This document shows, piece after piece, positions 1 through 64,000 of a DNA stretch of 64,000 nt; the stretch's first letter is position 1; each line of letters starts with the position of its first letter. The notes beneath the pieces were generated by a model. The model saw only the letters and a program-made list of their open reading frames with translations. It searched no databases and was not told the DNA's origin. The translations under genes were made by a program, and so were the position numbers. Source of the DNA: Planctomycetota bacterium (GTDB taxonomy: Bacteria > Planctomycetota > B15-G4 > JADJEK01); NCBI GenBank assembly GCA_044225365.1, contig JBGAIQ010000013.1, positions 80,261-144,260 on the forward strand. Reading direction: 5' to 3'.

Positions 1-118
1 TCGTGATGTCGACGAAGTGGAGTCGGCCCATCGCCGGCTTCTCTGGCTCTGGATGCGAGCAACCGACGAGGGACGCGAGGACGACGAAGGCGAGTCGAAC
101 GGAGCGGGAAATGGTCAG
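1..118 (-). CDS. 5' part of a lipoprotein, probably CRTAC1/ASPIC-UnbV family (runs off window edge)
   Basis: Not in ORF track. Minus-strand frame reads (L)TISRSVRLAFVVLASLVGCSHPEPEKPAMGRLHFVDIT: lipobox LVGC then an F-x-D-I-T motif typical of CRTAC1-like N-termini. An in-frame TAA just upstream forces a CTG/ATT start overlapping the TPR gene stop. Confidence 0.5.
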   Translation of the reverse strand, partial: MTISRSVRLAFVVLASLVGCSHPEPEKPAMGRLHFVDIT

Positions 119-1035
119 TCTCCTTCGGGGCGATTACCGGACATCGATGGAGCGCCGTGCTTCGCGCGGCCCTTCTTGATCTCTTCCAGCGCGGCCTTCT
201 CGAGATCGAGTTCGCCAAGTCGGTGATACACGCGCGAAAGGTTGAACCAGCAGTCTTCGCTCCACGCGACGTACTTCGTCGCGTCCTCGAGGAGGATTCG
301 CGCTTCCTTCAGGAGTGCGTCAGACTTCGAGGGATCGAGTTCGCTGCGCTGCAGCAGCAGCCCGCCGAGGCGCACCTCCGTCTTTCCGAAGTCGGTGCGG
401 TCGGATTGGCGCGGTGCTTTGCCCTGCTTCGCGAGGTTCACGAGCGCGTCCTTCGCGAGGCGATTCGAATCGCGCAGATGCTTCTCGGCTTCGTCGAGGT
501 CGCCGCGCTCGAGCGCGATCAGGCCGAGACCGTACTGCGTATCGGCTTCATCGAGGCCGAGCTTCGAAGCGGCCTGGAAGGCCGCGGCCGAGGTGTCGAG
601 GTCCCCGAGGTAGTAGCACGTCCACGCGTAGTAGATGAACGCGCCCTTCGCGTTGTCGAACACAGGCCCAGCGTCGATCACCCTCTCGAAATCTGGGCGC
701 GCGGCGGCATAGAGCTTCTGCCGGTGATTCGAGAAAGCGCGGATGTACAGCGCGCGCGGGTTGTTCGGATCCTTCGCGAGGAACTCGTCGCACACCTCGC
801 GGGCACGAGTCGAATTGCCGAGCACGAGCGCCGACATCGCTTGCTTCAGGACCGGGTCGTCGATCTTCGGCAACTCGCCCCTTTGCGCCGCAAAGCGTTC
901 GAGTGCACTCTCGATGCGGAGGACGCCCGGCGACTTCGCGACGTTCGAGTTCTTTGCGTCGCCCGGACGATCGCATGCGAGCGTCAGGCAGGCGACGAGG
1001 CACGTCGCAATCGTGGCGCGGAACGAGAGCATCAT
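115..1035 (-). CDS. Tetratricopeptide-repeat lipoprotein
   Basis: Signal/lipobox (CLVACLTLAC) after ATG at 1035; TPR-like helices (DPNNPRALYIRA, ADTQYGLGLIALERGDLDEAEKHL, CWFNLSRVYHRLGE). Confidence 0.8.
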   Translation of the reverse strand: MMLSFRATIATCLVACLTLACDRPGDAKNSNVAKSPGVLRIESALERFAAQRGELPKIDDPVLKQAMSALVLGNSTRAREVCDEFLAKDPNNPRALYIRAFSNHRQKLYAAARPDFERVIDAGPVFDNAKGAFIYYAWTCYYLGDLDTSAAAFQAASKLGLDEADTQYGLGLIALERGDLDEAEKHLRDSNRLAKDALVNLAKQGKAPRQSDRTDFGKTEVRLGGLLLQRSELDPSKSDALLKEARILLEDATKYVAWSEDCWFNLSRVYHRLGELDLEKAALEEIKKGRAKHGAPSMSGNRPEGD

Positions 1036-1087
1036 GCGCAGATCGTAGCGTGCAGGAAGTCGTCCCGGGGCGGCTGTTTTGGGGGCC

Positions 1088-1702
1088 TCAATCGAGGACG
1101 CGCGTCCACGCCGCAAGGCGCTCCGCGAGCGCGACGCGCCCGCGCTGGACTCGCTTGTACGCCGTTTCGACGTCGAGGGAGAGGTCGGTGGCGGCGTCCT
1201 TGATCGGCATCTCGCGCAGGTACACGCGCTCGAGGATCTCGCGTTGATCCTTCGGCAGCGTGGCGAGCGCGAGGCGAAGCGTCGTCGCTTCGGAGCCGCT
1301 CACGGCTTTCTCCTCCGGCGACGGAAGCGACGAAGCCACTTCCGGAGCGCCTTCGGCATCGCTGCTCGAGACTCCCGGGCGAGCGTTTCGTCGCTGCGCA
1401 TGGCGAGACAGCAAGCGGAATGCGCAGCGCAGCAGATAGGCGCGAAACGCGATCGGATTCTCGAAGCTGGTGCGGCGCGCCACCTTCACGAATCCAGCGG
1501 CCGCGTCCTGAGCGACGTCGCTCGCGCTACGCGTGGGCGTGAGCATGTGCCCGTAACGGCGGCGGATTCGCTCTTTCAGCGTCGCGATCTCCACGCGGAG
1601 CAACTCGTCGAGCAACTGCGGCTCGCCGTTCTGCTGGAAGCGCGCGAGGAGGCTCGCGACCGGGTCTTCCGCGTTCGATCGTGAATTCGAGGACGATTCC
1701 AT
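1088..1702 (-). CDS. ECF-family RNA polymerase sigma factor
   Basis: Region 2 (SASDVAQDA...FRAYLLRCA) and region 4 (LATLPKDQREILERVYLREMPIKDAATDLSLDVETAYKRVQRGRVAL); start taken at ATG 1702. Confidence 0.9.
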   Translation of the reverse strand: MESSSNSRSNAEDPVASLLARFQQNGEPQLLDELLRVEIATLKERIRRRYGHMLTPTRSASDVAQDAAAGFVKVARRTSFENPIAFRAYLLRCAFRLLSRHAQRRNARPGVSSSDAEGAPEVASSLPSPEEKAVSGSEATTLRLALATLPKDQREILERVYLREMPIKDAATDLSLDVETAYKRVQRGRVALAERLAAWTRVLD

Positions 1703-1755
1703 GGGTGCCGCAGAATCGGTGTCCAACCCGAGTGAGAGTACACCTTCTGGGAGCT

Positions 1756-1998
1756 ATGGCGAACAACCAGAAAATCGCTGACGTCCCGAGCGACGACGAT
1801 CCACTCGTCCGCTCGCTCCACGATTGGCTGGACCCCGCGAACTTCCCTGCGATCGCGTCGAAGGTCGACGCGAAGCTCGACTATCTCGACACGGCGGATC
1901 GGGCGCGCTTCACGCGGCTCGTCGCCGAGACCTTGGAACGAGTCCGCGCAAGGAAAACGAAGGATCTTGGAAGATCCGAGTCCAGCGCCGCCGAGTGA
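1756..1998 (+). CDS. Small (80 aa) protein homologous to the N-terminal module of the downstream kinases
   Basis: GGGAG RBS before ATG 1756; DDPLVRSLHDWLDP...DRARFTRLVAE aligns with DDPLARAIFDWLDP...DKERWRRLISE in both kinases. Confidence 0.8.
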   Translation: MANNQKIADVPSDDDPLVRSLHDWLDPANFPAIASKVDAKLDYLDTADRARFTRLVAETLERVRARKTKDLGRSESSAAE

Positions 1999-2079
1999 GC
2001 GCCTTTCTCTCTCCCGACCGGCGCGATTCCCGCGCTGGCCCGACACCTCGAATCCAACTCGATCAAAGAGAGAACGGTC

Positions 2080-3708
2080 ATGCGCTCCATTCGACTGAAC
2101 GCCTTCCACATCGCGTCCTGCGGCCTCCTCCTCGGTCTTCCTGCTGCCCGCGCGGAGCAGTGTTTTGCTCAGTACTTCCCAGAGCCGCTCACTTCACCGT
2201 GGGTATCGCCCGCGTCTCACTACGGATCCGCGGTTGCGGCGTCGGGGACGATGTTCGCGGTCGGCGCGCCCGACGACAACCAAGCCATGGGATCGGTCGT
2301 GATCCACGAACTCGCGAATGGGTCGTTCGGCAGTTCGACCGTGATCCAGCCGCTCTTCGGCATGCCGGGCGACCGCTTCGGCGCGGCTGTCGCGCTCGAC
2401 GGCGATCGGCTCGTCGTGGGTGCGCCGATGGATAACGCCGCGGGCGTCGGCACCGGCGCCGGTGCGATCTACGTCTACCATCGCATCGTGAATCAGGGCA
2501 CGAGCGCATGGATCCAGGACGCCAAGTTCTACGCCCCGGATGCCGCGCCGGGCGATCACTTCGGCGCCGTCGTCGCGGCCAGCGGCAACACGATCCTCAT
2601 CGGCGCCCCCGATCGCGACGGGCTCGCCGTCGATCAGGGTCGGGCCTATGCGCTCGAGTATTCGGTCAACAGCCTCGTGTGGTCCACGTTCAACCAGACT
2701 ACTCCGCAGACGAACGAGCACTACGGCAGCGCGCTCTCGATCGATGGCAATCTGCTCGCGATCGGCAGCCCGCACTACATCAAGAAGACGCCCTCGACAC
2801 CCGAGTTCGGACGCGTGACGGTGCTGAGCCGCAGCGCACCGGGATCCAATTGGCTGAAGGAATCGGAACTCGTCCCGGCAACCGGTGTGGCGGGTCTCCA
2901 CTTCGGGATCTCGGTCTCCGTGAAGTCGGGTCGAATCCTCGTCGGTGCTCCCGGGTTCGTGGACTCGTCCGGTTTGGCATCGGGAGCCGGCCTGTTGTTC
3001 GAGAAGCAGAACGGCACCTGGACCCAAGTCACCGATCTGAGTTCGTACGACGCGCTGTTCAACGGCGAGACGCTTCTCGGCACGGCCGTGGTCCTCTTGG
3101 AACACGACGTAATCATTGCGAGTCCGACCCGATTGAGCACTGGACACCAGGACATCTACGGGCAGTGGTGGGTGCCGACCGGGGTCTCCCTGCCGTTCGG
3201 CGACATGCAGGTGAACGACGGCACGACGATCAGCCCCATCATCGCGGCCTCGGGATCGTTCGCGATCGCGGGTCGCCCGGCCGCGGCGCCGGGTGAGGTC
3301 GACAAGGCCTTCGCGCTCTCGCTCTGCGCCGGCAATTGGTCGAATCACCCGTGGGCGGCCTCCAAGGGCGTTGCCGGATATCCGCAGCTTCGTGGCGCGG
3401 GTCCTCTCGACGACAACCTCGCGCTCGAACTGCGCCTCGAGAAGGCGAAACCGAACACGTTCGGCATGCTCCTCGTCCACGTTGGCATCGAGGCCGCGCT
3501 GCCCTTCCACGGCGGCACCCTCGAGGCGTTCCCTGCCAACCTCGCGCTCACGGTCCCGATCGACAATGCGGGCCGGTTCGCGGCGCCCGCGGTTCTTCCC
3601 GCGGGTCTCTCCAACGTCTCGTTCGTGATGCAGATGCTGATCCCGGACGCGACGGCGAAGGGCGGAGTTGCGCTCTCGACGGGGCTGAAGGCGACGACCG
3701 CGCCCTGA
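2080..3708 (+). CDS. Secreted FG-GAP (integrin-alpha-like) repeat protein with C-terminal extra domain
   Basis: Signal peptide ending ARA; repeats GDRFGAAVALDGDRLVVGAP, GDHFGAVVAASGNTILIGAP, HYGSALSIDGNLLAIGSP. Confidence 0.85.
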   Translation: MRSIRLNAFHIASCGLLLGLPAARAEQCFAQYFPEPLTSPWVSPASHYGSAVAASGTMFAVGAPDDNQAMGSVVIHELANGSFGSSTVIQPLFGMPGDRFGAAVALDGDRLVVGAPMDNAAGVGTGAGAIYVYHRIVNQGTSAWIQDAKFYAPDAAPGDHFGAVVAASGNTILIGAPDRDGLAVDQGRAYALEYSVNSLVWSTFNQTTPQTNEHYGSALSIDGNLLAIGSPHYIKKTPSTPEFGRVTVLSRSAPGSNWLKESELVPATGVAGLHFGISVSVKSGRILVGAPGFVDSSGLASGAGLLFEKQNGTWTQVTDLSSYDALFNGETLLGTAVVLLEHDVIIASPTRLSTGHQDIYGQWWVPTGVSLPFGDMQVNDGTTISPIIAASGSFAIAGRPAAAPGEVDKAFALSLCAGNWSNHPWAASKGVAGYPQLRGAGPLDDNLALELRLEKAKPNTFGMLLVHVGIEAALPFHGGTLEAFPANLALTVPIDNAGRFAAPAVLPAGLSNVSFVMQMLIPDATAKGGVALSTGLKATTAP

Positions 3709-3723
3709 TCGGAATTCCATCTT

Positions 3724-3757
3724 GCCCCCGCGCGGACGGCTGCGCGGGGGCTTCTTC
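3724..3757 (+). terminator. Probable intrinsic terminator
   Basis: GCCCCCGCGC / GCGCGGGGGC 10-bp stem followed by TTCTTC, just after the stop at 3708. Confidence 0.55.
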
Positions 3758-3816
3758 GCTTGCATCGGAGATCGCTACCTCGTGGGGAGGCTTCACGGCA
3801 GAATGGGAACGCCGCC

Positions 3817-6800
3817 ATGGAGAGAAACGAACCCGATCGCGATGTACCGGACGATCCGCTCGCGCGAGCGATCTTCGACTGGCTCGACCCCGAGCGATTC
3901 GGATCGATCGAGATCGAGAGAGCGCCCGACAGCCTGATCTCCGACGACAAGGAGCGTTGGCGTCGTCTCATCTCCGAATCGGGCAAGAGCACGATTCCGC
4001 CCATGCCCAAGGCCCCGCCGCCCCCCTACGAGCGAGTGGGGAACTATCGTCTGCGTGCGCCGATCGGCAGCGGCGGTTTCGGCCACGTCTATCTCGGTGA
4101 GGACGAACGCAACGGAAAGCGCGTCGCGGTGAAGTTGCTGCGTGCCGAGATCGCGATCGATCCGCGCGAGCGCGAGCGATTCCAACGCGAGGCCACCGCC
4201 GCACGGCGCGTGAACCATCCCAACTGCGTTCGCGTGCTCGAAACGGGAGAGATCGAGAACTCTCTCTACACGGTTCTCGAGATCATCGAAGGCGAAGGGC
4301 TCGACGAGCATCTGCGGCGCCTGCGCGCGATCGGCCAGAAGATGACGCAGGAGCGCGCGACCGAGATCGGCATCGAGATCTGCGACGCGCTCGCAGCCGT
4401 TCACGCCGAAGGACTCGTCCATCGCGACGTGAAGCCCGCGAACATAAGGCTCACCCGGGAGGGTCGGGCGGTCCTCGTCGACTTCGGACTCGCGACGGGC
4501 GAGGCGCTTGCGGTTCTCACGCGAACGGGCGAATTCATCGGCTCGCTCCCGTACGCACCGCCCGAGCAGATACGCGACGGAGTCCGCGAAGTCGACGCGC
4601 GCGCCGACCTCTATTCGCTGGCGGCTTCGCTCTACGAGTGCCTGACGGGGCAGACCGTCTTCACCGGCGCGTCGGCCGAGCAACTCGTGTTGTCGATCGT
4701 GCAGGACGAGCCGATCTCGCCGCAGCGACTCAATCCGCAGGTGAGCCGGGAAGCATCGCTCGTGCTCGGCAAGGCGCTCGAGAAGAATGCGGCGCGACGC
4801 TACGCAACGGCGAAGGATTTCCAGGCAGACCTCCTCGCTCTGAAGGCGAACGAGCAGGTGAGCGCGCGCCCACGCAGCCTGATGCGCGGACTCGAACTCA
4901 CGATTCGCAAGCGTCCGGTCTTCAGCGTCTCCGTCGCACTCTTCCTCGTCGTCGGGATCGGACTTCCTCTCGCCTTGTTCATCCAGCAGAAGGCGTATGC
5001 CGCACGCCTCCGCGGCGAGCGCGACCGAGCGGACTCGCAGCGTCTCGCCGCGCTCTCGCAGATCGAGATCGATGTCGATCCCGCACGCGCGGGACTCCTG
5101 GCGCTCGCGTCGATCGACCGTTCGCCTTCGTTCGAGGGCCGCAACGCGCTCCTTCGCGCGCTGTCGCAGATGAACGAGAAGAAGACGATTCATGGCCCGT
5201 GGCAGCGATTGAACTACGCACTCGCAGTGGGAGACGGCACTGCCGCGGTTGCACTCGAACGCAACGGGGATCTCTACTCGATCGATCTGAAGAGCGGCGC
5301 GGTGGTGCGTCGCGCCGGGCCCTTCGATCCCAACTGCATGCTCGCGACGACATCGAACGAAGCGCTCGTCGGCACGCCGACGGGCGTCGTCGAGCGATTC
5401 GCGCTCGACGACTTCCGCAAGCTCGAGCCGTGGACGGTGGGGAAGGCGCCGATCCTCGCGATCGCGGCGACGCACGACGGGCATCGTGCGGTCGTCGCTT
5501 GCGGTCGCGCGATCGTGTTCATCGAAGACGGCGTCCAGAAGACCACGCTCTCGCCGCACGCCAAGCGAATCGGCGACGTCGCGATCTCGCAGAACGGCGA
5601 CAAGGGATTCAGCGTCGGAGCCGATGGAAAGCTGTTCGAATTCGATACGGCGAGCGGCAAGTTCGAGGAACGACTCTCCTTCGGTGAGACCGAACCTCCT
5701 CGCCTTTGCCTCTCGCGCGATGATTCTCTGCTCGCTTGCGGAACCGATACCGACGTCGCGCTCTACGACGTGGCAAAGCATTCGTTGCGGCAGCGAATCG
5801 GCGGCCACTACGGACAGAGCACCGTTCTCACGTTTTCGCCGAAGGCGGACTACCTCGTCGCTTCCACGTCGCGCGAACTTCCCGCGCTGTATCGCGTTTC
5901 GGACGGCGAACGCATGATCGCGTATCGCGGCCACACCGATCGAGTGAAGAGCATCTCGTTCCTGGGCGATTCGCTGCGCATCCTGACCTGCGGTAGCGAG
6001 CTCGATTCCACCCTTCGCATCTACTCGCCGCGTTCCGTACTCGACGACGACGTCGTGCTGAATCTCGGCGGCGACGTCTTCTACCTCGAACCGGCAAGGG
6101 ACTTCTCCGCCTTCATCGCTGGGGAGTATCAAGGGACGAAGGTGAAGCGAGTCGAACTCGACTCGGACCAGTTGGTCTGGGAATTCGGTGCAGGCGATCC
6201 CACGCTCGACCGGGTCCGCTCGATGCGACACGGCGATGTCTTCATCGTGGTGCGCAACTCCGGCGCGCTCGAGTTCCGACGGATCGCGGACGGGGCCATC
6301 GTCGAAACGGTGCAGGGCGTCGCCACGAACATCGAGCCGCACTTCGACGAACGGCGCAATCGTCTCCTCGCGAGCATCGACGACAACCTCGTCGCGCTCG
6401 ACGCGAAGTCTGGCGCAGTCCTCCGTAAGGCCGCGATGGCGGACGGTGCGAAGGAAAGGATCCACGGCTTCTCGATCGACGCCGATGTCCTCCTCGGCGC
6501 CACCGATAGCGGGCGAATCGTCCGGATCGACCCCGAGACGCTCACGATGGCTGCGATTGCGCAACTCGAGTCGGGCCTTCGCGTGCTCGGAATGGAGATC
6601 GATGCCCAGCACGACCGCTTCGTCGCGCAGGTCGTGAACATGAACACGTTCGCGTTGCGTCTCGAGTGGTTCGCGATCCACTCCAGCGAATCGCTCGGGC
6701 GCACGCCCACTGTCACTTCGCACATCTGGCACACTCACGGATTCGCTGCGGAGGGCAATGAATACGTCTACTCGATCGGCGGATCGCTACACCTGCTCTC

Positions 6801-7146
6801 GCTGATCGACGGCAGTGAGCGAACGATTGCGAATCCCGATACGGTCAACACTGCGGGGGTATCGGGAGACGATCGCCTCGTCGCCATCGGCACGACGTCG
6901 GGATCGATCCGAGTCGTCGATCACGCCACGCTGAAGGCGATCGTCGACCTCCCGGCGCACGTTGCGAACGTGAACAAGCTCGTCTTCCACGGCGACGATC
7001 ACATGCTCTACTCCGCGTCGAGCGATGGAACGGTTCGACGCTGGCGAATCGATCGCCTGGTCGAGAACGCCCGCGGAGTGTTCCCGAGGGAGCTGTCGCG
7101 AGAAGAACGCGAGCACTTCGAGATCGAGGATCACGAGGGCGAATGA
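3817..7146 (+). CDS. Hanks-type Ser/Thr protein kinase with TM helix and WD40 beta-propeller (paralogue 1)
   Basis: GSGGFG, VAVK, HRDVKPAN, DFGLA, GSLPYAPPE; hydrophobic segment PVFSVSVALFLVVGIGLPLALFI; WD40 repeats (GHTDRVKSISF, SASSDGTVRRW). Confidence 0.92.
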   Translation: MERNEPDRDVPDDPLARAIFDWLDPERFGSIEIERAPDSLISDDKERWRRLISESGKSTIPPMPKAPPPPYERVGNYRLRAPIGSGGFGHVYLGEDERNGKRVAVKLLRAEIAIDPRERERFQREATAARRVNHPNCVRVLETGEIENSLYTVLEIIEGEGLDEHLRRLRAIGQKMTQERATEIGIEICDALAAVHAEGLVHRDVKPANIRLTREGRAVLVDFGLATGEALAVLTRTGEFIGSLPYAPPEQIRDGVREVDARADLYSLAASLYECLTGQTVFTGASAEQLVLSIVQDEPISPQRLNPQVSREASLVLGKALEKNAARRYATAKDFQADLLALKANEQVSARPRSLMRGLELTIRKRPVFSVSVALFLVVGIGLPLALFIQQKAYAARLRGERDRADSQRLAALSQIEIDVDPARAGLLALASIDRSPSFEGRNALLRALSQMNEKKTIHGPWQRLNYALAVGDGTAAVALERNGDLYSIDLKSGAVVRRAGPFDPNCMLATTSNEALVGTPTGVVERFALDDFRKLEPWTVGKAPILAIAATHDGHRAVVACGRAIVFIEDGVQKTTLSPHAKRIGDVAISQNGDKGFSVGADGKLFEFDTASGKFEERLSFGETEPPRLCLSRDDSLLACGTDTDVALYDVAKHSLRQRIGGHYGQSTVLTFSPKADYLVASTSRELPALYRVSDGERMIAYRGHTDRVKSISFLGDSLRILTCGSELDSTLRIYSPRSVLDDDVVLNLGGDVFYLEPARDFSAFIAGEYQGTKVKRVELDSDQLVWEFGAGDPTLDRVRSMRHGDVFIVVRNSGALEFRRIADGAIVETVQGVATNIEPHFDERRNRLLASIDDNLVALDAKSGAVLRKAAMADGAKERIHGFSIDADVLLGATDSGRIVRIDPETLTMAAIAQLESGLRVLGMEIDAQHDRFVAQVVNMNTFALRLEWFAIHSSESLGRTPTVTSHIWHTHGFAAEGNEYVYSIGGSLHLLSLIDGSERTIANPDTVNTAGVSGDDRLVAIGTTSGSIRVVDHATLKAIVDLPAHVANVNKLVFHGDDHMLYSASSDGTVRRWRIDRLVENARGVFPRELSREEREHFEIEDHEGE

Positions 7147-7165
7147 ACACGGCCAGGACGGACTC

Positions 7166-10100
7166 GTGACGCGAAACGAAGACCCGACTCCGGACGATCC
7201 GCTCGCACGCGCGATCTTCGACTGGCTCGATCCGGAGCGATTCGGCTCGGGAGAGGTCGAGAAGGCACCCGAGTCGCTCGCCTCCGACGACAAGGAGCGG
7301 TGGCGTCGCCTGATCTCGGAGTCGGGGAAGAGCACGCTGCCGCCGCTTCCGAAGGCGAGTCCGCCCCCCTACGACCGTGTCGGTCCGTATCGACTGCTCG
7401 CGCCGATCGGGAGCGGAGGTTTTGGGCACGTCTATCTCGGCGAGGCCGAGGATGGGACGCGGGTCGCGGTGAAGTTGCTGCGGGCCGAGATCGCTCGCGA
7501 TCCACGCGAGCGCGAGCGATTCCAACGCGAGGCGACGGCGGCGCGTCGCGTCGCCCATCCAAACTGCGTCCGCGTTCTCGAGACGGGTGAAATCGAGGAC
7601 GCAAAGTACATCGTGTTCCAGGTGATCGAAGGCGAGAACCTCGACGAGTACCTGCGGCGCCTTCGCGCCGTCGGACAGAGGATGACGGAGGAACGAGCAC
7701 TCGAGATCGGCATCGAGATCTGTGATGCGCTCGCCGCGGTGCACGCCGAAGGCCTCGTCCATCGCGACGTGAAACCGGGGAACATCCGCCTCACGAAGCA
7801 AGGACACGCGGTGCTCGTCGACTTCGGGCTCGCCACGGGTGAATCCCTCGCCGTGCTCACGCGGACGGGCGAGTTCATCGGCTCGTTGCCGTACGCACCG
7901 CCCGAGCAGATTCGCGATGGCGTCCGCGAGGTGGGGCCGCGGGCCGACATCTACTCGCTCGCCGCGACGCTCTACGAATGCCTCACCGGCCAGACCGTCT
8001 TCACGGGCGCTTCCGCCGAACAGCTCGTGCTCTCGATCGTCCAGGACGAACCGATCTCACCGCAGCGCTTGAACCCGGCCGTCTCACGCGAAACGGCGAT
8101 CGTCTTGTCGAAGGCGCTCGAGAAGAGCGCGGCGCGTCGGTACGCAGTCGCAGGTGATTTCAAAGCAGACCTGGTCGCGTTGCGATCCGGCGCCCCGATC
8201 GTCGCTCGTCCGCGCAGCATCGTCCGCACGCTCGAACTGTCGATTCGCAAGCGACCGGTCTTCAGCCTCTGCGTCGCGCTGTTCGCCGTCGTGTGCGTCG
8301 GCTTGCCGCTCGCGCTGCTCGTTCAACAGCGGTCCTACAACGCGAAGCTGCGCGAGGAGCGCGACATCGCGAATGCGCAGCGACTCGCCGCGCTCTCCCG
8401 GATCGAGGCTAGCGTCGACCCCGCGCGCTCCACCTTGCTCGCGCTCGAATCGATCGATCGCGCGCCGACGATGGAGGGGCGCACGGCGTTGTTCGAGGGC
8501 TTGTCGTGGCTCACCGAGGAGAAGACGTACTACGGCGACTGGGATCGTCTCGCGGGTGCGTGCGCGTTCGACGGGGACACCCGATTCGTGGCGCTCAATC
8601 GAAAAGGGGAACTGTTCGACATCGATCGCGCATCGGGCCGCGCGACCATCGTGGCAAGCGGGTTTCCGCCCTTCTCCGTACTCAGCGGTACGCCGAACGC
8701 AGTGCGGATCGGACTCCCGAACGGGACGATCCAGAGGTACTCGTTGCCCGATCTCGCGAAGCAGGAGACGGTCGAGGTCGGTGCGTCGCCGGTGACGGCG
8801 ATCGTCGCGATGCCGAGCTGCGAACGCGTTCTCGCGTTGTGTGGTCGCGAACTCGTCGTGATCGAGAACGGTGCAGTCGTGAGTCGCTTCAAGCCTCACA
8901 AGGGGCCGGTCGGTGGAATCGCGATCGCGAACGACGGCCGCACGCTCTACAGCGCGGGCGACGACGGAGCGATTCGCGCCATCGACGTCGAAACGCAGGC
9001 AATCCGCGATCTCGCGACGATCGAGAGCAGCATGCCGCCCAAGCTTGCGCTTTCTCCCGACGGCAGCCGTCTCGCGTGCGAGACGGAGACCGACGTGCTC
9101 GTGCTCGATCCGCACACGGGATCGGCGCTCTTCCGCTGCGACGAGGATCATCGCCAGCTCAGCGTCCTCGCGTTCTCGCGCGATTCGGAACGCCTGCTCG
9201 CGGCGGAAGTGGTGGGTGTCGTCAACGTCATGCGCACGAGCGACGGCGCTCGCGTCGCCACGCATCGCGGTCATACGAATCCGGTGAAGAGCGCGGCCTT
9301 CCTCTCCGACTCCCACGACGTGTTCACTTGCGGCAGCGAGACCGATTCGACTTTGCGCATCTTCGCCGAACGGACCGTGGTCGAGGACATGACGATCGGA
9401 CGGAGCGGAAAGGACGCCGTTCGCGTCGACGAACTTCCGAACGGAGCGGCTCTCCTCGTACCGAGCGAGTCGGACCGCAGGCTCGATCGCATCGCAATCG
9501 ACGGATCGGGAATCGACTGGAAACTCGAGTTCGCGGCGGATTCGACGATCGACGCCATCGCGCTCCGCGAAGGGTGCGAGATCTTCCTCCTGACCCACGA
9601 TTCCGGAGACTTCGATTCGAGGAGCGCGATCGACGGCCACCTCGTTCGGTCGCTACCCAAGATTCCGAAGCTTCTGAAGCCCAGCTTCGATGCGACGGGC
9701 CGCGGGATCGTCACCATCGTCGACGGGGCGATCACGATCCTCGATTCGATCGACGGCTCCGTTCTCGCTCGCGATCGCCTCGAGTCGGCGTCTCCCGGAT
9801 GCCGCGTGTTCGCCGCCGCAGCGGGCACGATCCTCGCCGGGACCGAGGACGGGCGAATCCTCCTCCTCGATCCAAAGACGCTCGAGATCGCCCACTCCAT
9901 CGCGCTCGGTCAAAAGGCAGTGTGCGCCGCGTTCTACGTCGATCCGAAGCAGGACCGGTTTGCTGCGCGAATCCTCAGCACGACCGGCGTCGGTGTGCGC
10001 TACGAGTGGTACTCGTCGAAGGACGGATCACTCCTCGGTCGCGTTCCCGAAGTGACGAGTCATTACACGACGCCGTTCGGGCTCGCCCGCCAGGGCTCGC

Positions 10101-10501
10101 TCTTTCTCTACTCCGTCGGCGACACGCTCCACGTCGTGGAGCTCGCGACCGGCAACGACCGCACGATCGTCGGCCAGGTCCGGATCACGGCTGCGACGGT
10201 CTCGAACGACGGGCGCTTCGCCGCCATCGGCGATATCGACGGCGCGATTCGAGTCGTGGAGTTCGAGTCGGGCGAGGGATTCCTCGACATTCCCTCGCGG
10301 GACTTTCGCGTCGAGCACCTCGTGTTCGACACGCACGATCGCAGCGTGGCCCCGTCGAACTCGTTGGTCGTCGTCTATGACGACGGGATCGTGCGGCGGA
10401 TCGATCTGCTCGCGTTGAAGGAACTCGCCCGCGATCGAACGCCGCGAGTCCTCACCTCCGGCGAACGCGACCGATTCCGGGTCGACGCTTCGCGCAATTG
10501 A
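7166..10501 (+). CDS. Hanks-type Ser/Thr protein kinase with TM helix and WD40 beta-propeller (paralogue 2)
   Basis: Same motifs (HRDVKPGN, DFGLA, PPE); GTG start at 7166 after AGGA aligns with the start of paralogue 1. Confidence 0.92.
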   Translation: MTRNEDPTPDDPLARAIFDWLDPERFGSGEVEKAPESLASDDKERWRRLISESGKSTLPPLPKASPPPYDRVGPYRLLAPIGSGGFGHVYLGEAEDGTRVAVKLLRAEIARDPRERERFQREATAARRVAHPNCVRVLETGEIEDAKYIVFQVIEGENLDEYLRRLRAVGQRMTEERALEIGIEICDALAAVHAEGLVHRDVKPGNIRLTKQGHAVLVDFGLATGESLAVLTRTGEFIGSLPYAPPEQIRDGVREVGPRADIYSLAATLYECLTGQTVFTGASAEQLVLSIVQDEPISPQRLNPAVSRETAIVLSKALEKSAARRYAVAGDFKADLVALRSGAPIVARPRSIVRTLELSIRKRPVFSLCVALFAVVCVGLPLALLVQQRSYNAKLREERDIANAQRLAALSRIEASVDPARSTLLALESIDRAPTMEGRTALFEGLSWLTEEKTYYGDWDRLAGACAFDGDTRFVALNRKGELFDIDRASGRATIVASGFPPFSVLSGTPNAVRIGLPNGTIQRYSLPDLAKQETVEVGASPVTAIVAMPSCERVLALCGRELVVIENGAVVSRFKPHKGPVGGIAIANDGRTLYSAGDDGAIRAIDVETQAIRDLATIESSMPPKLALSPDGSRLACETETDVLVLDPHTGSALFRCDEDHRQLSVLAFSRDSERLLAAEVVGVVNVMRTSDGARVATHRGHTNPVKSAAFLSDSHDVFTCGSETDSTLRIFAERTVVEDMTIGRSGKDAVRVDELPNGAALLVPSESDRRLDRIAIDGSGIDWKLEFAADSTIDAIALREGCEIFLLTHDSGDFDSRSAIDGHLVRSLPKIPKLLKPSFDATGRGIVTIVDGAITILDSIDGSVLARDRLESASPGCRVFAAAAGTILAGTEDGRILLLDPKTLEIAHSIALGQKAVCAAFYVDPKQDRFAARILSTTGVGVRYEWYSSKDGSLLGRVPEVTSHYTTPFGLARQGSLFLYSVGDTLHVVELATGNDRTIVGQVRITAATVSNDGRFAAIGDIDGAIRVVEFESGEGFLDIPSRDFRVEHLVFDTHDRSVAPSNSLVVVYDDGIVRRIDLLALKELARDRTPRVLTSGERDRFRVDASRN

Positions 10502-10655
10502 CGGTCCGCTGACGACATCTCGCGTCGAATCCTCTTCCGATTCGACGATCGCTTCCCTTCTGCGACCGCGGAGTCGGTGTGGAGCCGGAATCGCGGATCT
10601 CGGACCTGCGATTCTCCCGAGAGTTTCGCGCCGCGCTCCACTACATTCCAAGGCG

Positions 10656-11603
10656 ATGACCCACGTCCTCGTCACCGGCGGATCCGGATTCCTCGGCAGC
10701 GCGATCGTTCGCGAGCTGCGGGCCCAAGGCCACACGGTCTTCGCGACCTTCCAGACGCACGAGGATCGGCTGCGAAGTGAGTTCCCCGGCAAGGAGCCCG
10801 GTCTCGAATTCGTGGCGATGGACCTCACGAGCGACGAGTCGATCGAAGCGGCCTTTCGCCGCGCGTGGCCCGAGGCGGTCATCCACACGGCTGCGCTCTC
10901 CGAGTTGAAGCCGTGTGAAGTGGATCCGGATCTCGCGCACCGCATCAACGTGCAAGCGTCGATCCAGCTCGCGAGAATGACGGCGGCGCTCGGCTCGCGC
11001 TTCGTGTTCCTCTCGACCGACCAAGTGTTCGATGGGTCCTCGACGGCGTACACCGAGGAGGCGCTCGCGAATCCGATCCACAATTACGGCAGGACGAAGC
11101 TCGAGGCGGAGCGCGAGATCCATCGCGCCTTGCCCTCGGCGACGGTCCTGCGCGTCGCGCTCGTCGTGGGCACGAGTCCGAGCGGCGATCGCTCGGCGTC
11201 GGAGAAGGTGGTGAACGACCTGCGCGCCGGCAAGCGGCCGAAGCTCTTCGTCGACGAGATTCGTACGCCGGTCCATGCTCGCGACGTCGCCAAGGCCGCC
11301 GTCCATGCGATCCCCGAGCGCGAATTGCCCCTCGTCCACGTCGCGGGACAAGAAGCGATGTCGCGCTACGATCTCGGACTTCGCGTCGCGCGGGCGTTTC
11401 GCCTCGACCCTTCGAGGATCGAGGCTGTCCGACTCGACGAGGTCGATATGATGCCGAAGCGTCCGCGCAACCTGGCCCTCGAGGCGCGGCGCATGCGTAC
11501 GGTCCTACGATGCGGCGAGACATCGCTCGACGAGCGTCTCGCCGAGGACTTTGCGAGGCAGAGTGACAAGAGGGCGGCGGATTCATCCACGGGCAGTGAG
11601 TAG
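10656..11603 (+). CDS. dTDP-4-dehydrorhamnose reductase (RmlD)-like SDR oxidoreductase
   Basis: TGGSGFLG, STDQVFDG, YGRTK, DEIRTP motifs. Confidence 0.85.
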   Translation: MTHVLVTGGSGFLGSAIVRELRAQGHTVFATFQTHEDRLRSEFPGKEPGLEFVAMDLTSDESIEAAFRRAWPEAVIHTAALSELKPCEVDPDLAHRINVQASIQLARMTAALGSRFVFLSTDQVFDGSSTAYTEEALANPIHNYGRTKLEAEREIHRALPSATVLRVALVVGTSPSGDRSASEKVVNDLRAGKRPKLFVDEIRTPVHARDVAKAAVHAIPERELPLVHVAGQEAMSRYDLGLRVARAFRLDPSRIEAVRLDEVDMMPKRPRNLALEARRMRTVLRCGETSLDERLAEDFARQSDKRAADSSTGSE

Positions 11604-11657
11604 GCAAGGATCGGTGAAGCCGACGCGTTCGACGCGTCGCGCCGCGCCGCGATCGAC

Positions 11658-12857
11658 ATGAAGTTCGTGATGGTGGTGCTGTCGGGAGTCGCCGATCTCC
11701 CGACTCCCTCGCTCGGCGGCAAGACTCCGCTCGCAACGGCGAAGAAGCCCGCGATGGACGCGCTCGCGGCCCGCGGCCGCGTGGGTTCGATCGCGCCCGA
11801 TACGTCGCGTCCGACGGGCTCCGACGTCGCCCTGATGCAACTCTTCGGCTACGACCCGCTGCGCTATCCGCTGCGACGCGGTCCGCTCGAGGCGATCGGC
11901 GCCGGCATCGAATTCGGCGACGACGACCTGGTCGTCCGCGGGAACTTCGTCTCCCTGTATCACGAAACGATCCAGGATCTCACGGGCGGACGGATCACGG
12001 ATCGCGAGGCCGAGATCCTCCTCACCGCGCTCGCCGAGGCGACGACCGACCCGGAGCTGCGGTTCCACCCTCTGCGCGGCTACCGCTTCCTCGTCGTCGT
12101 GCGCGGCGGGGCGGCGTTCCGTGTCGCGTTCGTTCCCCCGCACGAAGTCGTCGGACGGCCGGTGCGCGAGCGGTATCCGCACGGCGCCGATGCGTTGCGA
12201 TTCGAGCGCGTCCTCGATCAATCGCGCGTCGTCCTCGGGAATCACGACATCAACAAGGTCCGCGTCGACCTCGGCGAGAATCCCGCGAACTTCGTGTGGC
12301 TGTGGGGCGCGGGATCGAAGGTCGAGCTGCCGTCGTTCCAGAGCGTGTTCGGCAAGAAGAGCGCCGCGATCGCGGGCTGCGCGCTCGCTCGCGGTCTCGG
12401 CGAGAGCCTCGGGATGACGGTGCCCACGGTGAAGGGCGCGACGGGCGACCTCGAGACCGATCTCGACGCAAAGGCGAAGGCCGCGATCGCCGCGCTCGAC
12501 CATCACGACGTCGTCTTCGTCCACGTCCAGGCCGCGAACGAAGCGTCGCACCTGCGCGATCCAAAGAAGAAGGTCTACTGCATTCAAGACGCCGACAAGC
12601 GGCTCATCGGGCCACTCGCCGATGAACTGCAGCGGCACCCGTCGTGGCGTCTGCTCGTCGCGAGCGATCACGTATCGGCGTCGGCGAAGGACGAACCGAC
12701 GAGCGGCCGCGCGCCGTTCCTCATCGCCGGCTCCGACATCGCCGCCGTCCGCGCGTACCCCTTCGACGAAGAACACGCCGCGCAGAGCGACCTGCAAATC
12801 GACGTGCCGACGAACCTGATGGAGTACTTCCTGACGGTTCGCCCGACCTGGCCCTAG
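11658..12857 (+). CDS. ApgM-like cofactor-independent phosphoglycerate mutase homologue (metal ligands appear degenerate)
   Basis: GGKTPL..AKKPAMDALAARG, GSDVA, RGPLEA, PANFVWLWG, GATG.LETD family motifs. Confidence 0.8.
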   Translation: MKFVMVVLSGVADLPTPSLGGKTPLATAKKPAMDALAARGRVGSIAPDTSRPTGSDVALMQLFGYDPLRYPLRRGPLEAIGAGIEFGDDDLVVRGNFVSLYHETIQDLTGGRITDREAEILLTALAEATTDPELRFHPLRGYRFLVVVRGGAAFRVAFVPPHEVVGRPVRERYPHGADALRFERVLDQSRVVLGNHDINKVRVDLGENPANFVWLWGAGSKVELPSFQSVFGKKSAAIAGCALARGLGESLGMTVPTVKGATGDLETDLDAKAKAAIAALDHHDVVFVHVQAANEASHLRDPKKKVYCIQDADKRLIGPLADELQRHPSWRLLVASDHVSASAKDEPTSGRAPFLIAGSDIAAVRAYPFDEEHAAQSDLQIDVPTNLMEYFLTVRPTWP

Positions 12858-12866
12858 CCACGGCCT

Positions 12867-13063
12867 GGACCGCCACGCTCCAGCGTGGCATATGGATTCC
12901 CAAGTCGTAGGAATGCCGGACTGGCCCGGCGGTTCGAGAAGGCAACGGGAGTTCCGTTCCATACGGATGCCGGGCAGAGCCCGGCGGTCCTGCAGATCGG
13001 ATCGGATCGGACCGCCACGCTCCAGCGTGGCATATGGGGACGCCGGGCATAGCCCGGCGGTCC
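12867..13063. repeat. REP/REPIN-like cluster A
   Basis: GGACCGCCACGCTCCAGCGTGGCAT at 12867 and 13009, plus inverted partner elements (ATGCCGGGCAGAGCCCGGCGGTCC type), between convergent genes. Confidence 0.85.
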
Positions 13064-13070
13064 GAGGCGA

Positions 13071-14024
13071 TCAGTGCGCCCACGCGCGTTCGAACACGTC
13101 GCGGAGGCCGCGATGGAGCGAGCTCGCGACGTCGAGCTTGATGAGCGTCTCGGACGGCGAGCCGGGCACGATCAGTCGCAGGTGCAGCGCGTCGGGCAGG
13201 AAGATCATGCGGAAGCGCCAGAGCGGCGCATGTTTCGTGAGTCGCACTTCGAGTCGTGCGCGGGCGGGAGCGTCGAGCCCGCTGCGGATCTCCTCGAGAT
13301 GCCGTAGCGACGCCTCGATGCGCGACGACATCGCGCCCCGCAGCGGGACGTCGTCCCTGACGGCCTTGTCGATCGCGGAGACTTCGGGACTCTTCGGGTC
13401 GAGGAGCAGGAACCGCACTCGCCCGTCCTTCTCCGTAGCGGCTCGCGCGACGAGTTCGCGAAACTCCGGGTTGCCGAGGAACGAGGAAAACGACGCCGCG
13501 TACACGTCGAGCCGCTTCGGTGCGATCTCCGTGATCAACTCGTACAGCTCGCGCGTGAGTCCACCGGCAGGTTCGTCCGAGGTCGCGAAGAAGCGCACGC
13601 CCGACGTCTTGCGCAGGCCGAAGAAGTCCTGGAGCGCCGCCATCGGGCGCTCCGTGTCGTCGCCGACGATCGCGATGCGGAACATCTCGGTCAGAAGGCG
13701 GATGTCCTTCTGCGCGAAGAAGTACGTCCCGAGCTTGTCGTTGACTGCGCGCAGGGCCTGATGGATCGTCTTGCGACGCGAAGGTGCATCCTCGCGCGCG
13801 GTGCGAAGCAGGTCGTTCTCTCGCAGATGCTGGAAGATCTCGTCGAAGAGGACGGGACGCACGCGATCGCGGAGGAAGCGCAGGATGGCGACCTGGCGAC
13901 TCGGCTCGCCGCGGAACTTCCGCCCGGCCGGGCGGACGATCGCCTCGTTCAGAACCCGTTCGAACGCGTCGCTCGGAATCGTGGGTTCACTCGAGGGAAT
14001 CCGAGGTGACTTCTCATGCGACAT
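13071..14024 (-). CDS. Hypothetical protein, putative regulator (N-terminal helical/HTH-like region, C-terminal DUF5919-like domain)
   Basis: LDVYAASFSSFL...VRFLLLDPKS...LEVRL resembles DUF5919-type domains; divergent from the desaturase. Confidence 0.55.
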   Translation of the reverse strand: MSHEKSPRIPSSEPTIPSDAFERVLNEAIVRPAGRKFRGEPSRQVAILRFLRDRVRPVLFDEIFQHLRENDLLRTAREDAPSRRKTIHQALRAVNDKLGTYFFAQKDIRLLTEMFRIAIVGDDTERPMAALQDFFGLRKTSGVRFFATSDEPAGGLTRELYELITEIAPKRLDVYAASFSSFLGNPEFRELVARAATEKDGRVRFLLLDPKSPEVSAIDKAVRDDVPLRGAMSSRIEASLRHLEEIRSGLDAPARARLEVRLTKHAPLWRFRMIFLPDALHLRLIVPGSPSETLIKLDVASSLHRGLRDVFERAWAH

Positions 14025-14247
14025 CTGGCCCGTCCTTCGCAGCGTCGTTCAACCACGGTCGCGAGCGCGGTTTAGAGTGCTCATTGCTTCGCGCGGATGT
14101 CGCATCAACATACCACGGACAGACATCCGACATCTGGAATACGTGTGGCAAGCGTCATAGCCCATTGACATTCAAGTTCTTGCGCTTGACGCCCGATGAT
14201 TCTTCGTCCATCTTGATGGCGAGTCATCGACCCCGGAAGGTCATCCC

Positions 14248-15255
14248 GTGAGCACCACCGCGCAAGCCCCGAATGTCCGCACGAACCTCGCGAAGAGCCA
14301 GTACTACATCAAGAGCGCCTCGACCCTCAAACAGGAGCTGGCGCGCGAGATCGACAAGGACGTGATCCGCGAGCTGCATCGCAAGCGCGCGTGGCTCCAC
14401 TTCCTCGTGCTCTTCCGCCAGATCGCGTTCATGGCTCTCGGCACCTACGTGAGCTACACGCGCCCCGAGTGGTACTTCTGGATCCCGTCGGCGATCGTCG
14501 TCGGATTCACCGCATTCAACTTCACCGTGATGCTCCACGAGGTCGTGCACAAGGCCGTCTTCGAGAAGCCGAACGCGAAGTGGGAGCGCTTCCTCGGCAT
14601 CCTGTACGCGTTCCCCTCGGGGATCAGCGCGACGCAGTTCACGCGCTGGCACCTCGACCATCACGACAACCTCGGCTCGGCGACCGACGACCCGAAGCGG
14701 TTCAATCTCTCGCCGAAGAAGAACTCGCGCCTGCTGAAGCTCGCGTACTTCACGCCCGCGCTGTTCCCGATCTACTTCCGCGCGGCGAAGAACGAGACCG
14801 CGACGTACTCACCGGAGATGCAGGCGCTCGTCAAGAAGGAGCGCATCCTCACGATCGTCGGGCATCTCGGAATCCTCGCGACGCTGTGGATCACGCTCGG
14901 CTTCACGATGGCCGCGAAGCTGTACATGGTGCCCTACTTCCTGGTCTTCCCGATCGCGTTCGCGCTCAATCGTTCGGGACAGCACTACAACATCGATCCC
15001 GAGGATCCCGCCAAGTGGTCGACGCTCGTGAAGAGTTCACCGTTCTGGAACTTCGCGTTCCTCTGGTCCAACTTCCATCTCGAGCACCACTACTACCCGA
15101 ACGTCCCCTTCTACCACCTGAAGCGGACCCACTTCCTGCTGCAGGCGTTCTTCGCGCGGCGCAACATGGTGCCCGTCGGCTACGGCGAGTTGCTCTGGAA
15201 CTGGATCGTGAGGAACGGCAAGCCGCACACCAAGTGGGGTTGTCGCGGATCCTGA
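14248..15255 (+). CDS. Fatty acid desaturase family protein
   Basis: Three His boxes HEVVH, HLDHH, HLEHH plus TM segments. Confidence 0.9.
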   Translation: MSTTAQAPNVRTNLAKSQYYIKSASTLKQELAREIDKDVIRELHRKRAWLHFLVLFRQIAFMALGTYVSYTRPEWYFWIPSAIVVGFTAFNFTVMLHEVVHKAVFEKPNAKWERFLGILYAFPSGISATQFTRWHLDHHDNLGSATDDPKRFNLSPKKNSRLLKLAYFTPALFPIYFRAAKNETATYSPEMQALVKKERILTIVGHLGILATLWITLGFTMAAKLYMVPYFLVFPIAFALNRSGQHYNIDPEDPAKWSTLVKSSPFWNFAFLWSNFHLEHHYYPNVPFYHLKRTHFLLQAFFARRNMVPVGYGELLWNWIVRNGKPHTKWGCRGS

Positions 15256-15260
15256 CGCGC

Positions 15261-18071
15261 TCAGTGTTTCTCGACCGCGCGCAATGCGACCTCAGTCTCC
15301 TGATGCGCGGTGACGACGGCTTCGGCCTCGAGTTCGAGATACTTGCCGAGCACCTCGATCCCGGTGCGCACGACGTAGTTCCCGGGCTTCAGTCCCATCG
15401 CGCGATAGCCGCCGTTCTCGATTCGCTCCGCGATCCGTGATTCGATCGTGTTCGCCCCGCCTTCGAGTGTGAGCGAGAGCCCTTCCATCGGCAAGGGCGC
15501 GTCGTCGAATCCGTCGGCGTCGATCGTGAGGAGCAACGATCCGGCGGGCGCGACCGGGATCGTGAGCTCGAGGTCGCGGTCCTTCGACATCACGATGCCG
15601 CGTTCGACCCCGACGTACGTGTTCCCTTCACTCGGCTCGAACCTGACGTCCCATTCTCCAGGCACGACGTCATCGAACTCGCAGCGGCCCTGCGCGCCGA
15701 TCCGACGAACGCGCAGCATGCGCTGCGCGAAATCGTTGTCGCTCGGCGATGGCATCTCGAAGCGATCGATGGTCACGGTCCCATCGGTGAGAGCGAGACC
15801 GGTCTCGGCGTCGACGAACGTCGCCACGAAACGACGACACGACACATCGATGTCGAACAATCGCGTGCTTCCCGGAGCCACGCTCACGAATCGACAGGCG
15901 ACGATCTCGTTCGATCCCGACGGGTGGACGAGCAGCGCCCAGTCGCGCGCGTCGAGCAACGACGTCTTGAACTGGCCGTTCTGTCCTGTGCGACAGGTGA
16001 TCGGTTGCGGCGAGCCGATGTAGCGACCGACGCATTCGATCGTGAAGCCCCGCGCGGGCACGCCCTTCATGCGGAGTGTCCCCTCGATCGAGCCGAAGGG
16101 CGACGCCGCGATCGGAATGTCGATCGACTGCTCGGCTCCGGCCTCGAGCCGCACGACGAGCGGACTCGCCATGCGCGACGGCGCGATCGCGCCCGCGAGC
16201 GAGCCGACTCGTTCGCCGCCGTGCTCGGAGAGGAGTCCGATCTCCCACGTTCCTGCGGAGAGTCGGTCGAGGTAGAACGCGCCCAGCGGATCGACTCGCG
16301 CGAACTGCGACTCCGCGGACTCGTTGACCGCGACGACGAAGAGTCCATCCATCGCTTTGTCGCTCGCACCGATCACCTTGCCACGGATGCGCGATGCGGG
16401 TGGAAGGGCGATCTCGCAGTGTGCAGGCTCGCCGGCCGATTCGATGAGGACGTCGTGGAGCGTCGTCGCGACGTGACCGCCCGCGTGCGCCTCGACGCGC
16501 CAGCGATCCGTGACGAGGCCGGTCACGCGGAAGCGGCCATCGGCATCCGTGATCGCGATCGCCCGCTTCACGGCGTCCTGCGGATCGTTGGAATCGTTCG
16601 CGAACGAATCGGCGAACAACTCGACCTCGGCGGCGACGAGCGGCTGCGAGGTGGATGCATCGCGCACATTGCCGAGCAAGGTTCCGCCTCGAGGAAGCGC
16701 GACATCCGCTTCGATCGGACCCTCGCCTTCGGGGATCGGAATGGCCTCGACCGTTCGGGGGACGTAGCCGGGCGCGATCGCCGTCACGTCGAGGTACGCC
16801 CCGTCCGGCATCGCCGGCACGATCATGAAGAGTCGGATCGGGTCGCAACGGAAATCGCAGGACGGACTCTCGCGCTCGAACAACGAGATCGTGCTGGTGT
16901 GCGATTGCGCTGTGCCGTTCACGACGCAGCGAACTCGCACGGGCTCGACTCGCTCCTTGGTCGCAGCGTCGGTCACGTGGACGCGGATCTCGCGAAGGCG
17001 CAGGAGCCGCAACGTGAGTTCGTCCTTCACTTCGTCGAACTCGTGCGAATCCTCGAGGAAACCGAGCGCGTGGGCGTGCAGCCAGAAGGGTCCGCTGTCG
17101 GGGCACGCGATCTCGAACTTCCCATCGCTTCCGCTCGTCGCGGTACCACAGATCACGGATTCGCTGGCTTCGAACGCCGCGGAACGGGCCGAGGATTCGA
17201 CGGAGCATTCGATCGCGACGCCAGCGACGGGCTCGTCCTTGTCGTCGACCGCGAGGCCTTCGACGACACGCGCCTTCTCGAGCGTCACCTCGAGGTTCTC
17301 ACGCACCTCGCCTTCCTTCAGCGAGAAGAGCAGGCCCGGCGCGAGGCGTCCGATGAAGCCATCCTTCGAAGCGAGGATGGAGATCTCGCCCTCCGCGATC
17401 CCGCGCAGTTCGAACTCGCCGTCCGCGCCGGATTTCGTCGTCGCGTCGGAATGCGGGACGTAGACGCTCGCGCCCGCGACGCCGCCGTGCGAGTCGACGA
17501 CCCGCCCGCGAACGACGGCTTCGTGCAGCAGCGTTGCCGTGCCGACGAAGACATCGAGGTCGGAGACGCCGCGAACCGGTTCGAGCGTCGCCTGGGCGAA
17601 TCCGTCGGCCGCGATCGAGAGCTCGATGTCGGCGGAGAGCGGCGCATCGTCGACTCGAAACGACCCGTCGGCGGCGCTGATCGCGTGGCTCGGCAGCGGC
17701 GCCGCGGTGCGCGCCGAATCGAGGTCGGTCGGGTCGGCCCAGGTCACGCGTCGCGCTTCGATGCGCGCGCCGCCGATCGGGGCGCCGTCGGTGTCGAGCA
17801 CGCGACCCACGAGTCCGTGACAGCGCGGCGAGAGGCTCGTCGAGTTCTCGCGAGTCGGCGGCTCGGATGGCGCGCTCGATTCGGCGGTCGTCTCGATGTC
17901 CGTGGCACGCACGTCCTCCGATTCGTGCTTCTCGTGCGACGTTTGCTTCGGGGTCTCCGCGCCGTCGACTGCGTGCCGGCCGCTTCGAATCAGGAACGAG
18001 GCGAAGAGGAGCGCTGCGAGCGCGATCGCGAGCCCTACGAAGGGAGTGGTGGATGCGCGCCCGGATGCCAT
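15261..18071 (-). CDS. Membrane-anchored carboxypeptidase-regulatory-like (CarboxypepD_reg) repeat protein
   Basis: N-terminal TM; repeated GRVLDTDGAPIGGARI / GRVVDSHGGVAGASV / TDADGRFRVTGL motifs. Confidence 0.85.
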   Translation of the reverse strand: MASGRASTTPFVGLAIALAALLFASFLIRSGRHAVDGAETPKQTSHEKHESEDVRATDIETTAESSAPSEPPTRENSTSLSPRCHGLVGRVLDTDGAPIGGARIEARRVTWADPTDLDSARTAAPLPSHAISAADGSFRVDDAPLSADIELSIAADGFAQATLEPVRGVSDLDVFVGTATLLHEAVVRGRVVDSHGGVAGASVYVPHSDATTKSGADGEFELRGIAEGEISILASKDGFIGRLAPGLLFSLKEGEVRENLEVTLEKARVVEGLAVDDKDEPVAGVAIECSVESSARSAAFEASESVICGTATSGSDGKFEIACPDSGPFWLHAHALGFLEDSHEFDEVKDELTLRLLRLREIRVHVTDAATKERVEPVRVRCVVNGTAQSHTSTISLFERESPSCDFRCDPIRLFMIVPAMPDGAYLDVTAIAPGYVPRTVEAIPIPEGEGPIEADVALPRGGTLLGNVRDASTSQPLVAAEVELFADSFANDSNDPQDAVKRAIAITDADGRFRVTGLVTDRWRVEAHAGGHVATTLHDVLIESAGEPAHCEIALPPASRIRGKVIGASDKAMDGLFVVAVNESAESQFARVDPLGAFYLDRLSAGTWEIGLLSEHGGERVGSLAGAIAPSRMASPLVVRLEAGAEQSIDIPIAASPFGSIEGTLRMKGVPARGFTIECVGRYIGSPQPITCRTGQNGQFKTSLLDARDWALLVHPSGSNEIVACRFVSVAPGSTRLFDIDVSCRRFVATFVDAETGLALTDGTVTIDRFEMPSPSDNDFAQRMLRVRRIGAQGRCEFDDVVPGEWDVRFEPSEGNTYVGVERGIVMSKDRDLELTIPVAPAGSLLLTIDADGFDDAPLPMEGLSLTLEGGANTIESRIAERIENGGYRAMGLKPGNYVVRTGIEVLGKYLELEAEAVVTAHQETEVALRAVEKH

Positions 18072-18194
18072 GGACTGAAGCTACCCCGAGCGACCGATTC
18101 GCGAAACAGGGCGGTCAAGCCGAAACGACCGTGAAGACGATGTAGGAAACGACGAGAGTGGCGCAATTCCTCCGCGCGAGATCGGGAGTCCGCG

Positions 18195-20819
18195 ATGTCG
18201 ATGTTCCTCTGCTCGAGGCAGGGTCTGGTCCTTCTTCTGCTCGCAGTGGCCATGTCCGCTTGCGGCAAACGCGAGGACGCGAACGTGCCGGCCGCCGGTT
18301 CGCGAACGGCGGCGTCCGATCCGAAGGGCGGCGGCGACCGCGGTGCGGGGCAGGCCAAGTCGAACGAGTCCGGCAAGAACGTGGCGCTCGCCTCGCTCGC
18401 GCCCGATCATCGATCGACGGCCGAGAAGGCCACGCGGACCGCTCTGAAGCGCAATCGACGGCCGGCGACGGCGAGCGATCCGCAGGGCGTCTCCGATTTC
18501 CACGGTCGCGGGCTCTCGTTCATCACGAAAGACGCATGGTTCGCGATCGACGTACCTTCGGTACCGCACCTCGTCGAGTCGTTCGCGACGAGCGAGCTGC
18601 ACTCGGCCCTCGAGCGATCCGGCCTGCTCGGGAACCTCGCAAGCCTCGATGCCGTGAAGGCGCTCGCGTACGACAAGTTCAACATCACCGTGCCGGAAGT
18701 GCGCCACATCGTCGACGAGATCGTGGGCGCCAAGGGTGAGATGGTTCTCTCGCTGCTCGATCTCGATCCGTCGCGTCTCGAGCGCGGGGATGAAATGCCG
18801 TTCACCGCCGCGTTGTTCGTGGAACTCGGCGACCGCGCGTCGAAGGTCGCTGAGGAGCTGTCGGCGCTCCAAGACGACCCGACTCTGAGATCGGAGAGAT
18901 CGGGGTTCTTCCAGAGCATGGCGCGGGTGTCCGACGACCTCTACCTGATCTCCGACGCCACTCTGCGGGTCGAGCTCATGGTGAAGGACAGTTGGGTCGC
19001 GATGTTGATCGGTCCTCCCGCGAAGTATGCGCCCGTGCTCGACGATCTGGCGATCCTCCCGCGAAAGGACTCCTTCCTCGCGAGCGCACTCCTCACGCAT
19101 GCGCCACGGCCCATCGGCGAAGGAGCCTCCCCGAATCCGGTGCTCGAGTGTTATCTCAACTTCGCGAGCGTTCCTCAGATCCTCGACGCCTATGCCGGCC
19201 GGCAGGCGCGTGACGTTGCGATGATGCTCGGCGTCGACCAGATCGCGGGCCTGTCGATGATGACGGCATTCGATCACGGCCGCTTCAGCGAAGCGTTCGG
19301 ACTGGTCTCTCCCGACCGCAAGGACGTCTTCACGAGCTTGTTCGACTCGAAGGCGCTCGACCCGACCTTTGCGCGCTACGCACTCCCCGGCGCCGAAGAG
19401 TCCTCGGTGCTCAGCTTCGATTTCTCCCGCGCGCTCACGAGCGTGCGAGAGCGGCTGCCCGATGCAGGCCGAGCCGCATTCGATTCCGGGATCGACGAAC
19501 TGAACCGAACGATCGGGATGGACGTGCGACGTGAGCTGCTCGCGATGCTCGGCGCGAACTTCACGTGGTCGTCGAAGGGCGATCTCGCGAGCGCGTTCCA
19601 TGTCACCGGCGGTGACGGCGGTGATGGCGCGAAGCCCTTCGAGCTCGCGCTTGCGGTGGAGCTGTCGAAGGCGGATCTCGCGAAGCGATTCGTCGCGAAA
19701 CTGGTCGCCCAGAAGGCGCTGCCCGCGAAGGCGCGCAAGGCCGGAGATCACGAAGCATTCGTCGTCGAGTCGTCCCAACTCGGCGTCCCGGCGTCGGTCG
19801 AGGTCTCGTTCGCGATCACCGACGATGCTCTCGTGATCGCGTCCTCGTTCGAGGCCCTCACGCGGATCCTCGAGGCCGCTGATTCGTTCGACGATTCGAC
19901 GCACACGTCCTTGATGAGTGCGATCGCGGCATCGCCGTCGGAGGCCTTCGCGATCTCGACGGCGTCGACGGCGGCCGAAGTTCGCGCGTTCGCGGGCTCG
20001 CTCCGCGCGGGCCTCGGCGAGATCTTCGCGAGCGACCCGTCGATCCTCTCGATGCTGCCGACGAGCGACGCGATCTCGAAGTTCGCGGACGGACTCGCCG
20101 ACTCGCGTCGATTCTGCTCCGCCACGAAGGATGGAATCGTCGTCGACACCGAGTCGCCGATCGGCAATCCTTCGCTGCTCGCGCTGCCGATCGGCATCGC
20201 GGCTTCGGTCGCGCTGCCGAAGCTCATGGACACGCGGATCCAGGATCGACAATCCGCCGTCATGGCGCAGATGAGGATGCTCGCCGCCGCCGAAATGGAG
20301 TTCCGTGGGTCTGCCCACATCGACTCGGATCACGATGGCATCGGCGAATTCGCAACGCTCGCCGAACTGTGTGGGCGGGTCGCGTTGCCCGGCGGTTCCA
20401 AGCTGGATCCGCCGCTGATCGAGCCGCCCTTCGGCGAGGTGGTGGACGGCCATGCCGACGTCCTCGGCTATCGCTTCGCCGTCTTCCTGCCCGGCGCGAA
20501 CGGCAAGCCCGTCGCAGAGGTCCCGACGGGCGGTCGCGCGAAAGGCGTCGACGGCGATCTCTCCGAGCGGCAATTCGCGATCTACGCCTGGCCGATCGCT
20601 CCCGAAACGAGCGGTTCCGAAGCGTACTTCGTCGATTCGACCGGCGTTCTCCATCGCGCCGCGCCGAACTCGGGCAAGAACTCGTACGCGAACGATCTCG
20701 CGCCGGAAGGCGACGCCGCCTTCGGTCTGCGCGGCAGCATGATGAAGGCCGCTTCGATCGACAAGGGCACCGGATTCAAGAAGGGCGCTTCGGGAATGCT
20801 GTGGGCCGAAGTGCGGTGA
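18195..20819 (+). CDS. Large lipoprotein, DUF3352-like body with C-terminal pilin-like domain
   Basis: Lipobox MSAC; SFAITDDALVIASS; C-terminal ASVALPKL...MAQMRMLAAAEMEFR...DGIGEFATLAEL...GYRF...FAIYAWP...YFVDSTG. Confidence 0.7.
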   Translation: MSMFLCSRQGLVLLLLAVAMSACGKREDANVPAAGSRTAASDPKGGGDRGAGQAKSNESGKNVALASLAPDHRSTAEKATRTALKRNRRPATASDPQGVSDFHGRGLSFITKDAWFAIDVPSVPHLVESFATSELHSALERSGLLGNLASLDAVKALAYDKFNITVPEVRHIVDEIVGAKGEMVLSLLDLDPSRLERGDEMPFTAALFVELGDRASKVAEELSALQDDPTLRSERSGFFQSMARVSDDLYLISDATLRVELMVKDSWVAMLIGPPAKYAPVLDDLAILPRKDSFLASALLTHAPRPIGEGASPNPVLECYLNFASVPQILDAYAGRQARDVAMMLGVDQIAGLSMMTAFDHGRFSEAFGLVSPDRKDVFTSLFDSKALDPTFARYALPGAEESSVLSFDFSRALTSVRERLPDAGRAAFDSGIDELNRTIGMDVRRELLAMLGANFTWSSKGDLASAFHVTGGDGGDGAKPFELALAVELSKADLAKRFVAKLVAQKALPAKARKAGDHEAFVVESSQLGVPASVEVSFAITDDALVIASSFEALTRILEAADSFDDSTHTSLMSAIAASPSEAFAISTASTAAEVRAFAGSLRAGLGEIFASDPSILSMLPTSDAISKFADGLADSRRFCSATKDGIVVDTESPIGNPSLLALPIGIAASVALPKLMDTRIQDRQSAVMAQMRMLAAAEMEFRGSAHIDSDHDGIGEFATLAELCGRVALPGGSKLDPPLIEPPFGEVVDGHADVLGYRFAVFLPGANGKPVAEVPTGGRAKGVDGDLSERQFAIYAWPIAPETSGSEAYFVDSTGVLHRAAPNSGKNSYANDLAPEGDAAFGLRGSMMKAASIDKGTGFKKGASGMLWAEVR

Positions 20820-20877
20820 CGTCTCGCCGGTCGCGCGACGAGTTTGCAAGCTCACTCGACTCGGCGGCCCCCTGCGT

Positions 20878-21183
20878 GAAACGATCGACTTCATCCGCAC
20901 GGACAGCCGCGCGGCATGCTTCGGCATTCACGCGTGTACTTGCCGGGCTCGATCCGGAGTGTTCCCCGGAGGTTCACGGAGGTCAGAGGAGGCCCACAGA
21001 GGGCAGGAAGTATGAAAGGGGGCAGGGCTGGGCGGTCCTGACGAATGCGGGCGCCAAGGAGATCGCGTCGCGTGCGGCGGACGGTCCCTTTTGAACTTCT
21101 GCTCTTCTCTGACCTCCGTGGTCCTCCGTGCGAAACGATCGACTTCGTCCTCGCGGACGGCCGCGCCGCGTGATTCGGCATTC
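20878..21183. repeat. Composite intergenic element: 52-bp direct repeats enclosing 22-bp inverted repeats
   Basis: DR 20878-20929 and 21132-21183 (45/52 identical); IR 20967-20988 and 21107-21128 (20/22). Confidence 0.8.
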
Positions 21184-21208
21184 CCTCGAGGGCGCTGCCC
21201 CGAGCGCC

Positions 21209-21251
21209 AAAAAACAACGCAGCCCGGCGATTTCATCGCGGGGCTGCGTTG
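21209..21251 (-). terminator. Intrinsic terminator of the upstream minus-strand gene
   Basis: CAACGCAGCCC / GGGCTGCGTTG stem with an A6 run on the plus strand (U6 in the minus transcript), 17 nt past stop 21269. Confidence 0.7.
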
Positions 21252-21268
21252 CGGATCGCGACGAACGG

Positions 21269-22567
21269 TCAGGGAATCGTGACTTGGACGCCGTTGCTCG
21301 CCGACGCTCCGATGAAGAGCGCGCCGGGATCGATCACGAACGCTTGCATCGTGAAGGACACGTTCGAGAGCGTGCCCGGAATGAAGGCGGGAATGGTGAT
21401 CTGGCCGCCACCCGGTCCGCCGGCCGAGAGCGGAAGCGCGACCGGTGAGCCGAGGATCGGGAAGATGCGCAGCAGGCAGCCGCCGCCGAGCGGGATCGCC
21501 GCCTGATTCAGGCCGAAGAAGAGCAGCGCGGTCGATCCGCCCAGACCCTTCGTGATCTCGAGCGTCACCGTGCCGTTCGGCTCGGGACAACCGTCGAGCG
21601 TGAGGTGCGGGATGAACAGCGCCGTGCCCTTGCAGCCCGTCCCGTACTCGACCGCCGAGCCGTTGCAGAACGGCCGCACGACATCGACGCTCGTCGCGAG
21701 GATGCCCTGGCCCGTCGCCTGACCGAAGAGAGTGGGGACGCCGCCGGCATTCGCGAGCCGGTACAACTTGTTCTGCCAGCCTCCGACGACGATGTCGCCG
21801 TTCTCGTCGACCGCGATCGAATTGCACGACTGGATCGAGTGTGCGACGCAGAGATCCGTGATCGCGCCGGTGGTGCGGTTCATCCGCACGATGCGGTCCG
21901 CCGTCAGGATGCTGACGAAGAGGTCGGTGGTGAACGGATCGAAGGTGATCCCCGTGCAGAACGCCGAGCCGCCCGACCAACCCGACGACAGCAGGGTGCC
22001 CACCGATTGGCCGTTCGGGATCCGATACAGCGAGTTGTTCGCGCCGACGAAAATGTCGCCCGTGTTGGGGTCGACCGCGCCGGCGTTGAGATCGGCGCCC
22101 CAGGGTTGCGCTCCGAGCGTCACCGCCGACTGCGCACCATTCAGCGGGTTCACGCGCACGACCTGATCGCTCGTCGAGTCGATCACGACCAACAGGTGAT
22201 TCGCGTCGAAGGAGAGCTGCGACACGATGCCGATCGAATTCGTGATGAGCGAATAGGTCGACGTGAACGGTCCCGTGATCGTGAGCCGCCCGATGAAGCC
22301 CTCACCGCCCAGGATGAACGTCGTGGGCTGCGTCGAGTCCCACAGGATCGAATTGACGTTCGTCGTCGACCCGAGGCCCGTGGTATTGACGAGCCCGTAG
22401 GGCGTCGTGTTGCCGGTGAGCGGATCGAACAATGTGATCTGATTCGGGTCGAGACTCGCCATGGCGATCGTGCCCGTCGCGAGCTGCGCCTGCGCGCTCT
22501 CGAGAGGCGCTACCGCGAGCGCAGCCAGGGTGGATACGGAAAGGGCGAGGACTCGGCGTGGACTCAT
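21269..22567 (-). CDS. Secreted beta-propeller protein (NHL/SMP-30-like) with C-terminal extra domain
   Basis: Signal peptide MSPRRVLALS...AQA; blades GAVDPNTGDIFV, GITFDPFTTDLFV, SIAVDENGDIVV. Confidence 0.75.
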   Translation of the reverse strand: MSPRRVLALSVSTLAALAVAPLESAQAQLATGTIAMASLDPNQITLFDPLTGNTTPYGLVNTTGLGSTTNVNSILWDSTQPTTFILGGEGFIGRLTITGPFTSTYSLITNSIGIVSQLSFDANHLLVVIDSTSDQVVRVNPLNGAQSAVTLGAQPWGADLNAGAVDPNTGDIFVGANNSLYRIPNGQSVGTLLSSGWSGGSAFCTGITFDPFTTDLFVSILTADRIVRMNRTTGAITDLCVAHSIQSCNSIAVDENGDIVVGGWQNKLYRLANAGGVPTLFGQATGQGILATSVDVVRPFCNGSAVEYGTGCKGTALFIPHLTLDGCPEPNGTVTLEITKGLGGSTALLFFGLNQAAIPLGGGCLLRIFPILGSPVALPLSAGGPGGGQITIPAFIPGTLSNVSFTMQAFVIDPGALFIGASASNGVQVTIP

Positions 22568-22793
22568 GGGTGATTCCCGTTCGGCAGTGGGAGGCAGAGG
22601 CCAAGGATCGTAACCGAAGAGGAGGGGTTTGGCGAATGCAGCGATGAGCTCCTTCGAAAACGGGTCGCCGAGCACCTCGGACCACGAAACGAGCGACTTC
22701 GACCCCCGGCATTTCGTTCGTTATTAGGCCGCGAAAGACTCGACCCGGGCTTCGTTCCGACTTGGGCGTGTTCCTGGACTCGAGACGCCGGTC

Positions 22794-22820
22794 CTTGACA
22801 CGACCAAGCTGCGTGTCAAG
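22794..22820. promoter_or_regulatory. 9-9-9 inverted repeat containing TTGACA on both strands, between divergent genes
   Basis: CTTGACACG-N9-CGTGTCAAG perfect palindrome. Confidence 0.45.
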
Positions 22821-22990
22821 ATCCGGGTCGGCCTCGGGAAACTCCGGTGCGCGAGATCATCGGAAACAACCGGCCGACCGGGTCTTCCTCGACCGAGACG
22901 ACCTGCGCGACCGGAGGAAACCACCCCTACAACTTTGCGATCTCTGACCACGGCAAGAAGATCATCGTCAAGTAGGTACGGAGCCGCGAG

Positions 22991-24682
22991 ATGCTTTGCC
23001 CTTCGATCATAATGAGCCTGGTCTTGTCGAATCCTGTGGGTGATACGAGCTTCGAACAAATCGTCCTGCCGGAGCCGATGAGCGTCGATTGGGCGGGATT
23101 TGGCGCGCGAGTTGCCCTTGGAGATACCGAAGGCGACGGTGACGTGGATCTTGCGGTTTCAATGCCCAACACTCTGGGTGTCGGCGGCGTGTGGATTCTC
23201 CACGGTCCTGACTACGCGGGTGCGACAAAGGTCGTCGTGCCCCCGGAGGTCGGTTATGGGGCTGGGTTCGGAATCTACTCCTTGCTGCTCGCCGACCTGA
23301 ACCATGACGGCAAGTCAGATCTGATCACACACGATCTGGACATTCTCGCCACCAAAGGCCGGAACTGGGTTCACTGGGCTCCAGCGTTCGCGACGTACGT
23401 GAAAGTGATGCCGCCGCACCAGTACGCGGGGATCGGCTTCGGCGAATTGGCGGCGGTTGGGGACGTCGACAACGACGGACTAACGGATCTCGTGATGGGC
23501 GCGAGCAACATTCCCCCGAACGGTGCATTGTACGTTTATCGGGCAACCACGGGATTCGACGCGCCTGCCAAGGTGCTCAAACCCGCGACCTCAGCGGCCT
23601 TTCAGGTCGAATGGGGTGAAGGTGTTTGTATCGGCGATTCGGATGGTGACGGGCTAGCGGATATTCTAACGAATCAGGTCACCGCCGGCTCACTCGATGA
23701 GCAGATGGCATGGATTCCGTCGCTGACACCGTCCAATGCCACGATCCTTCACATTCCGGCAATGAATCCAGCGTGCCCGGTTTCGTATCACGCAAAGATG
23801 CTGTATCGCGACGTCAATAACGATGGCAAGAAGGACATCGTCGTGCGAGGCTTGTTCGCATACAATCCGGCGAACGGCCAGTTGATCAACGACGACGGCT
23901 CGATCCTCATCGACTACGGACCTAATTTCACGACGGGAAAGTGCATTCAGCAGGCGGTGCCCCAGAACGGTTCGGCGTTCGGAGTGAGCTTCGATCTCGG
24001 CGATGTCAACCGCGACGGATTCGTCGACATCGTCGGTGCCGCGCCTAGCTATCATTTGAGCGTTTTCGATCCTTACAGTACGACCTCGAAAGACGGCCGG
24101 GTGACGATCGTCTACGGCCCGGACTTCGTGACCAATCAATCCTTCGACGCCGAGGTGCCGGGGGTGTACTTCGGTAACGACGTCGCGGTCGGAGATGCGG
24201 ACAAAGATGGTTTCGACGACGTCTTCATCGGTGTGCCCGGCGCCGATGTCGTCGTTCTACTGCAGCACCGTTCGCTGCGAGCGCTGGGACCGTCGTCCGT
24301 CTCGGTCACGAGCGGGGGCAGCGTTTCGCTCAGCCTCGAGTGCGGGAAGCTCTCCGCGAACGAGAGCTACCTCGTGTTGTCGTCGTTCAGCGGATCGAGT
24401 CCCGGTCTCGACGTTCCCGCCGGCGGAAAGATGCTCCACGTTCCGCTCAACTTCGATGCGCTCACGCAGATCGGGCTGTCGTTCGCGAATACGCCCTACT
24501 TCGCGCAATTCCTCGGTCAGCTCGGCGTCGAGGGCAACGCCGTCTCCCAATTCACCATTCCGGCCGGCGCCCTCCCTCCGTCGCTGGTCGGTACGAAGTT
24601 CACCTTCGCAGGGCTCACCTTCGCCGGTGGCCAGCCGATCCGCTACGTCACGAACCCGGTCGACGTGGCCCTGACGCCCTGA
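22991..24682 (+). CDS. Secreted FG-GAP/VCBS repeat protein with C-terminal extra domain
   Basis: GDTEGDGDVDLAV, ADLNHDGKSDLI, GDVDNDGLTDLV, GDVNRDGFVDIV, GDADKDGFDDVFIG repeats. Confidence 0.85.
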   Translation: MLCPSIIMSLVLSNPVGDTSFEQIVLPEPMSVDWAGFGARVALGDTEGDGDVDLAVSMPNTLGVGGVWILHGPDYAGATKVVVPPEVGYGAGFGIYSLLLADLNHDGKSDLITHDLDILATKGRNWVHWAPAFATYVKVMPPHQYAGIGFGELAAVGDVDNDGLTDLVMGASNIPPNGALYVYRATTGFDAPAKVLKPATSAAFQVEWGEGVCIGDSDGDGLADILTNQVTAGSLDEQMAWIPSLTPSNATILHIPAMNPACPVSYHAKMLYRDVNNDGKKDIVVRGLFAYNPANGQLINDDGSILIDYGPNFTTGKCIQQAVPQNGSAFGVSFDLGDVNRDGFVDIVGAAPSYHLSVFDPYSTTSKDGRVTIVYGPDFVTNQSFDAEVPGVYFGNDVAVGDADKDGFDDVFIGVPGADVVVLLQHRSLRALGPSSVSVTSGGSVSLSLECGKLSANESYLVLSSFSGSSPGLDVPAGGKMLHVPLNFDALTQIGLSFANTPYFAQFLGQLGVEGNAVSQFTIPAGALPPSLVGTKFTFAGLTFAGGQPIRYVTNPVDVALTP

Positions 24683-24905
24683 CACAGCGTCGAGTCTTCG
24701 CCGGCAGCAGTGCGACCCGCCATCCCCTGCCCCCAGCCGGTCGCAGGCTGTGGAAACGGGCCGCAATCGGATCGTACTCTCCCTCCGTCGCGAACGGCCG
24801 TCGCCTGTCGGTCTCCTCGATCGCCCTGTGTCCGAGTCGACGCCGGTCCGCTACACTGGCCTGCCAAGGGCGCTCCGACCTGGAGGGCCGAAACCGCAGG
24901 ACCGC

Positions 24906-26348
24906 TTGACGACCGAAACACCGACCCGCGTCTGCCTCGTCTCCCTCGGCTGTGCGAAGAACCTCGTCGATTCCGAGGTGATCGTCGGCCGCATCGCGAA
25001 CGGTCCGTTCACGCTCCAGCGCGATCCGCTCGGCGCGGACGTCGTGATCGTGAACACGTGCGGGTTCATCGACTCCGCGAAGGAAGAGTCGATCGACACG
25101 ATCTGCGAGATGCTCGACATGAAGGCGCAGGGCGACGTGAAGGGCGTGGTCGTCGCGGGCTGCATGGTGCGTCGCTACGGCGGCGAGATGCAGCGCGAGC
25201 TGCCGGACGTGGACGCGTTCCTCGACATCTCCGACTACAGCGATGCGCCGCGGCTCCTGCGCGAGATTCGCGATCGCGCGTACGGCGACACCTCGCCCGC
25301 GCGGGCCGAAGCCGGATCCGAGTTGATTCGCCGCGACGAGACGGGCGCGCCCATCCTCGGCGGCGGCAAGAAGACGGCGACGGTCGACCTCGGCCGCACG
25401 TTGCTCACGGCGCCGCACACGGCCTACCTCCGCGTGTCCGAAGGCTGCGATCGCAAGTGCGCCTTCTGCGCGATCCCACTCATTCGCGGGACACAGAAGA
25501 GCAAGCCGATCGACGTCCTGGTGGCGGAGGCGCGCGAGCTCGCGCGGCGGGGCGTAAAGGAGCTATCGCTCATCGGCGAGGAGACGACCGCCTACGGTTC
25601 CGACCTCGGGATGAAGTACGGCCTCGGCATCGTCGAACTCCTGCGCGCGCTGTCGACCGTGAAGGGCATTGCCTGGATTCGTCTGCAGTACGCGCATCCG
25701 GGATCGTTCCGTCCCGAGCTGATCGCCGAGATCCGCGACAATCCCAAGGTCGCGAAGTACGTCGACATCCCGATCCAGCACGGCGACGAGGAGATCCTGA
25801 AGCGGATGAAGCGCGGAACGCCGCGCAAGAAGATCGAAGAGCTCTTCCTCGCTCTCCGCGAAGCGATGCCGGACATCGTGCTGCGGACGACGGTGCTCGT
25901 CGGCTTTCCCTACGAGACGGAGACTCGCTTCGAGAACCTGCTCGAGGTGCTACGCACGATTCGCTTCGATCGCCTCGGCTGCTTCACGTACTCGCGCGAG
26001 GAGGGCACGAGCAGTCATGAACTCGGATCGCGCGTTCCGTCGCGTGTCGCGGCCGAGCGGCGGCGCAAGGTGATGACGCTGCAGCGGAAGATCGCGCGCG
26101 AGCGCAATCAGCGGAAGGTCGGGCGCACCCTGCCCGTGCTCATCGATCTCGTCTCGGGCAAGGACGCCTACGGTCGCACCGAGGGCGACGCGCCGCAGGT
26201 CGACGGCGTGGTGCGCATTCGCGGCGCGGCCCACCTGAAGCCCGGTGAATTCGTCGACGTCACGATCGACAAGGTCGTCGGATACGACCTCGAGGGCGCG
26301 GTTGCGGAAGTGGCAGGAGCTTCCAAGATCCGAGGAGTCGGGCGTTGA
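24906..26348 (+). CDS. rimO: Ribosomal protein S12 methylthiotransferase
   Basis: SLGCAKNLVDSE, NTCGFIDSAKEES, radical SAM CDRKCAFC, C-terminal TRAM (DAPQVDG); TTG start after AGGA. Confidence 0.93.
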   Translation: MTTETPTRVCLVSLGCAKNLVDSEVIVGRIANGPFTLQRDPLGADVVIVNTCGFIDSAKEESIDTICEMLDMKAQGDVKGVVVAGCMVRRYGGEMQRELPDVDAFLDISDYSDAPRLLREIRDRAYGDTSPARAEAGSELIRRDETGAPILGGGKKTATVDLGRTLLTAPHTAYLRVSEGCDRKCAFCAIPLIRGTQKSKPIDVLVAEARELARRGVKELSLIGEETTAYGSDLGMKYGLGIVELLRALSTVKGIAWIRLQYAHPGSFRPELIAEIRDNPKVAKYVDIPIQHGDEEILKRMKRGTPRKKIEELFLALREAMPDIVLRTTVLVGFPYETETRFENLLEVLRTIRFDRLGCFTYSREEGTSSHELGSRVPSRVAAERRRKVMTLQRKIARERNQRKVGRTLPVLIDLVSGKDAYGRTEGDAPQVDGVVRIRGAAHLKPGEFVDVTIDKVVGYDLEGAVAEVAGASKIRGVGR

Positions 26349-26944
26349 GTCTCGCGAACCGAATCACCGTCGGTCGCCTCTTCCTGTCGATCGGGCTCTT
26401 CGTACTTCTCGCGTATCTCGAAGTACCGGGACAGAAGGCGCTCCTGTGGCTCTCGGTCGCGATGATCACGTTCATCACGATCTGCGTCACCGACGCCCTC
26501 GATGGCTACTACGCGAGGAAGTACAACGAGACGTCGGACTTCGGCCGCGTCGCCGATCCCGCCGTCGACAAGGTTACCGTCGCCGGCACGCTGATCTTCC
26601 TCGCGGCGTCGGAGTGGGCGAGGCCCGTGCTCGCGCCGTGGATGGTGGTCGTCATCGTCGCGCGGGAGCTCACGATCAACAGCTTGCGCAGCTACGTCGA
26701 ATCGCGCGGCATTCGCTTCGGCGCCGATTGGTCCGGGAAGTTCAAGATGATCCTGCAGAGCATCGCGATCCCTGCGGTGTTCTTCTTCAAGATCGTCGAG
26801 CTCGGATTGCCGAACCTCACGTGGGCGGTCGACGGCAGTCGGTGGTTCGGGATCGCGACGGTGTGGGCGGCGCTCCTGCTCACCGTGTATTCGGGCGCCG
26901 AATACATCCACAAGGCTTCGCGGCTGCTGAAGACGGTCGGATGA
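26345..26944 (+). CDS. pgsA: CDP-diacylglycerol--glycerol-3-phosphate 3-phosphatidyltransferase
   Basis: TDALDGYYARK...FGRVADPAVDK CDP-alcohol motif; overlaps rimO stop. Confidence 0.9.
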   Translation: MSLANRITVGRLFLSIGLFVLLAYLEVPGQKALLWLSVAMITFITICVTDALDGYYARKYNETSDFGRVADPAVDKVTVAGTLIFLAASEWARPVLAPWMVVVIVARELTINSLRSYVESRGIRFGADWSGKFKMILQSIAIPAVFFFKIVELGLPNLTWAVDGSRWFGIATVWAALLLTVYSGAEYIHKASRLLKTVG

Positions 26945-27453
26945 CGGGCGACAAGAAGCTCGAGATCCGATCGCGCCGCGACGGGATCGCGGTGTTCCTC
27001 GCATCGGGCTTCGGTTCGGGGCTCCTCCCATCGGCGCCGGGGACGTGGGGGACGGTCGTCGCGCTCGCCATCGTTCACCTGTTGAGCCGAACGGCGCTGC
27101 CCGCGTTGCCGACGATCGCCGGACTCGTCGTCGTCTCGACCGTCCTCTGCCTGCTGCTCGGGCGCACGATCGAGCGCGTGACGGGTGACAAGGACCCGCA
27201 GATCTTCGTCATGGACGAGTTCGCGGGCTTCTTCGTGGCCGTGCTCCTGCCGGGCAACGTGTGGCCCACCCCCCGAGAATTGCTTGTGGCGTTCCTGCTG
27301 TTCCGACTCTTCGATATCATCAAGCCACCTCCGGCTCGCCGATTGCAAGCGTTGCCGAGCGGGCTCGGAATCGTGATCGATGATCTGATCGCCGGATTCT
27401 ATGCCTGGGTCGGGGTTGCCGTGGTTCACGACCTGCACCTGCATCCACTCTGA
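26941..27453 (+). CDS. pgpA: Phosphatidylglycerophosphatase A
   Basis: GFGSGLLPSAPGTWGT, DPQIFVMDE, FRLFDIIKP, GIVIDDLIAG; ATGA overlap with pgsA. Confidence 0.92.
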   Translation: MTGDKKLEIRSRRDGIAVFLASGFGSGLLPSAPGTWGTVVALAIVHLLSRTALPALPTIAGLVVVSTVLCLLLGRTIERVTGDKDPQIFVMDEFAGFFVAVLLPGNVWPTPRELLVAFLLFRLFDIIKPPPARRLQALPSGLGIVIDDLIAGFYAWVGVAVVHDLHLHPL

Positions 27454-27494
27454 TCGCGTCCGTAGTTCGAAACGCAAGTGAACGGACAGGAACG

Positions 27495-29291
27495 ATGAAA
27501 GAACCTGAGAAGCGACGCCCCGGGGATACGACGGTGATCGCGGGCCGCAACGACGCCAAGGCGCAGAAGACGTCGGCCACGCAGATCCTGTCGGCGGCGG
27601 AAGCGCGCGCGGCACGCCGCAGCGGCAAGCGGCAAGGCGATTCGTCGGTGATGTTCACCGACGACCGCATCCGGCGTCAGGGTCTCGGCGTCTCGCTCAA
27701 GTTCGCGCTCGCCATCAGCGGTGTCATCGCGGTCTTCATGCTGCTCTTCATCTCGATCGTCAGCAGCGACATGCAGGACGCGATGAACGAGGAGATCGAC
27801 ATCGCCGGCGTCAACGCCGCGCGCGCTCTCGCCCTCCCGGACTACATCACGTGGAGCCCGTACCATCGCGCCTACGGCGGAACGGACCTCGCTCGCTTCG
27901 AAGAAGAGTACATGAAGGGTGAGTCGAAACCGGCCGAGAGCAAACTCGGAAAGGCCGAGCAGGAGACGGCGCAGAAGCGCATCGCGGCCAACAAGAAGCG
28001 GCTCGAGCGCATCCTGTCGAAGAACCAGTCCGAATCGCTCATCCTGAACGCGCTCATCTACAACGCCGATCGCACGAAGTACCAACTCCAGGCCGGAAGC
28101 GAGCAACTCCTCGAATTCGTCGGCACGACGCAGCCCGAGCGCGACGGCGTAAAGGTCGAGTACGGGCGCTTCCGCAAGATCGGCGGCGACGAGAATCGCG
28201 CCCGCCAGTACAGCGCGCCGATCGAGAACGAGAACGGGATCATCGACGGGTGGGCGACGGTCATCCTTTCCGAGCAGTCGATCGAGAAGAAGATCTCCGA
28301 GCTGCGCACGCATCTCGCGGCGCTCGCACTCGGCTTCATCCTGCTCGGCATCGGCGTCGCGTTCTTCATGGGCAACATGATCACGAAGCCGATCATCGAC
28401 CTCACTCGCGACGTCGAGATCATCGCGAAGGGCGATCTCGAGCATCATCCGAAGGTCACGACTCGCGACGAGATCGGCGTGCTCGGCCGCACGATCGAAC
28501 GGATGGCGAAGAGCCTGCACGAAGCGCAGGGCCATCAGATCGAGCATGCGAAGCAGAAGCACCAGTTGCAGGTCGCGCTCGAGATCCAGGCCAACCTGTT
28601 CCCGAAGAACCTCCCCGCGATCCCCGGCTACGACGTCGCATCGCATTACCAGGCGGGGCCCGAAGTCGGCGGCGACTACTACGACGTCATCGTGTTGCCC
28701 GATGGGCGCTGGCTGATGATGGTGGCGTCGGCGTCCGGCAAGGGCATTCCCGCCGCGATGCTCACGACGATGGCGCGTTCGTTCATCACCGCGCTCGCCG
28801 AACGCGAGAAGTCGCCGCAGGAACTGCTGAAGGTCGTCAATCGACTCCTCTCGCCGGACCTCCGGCGCGGCATGTACGTGACCGCTTTGCTCTGTCTCCT
28901 CGATCCGCGCACGGGCAAGCTGACGGTGGCGAATGCCGGACACAATCCGCTCATCGTGTTCTCGGGAGAGAGCCGGAAGGCGAAGTCGATCCACAGCGAC
29001 GGCATCGCTCTCGGTTTCGACAAGGGCCCGGTGTTCGAGCGGACGCTGCGCGAAGTCGAACTCGAACTGAAAGCGGGCGACCGGATCGTGCTGTGCACGC
29101 CCGGCCTCTTCGGCATCAAGGATTCGGGCGGGAACGAACTCGGCGAGCAGCGCTTCTATCAGCTCGTCGAACGCGAGGGCGCCAAGGACAGCGGCGCGTT
29201 CGTGAAGCTCGTCGCGCACACGCTCGAGCGTTTCGCCGACAACGGATGGATGGAGACGGACGTCACGTTCGTCACCCTGCAGCGCACCTGA
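27495..29291 (+). CDS. Membrane HAMP-domain SpoIIE/RsbU-like PP2C-family protein (catalytic Asp residues altered)
   Basis: Two TM helices, HAMP (DEIGVLGRTIERMA), EVGGDYYD, SGKGIPAA, ANAGHNP. Confidence 0.85.
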   Translation: MKEPEKRRPGDTTVIAGRNDAKAQKTSATQILSAAEARAARRSGKRQGDSSVMFTDDRIRRQGLGVSLKFALAISGVIAVFMLLFISIVSSDMQDAMNEEIDIAGVNAARALALPDYITWSPYHRAYGGTDLARFEEEYMKGESKPAESKLGKAEQETAQKRIAANKKRLERILSKNQSESLILNALIYNADRTKYQLQAGSEQLLEFVGTTQPERDGVKVEYGRFRKIGGDENRARQYSAPIENENGIIDGWATVILSEQSIEKKISELRTHLAALALGFILLGIGVAFFMGNMITKPIIDLTRDVEIIAKGDLEHHPKVTTRDEIGVLGRTIERMAKSLHEAQGHQIEHAKQKHQLQVALEIQANLFPKNLPAIPGYDVASHYQAGPEVGGDYYDVIVLPDGRWLMMVASASGKGIPAAMLTTMARSFITALAEREKSPQELLKVVNRLLSPDLRRGMYVTALLCLLDPRTGKLTVANAGHNPLIVFSGESRKAKSIHSDGIALGFDKGPVFERTLREVELELKAGDRIVLCTPGLFGIKDSGGNELGEQRFYQLVEREGAKDSGAFVKLVAHTLERFADNGWMETDVTFVTLQRT

Positions 29292-29357
29292 CCTCCGGAA
29301 ACCGGGGTCGACGACGCGCATCCGACGGACTCGCCCGATCCTCTTCGCGGGGTCTTC

Positions 29358-31340
29358 ATGAATCCGTCGCTCGCGTCGCAATCCACGTCGTCCATCGATC
29401 CGCTTCGTGAATGGCTCGAGGCCGACGGGCTCGGCGGGTTCGCTTCGGGAACGATGTCGCGACTTCGCACGCGTCGTTATCACGGACTGCTGCTCGTCGC
29501 GACGAAACCGCCCGCGGGTCGCGTGATGCTGGTGAACGACGTCGAGGCCTGGATCGAGACGGCGAACGGAAGAACGGCGCTGTCGTCGTCGGCCTACCAC
29601 CCGGATGTCGTGCATCCCGACGGTCGCGATCGCATCGTCGCATTCGATCCACAACCGTGGCCGACATGGAGCTTTCGCGTCGCGGACGGCGTCTTCGTGC
29701 GGCACGAGTTGTTCGCCGTGGCCGGCAGCGCGATCGTCGCGATGCGCTGGTCGCTCGTCGGCGAGGCGAAGGGCGCAAGGCTCATTGTGCGTCCCCTACT
29801 CTCGGGTCGCGACTTCCACGCAACGCATCACGAGAATCCGAACTTCGATTTCACGGCCACTGCGATCGACCACGGCGTAGCCGTGAGGCCGTATCGCGAT
29901 CTGCCGGCGGTGAAGATGCGCGGGAACGGCGCGTATCGCCACGCGCCCGAGTGGTATCGGAACTATCGCTACGACGTCGAGCGCGAGCGCGGTCTCGAGG
30001 ATCGCGAGGACCTCGGCTCGCCGGGCGAGTTCGTGTTCGAGATCGACTCCGCGCCGGCGGTGATGATCCTCGAGGCGGCGAGCGACGGGATCGATCCGCG
30101 ATCACCCGGGCTCGAGCCGCGGGGCCGATTCGCCCCGCTCGCACATTTCGCCCGACTCGAACGAATCGAGCGAGAGCGGCGGGAGCGGCTCGGTGGTCCG
30201 CTCGAGCGTGCGGCGGACGCGTACGTGGTGCGCAGGGGCGGGGGCCGGACGATCATCGCGGGATATCCGTGGTTCGGCGATTGGGGCCGCGACACCTTCA
30301 TCGCGTTGCGCGGACTCTGCCTCGCGACGGGCCGCTTCGACGAAGCGCGCGCGATGCTCGTCGAATGGGCGGGAGTCGTCTCGCAGGGGATGTTGCCAAA
30401 TCGCTTCCCCGATGGCGGCGAGGCGCCCGAGTACAACTCGGTCGATGCATCCTTGTGGTACGTCGTCGCGGCCGGGCATTTCCTCGATCTCGCGGGCAAG
30501 ACGTTGTCGAAGCCCGACCGTGCCCGAATCGGCGGCGCGATCGAGTCGATCCTCGAGGGCTACGCGCGGGGGACGCGATTCGGAATTCGAATGGACGTGG
30601 ACGGGCTGCTCGCCTGCGGCGAAGTCGGCGTCGATGGCACGGCCACGACGCAGTTGACGTGGATGGATGCGAAGGTCGGCGATCACGTGATGACGCCGCG
30701 CGTCGGCAAGCCGGTCGAGATCCAGGCGCTATGGGTCAACGCGTTGACGATCGGCGCGCGTTTCGACCAGAAGTTCGCCGCGACGGCGGAGCGCGCGACG
30801 GTGGCGTCCGCCGAACGGTTCTGGAACGAGAGCGCGGGCTGCCTCTACGACGTCGTCGACGTGGATCATCGGCCCGGCGCGGTCGATGCCTCGTTGCGTC
30901 CGAATCAATTGCTCGCGGTCGGCGGGCTTCCCGTCGCATGGCTCGTCGGCGAACGGGCGCGAAGGGTCGTCGACGTCGTACTCGAGCGATTGATGACGCC
31001 GCTCGGTCCTCGCTCGCTCGATGCGCGCGACCCCCGATACGCCGGGCGTTACGAGGGCGGCCCCGCGCATCGGGATTCGATCTACCACCAAGGGCCCGTC
31101 TGGCCGTGGCTGCTCGGCGGATTCGTCGACGCCTTTGTGCGCGTCCGAGGCGGCGATCGCGCCGCGCGCGATGAAGCGCAGGCGCGATTCATCGGTCCGC
31201 TGCGCGATTGGATGCGAAAGCACGGCGCCTCGCATCTTCCCGAGATCACCGACGGCGACTCCCCGCACATCGCCCGGGGCTGCCCCTTCCAGGCCTGGTC
31301 GCTCGGCGAACTGCTGTGGGCGGAGCAACAGCTGCGCTGA
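29358..31340 (+). CDS. Glycogen debranching enzyme (amylo-alpha-1,6-glucosidase)
   Basis: EWLEADGLGGFASGT, AGYPWFGDWGRDTFI, LTWMDAK, YHQGPVWPWL, GCPFQAWS. Confidence 0.93.
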   Translation: MNPSLASQSTSSIDPLREWLEADGLGGFASGTMSRLRTRRYHGLLLVATKPPAGRVMLVNDVEAWIETANGRTALSSSAYHPDVVHPDGRDRIVAFDPQPWPTWSFRVADGVFVRHELFAVAGSAIVAMRWSLVGEAKGARLIVRPLLSGRDFHATHHENPNFDFTATAIDHGVAVRPYRDLPAVKMRGNGAYRHAPEWYRNYRYDVERERGLEDREDLGSPGEFVFEIDSAPAVMILEAASDGIDPRSPGLEPRGRFAPLAHFARLERIERERRERLGGPLERAADAYVVRRGGGRTIIAGYPWFGDWGRDTFIALRGLCLATGRFDEARAMLVEWAGVVSQGMLPNRFPDGGEAPEYNSVDASLWYVVAAGHFLDLAGKTLSKPDRARIGGAIESILEGYARGTRFGIRMDVDGLLACGEVGVDGTATTQLTWMDAKVGDHVMTPRVGKPVEIQALWVNALTIGARFDQKFAATAERATVASAERFWNESAGCLYDVVDVDHRPGAVDASLRPNQLLAVGGLPVAWLVGERARRVVDVVLERLMTPLGPRSLDARDPRYAGRYEGGPAHRDSIYHQGPVWPWLLGGFVDAFVRVRGGDRAARDEAQARFIGPLRDWMRKHGASHLPEITDGDSPHIARGCPFQAWSLGELLWAEQQLR

Positions 31341-31345
31341 CGGCC

Positions 31346-31548
31346 GGCGGAGACGGATCGCAGCCGCCGCCACCGCGGCGGAGACGGATCGCAGCCACCG
31401 CCGCCGCGGCGGATACGGATCGCAGCCGCCGCCGCCGCGGCGGAGACGGATCGGAGCCACCGCCGCCGCGGCGGATACGGATCGCAGCCACCGCCGCCGC
31501 GTCCGCCGCCGCCAAAACGGCGGGGACGGACCGCGTCCACCGCCGCCG
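31346..31548 (+). repeat. Tandem 31-bp repeat (5 copies plus one degenerate)
   Basis: GGCGGA(G/T)ACGGATCGCAGCC(A/G)CCGCCGCCGC x5 at 31346-31500; degenerate copy 31519-31548. Confidence 0.9.
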
Positions 31549-31550
31549 AC

Positions 31551-31567
31551 TTGGCACGACGGATGCC
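31551..31567 (+). promoter_or_regulatory. Putative sigma54 (-24/-12) promoter
   Basis: TTGGCACGACGGATGC fits TGGCACG-N4-TTGC with exact GG-N10-GC spacing. Confidence 0.6.
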
Positions 31568-31718
31568 ATGCAGTCCCACCGCAAGACGATGCGCCGGTCC
31601 AAGATCGGATCGAAAGCGTGCGGCTCGCACCGGTTATGGGGCTCGTTCGACGATCGAACGAGCCCTGGGCCAAGAACCAGGTCCGCAGGCAAACCGGACC
31701 CACGAGAGGAATGTAGAA

Positions 31719-31868
31719 ATGCTGTACACCATCGCCGTCGTCCTCATCATCCTTTGGCTGCTCGGTCTCGTGTCGTCGTACACGATCGGCGGGTTCATTC
31801 ACATTCTGCTCGTCGTCGCACTCATCATGATCCTCCTGCGGTTCATCGATGGACGTCGCGCCGTCTGA
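31719..31868 (+). CDS. lmo0937-family small membrane protein
   Basis: MLYTIAVVLIILWLLGLVSSYTIGGFIHILLVVA...GRR; GAGGA RBS. Confidence 0.9.
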   Translation: MLYTIAVVLIILWLLGLVSSYTIGGFIHILLVVALIMILLRFIDGRRAV

Positions 31869-31928
31869 TCTTCTCGCGAAGCGCTTGCGTCGCGAAATAC
31901 CCCTTCTCACTGGTTCGAGGAAAGCGTC

Positions 31929-32135
31929 ATGAATCGCGGACTCTCCGTCGCCTTGTTGGTCGTTGGAATCATTCTGATCGTTTGGGGCATGCGGGCCACC
32001 GACTCCATCAGTTCCGACATCTCCCGCGTCTTCACGGGTTCGCCGACCGATCGCGCCGTATGGCTCCTCGGCGGCGGCATCATCGCGGCGATCGTAGGAC
32101 TGTTCGGCACGTTCCGAACTGCGAACTCGAACTGA
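31929..32135 (+). CDS. DUF3185-family small membrane protein
   Basis: GIILIVWG...DSISSDISRVFTGSPTDRAVWLL. Confidence 0.85.
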   Translation: MNRGLSVALLVVGIILIVWGMRATDSISSDISRVFTGSPTDRAVWLLGGGIIAAIVGLFGTFRTANSN

Positions 32136-32474
32136 CGGGGAGACCCCGTTCCTTCCGACACTCCTCGAGGATCGCGGTATTTCCCAGCGTGCTTCGTGTC
32201 GCCGCTCTTCTGAAAGGACGCACGGAGTCGCGCGTGGAAGTGGCGTTTCGTCTCTTCGTCGATCGAGTCGCGGAACATCTCCACTCCCTCGATCCACCGA
32301 TCCCACCGCATCGAAGTGAGGCTCTGTGAGTTCCGCAGAGCCCTTCGCCTTGTCGATGTTGGCGACGACCTGCGATGCGAGCACGCCATCGACGGCGAAG
32401 ATGTCGACGGTCGACTCGCCGCCCAGATCAGAGGCGATGAGTTGCTCGAGCAAGATCGATGCCCGCGCCGCGGT

Positions 32475-33779
32475 TCACTTCGAGTGCGGCAGAGTCATCA
32501 CGAAGAAGTTCTGCGAGTTCGTGCCCGGGGCCTCGAACTTCTCGGTGCGCGAAGTGAAGACGAGATGCTTGCCGTCGCCGCAGAGCGCGGAGAAGTCGAG
32601 CGAGTCTTTCTCGGTGACGGAGTCGATCAAGTCGAGACGAAGCACCTCGGTGCTCTTCGTCACGCGATCGAAGCAGCGGGCCGAGTTGTAGCTGCCACCG
32701 ACCTGGTCGTCGATGTCCTCGATCGCCTGAACGGAGAGGTAGCGTCCATCTTCGCTGATCGACGTGCGTGAGAGCCCGAGGGAGTGCGCGCCCTCCTCGA
32801 ACGCTTCGCAGCGCGAGAGCGTGTTCGTGACACGGTCGTAGAAGAATCCGTCGACTCGATCCCCGTCGTGGTCATCGTTCGTGAGGTTGTTCGCGTCGGA
32901 GACGAATCCGACGTAGCGCCCGTTCTTCGAGATCGCCGGGTTGCGGCTCGCACCGTTCGCCACCGCGCCATTCACGCCGAGCGAAACGAGCGACGTGACG
33001 TGGGACTTTCGGTCGTGGACGAACACGTCGCTGTACGCGAGCGGTTCGGGAGCTCCTGCGGCGAGGTTGTGCGCCTTCGTCGCGAAGGTGATCACGCTTC
33101 CGTCGCCCGAGAGCGCAAAGCTATCGATGTCGGCGTCCGCGCCGACTCCGGCCGCCGTTTCGCTGATGCGCTCCATGGACTTCGACTTGGTGTCGAACAC
33201 GAAGATCTGCCGTTTGCCGTTCGAGACTCCGTTCGTGAGGTTCGACGCGAGAGAACGGAACGCCACGACTCGACCGTTGCCGGAGATGGCGACCAGATCG
33301 CAGTCGAGGTTGCCGCCGCCGCCCGTCTGGATGGGCGTGCACCGAATCCGCTGCTTCGTCTTCACGTCGTCGAGGTACACCTGGCTGAAGCCGTTGAAGG
33401 TGAAGCCCGTGTTGGTCGCTCGCGTGACGAATGCGACGTAACGGCCATTGCTCGAGATCGCCTGGTCGGTCACGTGATCGTCGAACTCGTCGCCATTCGG
33501 CCCGAGGCTGACGCAGACGATCGCGTTCTTCGCGGTGTCGGCGCGAAAGAGCTGCGCCTTGCCGTTGCCGACGGATGGAACGAGGTTGTTCGCCGTCGAG
33601 CGAAACGAGATGTAGCGACCCGATTTCGATGGATGGAGATCGAGCGCGGACACCATCGTCGAGCCGATTCCGGTGAACGCGAGTTTGGCGCTCGGGGCCG
33701 ATGGAATCACGATGTCGCAAAGAGCGACGGTCGAGATCGAAAGGGCGAGGACAGCGGCGAAGTTGCACTTGCGATTCAT
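32475..33779 (-). CDS. Secreted TolB-like/PD40 beta-propeller protein
   Basis: Repeats AISSNGRYVAF, AISGNGRVVAFRSLASNL, PAISKNGRYVGFVSDANNL. Confidence 0.85.
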   Translation of the reverse strand: MNRKCNFAAVLALSISTVALCDIVIPSAPSAKLAFTGIGSTMVSALDLHPSKSGRYISFRSTANNLVPSVGNGKAQLFRADTAKNAIVCVSLGPNGDEFDDHVTDQAISSNGRYVAFVTRATNTGFTFNGFSQVYLDDVKTKQRIRCTPIQTGGGGNLDCDLVAISGNGRVVAFRSLASNLTNGVSNGKRQIFVFDTKSKSMERISETAAGVGADADIDSFALSGDGSVITFATKAHNLAAGAPEPLAYSDVFVHDRKSHVTSLVSLGVNGAVANGASRNPAISKNGRYVGFVSDANNLTNDDHDGDRVDGFFYDRVTNTLSRCEAFEEGAHSLGLSRTSISEDGRYLSVQAIEDIDDQVGGSYNSARCFDRVTKSTEVLRLDLIDSVTEKDSLDFSALCGDGKHLVFTSRTEKFEAPGTNSQNFFVMTLPHSK

Positions 33780-33863
33780 GGGAGTCCATCCGAGGGGTCG
33801 GCGTTGCGAACTCTCGATGGATCCAGGCGGCCCGCGCGACCGGCCCACGAATTCTGGGGGGAA

Positions 33864-34718
33864 TCACGGATCGCGAAGCAGCGCGGCGTAACCCTCGCGA
33901 TACGACGGATAGCGGAAGGCGTACCCGCTCGCGCAGAGCCGGCGATTCGAGCAGCGCTTGCCGCCGCCGCGTGATCCGTCCTGCGACGGCGTTGGAACCG
34001 GCAGCCCGATGCGGTCCGCGACGTAGCGCACGACCTCGAAGAGCGGCGCGGGCTCGTCGTCGACCCCGACGTAGACACTCTCGGGATCCGACGAACGAAG
34101 GAGATGGCGCACGGCGCCGGCGGCGTCATCGCGGTGGATTCGGTTCGTCCACTGCGGTGGATCGAGGCGATAGCGAATCGTTCCGTTTCGCACCGCCTCC
34201 ACGAAACGCGTGCGTCCGGGTCCATAGATCCCGCCGAGACGGACGACGATCGATCGGAACGGGAAGCTCTGCAGCAAGAGCTCGCCTTCGCGCACGCGAT
34301 CGACGCGCCCCTCGACAGCGATGGGGGGAAGCGGCGTGTCCTCGTCCACGCGGCTTCCGTCGTCCTGCGGATACACACCCGTGCTCGACGTGAAGACGAT
34401 GCGCTGCGGAGCCTGGTCCTGCTGCGTCAGCGCGACGAGGAGATGGCGCAGCCCGTCGACGTAGGCCGCGCGATACGCCGCGTCGGACGAATCGCCCGCT
34501 CCGACCGCGTACACGACGGCATCGAGAGCCTGCGGCAGATTCACGAGACTCGCCGAGTTCGAGAGGTCCGCTGCGAAAGGGACGATGCCCGGTACGTCGG
34601 CGTGCAATCTCGACACGTCGCGCCGCAGGCCGATCACTTCGTCGCCGTCCTCGATCAGCATCGAAGCGAGCCTCGAGCCGACGTAGCCGCAGCCTGCGAT
34701 GAGGACGCGGCGCGTCAT
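33864..34718 (-). CDS. NAD-dependent epimerase/SDR family protein
   Basis: IAGCGYVG, SSTGVY, RLGGIYGPGR, NRIHRDDAA; ATGA overlap with upstream gene. Confidence 0.88.
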   Translation of the reverse strand: MTRRVLIAGCGYVGSRLASMLIEDGDEVIGLRRDVSRLHADVPGIVPFAADLSNSASLVNLPQALDAVVYAVGAGDSSDAAYRAAYVDGLRHLLVALTQQDQAPQRIVFTSSTGVYPQDDGSRVDEDTPLPPIAVEGRVDRVREGELLLQSFPFRSIVVRLGGIYGPGRTRFVEAVRNGTIRYRLDPPQWTNRIHRDDAAGAVRHLLRSSDPESVYVGVDDEPAPLFEVVRYVADRIGLPVPTPSQDGSRGGGKRCSNRRLCASGYAFRYPSYREGYAALLRDP

Positions 34719-37174
34719 TTCATGCGCGCCATCGTGAGGATCGAGTAGCGGATGCCGTAGAGCGCCATCTTCGAGCCGTCGTCGAAGTCGCGCATCGTCT
34801 CGGAATCGATGCCAAAACCGTTGTGCCCGACGAGCAGGTCGTTGTTGTGCATCCCGTTCACGTCGCCCGAATCCCAACGGAAGGCGAAGATCGCGCCCTG
34901 ATCGGACTTGGCGAAGGCGACCGGAACGCGCGACAACGTCCACACGTCGTACATCAGGTTCGTGAGCCAGCCGTGGTCGAGCGCGGTATTCCCGACTTGC
35001 ATGGTCCGCCACATCGTCATGAGGCCGTCCTCGCCCGGCCAGCCCGTGTGGAAGATGCACAGTTGCGCGTCGTCCTTGAACGTCACCTGCGGACGCGTGG
35101 TGCAGTGGTTCGTCGCACCTTCGCCGTGCGTCCAGATCGTCTCGTCCTGGACGAGCGCGTCCTTCTTGCGGGTGAACCACGACACGCGCATGTTGAACCG
35201 GGCGCCTGCGCTGTTCGTCCACGACGTGACGACCGCAATGCGACCGTCGCGCGGATCGCGAGCGAGGCCCGCGGGCACCAGCGAGTTGAGTTCGAGCGAC
35301 TGCCACTTGGTGAGCGTGGGCTTTCCGCCCGCCCAATCGAACCAGGCGGCGCTCAGCGCGCCTTCGCCGTCGCGGTGGATCAGCAGGACCCGAGGATCCT
35401 TCGCCTCGAGCCGCGCGCACGAGAGATCGCCGTCGAACACGTCGGGCAGATCGACGAACGCGTCGGAGGTCGCCGCGTCGAAGCGGGCGGCGCGCCACCC
35501 CGTGCGTTTCCTCACGAACACGAAGCCGTCCGTTTCGCCGCCGACCGCGATCGGTTCGTCCTCCGTGGCGCCATTCTTGATCTCACGCGGATCGGCCCAC
35601 TTCTCGGCGCCTTGATACTCGCGCACGAGCAGCCTTCCGTGCTCCTGGCCGCTGTAGAGCATGTACGTCTTGCCCGCGACGACGGCGAGAACGGGACCCG
35701 AACCCGAGAGTCCGAGATTGCGGCGCGTGCCGCCGTGCGTCGAGCCGCCGTAGTTGATGTCCGCCGAAACGGGCTGCTCGTCGAACTTGCCGTTCTGGTT
35801 CCAGTCGATCGCCGTTCCCCCTTTGCCGTCGTCCTTCAGCAGGAAGCGAAACGGCCCGGCTTCGAGGTACTTCAGATCGGCGTAGGGAAACGGCAGGTGC
35901 TCTTCGAGGTGATTCTCGTCGAGGACGATCGAGCGAAATCGGCCGTCGGAGAATCGTACGGCGTTGCCGTCGCCCCCGAGCGAATAGCTGAACGCGTAGT
36001 TCATGAGCGACGGGTAGAGCGGACACCACGCGGCGGGCGAGTCGCCGGTGTGCGAGAGCGACAACTGATGACCGAACTCGTGAGCGAAGACGGCGAAGCC
36101 CGTTCCGCAGCCGCCCATGTCGCCCGTTTCCTGCGCCTGGCCGCCGCCCCAGGGCGTGACCTGCATCCAGTGCATCAGGCCGCGCTCCTCGGGCTTCACG
36201 TGCGCGTTGCCGCATTCGGGCCACGAGCCGCCGTGTTGGTCATCCTTCGTGATGATGGGATCGATGCGAACATGCAGCGCGATGCCGGGCTTGCCGTCCG
36301 GGTTGCTCGTCTTCAACGCCGCGAAGAGTTCGGCGGAGCGCGCGAGTTCCTTGGTCTCCCCCGCGACATCGATGCCCTCGTACGGGCCGATGATGCAGAT
36401 CACGTCCTGATGGAGCGGCGAGAGCTGGGTGCCAGGGCCGGCGTTCGCGCCGCGCGGCAATCCCTTCACCTCGAACCCGTCGAGCAGGCCGTCGTTGTCG
36501 GTATCGTTGTCGAGCGGATCGGTGCCGAGCGCGGCTTCCTCGGCGTCGGTCAGGCCGTCGCCATCCTGGTCGGGGTTCGCTCCGTTCGGCGCGATCAAGA
36601 GCCGTACGGCGCGATAGGGATGGGGGAGCGTGCAGTCGAAGATCCCGAGGTAGTCGGCGACGCCGTCCTTCGAGAAGTCGGCGCTCGCGACGAACAGGAG
36701 TTTCGCGCCGGGATCGTATGGCGGCGGGGCGAGCGGGAACGGCGATTCGACCGGCTTGATCGGTGTCGCCGGGAGGGCGTCCTTGAACCGCGTGAGCTTG
36801 CCGTCCTTGTAGGAGCCGTAGCGCACTACGCGATCGGCATAGTGCACATCGACCGCGGGCTCGGCGCCGGGCACGAACTCCAGCGCGGTCGCGCCGTCGT
36901 CGACCGCCTCGGCGAGGACCTCCCATCCCGACGCCTTCCAGCCGTTCACGGAGTAGGCGACGCAGAGCTGCTTCGGGCCGTTGATCGTGAAGACGTCCGC
37001 GAAGCCGTCCAGATCGAGGTCGCCCGCCGCGAACAAAGCGCAGTCGGTGCCCGTGAGCGTCCAGTCGTTCGTCTTGGGAGTGCTCGCTGGCGGCGCGGTG
37101 GGCGCGGGAGCGGCGGGCGCCGGGGGATCGTCACGGAGAAGGAGACCAGCGAGGAGGAACAGCACGGCGGACAA
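34715..37174 (-). CDS. Secreted zinc metalloprotease (metzincin-like) with Ca-binding repeats and C-terminal beta-rich domain
   Basis: HEFGHQLSLSH plus SLMNY Met-turn; DQDGDGLTDAEE...GTDPLDNDTDNDGLLDGFE; FG-GAP-like GDLDLDGFAD; start uncertain. Confidence 0.75.
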   Translation of the reverse strand: MSAVLFLLAGLLLRDDPPAPAAPAPTAPPASTPKTNDWTLTGTDCALFAAGDLDLDGFADVFTINGPKQLCVAYSVNGWKASGWEVLAEAVDDGATALEFVPGAEPAVDVHYADRVVRYGSYKDGKLTRFKDALPATPIKPVESPFPLAPPPYDPGAKLLFVASADFSKDGVADYLGIFDCTLPHPYRAVRLLIAPNGANPDQDGDGLTDAEEAALGTDPLDNDTDNDGLLDGFEVKGLPRGANAGPGTQLSPLHQDVICIIGPYEGIDVAGETKELARSAELFAALKTSNPDGKPGIALHVRIDPIITKDDQHGGSWPECGNAHVKPEERGLMHWMQVTPWGGGQAQETGDMGGCGTGFAVFAHEFGHQLSLSHTGDSPAAWCPLYPSLMNYAFSYSLGGDGNAVRFSDGRFRSIVLDENHLEEHLPFPYADLKYLEAGPFRFLLKDDGKGGTAIDWNQNGKFDEQPVSADINYGGSTHGGTRRNLGLSGSGPVLAVVAGKTYMLYSGQEHGRLLVREYQGAEKWADPREIKNGATEDEPIAVGGETDGFVFVRKRTGWRAARFDAATSDAFVDLPDVFDGDLSCARLEAKDPRVLLIHRDGEGALSAAWFDWAGGKPTLTKWQSLELNSLVPAGLARDPRDGRIAVVTSWTNSAGARFNMRVSWFTRKKDALVQDETIWTHGEGATNHCTTRPQVTFKDDAQLCIFHTGWPGEDGLMTMWRTMQVGNTALDHGWLTNLMYDVWTLSRVPVAFAKSDQGAIFAFRWDSGDVNGMHNNDLLVGHNGFGIDSETMRDFDDGSKMALYGIRYSILTMARMK

Positions 37175-37395
37175 GCGGGGACTCCGGCAGCAAGGAGCGC
37201 GACGAGAGAGCGACCGGGCATTGTAGTCCCGGTTCGCGAATTCGTCTCTCCCATCGCGATGCCGGCGGGGAACATCCGTTCCGACTCGAGAAGACAGGCG
37301 CGATCCCATGCGGCAAGGCAAGTTCGGGCGCCTATGATGGCGGGTTTCCCCGACCCCTTTGCCCCCATTTCACGGGGGCACCCGGCCGCGAATCG

Positions 37396-40300
37396 ATGAT
37401 CCTGCTGCACATTGGTCTCCTCGACGGAGAGCTCGTCCTCTTCGGCGAGGCGCCGCTCGAACGCGCACTGCGCGGTCGCGTGGCGAACTATCCGTTCGAC
37501 GCCGGCGTGAAGGGCCTCGAGTTCGCGCTCGAGCAGCTCTCCGTCGCGCCGCGTCGTGGGGTGGCGGCGCACCTCGCGGGGCTCCTCTGGGTGCCGACGC
37601 AGGGGGAGCAGCCCATTCCGTCGAGCGCGCTCATCTCCGACGCCGCCGTCCTGCGCGGCGACACCGAGCTGAAGCCGTGGCGGATCACGCTCCGTCCGCT
37701 CGACATGGCCGCGGCCGCCAAGCTGCTCTTCGCGTGCGCGGGCAAGCGCAGCGTCGCTCCGGGCGTCGTCGTCGGCGATGACGTCGGCTACTGGCTCGAC
37801 GCGATCCGCTTCGCGGCGTCGCTGGTCGCGCGACAGCGCTACCTGCCGGACGTCGGTCCGAACAAGAACGCGCGCTGGATCGCGGTGATTCGCGATCAGG
37901 ACGGCGAGATCTTCGAACGCCTCGCGCGCGATCTGCCGACGATCTCCCGCGCGCTGACGGTCCACAATGCGAGCACCGCGCCGCTGCGCTCGCGCGCCGC
38001 GATGCTCCGCGAATTCCTCGATCACAGTGTCGAGCAGCTCGTGCGGCACTCGATCCCGCTCGTGCCGGACGCCGACGAGCCGATCGTCTACGGAAGCGAT
38101 GACGAGTTCGACGACGGCGGCGTCCACGACGCGTGGCTCGAGGCGCTCGAGGGTGACGAAAGCGCGATCCAGTCGGGCGACGGCGAGATCCGCGCGCTCG
38201 AAGCGCAGGTGTCGCAATGGCGTCGCCGACTGTCGACGGGCGTTGCCGCGACCGTGCGATTGTGCCTGCGGCTCGAGCCGCCCGAGGAGCATGCGGCCAC
38301 GGCGGCCGCCACGGGCCGCGGTTGGTACGTGCGCTACCTGCTCCAGCCGCACGCCGATCAGAACCTGCTCATCCCGATCCAGGATGCGCTGAACACCGGC
38401 GCGCGGCGCGTGCTGAAGCTCCCAGGCAGCAGCGCGGAATGGCGCGAATCGATCCTGGCGTGGCTCGGACAAGCGGCATCGATCGCTCCGGAGATCGCGG
38501 ACAGCCTGAAGGAGAAGGAAGCTCCGGGCTGCTGGCTCGACGACGTCGGCGCCCATCGGTTCCTCACGTTGCACGCGATGGCGCTCGAGCAGGCGGGCTT
38601 CGCCGTCCTGCTGCCGAGCTGGTGGACGACGGGGCCGAGTCGCCCACAGATCGAAGTGCGCGTTCGCGCGAAGAGCCCGCCGATGCACGGCAACGGCACG
38701 CTGTCGCTCAACCAGCTCGTTGAGTTCGACTGGGAGGTCGCGCTCGGCGACGATGTCCTGGAGAAGGCCGAGCTCGAAGAACTCGCGCAGAAGAACGCGC
38801 CGCTCGTGCGCCTTCGCGGCAAATGGGTCGAGATCGATCCGGAGCGCGTCGCCGCGGCGATCGAGTATCAGCGAAAGTCGGCAGGCGAGATGTCGCTGCG
38901 CGATCTCCTGCGCCTTGCGTGCTCCGATCACGTCGACGACCGAAGGCTCGTGTTCGGCGGCGTGCGCGCGACGGGTTGGGTGCGCGATCTCCTCGATCGC
39001 CTGATGGACCACACCGTGCTCGAGATGCTCGAGACGCCGAAGGGCTTCCTCGGGACTCTGCGCCCGTATCAGTCGCGCGGTTACTCGTGGCTCGCATTCC
39101 TGCGCAAGTTCGGCCTCGGCGCGTGTCTCGCGGACGACATGGGCCTCGGCAAGACGATCCAGGCGCTCGCGCTGATCCAACGCGAGCGCGAAGCGGGCGA
39201 GGTGCGTCCGGTTCTGCTGGTCTGCCCAACGTCCGTCGTCAACAACTGGAAGAAAGAGGCCGAGCGCTTCACGCCGACGCTCACCGTCCTCATCCATCAC
39301 GGCGTCTCGCGCAATCGCGGCGAAGCGTTCATCGAGGCGGCGCAGAAGCACGCACTCGTGTTGTCGAGCTACTCGCTGTTGCAGCGGGACATCGAATTCC
39401 TCGAGCGAGTGAACTTCGCGGGAGTGATCCTCGACGAAGCGCAGAACATCAAGAACCCCGAGACGAAGCAAGCGCGCGCCGCCAAATCGCTGCGGGCGGA
39501 CTATCGCTCGGCGCTCACGGGCACGCCCGTCGAGAACAACGTCGGCGATCTGTGGTCGATCATGGACTTTTTGAACGGGGGCCTGCTCGGCACGCAGCCG
39601 GAGTTCCGCCGCAACTACTTCGTGCCGATCCAGCACGAGGGCAACGCCGAAGCGTCGGCACGCTTGCGCAAGGTCACGGGACCGTTCGTGCTGCGTCGCC
39701 TCAAGACCGATCGCAGCGTCATCACCGATCTGCCCGAGAAGCAGGAGATGAAGGTCTACTGCTCGCTGACGCGCGAGCAGGCTGCGCTCTACGAAGCGGT
39801 GCTTCGCGAGACCGAGGCTGCGCTCGAGTCGGCGACCGGAATCGGAAGGCGCGGTCTCATCCTCGCGACGCTCACGCGCCTGAAGCAGATCTGCAATCAT
39901 CCCGCGCACTATCTCGGCGAGACGACGCCGCCCTCGATCGATCGTTCGGGCAAACTCGCGCGCCTCTCGGAGATGGTCGAAGAGATCATCGAAGTCGGCG
40001 ATCGCGCGCTGGTGTTCAGTCAGTACGCCGCGATGGGGCAGCTCCTCAAGACGCATCTCGAAGAGCAATTCGGCCGCGAGACGCTCTTCCTCCACGGTTC
40101 GATCCCGAAGAAGAAGCGCGACGACATGGTCGACCGCTTCCAGGCGTCCGACGATGGCCCGCCGATCTTCATCCTGTCGCTGAAAGCCGGCGGCTTCGGT
40201 CTCAACCTCACGCGTGCGAATCACGTCTTCCACTTCGATCGCTGGTGGAACCCCGCAGTGGAGGAGCAGGCGACCGACCGTGCGTTCCGCATCGGTCAGT

Positions 40301-40488
40301 CGCGGAACGTGCAGGTGCACAAGCTCATCTGCGCCGGCACGCTCGAGGAGAAGATCGACGAGCTCATCGAGAAGAAGCGCGAGATCGCGCAGACGATCGT
40401 GGGCGGCGGCGAACAGTGGCTCACCGAGCTGTCGAACGACGAACTGCGCGACATCATCTCGCTGCGCGCGGATGCGATCGGGGAGTGA
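37396..40488 (+). CDS. SNF2-family helicase/ATPase (DUF3670-type)
   Basis: LADDMGLGKT, DEAQNIKN, ALTGTPVEN, SLKAGGFGLNL, QATDRAFRIGQ. Confidence 0.95.
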   Translation: MILLHIGLLDGELVLFGEAPLERALRGRVANYPFDAGVKGLEFALEQLSVAPRRGVAAHLAGLLWVPTQGEQPIPSSALISDAAVLRGDTELKPWRITLRPLDMAAAAKLLFACAGKRSVAPGVVVGDDVGYWLDAIRFAASLVARQRYLPDVGPNKNARWIAVIRDQDGEIFERLARDLPTISRALTVHNASTAPLRSRAAMLREFLDHSVEQLVRHSIPLVPDADEPIVYGSDDEFDDGGVHDAWLEALEGDESAIQSGDGEIRALEAQVSQWRRRLSTGVAATVRLCLRLEPPEEHAATAAATGRGWYVRYLLQPHADQNLLIPIQDALNTGARRVLKLPGSSAEWRESILAWLGQAASIAPEIADSLKEKEAPGCWLDDVGAHRFLTLHAMALEQAGFAVLLPSWWTTGPSRPQIEVRVRAKSPPMHGNGTLSLNQLVEFDWEVALGDDVLEKAELEELAQKNAPLVRLRGKWVEIDPERVAAAIEYQRKSAGEMSLRDLLRLACSDHVDDRRLVFGGVRATGWVRDLLDRLMDHTVLEMLETPKGFLGTLRPYQSRGYSWLAFLRKFGLGACLADDMGLGKTIQALALIQREREAGEVRPVLLVCPTSVVNNWKKEAERFTPTLTVLIHHGVSRNRGEAFIEAAQKHALVLSSYSLLQRDIEFLERVNFAGVILDEAQNIKNPETKQARAAKSLRADYRSALTGTPVENNVGDLWSIMDFLNGGLLGTQPEFRRNYFVPIQHEGNAEASARLRKVTGPFVLRRLKTDRSVITDLPEKQEMKVYCSLTREQAALYEAVLRETEAALESATGIGRRGLILATLTRLKQICNHPAHYLGETTPPSIDRSGKLARLSEMVEEIIEVGDRALVFSQYAAMGQLLKTHLEEQFGRETLFLHGSIPKKKRDDMVDRFQASDDGPPIFILSLKAGGFGLNLTRANHVFHFDRWWNPAVEEQATDRAFRIGQSRNVQVHKLICAGTLEEKIDELIEKKREIAQTIVGGGEQWLTELSNDELRDIISLRADAIGE

Positions 40489-40492
40489 ACGG

Positions 40493-41392
40493 ATGGCGAT
40501 GCCGGATCCCAACGACGACGAAGAAGGCGTGAAGAACGGCGAGGTGGCCGCGAACGGCGATCCCGTGCTCGGGGAGCCGACGGCGGCGGCTGCGGAGTCT
40601 GCGACTTCATCGATCCCCGTCGAATCCATCGCGGACGCTCCGCCGCGACCGCGTGCCGAACTCTGGCTGCTCGCGCAGCTCGAGGCGTTCGGCCAGCCGG
40701 TCCGCGATCCGTCGAAGCGACCGAAGGTCGTATCGATCGAGGTGAAGCGCGGGCTCGTGAACGCGACGCTGAGAACTGCACGGCGGAGCATCGTCGGCGT
40801 GAGCATCGAGGTGCCGGCGTTGCCGGATTCGGCCTGGATGCTGATCTCGAGCATCTTCTCCGAGCACACACTGATGGTGGCTCGCCTGCTCGCAGGCGAA
40901 CTGCCCGAGTCGTTCCTCGCCCTCCTGTCGGAGAAGGGCGTTGCGCTGCTGCCGGGCAAGGACGACGGCGTCGTCGCCCATTGCGAATGCGACGTCCTGC
41001 TCGAGCGCTGCGAGCATCGGACCGCGGTCTTCGAACTCCTCGCGAGCGAGCTCGATCGCGACTCGTTCCTGCTCTTCCTGCTGCGCGGTCGCGAACGCGC
41101 GGAGGTGCTGAAGCTCCTCGGCGACGACGAAGAACACGTGCTCGGAACGGGCGAGGACGAAGCGCCCGGCGAACTCGAAGCGCTGCCAACGGATCCCGAG
41201 GCGTTCTGGGCCGCGCCGGTCACGGAGCCGCTGCATCTCGGCGAGGTGAAGGAGCCCGAGGTGCCTGCGGTGCTGGTGCGTCGCCTCGGCGAGTTCCCGT
41301 TCTGGCGCGGCACGCGCGCGCTCGTTCCGGCGTTGGAGCGAGTGTATCGCCGCGCGTCGAAGGCCGCGATCGAGCTCCTGCGCGGCGGCTAG
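40493..41392 (+). CDS. SWIM zinc-finger protein (SNF2 partner)
   Basis: LLAGELP...LLP...CECD...CEH...LFLLRG; 4 nt after the SNF2 stop. Confidence 0.8.
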   Translation: MAMPDPNDDEEGVKNGEVAANGDPVLGEPTAAAAESATSSIPVESIADAPPRPRAELWLLAQLEAFGQPVRDPSKRPKVVSIEVKRGLVNATLRTARRSIVGVSIEVPALPDSAWMLISSIFSEHTLMVARLLAGELPESFLALLSEKGVALLPGKDDGVVAHCECDVLLERCEHRTAVFELLASELDRDSFLLFLLRGRERAEVLKLLGDDEEHVLGTGEDEAPGELEALPTDPEAFWAAPVTEPLHLGEVKEPEVPAVLVRRLGEFPFWRGTRALVPALERVYRRASKAAIELLRGG

Positions 41393-41404
41393 GCGGCGAG
41401 CGGC

Positions 41405-42277
41405 GTGGACACCCCGGGCCACTCGAGACGTCGATTCCTGGTCACGACGGCCGCCGTCCTAGGGAGCGCGTTCGTCGCACCGTCCGCGACGGCTTGGGGG
41501 CTGCTCGGGCACAGCCTCGTCGGCGCGATCGGCGATCTCGAGTCGAGCGAGAACACGCGGAAGTGGGTCCGCGAGCTGCTCGACGGCAAGAGCCTCGGCG
41601 ACTCCGACATCGCGAATTGGGCCGACGTGATCAAGCTCGACGAGACGAACACCAAGTCGTGGCACACGGTCGCGATCCCGCTCGGCGCGAAGAGGAGCGA
41701 CGGCAAGCGCATCGAGAGCTACGCTCATCACGGCAACTGCGTCACGGTGAAGCTGCGCGAGATGCTCGCGATCGTGCAGGACGACGGCCGTGCGAAGGAC
41801 GAGCGCGCCCGCGCGTTGAAGTTCGTCGTGCATTTCATGGGCGATCTGCATCAGCCATTGCATTGCGCGGAGCGTCTCACGACCGCGGGCAAGTACGACC
41901 ACTTCGGTATGGACGTCTACGTGCGCTGGCCCGGTCGCAACACGGCGCGCCCGCTGCATCGGGCATGGGACCGCGATGTGGTCGAGTTCGTCGTCGATTC
42001 GGTGAGCGGTCACGGCGCGAGCGCCGAGGCTTGCGCCAAGGCGCTCGTCGCGCAGGCGACGGCGGAGGACCGCAAAGCGGCGGCAGCGGGCTCGATCGAC
42101 GATTGGGCCTGGGAGAGCCACGAGCTCGCCCGCACGATCGCCTACCCCGGCATCCCCATCACCGACCGAATCGTGCAGCTCGACCGCGAGTACAAGAAGC
42201 GCGCAATGGCCACCGTGAAGTCGCAGCTCCTTCGGGCGGGGCTGCGACTCGGGTACGCGCTGAACGCTCTCGGGTGA
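41405..42277 (+). CDS. S1/P1 nuclease with Tat signal peptide
   Basis: SRRRFL twin-arginine; mature N-terminus WGLLGH; WAD; HFMGDLHQPLH; LHRAWD. Confidence 0.9.
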   Translation: MDTPGHSRRRFLVTTAAVLGSAFVAPSATAWGLLGHSLVGAIGDLESSENTRKWVRELLDGKSLGDSDIANWADVIKLDETNTKSWHTVAIPLGAKRSDGKRIESYAHHGNCVTVKLREMLAIVQDDGRAKDERARALKFVVHFMGDLHQPLHCAERLTTAGKYDHFGMDVYVRWPGRNTARPLHRAWDRDVVEFVVDSVSGHGASAEACAKALVAQATAEDRKAAAAGSIDDWAWESHELARTIAYPGIPITDRIVQLDREYKKRAMATVKSQLLRAGLRLGYALNALG

Positions 42278-42283
42278 TTCTCC

Positions 42284-42458
42284 GGACCGCCACGCTCCAG
42301 CGTGGCATCCAGACGCCATGCATGCGGACGGTCGGACCGCCACGCTCCAGCGTGGCATCCGATGGATGCCGGGCAGAGCCCGGCGGTCCGGGGAATTCAC
42401 AAGGACCGCCACGCTCCAGCGTGGCATCCCATTGCTGCCGGGCGGAGCCCGGCGGTCC
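42284..42458. repeat. REP/REPIN-like cluster B
   Basis: GGACCGCCACGCTCCAGCGTGGCAT at 42284, 42334 and 42403, with two inverted partner elements; between convergent genes. Confidence 0.88.
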
Positions 42459-42461
42459 AGC

Positions 42462-45400
42462 TCAGCGTCCCCGTAGGAACGTCGCCTTTTCCGTGAGCGG
42501 GGCGGTCGACAGCGAGATGGGGCGATGGAGGCCGCCGGCGCCGTACCAGTCGTAGACCCGGATCTCGAGGCGGTGCCGCGTGCCCGTGAGCGCGTCGGTG
42601 AGGCGATGGCTCGCCTTCTGATCGAAGGCCGTCTTCTTGTTCGGGATGTCGCCGCCCTGGCCCGCGAGCGCGCCGTCGAACTCCACCCAGTACGCGTCGT
42701 CGGCGCCGTCGATGTTCATGAAGAGCGGTTTGCCGACCCAATCCGCGGGGAGATCGAGGTCGATCGCGTAGCGCGCGTAGCCGTCGAGCGTGGGATAGCC
42801 TTCGCCCTCCCACGCATGTCCGATGTGGATGGGGTTCCAATCCCCGGGCTTCTCGCCCTCCGGCTCGATGCGGAACTGCCATTCCTTCGGCGTCAGGTCG
42901 AACGTGCTCGCGACGAGCTTGTCGCGCATCGCGGCGACGAGATCCGGGGGCAACTCGTGTTCGGGCGCGCGCTCGCGCAGCAGATCGCGAATCCTACTTC
43001 GCAGGTACTCGCCGGCCGCGTTGCCGGTGAGAGGTAACGAGCACACCGCGAGTCGACCCTTCCCGACCCGCGTCGTGAAGAGCATCGAGAAGTCGGTCGT
43101 CACGCCGGTGTCGTGTGAAGCGACGAACGAGACGATGGGATCGATGGAGTCGAAGATCTCGTGAATCGGAATGAGTCCGGTGGGATGGAGGTCCTTCACG
43201 CAGAGGTCGACGAAGAACTCTCGTGTCATCTCGCCGACGAAGGGATCGTTCCCCATCCAGATCGTGCCGGTCAGCGTCCACTTCTTCTCGGCGACGAAGG
43301 AGCCCGGCCGCTCGGAGGTCGTGAGGAGGACGTGCGCGCCCTGCTCGAGCGAATCGAGGATCTTCGTGGAAAGAGCGTCGGCTACGATGAACGACGCATC
43401 GCCGTGATCGCTCGCCGTCGTGTGGAAGTCGCTGCCCGTCGATTCGAATCGCGGCGGCACGACGTAGAACGCCCAATGGTTGCTGCGTTCGTCTTGGCCC
43501 TTGCCGAGCGTGACTTCGAGCGTCACGGCGAACGGAGCGACGACATCGGGCGGGTCGATGTCGATGGTGCCCACCGTGACGACGCTCCCCGGCGCGATCT
43601 CTTGGTGCTCGATCTCGCCCGCCGCTTCTTCGCCGAACGACCAGCGAATCGTGCCTGCAGGAAGGGGCACCTTGCCGTGATGCGCGACGAGGAGCGGCAA
43701 TGAGACGGCGTCGTGCGACGCGAGCGAGCGTGGAGTCCCAGGTTGGAGCAACAGCATCGTGTCGCCCTGGAAATCCCATTCGTCCGCGCGCCACTTCCAG
43801 CGATCGAACGCATCGCACAGGCCCATCGAGGCGAGTCGGAAGTCGCGGACGACGGAGACGACGTACCCGCCATCCGGCTGGAGCGCGCGGAACGCCTCGA
43901 TCTGATCCTTGCGTTCGTTCAGGCAGTAGCGCAGCGAATCGATCGCGAGGCGAGGCACGAGTGACGCGCCGAAGCGCGCGGCGAAACGATCCTCCCACGC
44001 ATCGAGCGCCGCGAGCGCCGTGGGACGGAATCGATCCTCGGCGTCGCGCACCGTCGGGCGATCGAGCCAGGTATCGGCCGCGATCGCTTCGCCCAGCAGC
44101 AGCGGCATCGGCTTTCGCGCCGAGGAGTCGGTGATGAATTGCTCGAAGCGCGCGAGCGTCCCCGGCCATTGATCGTTGTTGCCATAGGGATGATCGTCGT
44201 AGAAGTCGTGCACACGATTCCACTCGATCCACGACGAGTCGTCTTCGATGAATGCGTTCGGGATCTCCGCGTGCGCCTTGTCGTAGAGCGACTGCATGAC
44301 CTCGAGCGGCGCGGAAGGACCCGTCTCGCACGTCAGACTGCGCACGATCACGGACGGATGCGAACGGTCGTGATGGAAGAACTCCTCGAACTCCGTGAAC
44401 AGCTTCTCGCGCGTCGCTTCGGCGAACGACGGATGCCACGTCGGATACTCGATCCACGCGAGCATGCCGAGGCGATCCATCGCGTCGAGCAGTCGCTGCG
44501 GCGGGATCCACAGACAGAACTTGATGAGATTGAAGCCGCGAGCCTGCGCCTCACGGATCTCGCGCTCGAATTCCTCCACGCCGCGATTCGGCGCGCGCAA
44601 CGGCGGGTAGTAGCCCCATTCGAGGATGCCGCGAACATTCAGCGGATGGCCGTTGAAGAGGATGCGACGGCCGTCGGCGCGCAGTGTGCGAAAGCCCACG
44701 TTGCGCTCGATGCGATCGATGACGCCGCCCTTGCGATCGAGGAGGCTCACCGAAACCGGGTACAGCACGGGAGCGAGCGGCTCCCACGCCTCGATCGATC
44801 CCGCCTCCGCTTCGTTCGAGAGGTCGATCTCGCTTCGCTCGGACGTGATCTTCCGCACGATGGGGACGCCGTGGAGCGCGATCGCGACTTCGATGTTCGG
44901 GCTCTTCGCGCCGCCGACGAGCGGAGCTTCGACGATCAGCTTCTTGCGTTCGAAGTCGCCGAACACGAGGACGCGCGCGTCGTCGAGCGACGGATTCGCC
45001 GTCGCGACGAGTCGAACCGACTGCCAGATGCCGCCGAAGTGCGGCTGCACGATCGGCAGGAAACCCTGCGTGTCGTGACCGACCTTCTCGTCGACCATCA
45101 CCTGCAGTTGGTTGGCGCCGGGCTTCAGTACGTGAGTGACGTCGCAGCGAAAAGGCGTCCAGCCTCCGAGGTGCTCGCCGATGAGTTGCCCGTTGAGGAA
45201 GACATGCGCCTCAGTCGCGACGGCGTCGAAGGCGAGATCGATGCGTTCGCCCTTCAGGTCGGTCGGCGCGATGAAATCGAGGCGATAGGTGGCGATGCCG
45301 TCGAAGCCGTCGCCCAGCGCGCTCTCGAACGCCTCGGGAACGACGATGTCCTTCCAGACCGTTTCCGCGCGCGATGGATCACCGGTCGTGATCCGCCAGA

Positions 45401-45470
45401 CTCCGTCGAGGAGCCTCTCGTCATGCGGAGGAGATACGAGTGCGAGGAGGAGCGCAATGGATGAGAGCAT
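42462..45470 (-). CDS. Secreted glycoside hydrolase family 2 protein
   Basis: LAFDAVATEAHVFLNG...HLGGWTPF, GGIWQSV, GFR...NGHPL, SHPSVI; extra C-terminal galactose-binding-like domain. Confidence 0.82.
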   Translation of the reverse strand: MLSSIALLLALVSPPHDERLLDGVWRITTGDPSRAETVWKDIVVPEAFESALGDGFDGIATYRLDFIAPTDLKGERIDLAFDAVATEAHVFLNGQLIGEHLGGWTPFRCDVTHVLKPGANQLQVMVDEKVGHDTQGFLPIVQPHFGGIWQSVRLVATANPSLDDARVLVFGDFERKKLIVEAPLVGGAKSPNIEVAIALHGVPIVRKITSERSEIDLSNEAEAGSIEAWEPLAPVLYPVSVSLLDRKGGVIDRIERNVGFRTLRADGRRILFNGHPLNVRGILEWGYYPPLRAPNRGVEEFEREIREAQARGFNLIKFCLWIPPQRLLDAMDRLGMLAWIEYPTWHPSFAEATREKLFTEFEEFFHHDRSHPSVIVRSLTCETGPSAPLEVMQSLYDKAHAEIPNAFIEDDSSWIEWNRVHDFYDDHPYGNNDQWPGTLARFEQFITDSSARKPMPLLLGEAIAADTWLDRPTVRDAEDRFRPTALAALDAWEDRFAARFGASLVPRLAIDSLRYCLNERKDQIEAFRALQPDGGYVVSVVRDFRLASMGLCDAFDRWKWRADEWDFQGDTMLLLQPGTPRSLASHDAVSLPLLVAHHGKVPLPAGTIRWSFGEEAAGEIEHQEIAPGSVVTVGTIDIDPPDVVAPFAVTLEVTLGKGQDERSNHWAFYVVPPRFESTGSDFHTTASDHGDASFIVADALSTKILDSLEQGAHVLLTTSERPGSFVAEKKWTLTGTIWMGNDPFVGEMTREFFVDLCVKDLHPTGLIPIHEIFDSIDPIVSFVASHDTGVTTDFSMLFTTRVGKGRLAVCSLPLTGNAAGEYLRSRIRDLLRERAPEHELPPDLVAAMRDKLVASTFDLTPKEWQFRIEPEGEKPGDWNPIHIGHAWEGEGYPTLDGYARYAIDLDLPADWVGKPLFMNIDGADDAYWVEFDGALAGQGGDIPNKKTAFDQKASHRLTDALTGTRHRLEIRVYDWYGAGGLHRPISLSTAPLTEKATFLRGR

Positions 45471-45580
45471 CCCTAGAGCCTATCGCTCGCTCCGCCTCGC
45501 GGGCAGGCGTTGCATGCGCTGCCGTCTCGAAGCGATATACTCGCGACCCCCGCCAAGAACCGCCCAGCACGACGGCCCGC

Positions 45581-47359
45581 ATGCTCGAACTCGTCCTCTC
45601 CGCGATCCTCTTCTTGCAGCAGCCCACGCCCACAAAGGCCGAGGACGCGCAACTCCAATTGATCTTGCGCGACGCGCGATCGTCGCAGCAGGCAGTGCGG
45701 TCGGCGGCCTACGACGGACTCCTGAAGCGCGGCGAGGAAGGCAAGAAGCTGCTCGTCTCCCTGCTGCGCGAAGCGGAGGACAAGGCGGCGAAGGACGTCG
45801 CGGCTCTGCCGCGCTCGAGCGAGGCTCAGGCGTTTCGTAGTTGGCAGAAGAAGGAGATCGCGGCGGCCCGCGAAGCGGCGCTCGCGATCATTCGCGACCC
45901 GAAGCTCTATCCGGACGACGCGCACGGTGCGGTGGGCCAGCCGCTCGTGAACGAGAAAGTTGCTCGGCTGCGCGAGTTGTGGCTGCACCCGACCTTCCAA
46001 TTCACCCAGCGCGTGTCGAGCGCGAACGCCTGCCTCGATCGCGTCGCCGAGATCGACGAATGGCTCACGCGGATCGGCGAACTACCGAAACGCTTCGCGA
46101 CGCGTGAAGCTGCGATGCTCTCTCTCGATCCGGAGCTCGACGGTTTCTCGCTGATGTACGACAAGGCGAAGCAGAGAGATCTCGACGACATCGAAGAAGA
46201 GAACGCGACCGGACCCTCGGCGGCGACCGACGAAGAGCGCCGGTTCGCGAAGATCCTGAACGACTATCGCGTGATGCTCGGCCTCCAGCCCGTGCGACTC
46301 ATCGATCCGCTCGTGATCGCGGCACGCAAACACAGTCAGGAGATGCAGGATCTCGATTACTTCGCCCACGAGTCGCCCGTGACCGAGAACCGAACGCCTT
46401 CCGACCGCGCGCGGCGAGAGGGCCACACCGGACCCGTCCTCGAGAACTGTGCGGTCTCCGACGACGCCATGGACGCCTTCCGCGGGTGGTACACGAGCTC
46501 AGGACATCATCGCGGCCTGATCTCCGAGAGTGCGCAAGTGCTCGGAATCGGTCAGTCGATCGCAAAGGACGGGTCGGGCGGCCGCGACTGGACGATGATG
46601 GCGGGGCCGGGAAATGCGCCGAAGGCGAAGAACGCGAAGCCGAGTCCGCGCGAACTACTCGCATCGCGCAAGAAGAAGCTGAAACCGAAGGACGTCGACA
46701 CGCGATTCGCGCTCGCCAAGTTCTGCCAGAAGAACGGCCTCGCGGACGATGCGAAGGTGCTGCTCGAAGAGATCGTCTCGATCGACCCCGACAACAAGAC
46801 GGCGCACGCGATGCTCGGCCACATGAACGTCGGCGGCAAGTGGATGTCCGCCGAAGAGCGCCTCGAGGTCGAACTCGCGTCGCGACCCAAGGACGAAGTG
46901 ATCGCGTCGGCGGGAAGTCTCCTGAACGACGACGATTCGTTCTCGCGCGTCGCGGCGCTGAAGGTGCTCGCGCGGACGAACGATCCGCGCGCGATCGTCG
47001 TCGTCGCCAAGGCGTTGAAGGACAAGGCGTCGGAGGTACGACTCGCAGCGTGCAACGCGCTCGGTGCACTCACGGCCAAGGATCAGATTCCCGCGCTGAA
47101 GCTCCTCCTCGCCGACGCGAGCTTCTACGTGGCGCACGCCGCCGCCGTCGTGCTCTTCAATCTCGGAGATCACTCCGGAGTCGCGACCCTCTTCGCATCG
47201 CTCCGCAGTCCCGATCTCAATCACCGCATCGACGCGCACAAGCAAGCGCGCGCGTTGTTCGGACAGGACTTCGGTTATGCTTGGGACCTCCCCGAGACCG
47301 AGCGCGCGAAGGTCGTCGACCAGTGGGAGAATTGGGTGAAGGAACAGTTCGCGCACTGA
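45581..47359 (+). CDS. Secreted CAP (SCP) domain protein with HEAT repeats
   Basis: NDYR..GL...AARKHSQEM...YFAHES, ENCA, WYTSSGHH; C-terminal HEAT repeats (LKDKASEVRLAACNALG). Confidence 0.82.
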   Translation: MLELVLSAILFLQQPTPTKAEDAQLQLILRDARSSQQAVRSAAYDGLLKRGEEGKKLLVSLLREAEDKAAKDVAALPRSSEAQAFRSWQKKEIAAAREAALAIIRDPKLYPDDAHGAVGQPLVNEKVARLRELWLHPTFQFTQRVSSANACLDRVAEIDEWLTRIGELPKRFATREAAMLSLDPELDGFSLMYDKAKQRDLDDIEEENATGPSAATDEERRFAKILNDYRVMLGLQPVRLIDPLVIAARKHSQEMQDLDYFAHESPVTENRTPSDRARREGHTGPVLENCAVSDDAMDAFRGWYTSSGHHRGLISESAQVLGIGQSIAKDGSGGRDWTMMAGPGNAPKAKNAKPSPRELLASRKKKLKPKDVDTRFALAKFCQKNGLADDAKVLLEEIVSIDPDNKTAHAMLGHMNVGGKWMSAEERLEVELASRPKDEVIASAGSLLNDDDSFSRVAALKVLARTNDPRAIVVVAKALKDKASEVRLAACNALGALTAKDQIPALKLLLADASFYVAHAAAVVLFNLGDHSGVATLFASLRSPDLNHRIDAHKQARALFGQDFGYAWDLPETERAKVVDQWENWVKEQFAH

Positions 47360-47384
47360 GACAGCAACCGAGCGGTATGGAGTC

Positions 47385-48488
47385 ATGGCGGAACGGAAGA
47401 TCGAGATCGACCCCGACGTTCGGAAAGCGAGGACGCCTCCGCGCGAGCTCTACTTCGATCCACATTGGTTCGAGGTGCAGCGCGAGCGAGTCTTCCTGCG
47501 CTCCTGGCTCTTCGCGTCTCACGCACAGGGCCTCGAGGGGCCGGGCCGCGTCCGTCCGTTCACGCTGCTGAAGGGTTGCCTCGACGAGCCGCTGCTGCTC
47601 GCTCGCGATACGCACGGCACATTGCGCTGTCTCTCGAACGTCTGCACGCATCGGGGCAACATGATCGTCGAAGGCGAGTGGGAACTCGCGAACCTTCGCT
47701 GTCGATATCACGGCCGGCGATTCCATCTCGACGGGACATTTGCCTACATGCCGTGCTTCGAGGGTGTCGAGCACTTCCCTTCCGATCGCGACTACCTTCC
47801 GAGCGTGCCCGTCGCGGAGTGGCGAAGCGTCCTCTTCACGTCGATGCAGCCCGCAGCGACGTCGAACGAAGTCATCGCTGAAGTCGAGCGTCGCATCGGC
47901 ATGCTCGGCGTCACGGACTGGAAGTTCGATACGAGCTTCGGCCGCGATTACGAGTTCGACGCGAATTGGGCCTTGTATCTCGAGAACTACCTCGAGGGCT
48001 TCCACATCCCATTCATCCACGAGGGACTCACGGCGAAGCTCGACGTGAAGAACTACCGCTACGAGAACTTTGCGCACGGCACGCTGCAGCTCGGACTCGC
48101 GAACGACGACGAGCCCGCGTTCGAACTACCGAAGGGTCATCCGGACTACGGGCAACGCATCGGCGCCTACTACTTCTGGCTGTTCCCGACGACGCTCCTC
48201 AACGTGTACCCGTGGGGCTTGTCGCTCAACGTCCTCGAACCGCTCGGTCCCACGCGCACGCGGGTGAAGTTCCTGCGGTTCGTGACCGACGCGACGAAGC
48301 TCGAACGCGGCGCGGGCGCGGACCTACATCGCGTCGAGATGGAGGACGAGGCCGTCGTCCTCAACACGCAGGTCGGAATGCGGTCGCGCCTGTATCGCGG
48401 CGGGCGTTACTCACCGCAGCACGAAACGGGAACGCATCACTTCCATCGCCTGCTCGCGAGCTGGATGAACGGCGGCGTCGGCGTCTGA
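47385..48488 (+). CDS. Rieske non-heme iron oxygenase alpha subunit (choline monooxygenase-like)
   Basis: NVCTHRG...CRYHG Rieske motif; ENYLEGFHIPFIH and ED iron ligands. Confidence 0.9.
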   Translation: MAERKIEIDPDVRKARTPPRELYFDPHWFEVQRERVFLRSWLFASHAQGLEGPGRVRPFTLLKGCLDEPLLLARDTHGTLRCLSNVCTHRGNMIVEGEWELANLRCRYHGRRFHLDGTFAYMPCFEGVEHFPSDRDYLPSVPVAEWRSVLFTSMQPAATSNEVIAEVERRIGMLGVTDWKFDTSFGRDYEFDANWALYLENYLEGFHIPFIHEGLTAKLDVKNYRYENFAHGTLQLGLANDDEPAFELPKGHPDYGQRIGAYYFWLFPTTLLNVYPWGLSLNVLEPLGPTRTRVKFLRFVTDATKLERGAGADLHRVEMEDEAVVLNTQVGMRSRLYRGGRYSPQHETGTHHFHRLLASWMNGGVGV

Positions 48489-48497
48489 TCGGGGCGG

Positions 48498-48998
48498 TCA
48501 GCGGAAATTTGCGGGCGGGAGTTTTCCGAGTCCCTTGCGCAGCCAGAGGATCTGGCCCGTGTGCTGCGATTCGTGCAGCGCGCATTGAAGGAGCTGATCG
48601 GCGCGCGTTGCGAGATGAGGGAACGACGGCAACACGTTCGCTGGCGGTAGCAGCAGATCGGCGTCCTTGACGACATCGAGCATCGCGAGAGAACGCCCGA
48701 GGGAATCGGCGAGCTTGCCGCGTAGAACATCGAGGGACGGATACTGCGAAGGATCGATCGGGACCGAACCGCGACCGAACTTGCCCTTCCAATCGTCGGG
48801 ATCGTCGATCGCGACGCCGAACGGGAGCGCGAGGCAAAGCCGCAGTTGGGTGTACGCGAGGTGCCCGAGGATCCAGGCCGTGCAGTTGAGGCCCCACTCC
48901 GCTCCGCGGCGGAGTTCGCTTTCATTGAAATCCTCGACGCAGGTCAGCGTGAAAGCGCGAGCGCGTTCAAGGGTGGCGCGGACGAGAGCGATCGACAT
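48498..48998 (-). CDS. DinB family protein
   Basis: NCTAWILGHLA and HESQHTGQI motifs. Confidence 0.85.
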   Translation of the reverse strand: MSIALVRATLERARAFTLTCVEDFNESELRRGAEWGLNCTAWILGHLAYTQLRLCLALPFGVAIDDPDDWKGKFGRGSVPIDPSQYPSLDVLRGKLADSLGRSLAMLDVVKDADLLLPPANVLPSFPHLATRADQLLQCALHESQHTGQILWLRKGLGKLPPANFR

Positions 48999-49029
48999 GG
49001 TCCACCTCGCGAAGGTGGTGAGACTGAAA

Positions 49030-49185
49030 AAGAGTCCACGATTATCATAGGTACCGAGGCCGAGCGAGAAGTGCGCAGGCGAGGAGGATCGACGAGGCGA
49101 CTCAGGAAGAAGAGTCGGCGAGGAGATCCGACGATGCATGCGCGCTTCGCAGCCGGCCGCAGGCCTAACAGAATCGTGGACTCTT
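49030..49185. repeat. Long imperfect hairpin element (MITE-like or structured RNA)
   Basis: Perfect terminal IR AAGAGTCCACGATT / AATCGTGGACTCTT; pairing continues inward to CGACTC-AGGAAGAA-GAGTCG. Confidence 0.75.
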
Positions 49186-49187
49186 AT

Positions 49188-49694
49188 TTAGAACCTGTCG
49201 GGCGGGAATTGCAGCGCCGGCTCGGCCAATTCTGGCGCGTTCGAATCCGGCGCGAAGATGCTGGAGAGCGTCTTCGCGCGGAACTCGAAGATGCGCGCGA
49301 GATCGGGGGCGACGAGCAGCCGATTCACGAGCGCTCCTCCGAGGACCTGGTAGCGCACGTGATCGATCACGCGCGTCCACTCGCCCTCTGCGATGAAGCG
49401 ATGCTCGTGTTCCCACATCTGATACGGGCCCTTCAACTGGACGTCCACGAAGCGGAACGGCGGTTCGTAGACCGTGATCTCGGACGTCCAGCGCATCGGC
49501 AGGCCGCGCAGGCGTATCCTGTAGTCGATGCGTTGTCCCACGCGCATGGCGATCGGCCGCGGCGTGAGGATCGAGAACCCGAGGAACCGGGGGGTGAGGC
49601 GCTCCAGGTTCTCCGGAGACGCGAAGAATGGAAATACCTGGTCGATCGGCGCTTCCAGGACTTGCTCGCGGTGGATCTCGAAGGTTGGAGACAT
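49188..49694 (-). CDS. SRPBCC family protein
   Basis: VFPFFASPENLERLTP, FVDVQLKGPYQMWEHEHRF, IFEFR. Confidence 0.9.
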   Translation of the reverse strand: MSPTFEIHREQVLEAPIDQVFPFFASPENLERLTPRFLGFSILTPRPIAMRVGQRIDYRIRLRGLPMRWTSEITVYEPPFRFVDVQLKGPYQMWEHEHRFIAEGEWTRVIDHVRYQVLGGALVNRLLVAPDLARIFEFRAKTLSSIFAPDSNAPELAEPALQFPPDRF

Positions 49695-49796
49695 CGTCGT
49701 CGCCTCATCGTTTCGTAAGGGTCGTCGATTCGCGGACGATCTCGAACCGGATGCACCTCTCTCGTCAACTTCGGCCCTTGAAGGTACGTTGCTCCC

Positions 49797-51053
49797 ATGC
49801 GATTTCGCGCTCTCTGCTTCGTCCTCGTCCCGCTTCTCGTCGGTTGCGCCACCAACAGTCCCGGCCATTTCGCCGACCGGCCCCTCAGCGCCGACGCCCC
49901 GCTCGTGCGGTACATGCTGGCGTGCAAGCCGAACGCCACGGCCGAGGACTCGATACGGGACAAGGAGCTCGAAGCGAGCGCCATGCAGCAACTCGAGGAT
50001 CTCGTCGAAGCGGCCGCGAGCCGCATCGCCGGCGAGAAGCTCGACTATCCGTCGGCCGAACTCGGGGACTTCGATTTCATCGTCGAGGTCGACCGGCGCG
50101 GGTCGAGTGAGTACGAGGAGTGGTTCTACAGCGCGTTCTATCCCGAGGACGTCGGCTACGGAGCGAAGTACCTGTTCGATCACGCGGGCCTCGAGAAAGG
50201 CTTCGATTCCATCGACAAGGCCGAAGCCTCGGAACTCGCCGAGATCATCGATGCCTACGTGCTCGGCGAGGCCGTACTCGAGAAGACCGAGCCGCGAGTG
50301 CGAGAACTCGAAGCCAAGATCCGCGAGGAACTCGGGATCGACGAAGCGGCGTGGTTCGCGAACGAGAAGCGCTTCGACTCCGCCGTGGACTGGCTCGGCG
50401 CGTTCACCGAGCCGGCATCGAACTGGCCGTTCTCGCATTGCCGGATCGAGATCCCGCGCGGCATGTTCGCGGGCACGCTGGTCGAACTCCTTCAGACCTA
50501 CGGCCACGAGCTGCTGCACTGTCGGATCGGTGACTTCGATACGAGGAGCGAGGATCAGCGCACGATCGAGGAGACTTCCTGCGAGGTCTTCGGTGCGCGT
50601 GTCGTCGCCGAGTTGAAGAAGGAAGGCCGCTTGCCGATGGCCGTACTGAACAGCATCGACGCCGACGAGGAGAGCGCCGACGATTCCGACGCGGGCGAAG
50701 CCGAGACGAGCGCGCCCGCCGATTCCGTCAGCATGCCGATGGAGGACACCGCCGCGCTCGAGGCCGAATTCTCCCGCCTGAAGCTGCTCTATCGCCATCA
50801 GGACATCGAGTTCGCCTGCTGGCAGAAGACGCAGGAGCGCTACGGACACGAGGAGAAGAAGGCGACACCGCGGGAATCGACGTCCGATCAGATCGCATAC
50901 CTGATGGATCGCATGACCCTGGCCGACTACGTCGCGCTCATTCCGGAAATGACGAAGCTCGGGGATCTGTCGCGCCTCTGCGCCGAGGCTCGCATGGCGG
51001 GCCGTCTCTCGCTCGCCCAGGCCCGCCGCCTCCTGGCTCCTCGACCGCAGTGA
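49797..51053 (+). CDS. Hypothetical lipoprotein with HExxH motif
   Basis: Lipobox LVGC; GHELLH followed by EETSCE. Confidence 0.65.
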   Translation: MRFRALCFVLVPLLVGCATNSPGHFADRPLSADAPLVRYMLACKPNATAEDSIRDKELEASAMQQLEDLVEAAASRIAGEKLDYPSAELGDFDFIVEVDRRGSSEYEEWFYSAFYPEDVGYGAKYLFDHAGLEKGFDSIDKAEASELAEIIDAYVLGEAVLEKTEPRVRELEAKIREELGIDEAAWFANEKRFDSAVDWLGAFTEPASNWPFSHCRIEIPRGMFAGTLVELLQTYGHELLHCRIGDFDTRSEDQRTIEETSCEVFGARVVAELKKEGRLPMAVLNSIDADEESADDSDAGEAETSAPADSVSMPMEDTAALEAEFSRLKLLYRHQDIEFACWQKTQERYGHEEKKATPRESTSDQIAYLMDRMTLADYVALIPEMTKLGDLSRLCAEARMAGRLSLAQARRLLAPRPQ

Positions 51054-51057
51054 GCGG

Positions 51058-53409
51058 TCACCGACGCGCCGTTCTCGAGGACGAACGCGCGGCCCGTTCT
51101 CCCATCGGGAAGCCGCGCCATGGATCACGACCCTTCGCGCGGCGCATCGCGTCCGCGAGGGAGACGGAGTCGGGCTTCATGCGCGGGCCAAGTTCGGTCC
51201 AGGCGATCGGCACCGCGACGGACGCGCCTTCGCGGGCGCGCGGCGAATACGGAGCGATCGCAGTCGCTCCGCGACCGTTCCTCAGGTAGTCGATGAAGAT
51301 GCGGCCTTTGCGCTCGCTCTTTCGAGGATTCGTCGTGAGACGCTTCGGATTCGTCGCCGCGAACTCGTCGGAGATCGCCTTCGCGACGCGCTTGTGCGTA
51401 TCCCAATCGTGATCCGGATCGTTCGGTACCACGACATGCACGCCCTTGCCCCCCGTCAGCTTGGCGAAGGCGCGAAGGCCTTTCTTCTCGAGAAGGCCGC
51501 GCAGGGACTTCGCCGTCGCCACGACCTCGGTCCACGGCACGTCGTCGCCGGGATCGAGGTCGAACACCATGACGTCGGGCCGTTCCAGGTCGGAGAGCTT
51601 GGAGCCCCAGACGTGGATCTCGAGCACGCCGAGCTGGACGAGCGCTGCGAGTTCATCGGCGTCGTTCACCGTCACGAGTTCCTCGCCCGCGAGATGTTTC
51701 TGATAGAAGCACTTCTTGCTGCCACCGCCCACTCCGTCCGGGCATCGCACGAGCGCGAGCGGCCGCCCCGCGACGTAGGGAAGCATGCGAGGCGCGACGG
51801 CCCGGAGGTACGCGGCGACGTCGGCCTTCGTCGTCCCGCTCGCGGGATACAGGATCTTGTCGGGATGCGTGAGCGACGCGTCGGTCCGAGGCTTCACGGC
51901 GGAGATCGGCATCTCTCGGACCACCGAGCGCGTGTCCTTGTCCTCACGGACGCCTTGGAACGACGGATGCCGAAGCGCGCCGTCGCGCGTCCACTCGGTG
52001 AAAGCGACCTCACAAACGAGCCTCGGCTGCGTCCAATGCACGCCGGACGAGCGCGGAGCCTTCGCGAAGGGACATTTCGGCGTCACGAGGGGACGGAGTC
52101 GGGACTTCAGATCGCGGATCGACGCCTCGTCGAAGCCCGTTCCCACCCTTCCGCAGTAGACGAAGGCATCGTCCTGGAAGACGCCGACGAGCAGGGCGCC
52201 GAATCCTTGCCGGGAGCCCTTGGGATCGGTGAAGCCCCCGATCACGAACTCCTGACGCCGGGTGCACTTCGACTTCTGCCAATCGGTGCTTCGACCCTCG
52301 CGATACGGTGACGTTGCGAGTTTCGAAACGATGCCTTCGAGCCCGAGTTTGCACGCTTGGCGAAACGTCTCCGCACCACGTCCCACGATGTGGTCCGAGT
52401 AACGGATCGGGCCGTTCTTCTTCTGCTTGCAGATCCGCGCCACCGCTTCCTTGCGTTCGAGGAGTGGCCGCGAACGCACGTCCTTCCCATCCAGTCGGAG
52501 GAGATCGAACGCGAAGTAGATCGGCGAGGGAGAACTCGCGGGCTCCTCGGAGAGAGTTGCTTGAAGGAGTTGGAAGTCGCTGCGACCGGAATCATCGAGC
52601 GCCACGATCTCCCCATCGAGGACCGCGTCGCGGAGGCCGATCGCTTCCGCCGCCTTCGCGAGGGTCGGGAACTTGCTCGTCCAGTCGTGGCCGCCGCGAG
52701 TGAGGATCCGGCAGCGACCCTTCGAGACGTCGAAGAGCGCGCGATAGCCGTCCAACTTCGTTTCGTGGATCCAGTCCTCTCCCGCGGGCGGAGTCGACAC
52801 CAGCGTGGCGAGCTGGACGGTGGCCGCAGAATCGTCGCGCCGCTTACCGTGCCGTTGCCACGGACGAGGCGAACGTGCGGCGGGGGCGACTTCGCCAGGC
52901 GCGTGTTCGACACCTTCGGCGCGATCGTCACGACCCTTGATGAGCAGCCAGTTGGATTTCGCTCCCGCCGAATCGCGAAGTCGTTCGAGGTGGAATCGAC
53001 CCTTCAGTCGCTTTCCCGCGAGGGAGAAGCGGAGGTGTCCTTTTGCGATGTCGGTCCTCGGATCTCCCTCGGGTTGCCAGGTGCCGCGATCCCAGATCTC
53101 GACTTTGCCCGCGCCGTAATGGCCCATCGGAATCGTTCCTTCGAAGCCACCGTAGTCGAGCGGATGGTCCTCCGTGCGGACGGCGAGGCGTCGGTCCTTG
53201 GGGTCGAGGCTCGGACCCTTCGGGATCGCCCAACTCCACAGAACGCCATCGTGCTCGAGACGGAAATCGTAGTGAAGTCGCTTCGCGGCGTGCTTCTGCA
53301 CGACGAAGGTCAGCGCCTTCGTTCCCTTTCCGCGTCGTGTGGCGCGACCCGAAGGCTCCGGAGTGGCCTTGAAATCGCGCTTCTCGCGGTAGTGCTTCAG
53401 GGACGCCAT
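51058..53409 (-). CDS. ligD: DNA ligase D (phosphoesterase-ligase-polymerase)
   Basis: YREKRDF..TPEP, QKHAAKRLHYDFRLE, ETKLDGYR, EGIVSK, FDLDPG, IFIDYLRN. Confidence 0.95.
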   Translation of the reverse strand: MASLKHYREKRDFKATPEPSGRATRRGKGTKALTFVVQKHAAKRLHYDFRLEHDGVLWSWAIPKGPSLDPKDRRLAVRTEDHPLDYGGFEGTIPMGHYGAGKVEIWDRGTWQPEGDPRTDIAKGHLRFSLAGKRLKGRFHLERLRDSAGAKSNWLLIKGRDDRAEGVEHAPGEVAPAARSPRPWQRHGKRRDDSAATVQLATLVSTPPAGEDWIHETKLDGYRALFDVSKGRCRILTRGGHDWTSKFPTLAKAAEAIGLRDAVLDGEIVALDDSGRSDFQLLQATLSEEPASSPSPIYFAFDLLRLDGKDVRSRPLLERKEAVARICKQKKNGPIRYSDHIVGRGAETFRQACKLGLEGIVSKLATSPYREGRSTDWQKSKCTRRQEFVIGGFTDPKGSRQGFGALLVGVFQDDAFVYCGRVGTGFDEASIRDLKSRLRPLVTPKCPFAKAPRSSGVHWTQPRLVCEVAFTEWTRDGALRHPSFQGVREDKDTRSVVREMPISAVKPRTDASLTHPDKILYPASGTTKADVAAYLRAVAPRMLPYVAGRPLALVRCPDGVGGGSKKCFYQKHLAGEELVTVNDADELAALVQLGVLEIHVWGSKLSDLERPDVMVFDLDPGDDVPWTEVVATAKSLRGLLEKKGLRAFAKLTGGKGVHVVVPNDPDHDWDTHKRVAKAISDEFAATNPKRLTTNPRKSERKGRIFIDYLRNGRGATAIAPYSPRAREGASVAVPIAWTELGPRMKPDSVSLADAMRRAKGRDPWRGFPMGERAARSSSRTARR

Positions 53410-53412
53410 CGA

Positions 53413-54261
53413 TCAAGCTCCCTTGCGACCGCGGATCCCGCGAGGCTTCTGCGAAGTCGGCGCGGCACGGCGGTCGAGGCTCTGCTTCAGCACATCCATG
53501 AGATTGATGACCCGACCCGTCTTCACCGGTGTGACCGGGGCGGCGCGCTTCCCGCGGGCTCCCCGCGATTTGGAGCGCGCCTTCGCTTCGAGCCACGTTC
53601 GCAATTGATCGCGGTACTCGTCGCGATACGCATCGGGGCGGAACTTCGAGGTCATCTCGGTGAGGAGCTTTCGCGCGAGCGCCTTCTCGCGCTCGGAGAG
53701 CTTGATCTTCTGGAGTTCCTTCAGATCGATGTCGGCCGATTGGGGAGACGTGAGCTCGGAATCGAATCGAAGCAGTTCGAGAACGAGCGCGGAGTCTCGC
53801 GACAGCACGCAGGCGAGGTGTTGCCGATGGCTCAGCACGACGGTCGCGATCCCCACCTTGCCCGACTCCTCGAGCGTCGCGGAGAGCAATCGATAGGGCT
53901 TCTCGCCCTTGGCCTGTGGCGTCAACCAGTAGGGCCGGTCGAACATCTGCGGCGGGATCTCGGAGATCTCGACGAAGTCGACGATGTCGATCGTTTGCGT
54001 GGCCTTCGGGTTGGCGTTCTCCAGATCTTCCGGCGCGAGCAGGACGAATTCTCCTTTCGCGTACTCGAAGCCCTTCACGATCGCGGAGGCCGGCACTTCC
54101 TCGCCGGTGTTCTTGTTGATCTTCCGGTATCCGATCGGCGCGCGATCCCGCTTGTCGAGCAAGCTGAAGCTGAGATCGTTCGCCTTCTCGCCGGGATGCA
54201 ACGCGACGGGGATCGAGACCATGCCAAAGGTGACGTGGCCCTTCCAGATGATGTGCGACAT
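53413..54261 (-). CDS. ku: NHEJ protein Ku
   Basis: IWKGHVTFGMVSIPV, IVKGFEY, YRDEYR, VINLMDVLKQSL; GGAGG RBS. Confidence 0.95.
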   Translation of the reverse strand: MSHIIWKGHVTFGMVSIPVALHPGEKANDLSFSLLDKRDRAPIGYRKINKNTGEEVPASAIVKGFEYAKGEFVLLAPEDLENANPKATQTIDIVDFVEISEIPPQMFDRPYWLTPQAKGEKPYRLLSATLEESGKVGIATVVLSHRQHLACVLSRDSALVLELLRFDSELTSPQSADIDLKELQKIKLSEREKALARKLLTEMTSKFRPDAYRDEYRDQLRTWLEAKARSKSRGARGKRAAPVTPVKTGRVINLMDVLKQSLDRRAAPTSQKPRGIRGRKGA

Positions 54262-54285
54262 GTGCGCCTCCAAGCCGGGGCTCGG

Positions 54286-54301
54286 AGCAATGCGGATGCC
54301 C
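54286..54301 (-). promoter_or_regulatory. Putative sigma54 promoter for ku-ligD
   Basis: Minus strand GGGCATCCGCATTGCT: GG-N10-GC with TTGC, about 25 nt before the ku start. Confidence 0.6.
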
Positions 54302-54502
54302 ATTCGCATCGATGCGCCGCGGGAACAAAAGGCATCGATCGACGCCGAGCGGCGCGACGAACGCCTCGAAATGCGATCCGCATGCTGCGTGGCGCGTGAG
54401 AAGGGACGAGCTCGCGACGTCGATTTGTAGAAACCCATCCGCGCGCACGGCGAATCGAGGGCGTTCAACGCCGGAACAGCGAGCTTTCATGCTCACCCGA
54501 CC

Positions 54503-54518
54503 GGGCATTCGAATTGCA
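54503..54518 (+). promoter_or_regulatory. Putative sigma54 promoter for the Gfo/Idh/MocA gene
   Basis: GGGCATTCGAATTGCA: GG-N10-GC with TTGC; predicted TSS falls at or next to ATG 54530. Confidence 0.55.
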
Positions 54519-54529
54519 ATGCGAGCGAC

Positions 54530-55642
54530 ATGACGCGCACTCGCTCGAAGAAGCCGATTCGTTACGCCGTCGTCGGCCTCGGCCACATCGCTCAGACGGC
54601 CGTGCTGCCCGCCTTCGCCCATTCGAAGTCGAACTCTCGACTCGTCGCCATGTTCTCGGGCGATGCGAAGAAGCGGCGGCTGCTGTCGCAGCGATATCAC
54701 GTCGACGCGTATGCCTACGAGGACTACGAGAACGTCCTGTCGAGCGGCGACGTCGATGCGGTCTACATCTGCCTTCCGAACCATCTCCACGCGGAGTACA
54801 CGATCAGCGCGGCGAAACGCGGCGTGCACGTGCTCTGCGAGAAGCCGATGGCCGTCGACTCGAGAGAGTGCGCCGCGATGATCGCGGAGTGCGCGCAGCA
54901 CAAAGTGAAGTTGATGATCGCGTATCGGCTGCACTTCAACGACGCCACGTTGCTCGCGATGCGAACCGGTCGTTCGGGTCGACTCGGGGACCTGCGCTTC
55001 TTCTACTCCGCGTTCTCGATGCAGGTCCGGTCGCCGAACATTCGAATCGAGAAGGCGAAGGGAGGCGGCCCGATGCACGACATCGGGATCTACTGCATCA
55101 ACGCGGCTCGCATGATGTTCGGTGCCGAGCCCATCGAGGTCGTGGCGATCGCCTTCGAGGGACGCGACGAGCGATTCGCCGAGGTGAACGAATCGATCAG
55201 CGCGATTCTCCGCTTTCCCGAAGGTCGCTCCGCCGCGTTCACCGTGAGCTTCGGCGCCACGGATTCGTCGATCTACGAGATCGTGGGGACGAAGGGGCGG
55301 CTGCGCGTGGAACCGGCGTACGACTATTCCGAGGGCCTCGCCCACGTACTCACCAAGAACGGACGCGAGAAGAAGCGACGCTTCCCCAAACAGGATCAGT
55401 TCAGCGCGGAGATCACGAAGTTCTCGAACTGCATTCTGGATTCGGTCGAACCCGAGCCCTCGGGAACGGAGGGATGCAACGACGTGCGAATCATCGAGGC
55501 GATCTTCGAGTCCATCTGGACGAGCAAGTGCGTCGCGCTCGATCTTGCGCCCGACAAGGATGCTCGAGGGCAGCGCGCCGTGAGGCGAGCGCCGGTCTCG
55601 AAGGTCACGGGGGTGAACGTCCAATCCCCGTCGCTCGAATGA
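54530..55642 (+). CDS. Gfo/Idh/MocA family oxidoreductase
   Basis: AVVGLGHIA, HVLCEKPMA, GGGPMHDIGIYC. Confidence 0.92.
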   Translation: MTRTRSKKPIRYAVVGLGHIAQTAVLPAFAHSKSNSRLVAMFSGDAKKRRLLSQRYHVDAYAYEDYENVLSSGDVDAVYICLPNHLHAEYTISAAKRGVHVLCEKPMAVDSRECAAMIAECAQHKVKLMIAYRLHFNDATLLAMRTGRSGRLGDLRFFYSAFSMQVRSPNIRIEKAKGGGPMHDIGIYCINAARMMFGAEPIEVVAIAFEGRDERFAEVNESISAILRFPEGRSAAFTVSFGATDSSIYEIVGTKGRLRVEPAYDYSEGLAHVLTKNGREKKRRFPKQDQFSAEITKFSNCILDSVEPEPSGTEGCNDVRIIEAIFESIWTSKCVALDLAPDKDARGQRAVRRAPVSKVTGVNVQSPSLE

Positions 55643-55992
55643 GGAAGTCGATGCTGCGATGGGCGCCGATCCTGCTCGGGATCATCGCATGCTCTTCCAT
55701 GTTCGTGATGGGCGGGCCCGGGAGTTCCGTCGGCTCCCTCGTCGCGACGATCGTCGTCCTGATCCTGCTCGCAGCGTTCGTCCTCGAGGCGGCCGGCGGC
55801 TTTCTCGGTCGACATCGAAGGGGGCGCGTCGGGAAAGACGACGACCCGCCCGATTCACCCAAACCATCGAACCCGCCCGAGTCGCCCCACTCAGCGGGCG
55901 ACGGGTCCGACGCCGATGGGGGACCCGTCAGCGCAGTTCGTCCATCGCTTCGCGCAGGCAATCGGGGCTCGGACGCACCATCGCGTCCGTGA
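55639..55992 (+). CDS. Small two-TM membrane protein
   Basis: ATGA overlap with the upstream stop; two hydrophobic segments and a Pro-rich tail that overlaps the convergent gene. Confidence 0.45.
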   Translation: MRKSMLRWAPILLGIIACSSMFVMGGPGSSVGSLVATIVVLILLAAFVLEAAGGFLGRHRRGRVGKDDDPPDSPKPSNPPESPHSAGDGSDADGGPVSAVRPSLRAGNRGSDAPSRP

Positions 55993-56983
55993 GGCGCGAG
56001 AGCGGCGTGTCGACCATTCCGAGTTGGCGATCGATCGCGACCGACTCGGGATTCACGTAGAGCAGACCGGTGACGATCTTCTTCTCGTTGCGCGCCTTGT
56101 TGCACACGCGCAGGGCATTCATGCGATCGGTCGGATCGTAGTCCTCGCCGAGCTTGGTGAGCGTGAGGTGCGAACCGTCCGGCATCTTCACGTCGCGCGT
56201 GGTGCCGGGCGCGTAGTCGACCGTGACCTGTTCGGCTTCGGGGACGAACCCGATCTGGTGCAGCACCCAGTCGTTGGCGCGTGCGTAGTCGTAGCTCTTC
56301 GTCGAGCCGGCGTGGTCGTTGAACGTCACGCAGGGGGAGATGACGTCGAGTAGCGCGGTGCCGCGGTGCTTGATCGCAGCTTCGATGAGCGGGACGAGCT
56401 GCTTCTTGTCGCCGGAGAACGAGCGGGCGACGAAATCGCAGCCGAGCTCGACGGCGAGCGCGCAGCAGTCGATCGCTTCCATTTCGTTGCGATCGCCGTG
56501 CTTCAGCGTCGAGTCCTTGTCCGCCGTCGCCGAGAACTGACCCTTGGTGAGGCCGTACACGCCATTGTTCTCGATGATGTAGACCATGCGGACGTTGCGG
56601 CGCAGCAAGTGAACGAACTGGCCCATGCCGATCGAGGCCGTGTCGCCGTCGCCGGACACGCCGATCAGATGGAGCGAGCGGTTCGCGAGGCCAGCGCCCG
56701 TCGCGACGGCGGGCATGCGGCCGTGGACGCTGTTGAAGCCGAACGCCTGGCCGAGGAAGTAGGCCGGGGTCTTCGAGGAGCAGCCGATGCCGGACATCTT
56801 CGCGACGGTCTTCGCGTCGATACCGAGTTCGAAGTATGCCTGCTGGATCGCGCCCGAGATCGCGTCGTGGCCGCAGCCGGCGCAGAGCGTCGACTTGCCG
56901 CCGCGATAGTCCTGCAGGACGAGGCCGAGTTTGTTCTTCTTGACGACGGTCGCGGAGCCGCCGGATTCGACTTCTTCGCTCAT
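55928..56983 (-). CDS. 2-oxoacid:ferredoxin oxidoreductase beta subunit
   Basis: LCAGCGH, SGIGCSSK, VHGR, GDGD TPP motif, NGVYGLTKGQ, SPCVTFN. Confidence 0.95.
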   Translation of the reverse strand: MSEEVESGGSATVVKKNKLGLVLQDYRGGKSTLCAGCGHDAISGAIQQAYFELGIDAKTVAKMSGIGCSSKTPAYFLGQAFGFNSVHGRMPAVATGAGLANRSLHLIGVSGDGDTASIGMGQFVHLLRRNVRMVYIIENNGVYGLTKGQFSATADKDSTLKHGDRNEMEAIDCCALAVELGCDFVARSFSGDKKQLVPLIEAAIKHRGTALLDVISPCVTFNDHAGSTKSYDYARANDWVLHQIGFVPEAEQVTVDYAPGTTRDVKMPDGSHLTLTKLGEDYDPTDRMNALRVCNKARNEKKIVTGLLYVNPESVAIDRQLGMVDTPLSRLTDAMVRPSPDCLREAMDELR

Positions 56984-58797
56984 CGGGACATCTCCGCAGT
57001 CATGTGCTTCTTCGACTTCTCGCCTTCGAGGACGCCTTCGACGATCGACGTCGCGTCGATCGGCAGGCCGTTGTAGTGACGAACTGAGTGCAGCTTGTGG
57101 GCGATGTCGCCGCAATGCAGCTTGATGAGATCCGCCATCTGTCCGTCACGATTCTGCTCGACGACGTAGATGCGCTCGTGGCGAGCGATGTAGTCGGTCA
57201 GCTTCTCGTCGAACGGGATCGCGCGCAGCCGCAGGTAGTCCGTCTTCACGCCTTGCGCCGCGAGGCGATCGCGCGCTTCGCCGATCGAGTGATCCGTCGT
57301 GCCGTAGGCGATGAGACCGATCGAATGGCCCTTCGAGTCGACGACCGGCGCGGGGACGGCCTTGCGCGCCGTCTCGTACTTCTTCGCGAGCCGATCCATC
57401 ATCTTGAGGTAGTCCTGCGGCTTCTCCGAGTAGTTCGCGTTCTCGTCGTGGCCAGAGCCACGCGTGAAGTACGCCGCAGCCGGATGGTCGGTGCCGGGCA
57501 GCGTGCGGTACGGGATGCCGTCGCCGTCGACGTCCTTGTAGCGACTGAACGTGCCGAGCTTCGCGAGATCTTCCTTGGTGAGAACCTTGCCGCGATCGTA
57601 CGCGCGGTCGAGATACGGGAACGGATCGGACATCCAGTTGTTCATGCCGAGGTCGAGGTCGGACATCACGAACACGGGCGTCTGGAACCGTTCGGCGAGA
57701 TCGAATGCAGTGAACGCGAATTCGTAGCACTCACCGACGGACGACGGGAGCAGCAGGATGTGTTTGGTGTCGCCGTGAGAGAGCGTCGCGGTGAATGCGA
57801 TGTCGCATTGCGCGGTGCGGGTGGGAAGTCCGGTCGAAGGTCCGACGCGCTGGACGTCCCAGATCACGATCGGGATCTCGGCCCAGTATGCGAGGCCGAC
57901 GAACTCCGACATGAGCGAGATACCGGGGCCGGCGGTCGAGGTCATCGCGCGCGCGCCCGCCCAGGCGGCGCCGACGACCATGCCGACGGACGCGAGTTCG
58001 TCCTCGGCCTGCACCACGGCGTAGGTCGCCTTGCCGTCCTTGTCGTGACGGAAGCGTTTCATGTAGTCGATCGCCGACTCGCAGAGCGAGGAGCTCGGCG
58101 TGATCGGATACCACGCGAGGAACGTGAGGCCGGCAAAGGTGGCGCCGAGGCCCGCGGCCGCGTTGCCGTCGATGATGATCTTGCCCTGCGTGGCGTTCAT
58201 CGGCTCGATGCGCCACGGGATCTCGATCGGGTTCGCCTTCGCCCATTCGATGCCGACGCGGACCGCTTGCTTGTTGAGCTCGGCCGCCTTCGCCTTGCCT
58301 TTGAACTGCTTGTCGACCGCCTGGTCGACTGCATCGAGATCGAGCCCGATGTAATGACCAAGGACTCCCACGTAGATCATGTTCACGAGGAGCTTGCGGA
58401 CCTTCACTTCCTTCGTGGCCTGGGTCACGAGGGTGTTGAAGGGCACCCTCAGCGTCTTGATGTCCGTCCGATCCTTGGTGATCGCGATCGCGTCGTTGAG
58501 GATGAAGAGCGAACCCGCGGGGAGGGCGGCGAGGTCGTCGTTCGCCGTCGCGGCGTTCATCGCGATCAGGCAGTCGAGTTCCTTCTTTCGGCCCACGTAG
58601 CCCTGCTTGTTGGCGCGGATCGTGTACCACGTCGGCAGGCCGGCGATGTTCGACGGGAAGAGGTTCTTCCCGGACACCGGCACGCCCATGTTGAAGATCG
58701 CGCGCATCAGGACGAGGTTCGCGGATTGTGAACCCGAACCGTTCACGGTCGCGACCTGCACGTTGAAGTCATTGACGATCGGAGCGACGGTTTTCAC
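56980..58797 (-). CDS. 2-oxoacid:acceptor oxidoreductase alpha subunit
   Basis: NGSGSQSAN, YPITPSS, QAEDE, TSTAGPG, QRVGPSTGLPT; GTG start inferred. Confidence 0.95.
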   Translation of the reverse strand: MKTVAPIVNDFNVQVATVNGSGSQSANLVLMRAIFNMGVPVSGKNLFPSNIAGLPTWYTIRANKQGYVGRKKELDCLIAMNAATANDDLAALPAGSLFILNDAIAITKDRTDIKTLRVPFNTLVTQATKEVKVRKLLVNMIYVGVLGHYIGLDLDAVDQAVDKQFKGKAKAAELNKQAVRVGIEWAKANPIEIPWRIEPMNATQGKIIIDGNAAAGLGATFAGLTFLAWYPITPSSSLCESAIDYMKRFRHDKDGKATYAVVQAEDELASVGMVVGAAWAGARAMTSTAGPGISLMSEFVGLAYWAEIPIVIWDVQRVGPSTGLPTRTAQCDIAFTATLSHGDTKHILLLPSSVGECYEFAFTAFDLAERFQTPVFVMSDLDLGMNNWMSDPFPYLDRAYDRGKVLTKEDLAKLGTFSRYKDVDGDGIPYRTLPGTDHPAAAYFTRGSGHDENANYSEKPQDYLKMMDRLAKKYETARKAVPAPVVDSKGHSIGLIAYGTTDHSIGEARDRLAAQGVKTDYLRLRAIPFDEKLTDYIARHERIYVVEQNRDGQMADLIKLHCGDIAHKLHSVRHYNGLPIDATSIVEGVLEGEKSKKHMTAEMSR

Positions 58798-59002
58798 GAA
58801 GTTCGTCCCGCGCGGCGCGGGTCCATTGGAACGGGGTTCTGGGAGCCATCGAAAACCACGGATTGCGGGCACCGTGCGATGTCGATTGCACCTCGAGTAC
58901 ATCGGCGAATCGAAGCCGGAGATCGTAGCGCAATTGGGGGGCGCTGGAAAGGGCAGGGGAAGGCCGGGGGGAGGCCGCGACGGCTTGCCGCAGGCCATGC
59001 TC

Positions 59003-59154
59003 GGACCGCCGGGCTCCGTCCGGCATTCGTACGGCTGGGGATCCATATGCCACGCTGGAGCGTGGCGGTCCGGTCCGATCCGCCGGGCCGCCGGGCTCCG
59101 CCCGGCATCCCTAGGACTTGGGAAACCATATGCCACGCTGGAGCGTGGCGGTCC
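59003..59154. repeat. REP/REPIN-like cluster C (inverted relative to A and B)
   Basis: ATGCCACGCTGGAGCGTGGCGGTCC at 59047-59071 and 59130-59154, each preceded by a GG(A/G)CCGCCGGGCTCCG(T/C)CCGGCAT partner. Confidence 0.88.
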
Positions 59155-59164
59155 GGTCCGCGGT

Positions 59165-60094
59165 TCAAGCGCGTTCTGCGGACGCGAGGTATTCCCACTC
59201 CAGCAGGGCCTGCGAACCGGCACCGGACGGGAGGTACTTCGCCACGAGGCCGCGTTCGTCGATCTGTTCGATCAACTCGAGGCCGCATTCGCGCAAGGTG
59301 TTCGAGAGCGCGTCCTTGCCGATCGCGAACCGGAACGGTTCACCCGCGATCTTCAGCATCGCGGACATCGTCTTGCCCCATTCGCCGGCGTGCGGTTTGC
59401 CGGTCGAATCCGTCGCGAGGTAGCTGAAGAGGAGCCGCGAGCGCGGGGTCGCGACTCGCGCGGCGGCGCGCAGGACCTCCTTCGCATTGGCCTCGTCGAG
59501 GTACATGATGACGCCCTCGGCGATGAAGAGCGTAGGGCGCGAGGCGTCGGCGGTCTTCTGCGAAAGGAGCGCGCGATCGACCGATCCATGGGCGAGATCG
59601 ACGACGAAGAAGTCGAGGTTCGAAGGCACGGACGGTCGTCCGTCGGCGACCGCGACCATCTTCAGCGCCTTGTACTTCTCGTGCTGCGAGGGCCGAGTAT
59701 CGACCTCGAAGAACAGCACGTTCGGGAACTCTTGGGCCAATCGGTAGGCGAGGCTGTCGTAGCCCGCGCCGATGACGACGACCTGGGTGAAGCCCTCCGC
59801 GATCGCCCGGCGGACCTCGTCGTCGAACCAGCGCTTGCGCAATGCGAGGTGCAGCATGCCGCCTTGCATCGGTCCGCCGCGGTCGAGCAGGCGCGACACG
59901 ACGCGAAACGGTCCGGAGTGCGTGAATCGCTCGAGCGCGGGCAGCGTGACGACGGCGGCATCGACGATGCGCTTCGTCAGCTCGATGCTGCCTTTCGGTG
60001 CCACCGCCGACCAGGACGGATGGTCCTTCAGCAGGGCGAACGATCGCGCGATCTGCAGCGCGGTCCGACTCGGGCGTAGGGGTCCTTGCGACAT
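59165..60094 (-). CDS. SAM-dependent methyltransferase (leucine carboxyl methyltransferase family)
   Basis: PSRTA, RKRWFD, QVVVIGAGYDS, FFEVD, FIAEGVIMYL. Confidence 0.9.
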   Translation of the reverse strand: MSQGPLRPSRTALQIARSFALLKDHPSWSAVAPKGSIELTKRIVDAAVVTLPALERFTHSGPFRVVSRLLDRGGPMQGGMLHLALRKRWFDDEVRRAIAEGFTQVVVIGAGYDSLAYRLAQEFPNVLFFEVDTRPSQHEKYKALKMVAVADGRPSVPSNLDFFVVDLAHGSVDRALLSQKTADASRPTLFIAEGVIMYLDEANAKEVLRAAARVATPRSRLLFSYLATDSTGKPHAGEWGKTMSAMLKIAGEPFRFAIGKDALSNTLRECGLELIEQIDERGLVAKYLPSGAGSQALLEWEYLASAERA

Positions 60095-60184
60095 CGAGGA
60101 AGAGCAAAGCGGATATGCAGGGCAGATCAAGAGATCGCTTCGATGGAATCTTCTCCTTCGCGTGGGCGCGCTAGACTCGGAGCC

Positions 60185-60634
60185 ATGCAATTCCGCAATG
60201 ATTGGTTGAGTTCTCGTCGAGGCGTCGTCGTCGCCGGCATCCTCCTTCCTTGCGCCCTCGTCTTCGCCTGCGCGGACTCGAAGTCGGCGGATCCACCGCC
60301 ACCGAACTACACGGGGCCCGTTCCGGGCGCGAAGGGTCAATACGTACTGAATTCGCTGAAGGGCAAGATCCTGAAGGACGAAACGGGAGCCTTCGGTGGC
60401 GGCGAATGGACGATTGACGAGTTCGCAGTGATCCCGAATCCGGTCTCCACGCAAGGCCCGGTGCTTGCGATGAAACAGGGCGGCGTCTTGCGATATCTTC
60501 CGATCGAGAACGACGGCGACATCGCCGACCTCGTGTTGCGCGTCACCGGTGAGCGTTCGCCCCTCGTGAAGGGCACACCATCGGTTGCGTACCGCAACGC
60601 GATGAAGCTCGAGTCCGCTCACCCGGAGAAGTGA
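60185..60634 (+). CDS. Hypothetical lipoprotein
   Basis: GGAG RBS, hydrophobic stretch with VFAC lipobox, typical codon usage. Confidence 0.65.
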   Translation: MQFRNDWLSSRRGVVVAGILLPCALVFACADSKSADPPPPNYTGPVPGAKGQYVLNSLKGKILKDETGAFGGGEWTIDEFAVIPNPVSTQGPVLAMKQGGVLRYLPIENDGDIADLVLRVTGERSPLVKGTPSVAYRNAMKLESAHPEK

Positions 60635-60658
60635 GCGCCGTCGCGCGAAAGAGCGCGT

Positions 60659-63124
60659 TCATTCGCTCCGCGGATGAAGTTGGTAGTGGCCGGACGGCTG
60701 CGTCGGAAAGACGATCCCGCCGCCGTCGCGCTTCGTTGCGACGGGCTTTCCTGCATCGTCGACGACCTCGAACGATTTCGCGGCATACGGAATTCGCACA
60801 CGACACGGCTCGCCCATCTTCGACAAGAGCGTCGCGTTCGTGAGTGCGCCGTCCTTCCACGCCATCGAAACCTCGAACGCGCCGCGCGCGCACATTCCGT
60901 TCACACTTCCTGTCGCCCACGCCTTGGGGAGGGCGGGGAGGAATTCGATCGCGCCGGTGTGGCTCTGCAGCAGCATTTCCGCGACGGCGGCGGTCGCGCC
61001 AAAGTTGGCGTCGATCTGGAACGGCGGGTGATTACCGAAGAGATTCGGCAGAGTGCAGTTCGAAAGCAGGTGACGATAGTGCGTGTAGGCGGCCTCGCCG
61101 TCGTGGAGGCGCGCGAAGAATGCGACGATCCACGCGCGGCTCCAGCCCGTCCCGCCGCTCCCGTTCTCGAGGCGCCGCTCGAGCGTCACGCGCGCGGCCT
61201 TCGCGAGGTCGGGCGTGCCGTTGGGCGTGATCTCGCGGCCGGGAAAGAGCGCGAAGAGCGGTGAGATGTGGCGGTGGCCGGGTTCGGTTTCTTCGTAGTC
61301 GTTCGGCCATTCCTGGATCTGGCCGAGCTTGCCGATTGCGATCGGCGCGAGTCGTGCGCGCGTCGCGGAGAGCTGGTTCGCGAACTCGGAGTCGATGCCG
61401 AGCACCGTCGCGGCTTCGATCGTCTCGGCGAAGAGTTCGGACCAGATCTCCTGGTCCATCGCAGGCCCCATGCAGATGCTCGCCGTTTGGCCGTCCGCGG
61501 TGCGGTACGCGTTCTCCGGAGAATTCGCGGGGCCCGAGACGAGGCGGTGCGATTTCGGGTCCTCGACGAGGAAGTCGAGGCCGAACTCGCAGGCTTCCTT
61601 CATCGTCGGGTACGCGCGCTTCAGGAATTCGCGATCGCGCGTGAAGGCCCAATGCTCGTAGAGATGGGTACAGAGCCAGGCCGCCGCGGTCGGGAACAGG
61701 CCCCACGACGGGCTCTCGCCGGGCGAGGTGTAGCCGAACGGATTGCTGATCGTGTGCGCGACGAAGCCGCGCGCGCCGTAGCAAGTTTCTGCGGTCCTTC
61801 GTCCCGGCTCGCGAAGGGACTCGATGAAGTCGAAGAGCGGCTCGGCGCACGTCGACAGGTTCGTCGTCTCTGCGGGCCAGTAGTTCATCTGCAGGTTGAT
61901 GTTCAGGTGGTAGTCGCAGTTCCACGGCGCATGGTAGTGGTTGCACCAAATGCCTTGGAGGTTCGCGGGCAGGTCGCCGGGTTGCGAAGAGCTCGCGAGA
62001 AGGTAGCGGCCGAATTGGAAGAAGAGCGCTTCGAGCGAAGGGTCGGCTTTGCCTTGTTTGTATGCAGCGAGGCGTTGGTCGAGGGAGAGGGATTCACGCT
62101 CATGACCACCGAGATCGAGAACGGCTGCGTCCATCCTCGAGGGCTCCTTCAATCGGGTGGTCGGCGGATCGCTCGCGCTCACCCGGGAAGGCGATTCGTC
62201 ATAGAGTATGCCGAGAGTGCCCACGCATTCCCTTGCCACGGCTTCCGCGTCCGTCCCCGTTCCTGCGCAAAGAGCGATTCCCCAGGTTTTTGTGCCGCGC
62301 ACGACGAGGGTATCGCCGTCGATCGTGGAAGTCCCATCGACCATGCTTGCGTTGACGGCAGCCGCAAATGCAACACCGCCGGTCTCGGAGGATCGGCCGG
62401 ACATCACTAAGTAATGGTAGGACCTCTTGGCATCGAGCGTTCCCGCGCTGCCCGGATCATGGGGAACGAAACGAAGCGGGCTCGCATTGTTCCATGGCTT
62501 CGATGCACTCGTGGGACTGCGATCGAGGTGGATTCGCAGCGACAATCCCTCTTTGCGTGTACTCGTGAGCTCGATCTCGATGACGCCCAATCCGAAGGCA
62601 TGGGATCCAACGCGACTCTCGATCATGGCATCGCCGACCTTGAAGCGCGTGGTCGCGACGCCGGTCATGAGGTCAAGCGTCCGCTCGTAGTCCTTCGCGT
62701 TCTCGACGCCGTCCATCTCGATCCACAGATCCCCGAGCGTCTGATACGACCCGAAGTCCGCGTCGGCGCCGTCGCCGCCGTGCGAACCCGGGCCCTTGCA
62801 CACGAGCGTGCGATCCGCGAGCGCCTGCGCTTCGCTGGCCTTGCCTTGGAAGAGCAGTTCGCGGATCTTCGGGATCGCTTCGCGCATCGCGGGCGAATCG
62901 GCGTCCTGCTTCTTTCCCGTCCACAGCGACTTCAGGTTGAGCTGGATGCGCTCGAGCGAGGTGCCGCCGTAGACCATCGCGCCGAGGCTGCCATCGCCGA
63001 TCGGGAAGGCCTGCGTCCAGTCGTTCGCGGGCTTGTCGAATCGGATGATCGAGGCTGGCGGGTCGGCCGCGATCGCAAGGGGGGCAATGCCGGCGCAGAC
63101 GAAGAGGAGGCTGAGACGTCGCAT
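60659..63124 (-). CDS. Glycoside hydrolase family 95 (alpha-L-fucosidase)
   Basis: [58 protein letters not shown]. Confidence 0.93.
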
Positions 63125-63210
63125 GCGGGGAGTGTAGTCGCTCGCGGCGGAAGTACCCGTGGATCGCCCGTTCAAAGGCGTCTGCCGCCCGCGTCCGAAA
63201 CCGCCAAAGA

Positions 63211-63373
63211 CGGCGGCGGCTGCGATCCGAAACCGCCGAATCGGCGGCGGCGGCTGCGATCCGAAACCGCCGAATCGGCGGCGGCGGCTGCGATGCGTGA
63301 CCGCCGAATCGGCGGCGGCGGCTGCGATCCGAAACCGCCGAATCGGCGGCGGCGGCTGCGATGCGTGACCGCC
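63211..63373 (-). repeat. Tandem 34-bp repeat (about 5 copies), related to the 31-bp array
   Basis: Plus-strand unit CGGCGGCGGCGGCTGCGATCCGAAACCGCCGAAT alternating with a GATGCGTGACC variant. Confidence 0.88.
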
Positions 63374-63379
63374 GCGGCG

Positions 63380-64000
63380 TCAACTCATGAAGCGGCGCCA
63401 GTCGGCGAGGCTCTTCACCTGGAAGACGTGATTCGAGCGGCGGGTCGCGCCGAGGGTGGCGCTCGGGTCTTCGCTGTAGAGGTGGCCGGGATAGAGGATC
63501 GTGTCGTCGGGGAGTTTGGCGAGGCGTTCGTGGAGGGAGCGGTACATCTCGTCGGAGTCGCCGCCCGGAAGGTCGGTTCGGCCGCAGCCCTGAAGGAAGA
63601 GCGTGTCGCCCGCGACGAGACGATGGCCGACGAGGAAGCACTGGCTGCCGGGCGTGTGCCCTGGAGTGTGGAGCAGTTTGATCGGAGTCGTGCCGACGTT
63701 CACATCGTCGCCGCTCTCATGCAGCGCGAGGTCGCTCGCCGAAACGCCTGTGCATCGCGTGATCCATTCGGCTTCCGTCTTCTGACAATGCACTTTCACG
63801 GGATTCAGTTCGAGAAGACGCACGATCCCTTCGACGACTCCAAGTCCCGGAAATGCACCACCGACGTGATCGGGGTGATAATGCGTCGCGAGCGCTCCTT
63901 TGACCTTCATCGAGTCCGCGGCGGCGATGTCGAGGATGCCCTCGACGTCCCAAGCGGGATCGACGACGAAGCACTCGCCCTTCGAGCGGTCGCCGATGAG
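63380..64000 (-). CDS. Metallo-beta-lactamase-fold hydrolase (glyoxalase II-like), 5' end outside window
   Basis: THYHPDH, HTPGHTPG, GDTLF..GCGRTD, LYPGH; frame stays open to the window edge (LIGDRSKGECFVVDPAWD). Confidence 0.9.
   Translation of the reverse strand, partial: LIGDRSKGECFVVDPAWDVEGILDIAAADSMKVKGALATHYHPDHVGGAFPGLGVVEGIVRLLELNPVKVHCQKTEAEWITRCTGVSASDLALHESGDDVNVGTTPIKLLHTPGHTPGSQCFLVGHRLVAGDTLFLQGCGRTDLPGGDSDEMYRSLHERLAKLPDDTILYPGHLYSEDPSATLGATRRSNHVFQVKSLADWRRFMS

Follow-up and report, generated by a model that had tools for sequence, protein, structure and literature searches.

A helical module shared by a free-standing small protein and two Hanks-type kinases at a planctomycete ECF sigma factor locus: a candidate sigma-partner element

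There is roughly an even chance that the locus described here is a kinase-linked ECF system in which a helical module of ~45 residues serves as a sigma-partner, anti-sigma-like docking element. The module occurs as a free-standing small protein (P0001) beside the sigma factor gene and at the extreme N-terminus (residues ~9–55) of each of two Hanks-type Ser/Thr kinases. An anti-sigma-like partner would be unusual in this setting because kinase-linked ECF groups are typically devoid of anti-sigma factors, according to the accessible part of PMC7826278. The window, i.e., the whole 64,000-nucleotide stretch of DNA that was analyzed, carries the following features of interest:

115..1116, minus strand, TPR-repeat protein gene, taken as the longest ORF (Pfam TPR_16, E 5.9e-18)
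1088..1702, minus strand, ECF sigma factor of 204 aa (Pfam/NCBIfam models)
1703..1755, divergent intergenic region of 53 nt between the start codons of the sigma factor and the small ORF
1756..1998, plus strand, free-standing module protein P0001, 80 aa
2080..3708, plus strand, FG-GAP repeat protein of 542 aa whose N-terminal segment is hydrophobic and signal-like (Pfam FG-GAP_2)
3817..7146, plus strand, Hanks kinase 1, 1109 aa, identical to P0003 (Pfam Pkinase): module 3817–3981, Pro-rich linker, kinase domain ~4048–4812, membrane helix at residues 365–383, then a WD40-like beta-propeller region
7166..10501, plus strand, Hanks kinase 2, 1111 aa counted from GTG 7166 (Pfam Pkinase), laid out as kinase 1: module 7166–7324, kinase domain ~7388–8146, membrane helix at residues 360–378

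The original prediction placed the small ORF 53 nt from the divergent sigma start and ahead of an FG-GAP gene and two kinases, an arrangement with which the gene calls and Pfam agree. The FG-GAP repeats (PF14312, FG-GAP_2, E 1.4e-37) fall in three stretches, and a 10-bp GC hairpin (3724–3751) followed by TTCTTCGCTT lies 3′ of this gene; the hairpin was read by eye and is absent from the terminator-scan list. The promoter scan returned no sigma-70-type match in 900–10800. The TPR-repeat gene is probably co-transcribed with the sigma gene, because its longest ORF overlaps the sigma 3′ end by 29 nt; no TPR-repeat homologue accompanies the sigma homologues in the eight loci compared. On the basis of ORFs and Pfam, no further anti-sigma-like gene is seen between 115 and 11603.

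Both kinases harbor the VAVK, HRDVKP(A/G)N, and DFG motifs of Hanks-type Ser/Thr kinases and match Pkinase with E values of 4.2e-41 (kinase 1) and 5.7e-40 (kinase 2). They are 52% identical to each other overall, and the identity rises to 37 of 42 positions within their modules. The most likely start of kinase 2 is GTG 7166, as deduced from its alignment to kinase 1 and P0009 and an AGGA 7 nt upstream; a start at ATG 7025 would create a 122-nt overlap with kinase 1.

The sigma factor consists of sigma2 and sigma4 domains only and is ~200 aa long, as are group 4 (ECF) sigma factors. It scores 40.5 bits against Sigma70_r4_2 (cut-off 25.7), 58.9 bits against TIGR02937 (cut-off 42.9), and 21.7 bits, slightly below the cut-off of 24, against Sigma70_r2, and it matches ECF sigmas in the PDB at E 6e-7. 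Its start at ATG 1702 agrees with the “MES” start of the 97%-identical P0015. In region 2.2, S59-A60-S61-D62 (bases 1517–1528) takes the place of the acidic D/E-A-E-D stretch of canonical ECFs, and in an alignment with SigW, SASD falls on EAED. Two of the three acidic residues are thus replaced and the last Asp is retained, and S61-D62 is invariant in all 21 members of the sigma family compared. EcfP has STTA in place of DAED, and the second Thr is phosphorylated, as described in the accessible part of PMC8999054. The serine substitutions would be in keeping with a kinase-activated ECF. Two Hanks kinases lie within 2.1–5.5 kb of the sigma gene, and a kinase is found at most 8 kb from the sigma homologue in six of eight loci fetched.

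The module has the consensus DPLxxALxxWLDPxRF … DRxRLxxLvxE, with D, P, L, W, L, D, P, D, R, and E invariant in an eight-sequence alignment. By BLASTP, P0001 shares 24/59 identical residues with kinase 1 (E 3e-10) and 19/49 with kinase 2 (E 2e-9), and a six-frame search of its own genome recovers only the kinases below E 0.1 (1.9e-6 and 9.6e-6; next match 0.18). The original prediction that the small ORF aligns with both kinases therefore stands as to significant similarity; the aligned region, which it had placed immediately before the catalytic domain, is instead the extreme N-terminus of the kinases, separated from that domain by a Pro-rich linker of ~20 residues. In P0001, the conserved core spans D15–E58 (bases 1798–1929). 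The protein is soluble, i.e., it has no hydrophobic segment, and is modeled as three helices (16–24, 31–43, and 46–78; mean pLDDT 65.7).

No relative of the module was found in Pfam, NCBIfam, or the PDB. P0001 matches no family at E ≤ 0.01, zf-HC2 included; P0005, P0006, and the kinase 1 N-terminus give nothing relevant in Pfam/NCBIfam at E ≤ 10; and a PDB profile search with the module gives no match at E ≤ 10. Known anti-sigma family models (zf-HC2/ZAS, RskA, and others in Pfam/NCBIfam) do not match it, and hhalign assigns a probability of 0.6% to a relationship with the sigma family. The only trace of a known anti-sigma domain is an ESM Atlas neighbor cluster in which zf-HC2 is present in 39% of members, with a score of 0.85, a level often due to chance.

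The small ORF looks coding, with a gene-like GC content by codon position (0.64/0.46/0.79, compared with 0.65–0.69/0.45–0.51/0.80–0.83 in its neighbors). Its core has diverged to a similar extent from its own kinases (16–18/42 identical), free homologues (17/43), and the module of kinase P0008 (19/44). Over residues 11–80, P0012 matches P0001 exactly and P0002 departs from it by a single conservative change; these two proteins are the soluble free homologues of P0001. The P0012 contig differs from the window at 62 DNA positions in 1088–1778 and at 42 in 1780–2598 (5–9% in the flanks), and each of the two differences listed inside the small ORF (1812 and 1941) falls on a third codon position. 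Strains vary in the start codon and the first ~10 residues, with 48 letters replaced at 1778–1780. Judged from the equal core distances, the P0012 identity, the third-position changes, and the gene-like GC, the module is old and under selection. A decayed 5′ fragment of a kinase gene, or a non-conserved ORF, had been named beforehand as the outcome that would overturn the prediction; the GC pattern, the core distances, and the constancy of residues 11–80 between diverged flanks rule this out.

An HMM built on the module and searched against 1.84 billion representatives, a library that hides relatives closer than 50% identity, gave eight matches at E ≤ 1e-3. Six of these are credible, comprising three kinases that bear the module at residues 1–59 and three small proteins, of which two have a membrane helix and one is soluble. 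Two more anchored forms from another search and three further cluster members add to these. The module is conserved and autonomous, and both stand-alone and kinase-fused copies were recovered. In all, 13 module proteins of three architectures were found: (i) small soluble proteins (3), (ii) small proteins with a C-terminal membrane helix (6), and (iii) kinases with the module at the extreme N-terminus (4). The free-standing state is the commoner one elsewhere, and six of the nine free proteins carry the helix at the C-terminus, with at most ~7 residues following it, an arrangement like that of a minimal membrane anti-sigma factor. The module system does not extend beyond a very narrow lineage of uncultured bacteria: it was found in none of 60 relatives and none of 400 further genomes of the phylum, and uncultured bacteria in bioreactor, sludge, and mat metagenomes are the only sources of the family.

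Within this lineage, the very rare module nearly always travels with one kind of sigma factor. Eight of the ten module contigs other than the window (2468, 2554, 19840, 10895, 5813, 2598, 2428, and 41937 nt) share source and length with a contig bearing a sigma orthologue of 61–97% identity. The 2468-nt contig directly spans the sigma gene, the small ORF, and the start of the FG-GAP gene; outside the window and this one strain, co-location is deduced from identical contig sizes rather than from gene order. For sigma-orthologue contigs of 47,573, 23,214, and 7,913 nt, no module protein of matching contig size is among those recovered, the representative library hiding relatives closer than 50% identity. 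The module is a separate neighbor of the sigma factor in some lineages and is fused to the sigma-linked kinase in another (P0009, with sigma P0028), a gene-fusion pattern classically associated with partners in a shared pathway. The module thus probably forms a link between this sigma factor and the proteins that regulate it. The co-location fits equally well with a module that binds the kinase or with a third protein of the same pathway.

The scheme that we infer from these features, including sigma binding, the phosphosite, and the sign of the effect of the free copy, would run as follows. The sigma factor would be weak on its own, Ser59 and Ser61 replacing two acidic region 2.2 residues that contact RNA polymerase. 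The beta-propeller domains of the two membrane kinases may sense a periplasmic cue, and the N-terminal module, on its flexible Pro-rich tether, would capture the sigma factor, which would then be phosphorylated by the kinase, most likely at Ser61, and thereby activated. The free 80-aa protein, having neither kinase domain nor anchor, may bind the same site on the sigma factor and hold or shield its unphosphorylated form, which would set a threshold or insulate it from the kinases. In related genomes, the tail-anchored free form would resemble a minimal anti-sigma factor or a membrane adaptor. A broader and more tentative reading, itself fairly unlikely, makes the module a portable peptide for sigma recognition and an evolutionary link between the two main modes of ECF control, with tail-anchored copies sequestering the sigma factor at the membrane as an anti-sigma factor would and kinase-fused copies acting as docking arms that determine which sigma is phosphorylated; a soluble copy would here compete with two kinases for one sigma in a gate akin to a partner switch.

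The module could instead be directed at the kinases, pairing with itself or binding the kinase domain, such that the free protein regulates or assembles the kinases, for instance by blocking or bridging dimerization, and leaves the sigma factor untouched. Its presence on both kinases and a free protein is what a homotypic interaction motif would show, the co-location with the sigma gene is expected of any part of a sigma/kinase pathway, and a conserved S-E-S-type stretch at the module end could be a phospho-acceptor. Yet the tail-anchored lineages have no module-bearing kinase among the 1.84 billion representatives (a weak point given the relatives above 50% identity that the library hides), and two contigs with tail-anchored forms are 10.9 and 19.8 kb long, so that a homotypic partner would be missing from them. 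In the kinase 1 cytoplasmic model, which comes from a four-row alignment and is weak, the kinase domain reaches pLDDT 70–97, but the module stays at 40–59 with no confident packing. Kinase-directed action is rated unlikely.

Rated distinctly less probable still is that the free protein is chiefly a kinase substrate or a phospho-regulated anti-sigma factor, which would release the sigma factor upon phosphorylation, with the kinase-borne copies as autoinhibitory pseudo-substrates. Kinase control of anti-sigma factors has precedent in mycobacteria, where PknB acts on RshA and RseA (accessible parts of PMC8999054 and PMC13147305), and both the module end and the P0001 tail are Ser/Thr-rich. The module nevertheless has no invariant Ser or Thr, and the invariant sigma serine at the EcfP phospho-position, as given in the accessible part of PMC8999054, points to the sigma factor as substrate. 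It is highly improbable that the 80-aa ORF is a relic, i.e., a formerly tail-anchored partner that lost its helix after the kinases gained the module and now has no role. Although P0001 lacks the helix of most free homologues and its N-terminus varies between strains, its frame is intact, its codon-position GC is gene-like, residues 11–80 are maintained between flanks that differ by 5–9%, and it retains, by definition, all ten residues invariant in the alignment.

The closest known systems are the kinase-activated ECFs EcfP/PknT (Vibrio parahaemolyticus) and EcfK/PknS (Xanthomonas citri), both of ECF43, along with the kinase-linked Planctomycetota groups ECF59, 61, 62, and 217. As in EcfP/PknT and EcfK/PknS, an ECF sigma lies beside membrane Hanks kinases with periplasmic sensor domains (accessible parts of PMC8999054 and PMC13147305), and as in EcfP, acidic region 2.2 residues give way to Ser/Thr (SASD here, STTA there; PMC8999054, same part). 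The accessible parts of the kinase-linked ECF literature make no mention of a kinase module that doubles as a free gene. Unlike EcfP/PknT and EcfK/PknS, the present locus has two tandem kinases, keeps the last Asp of the motif, and, above all, encodes the N-terminal module of the kinases a further time in a small gene of its own next to the sigma factor. The pairing of free and fused modules appears to be a new variant of kinase-linked ECF regulation within a narrow lineage.

Also close are the short helical anti-sigma factors, which include the CnrY-type class II proteins, NepR, and small single-pass anti-sigma proteins. Like CnrY-type proteins and NepR, the module is a short cytoplasmic helical segment encoded beside an ECF sigma factor, followed in six homologues by a membrane helix, and its fold is ill-defined alone, as would be anticipated if such peptides become ordered upon binding. 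It differs from them in having no sequence similarity to any anti-sigma family, and its anti-sigma role is a prediction. Unlike small anti-sigma proteins, the anchored forms have hardly any periplasmic portion and so cannot themselves sense outside signals. The proposed competition between free and kinase-borne modules recalls the EcfG/NepR/PhyR partner switch, in which proteins with like surfaces compete for one partner (accessible part of PMC8999054). In contrast to that switch, what is duplicated here does not resemble a sigma domain, and the competitors are Hanks kinases rather than a response regulator.

The accessible EcfP/PknT and EcfK/PknS literature offers no explanation of how Hanks kinases pick their sigma substrate. 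A small, separable module restricted to a single sigma lineage, whether free or kinase-borne, is a readily testable candidate for such a specificity element, its reach being limited by the tiny size of the module family. If the module does bind the sigma factor, gene fusion could interconvert anti-sigma sequestration and kinase activation, and the module would be of use as a compact building block in orthogonal synthetic circuits. If the portable-peptide reading also holds, the locus would reveal a layer of regulation not described before, along with a rule for how kinases are matched to their sigma factors.

The ECF sigma factor gene of the window lies in a region of seven genes, all of which show a GC distribution over codon positions typical of real genes:

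115-1116 (-), TPR protein gene, which in its longest ORF runs into the end of the sigma gene
1088-1702 (-), ECF sigma factor (Pfam and NCBIfam)
1756-1998 (+), free module ORF of 80 aa, encoding P0001
2080-3708 (+), FG-GAP protein (Pfam and NCBIfam)
3817-7146 (+), Hanks kinase 1, in tandem with kinase 2 (Pfam and NCBIfam)
7166-10501 (+), Hanks kinase 2, in tandem with kinase 1 (Pfam and NCBIfam)
10656-11603 (+), unrelated RmlD-like gene

The spacing of 53 nt first reported between the sigma gene and the small ORF is right, and the sigma start (ATG 1702) is the same as the called start in the 97%-identical orthologue P0015. Identity between the two kinases is 52% overall and rises to ~85% in the stretch formed by N-terminus and kinase domain. 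In each, a single membrane helix separates the kinase domain from a WD40-like propeller region. At its longest, the ORF of kinase 2 would begin at ATG 7025 and give a 122-nt overlap with kinase 1. Homology is seen only from GTG 7166 onward; this codon has AGGA 7 nt upstream and is probably the start, and automatic annotation may therefore over-extend this gene (7025-7165).

Between the FG-GAP gene and kinase 1, at 3724-3751, is a perfect GC-rich hairpin with a 10-bp stem and a loop of 8, after which comes TTCTTCGCTT; it may split the small-ORF/FG-GAP transcript from that of the kinases. It is absent from the list of the terminator scan, which gave 6 terminator-like sites where 5.5 were expected and is uninformative, as is the promoter scan, which gave no promoters. 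At 12-17 kb downstream of the kinases lie a second FG-GAP protein (22991-24682(+), E 1e-27) and a membrane protein with HAMP and SpoIIE/PP2C-type phosphatase domains (27495-29291(+), E 3e-40); the latter Ser/Thr phosphatase could reverse sigma phosphorylation.

P0001 matches the extreme N-termini of both kinases, with 24/59 residues identical in kinase 1 (E 3e-10) and 19/49 in kinase 2 (E 2e-9), which confirms the resemblance to the N-terminal part of both kinases claimed in the original prediction. The module is indeed found in both; it does not directly precede the catalytic domain, as had been stated, and instead forms the first ~55 residues, followed by a Pro-rich linker. Ten residues are invariant over eight diverse members (D-P-L-x(6)-W-L-D-P, then D-x-x-R, then E). 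Searched in all six frames, the organism's own genome (6.5 Mb, 94% complete) yields three module copies only, with the next match at E 0.18.

The small ORF could have been a decayed kinase 5′ fragment or pseudogene, an outcome that would have undone the original proposal, and this alternative is excluded on the basis of (i) codon composition, (ii) the distances between module cores, and (iii) conservation in close relatives. GC by codon position is 0.64/0.46/0.79, like that of the neighboring genes, and the other five frames have no such pattern. Over the core (42-44 columns), P0001 has 16-18 residues in common with its own neighboring kinases, 17 with free homologues of other genomes, and 19 with the kinase P0008 module, while the modules of kinases 1 and 2 agree in 37/42 core residues. 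These similar distances to kinases and free homologues indicate that P0001 is an old lineage rather than a kinase 5′ end copied recently. A related-strain contig of 2468 nt covers the sigma gene, the small ORF, and the start of the FG-GAP gene, with 62 differences from the window in 1088-1778, 42 in 1780-2598, and 48 letters in place of one base at 1778-1780, within the first codons of the small ORF. Among the 40 of 335 differences listed for this contig, two fall in the ORF, both at third codon positions. P0012, a module protein likewise from a contig of 2468 nt, differs from P0001 in its start and first ~10 residues and is identical over residues 11-80; P0002, another small free module protein, has a single Asp-to-Glu change over the same residues.

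The module family is very rare. Sequence searches of Pfam, NCBIfam, and the PDB give it no relative, and among 1.84 billion representative proteins a profile search returns eight matches at E<=1e-3. These include kinase 1 itself (P0003), P0002, two small proteins of 107-109 aa (P0005 and P0006), and two kinases that bear the module at residues 1-59, namely P0008, in which a kinase domain, a membrane helix, and a helical repeat region follow, and P0009, which has the layout of the window's kinases. The remaining two, P0004 and P0007, are repeat proteins with partial, multi-stretch matches and were set aside as probable false positives. A word-based profile search adds P0010 and P0011, and cluster look-ups add P0012-P0014. 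The resulting 13 module proteins comprise 3 soluble free forms, 6 free forms that end in a hydrophobic helix and at most ~7 further residues, and 4 kinases, so that stand-alone and kinase-fused copies, the object of the proposed HMM search, both occur (9 free, 4 fused). The true family is larger than 13, since the representatives conceal relatives that are more than 50% identical to them. No further members were found in 60 relatives or in 400 other genomes of the phylum (12 candidates scored per genome). Scans of genome contigs by peptide pattern gave 31 stretches, none confirmed as module, and by degenerate DNA motif 26 stretches, none with the module's second half and all with HMM scores inflated by the way they were selected. 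Two scans of metagenome contigs gave 401 and 595 stretches, none confirmed as module.

Sigma orthologues of 57-97% identity occur in metagenome assemblies only, and the best sigma matches in 40 related genomes are 26-39% identical. When the source and longest-contig size of the module proteins are compared with those of every sigma-cluster member, 8 of the 10 non-window module contigs agree with a sigma-orthologue contig in both.

Module proteins and sigma orthologues with the same source and longest-contig size
P0012, sigma P0015: Logan, 2468 nt
P0010, sigma P0018: JGI, 2554 nt
P0006, sigma P0032: Logan, 19840 nt (two contigs each)
P0011, sigma P0033: Logan, 10895 nt
P0013, sigma P0021: Logan, 5813 nt
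P0005, sigma P0034: JGI, 2598 nt
P0014, sigma P0035: Logan, 2428 nt
P0009 (kinase), sigma P0028: Logan, 41937 nt

Co-location is seen in sequence for P0012/P0015 only, and for the other seven pairs it is deduced from identical contig size; P0002 (1005 nt) and P0008 (13285 nt) have no agreeing sigma-orthologue contig. Where contigs are only 2.4-2.6 kb long, the module and sigma genes would have to lie within ~1.5 kb of each other. The association of the module with ECF neighbors, which the original prediction had proposed to look for, is thus well founded. It takes three configurations: (i) sigma with a tail-anchored small module protein, (ii) sigma with a kinase carrying the module, and (iii) sigma with a soluble small module protein, as in the window and the near strain. 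The window also has two module-bearing kinases, and the near strain's 2468-nt contig is too short to show any. Because the module is a separate neighbor of the sigma factor in some genomes and is fused to the sigma factor's known type of regulator in others, a single shared pathway is indicated, for which this pattern is strong guilt-by-association evidence.

Kinases also accompany more distant sigma homologues, with one found within 8 kb in 6 of the 8 loci fetched; two of those loci are truncated at contig ends. In L024-L029, loci from relatives and from an own-genome paralogue on contig C75, kinases adjoin sigma homologues of 30-39% identity and carry N-terminal extensions of 50-110 residues. 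These constitute a separate family (A6) with a pattern like E-x-L-L-D-x-x-x-x-x-x-L-R-G-E ... F-L-A-x-H-P-E. Comparison with hhalign supports no homology of the A6 extensions to the module alignment (probability 0.2%) or to the sigma family (1.1%), and the best BLASTP match of P0001 to them has an E of 0.02. One weak and spurious extension match, L026:13629-13778, falls within a glycine dehydrogenase-like ORF. In genome G007, a 117-aa ORF (L030:8833-9186(-), GC3 of 0.94) lies convergent to a sigma homologue, ~0.9 kb downstream of it, matches the A6 extensions (E 8e-8, 2e-4), and ends where the kinase domain would start; tblastn with the window's two kinases finds no kinase on its 14.7-kb contig. 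Judged by sequence, this ORF provides a second, independent example of a kinase arm standing alone. An N-terminal kinase arm beside the sigma factor, free or fused, may be a more general pattern in which arms diverge with the sigma lineage.

In another relative, G032, two stretches near the sigma homologue (L025:9884-10243(+) and 15763-16167(-)) match the last ~130 residues of the FG-GAP protein of the window (E 6e-8, 2e-9). This C-terminal domain may belong to the sigma factor's regulon or to the signal of the kinases.

When the window sigma factor is aligned to ECF sigmas of solved structure, S59-A60-S61-D62 falls on the acidic motif of region 2.2 (EAED in SigW), and the third and fourth motif positions are Ser-Asp in 21/21 members of the sigma family. 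According to the review PMC8999054, EcfP has STTA in place of the DAED motif, and its second Thr is phosphorylated by PknT, which supplies the charge needed for RNA polymerase binding; other kinase-linked groups may retain motifs that are still partly acidic, with Ser/Thr within or close to the motif, a description that the window sigma factor appears to fit. Its sigma2-sigma4 linker is Ser/Thr-rich, like the linker that bears the second phosphosite of EcfK in the PknS/EcfK paper (PMC13147305). We infer that the window sigma factor would itself be phosphorylated.

Sigma residues 11-21 (1640-1672; E-D-P-V-A-S-L-L-A-R-F) resemble residues 14-24 of P0001 (1795-1827; D-D-P-L-V-R-S-L-H-D-W). The hhalign match of the sigma N-terminus to the first module helix spans 16 columns and is without significance (E 0.1, probability 0.6%), and the likeness is possibly chance or mimicry. 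This comparison, made between the module and sigma-family alignments, supports no homology.

P0001 alone is modeled as three helices (16-24, 31-43, and 46-78) with a mean pLDDT of 65.7, and a Foldseek search of the PDB with this low-confidence model gives no matches at E<=10. In a model of the cytoplasmic part of kinase 1, built on a four-row alignment, the module has a pLDDT of 40-59 and the kinase domain 70-97, so that the module looks like a flexible helical arm outside the kinase fold. Such an appearance would suit a docking peptide and proves nothing. Complex prediction for the sigma factor and P0001 from their family alignments scores 0.01 against a mark of 0.32, which is no evidence either way. 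The best ESM Atlas score for P0005 is 0.89, to unnamed clusters, and is a lead only.

The module is best described as a putative sigma-partner element of this system, a reading with about an even chance of being correct. Under it, the kinase-borne module would recruit the sigma factor for phosphorylation, and the free module protein would occupy the same sigma site and hold or shield the sigma factor. The anchored free forms of other lineages would then be minimal membrane anti-sigma factors or adaptors. The original prediction thus has partial support, with sigma binding and, in particular, the decoy role of the free copy still putative. The module, which is fused to a kinase in four of its members, might instead be kinase-directed or homotypic, which we consider unlikely. 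Less probable still is that the free protein is a phospho-regulated substrate or pseudo-substrate, and it is very improbable that the small ORF is a functionless relic of the anchored form.

No description of a sigma-docking or anti-sigma-like module common to Hanks kinases and a free protein was found in full-text literature searches; the available portions of PMC7826278, PMC7671368, PMC8999054, PMC11032199, and PMC13147305 likewise describe no such kinase/free-protein module. The locus offers a clean and cheap hypothesis on kinase-to-sigma specificity, predicted from sequence in a tiny uncultured lineage.
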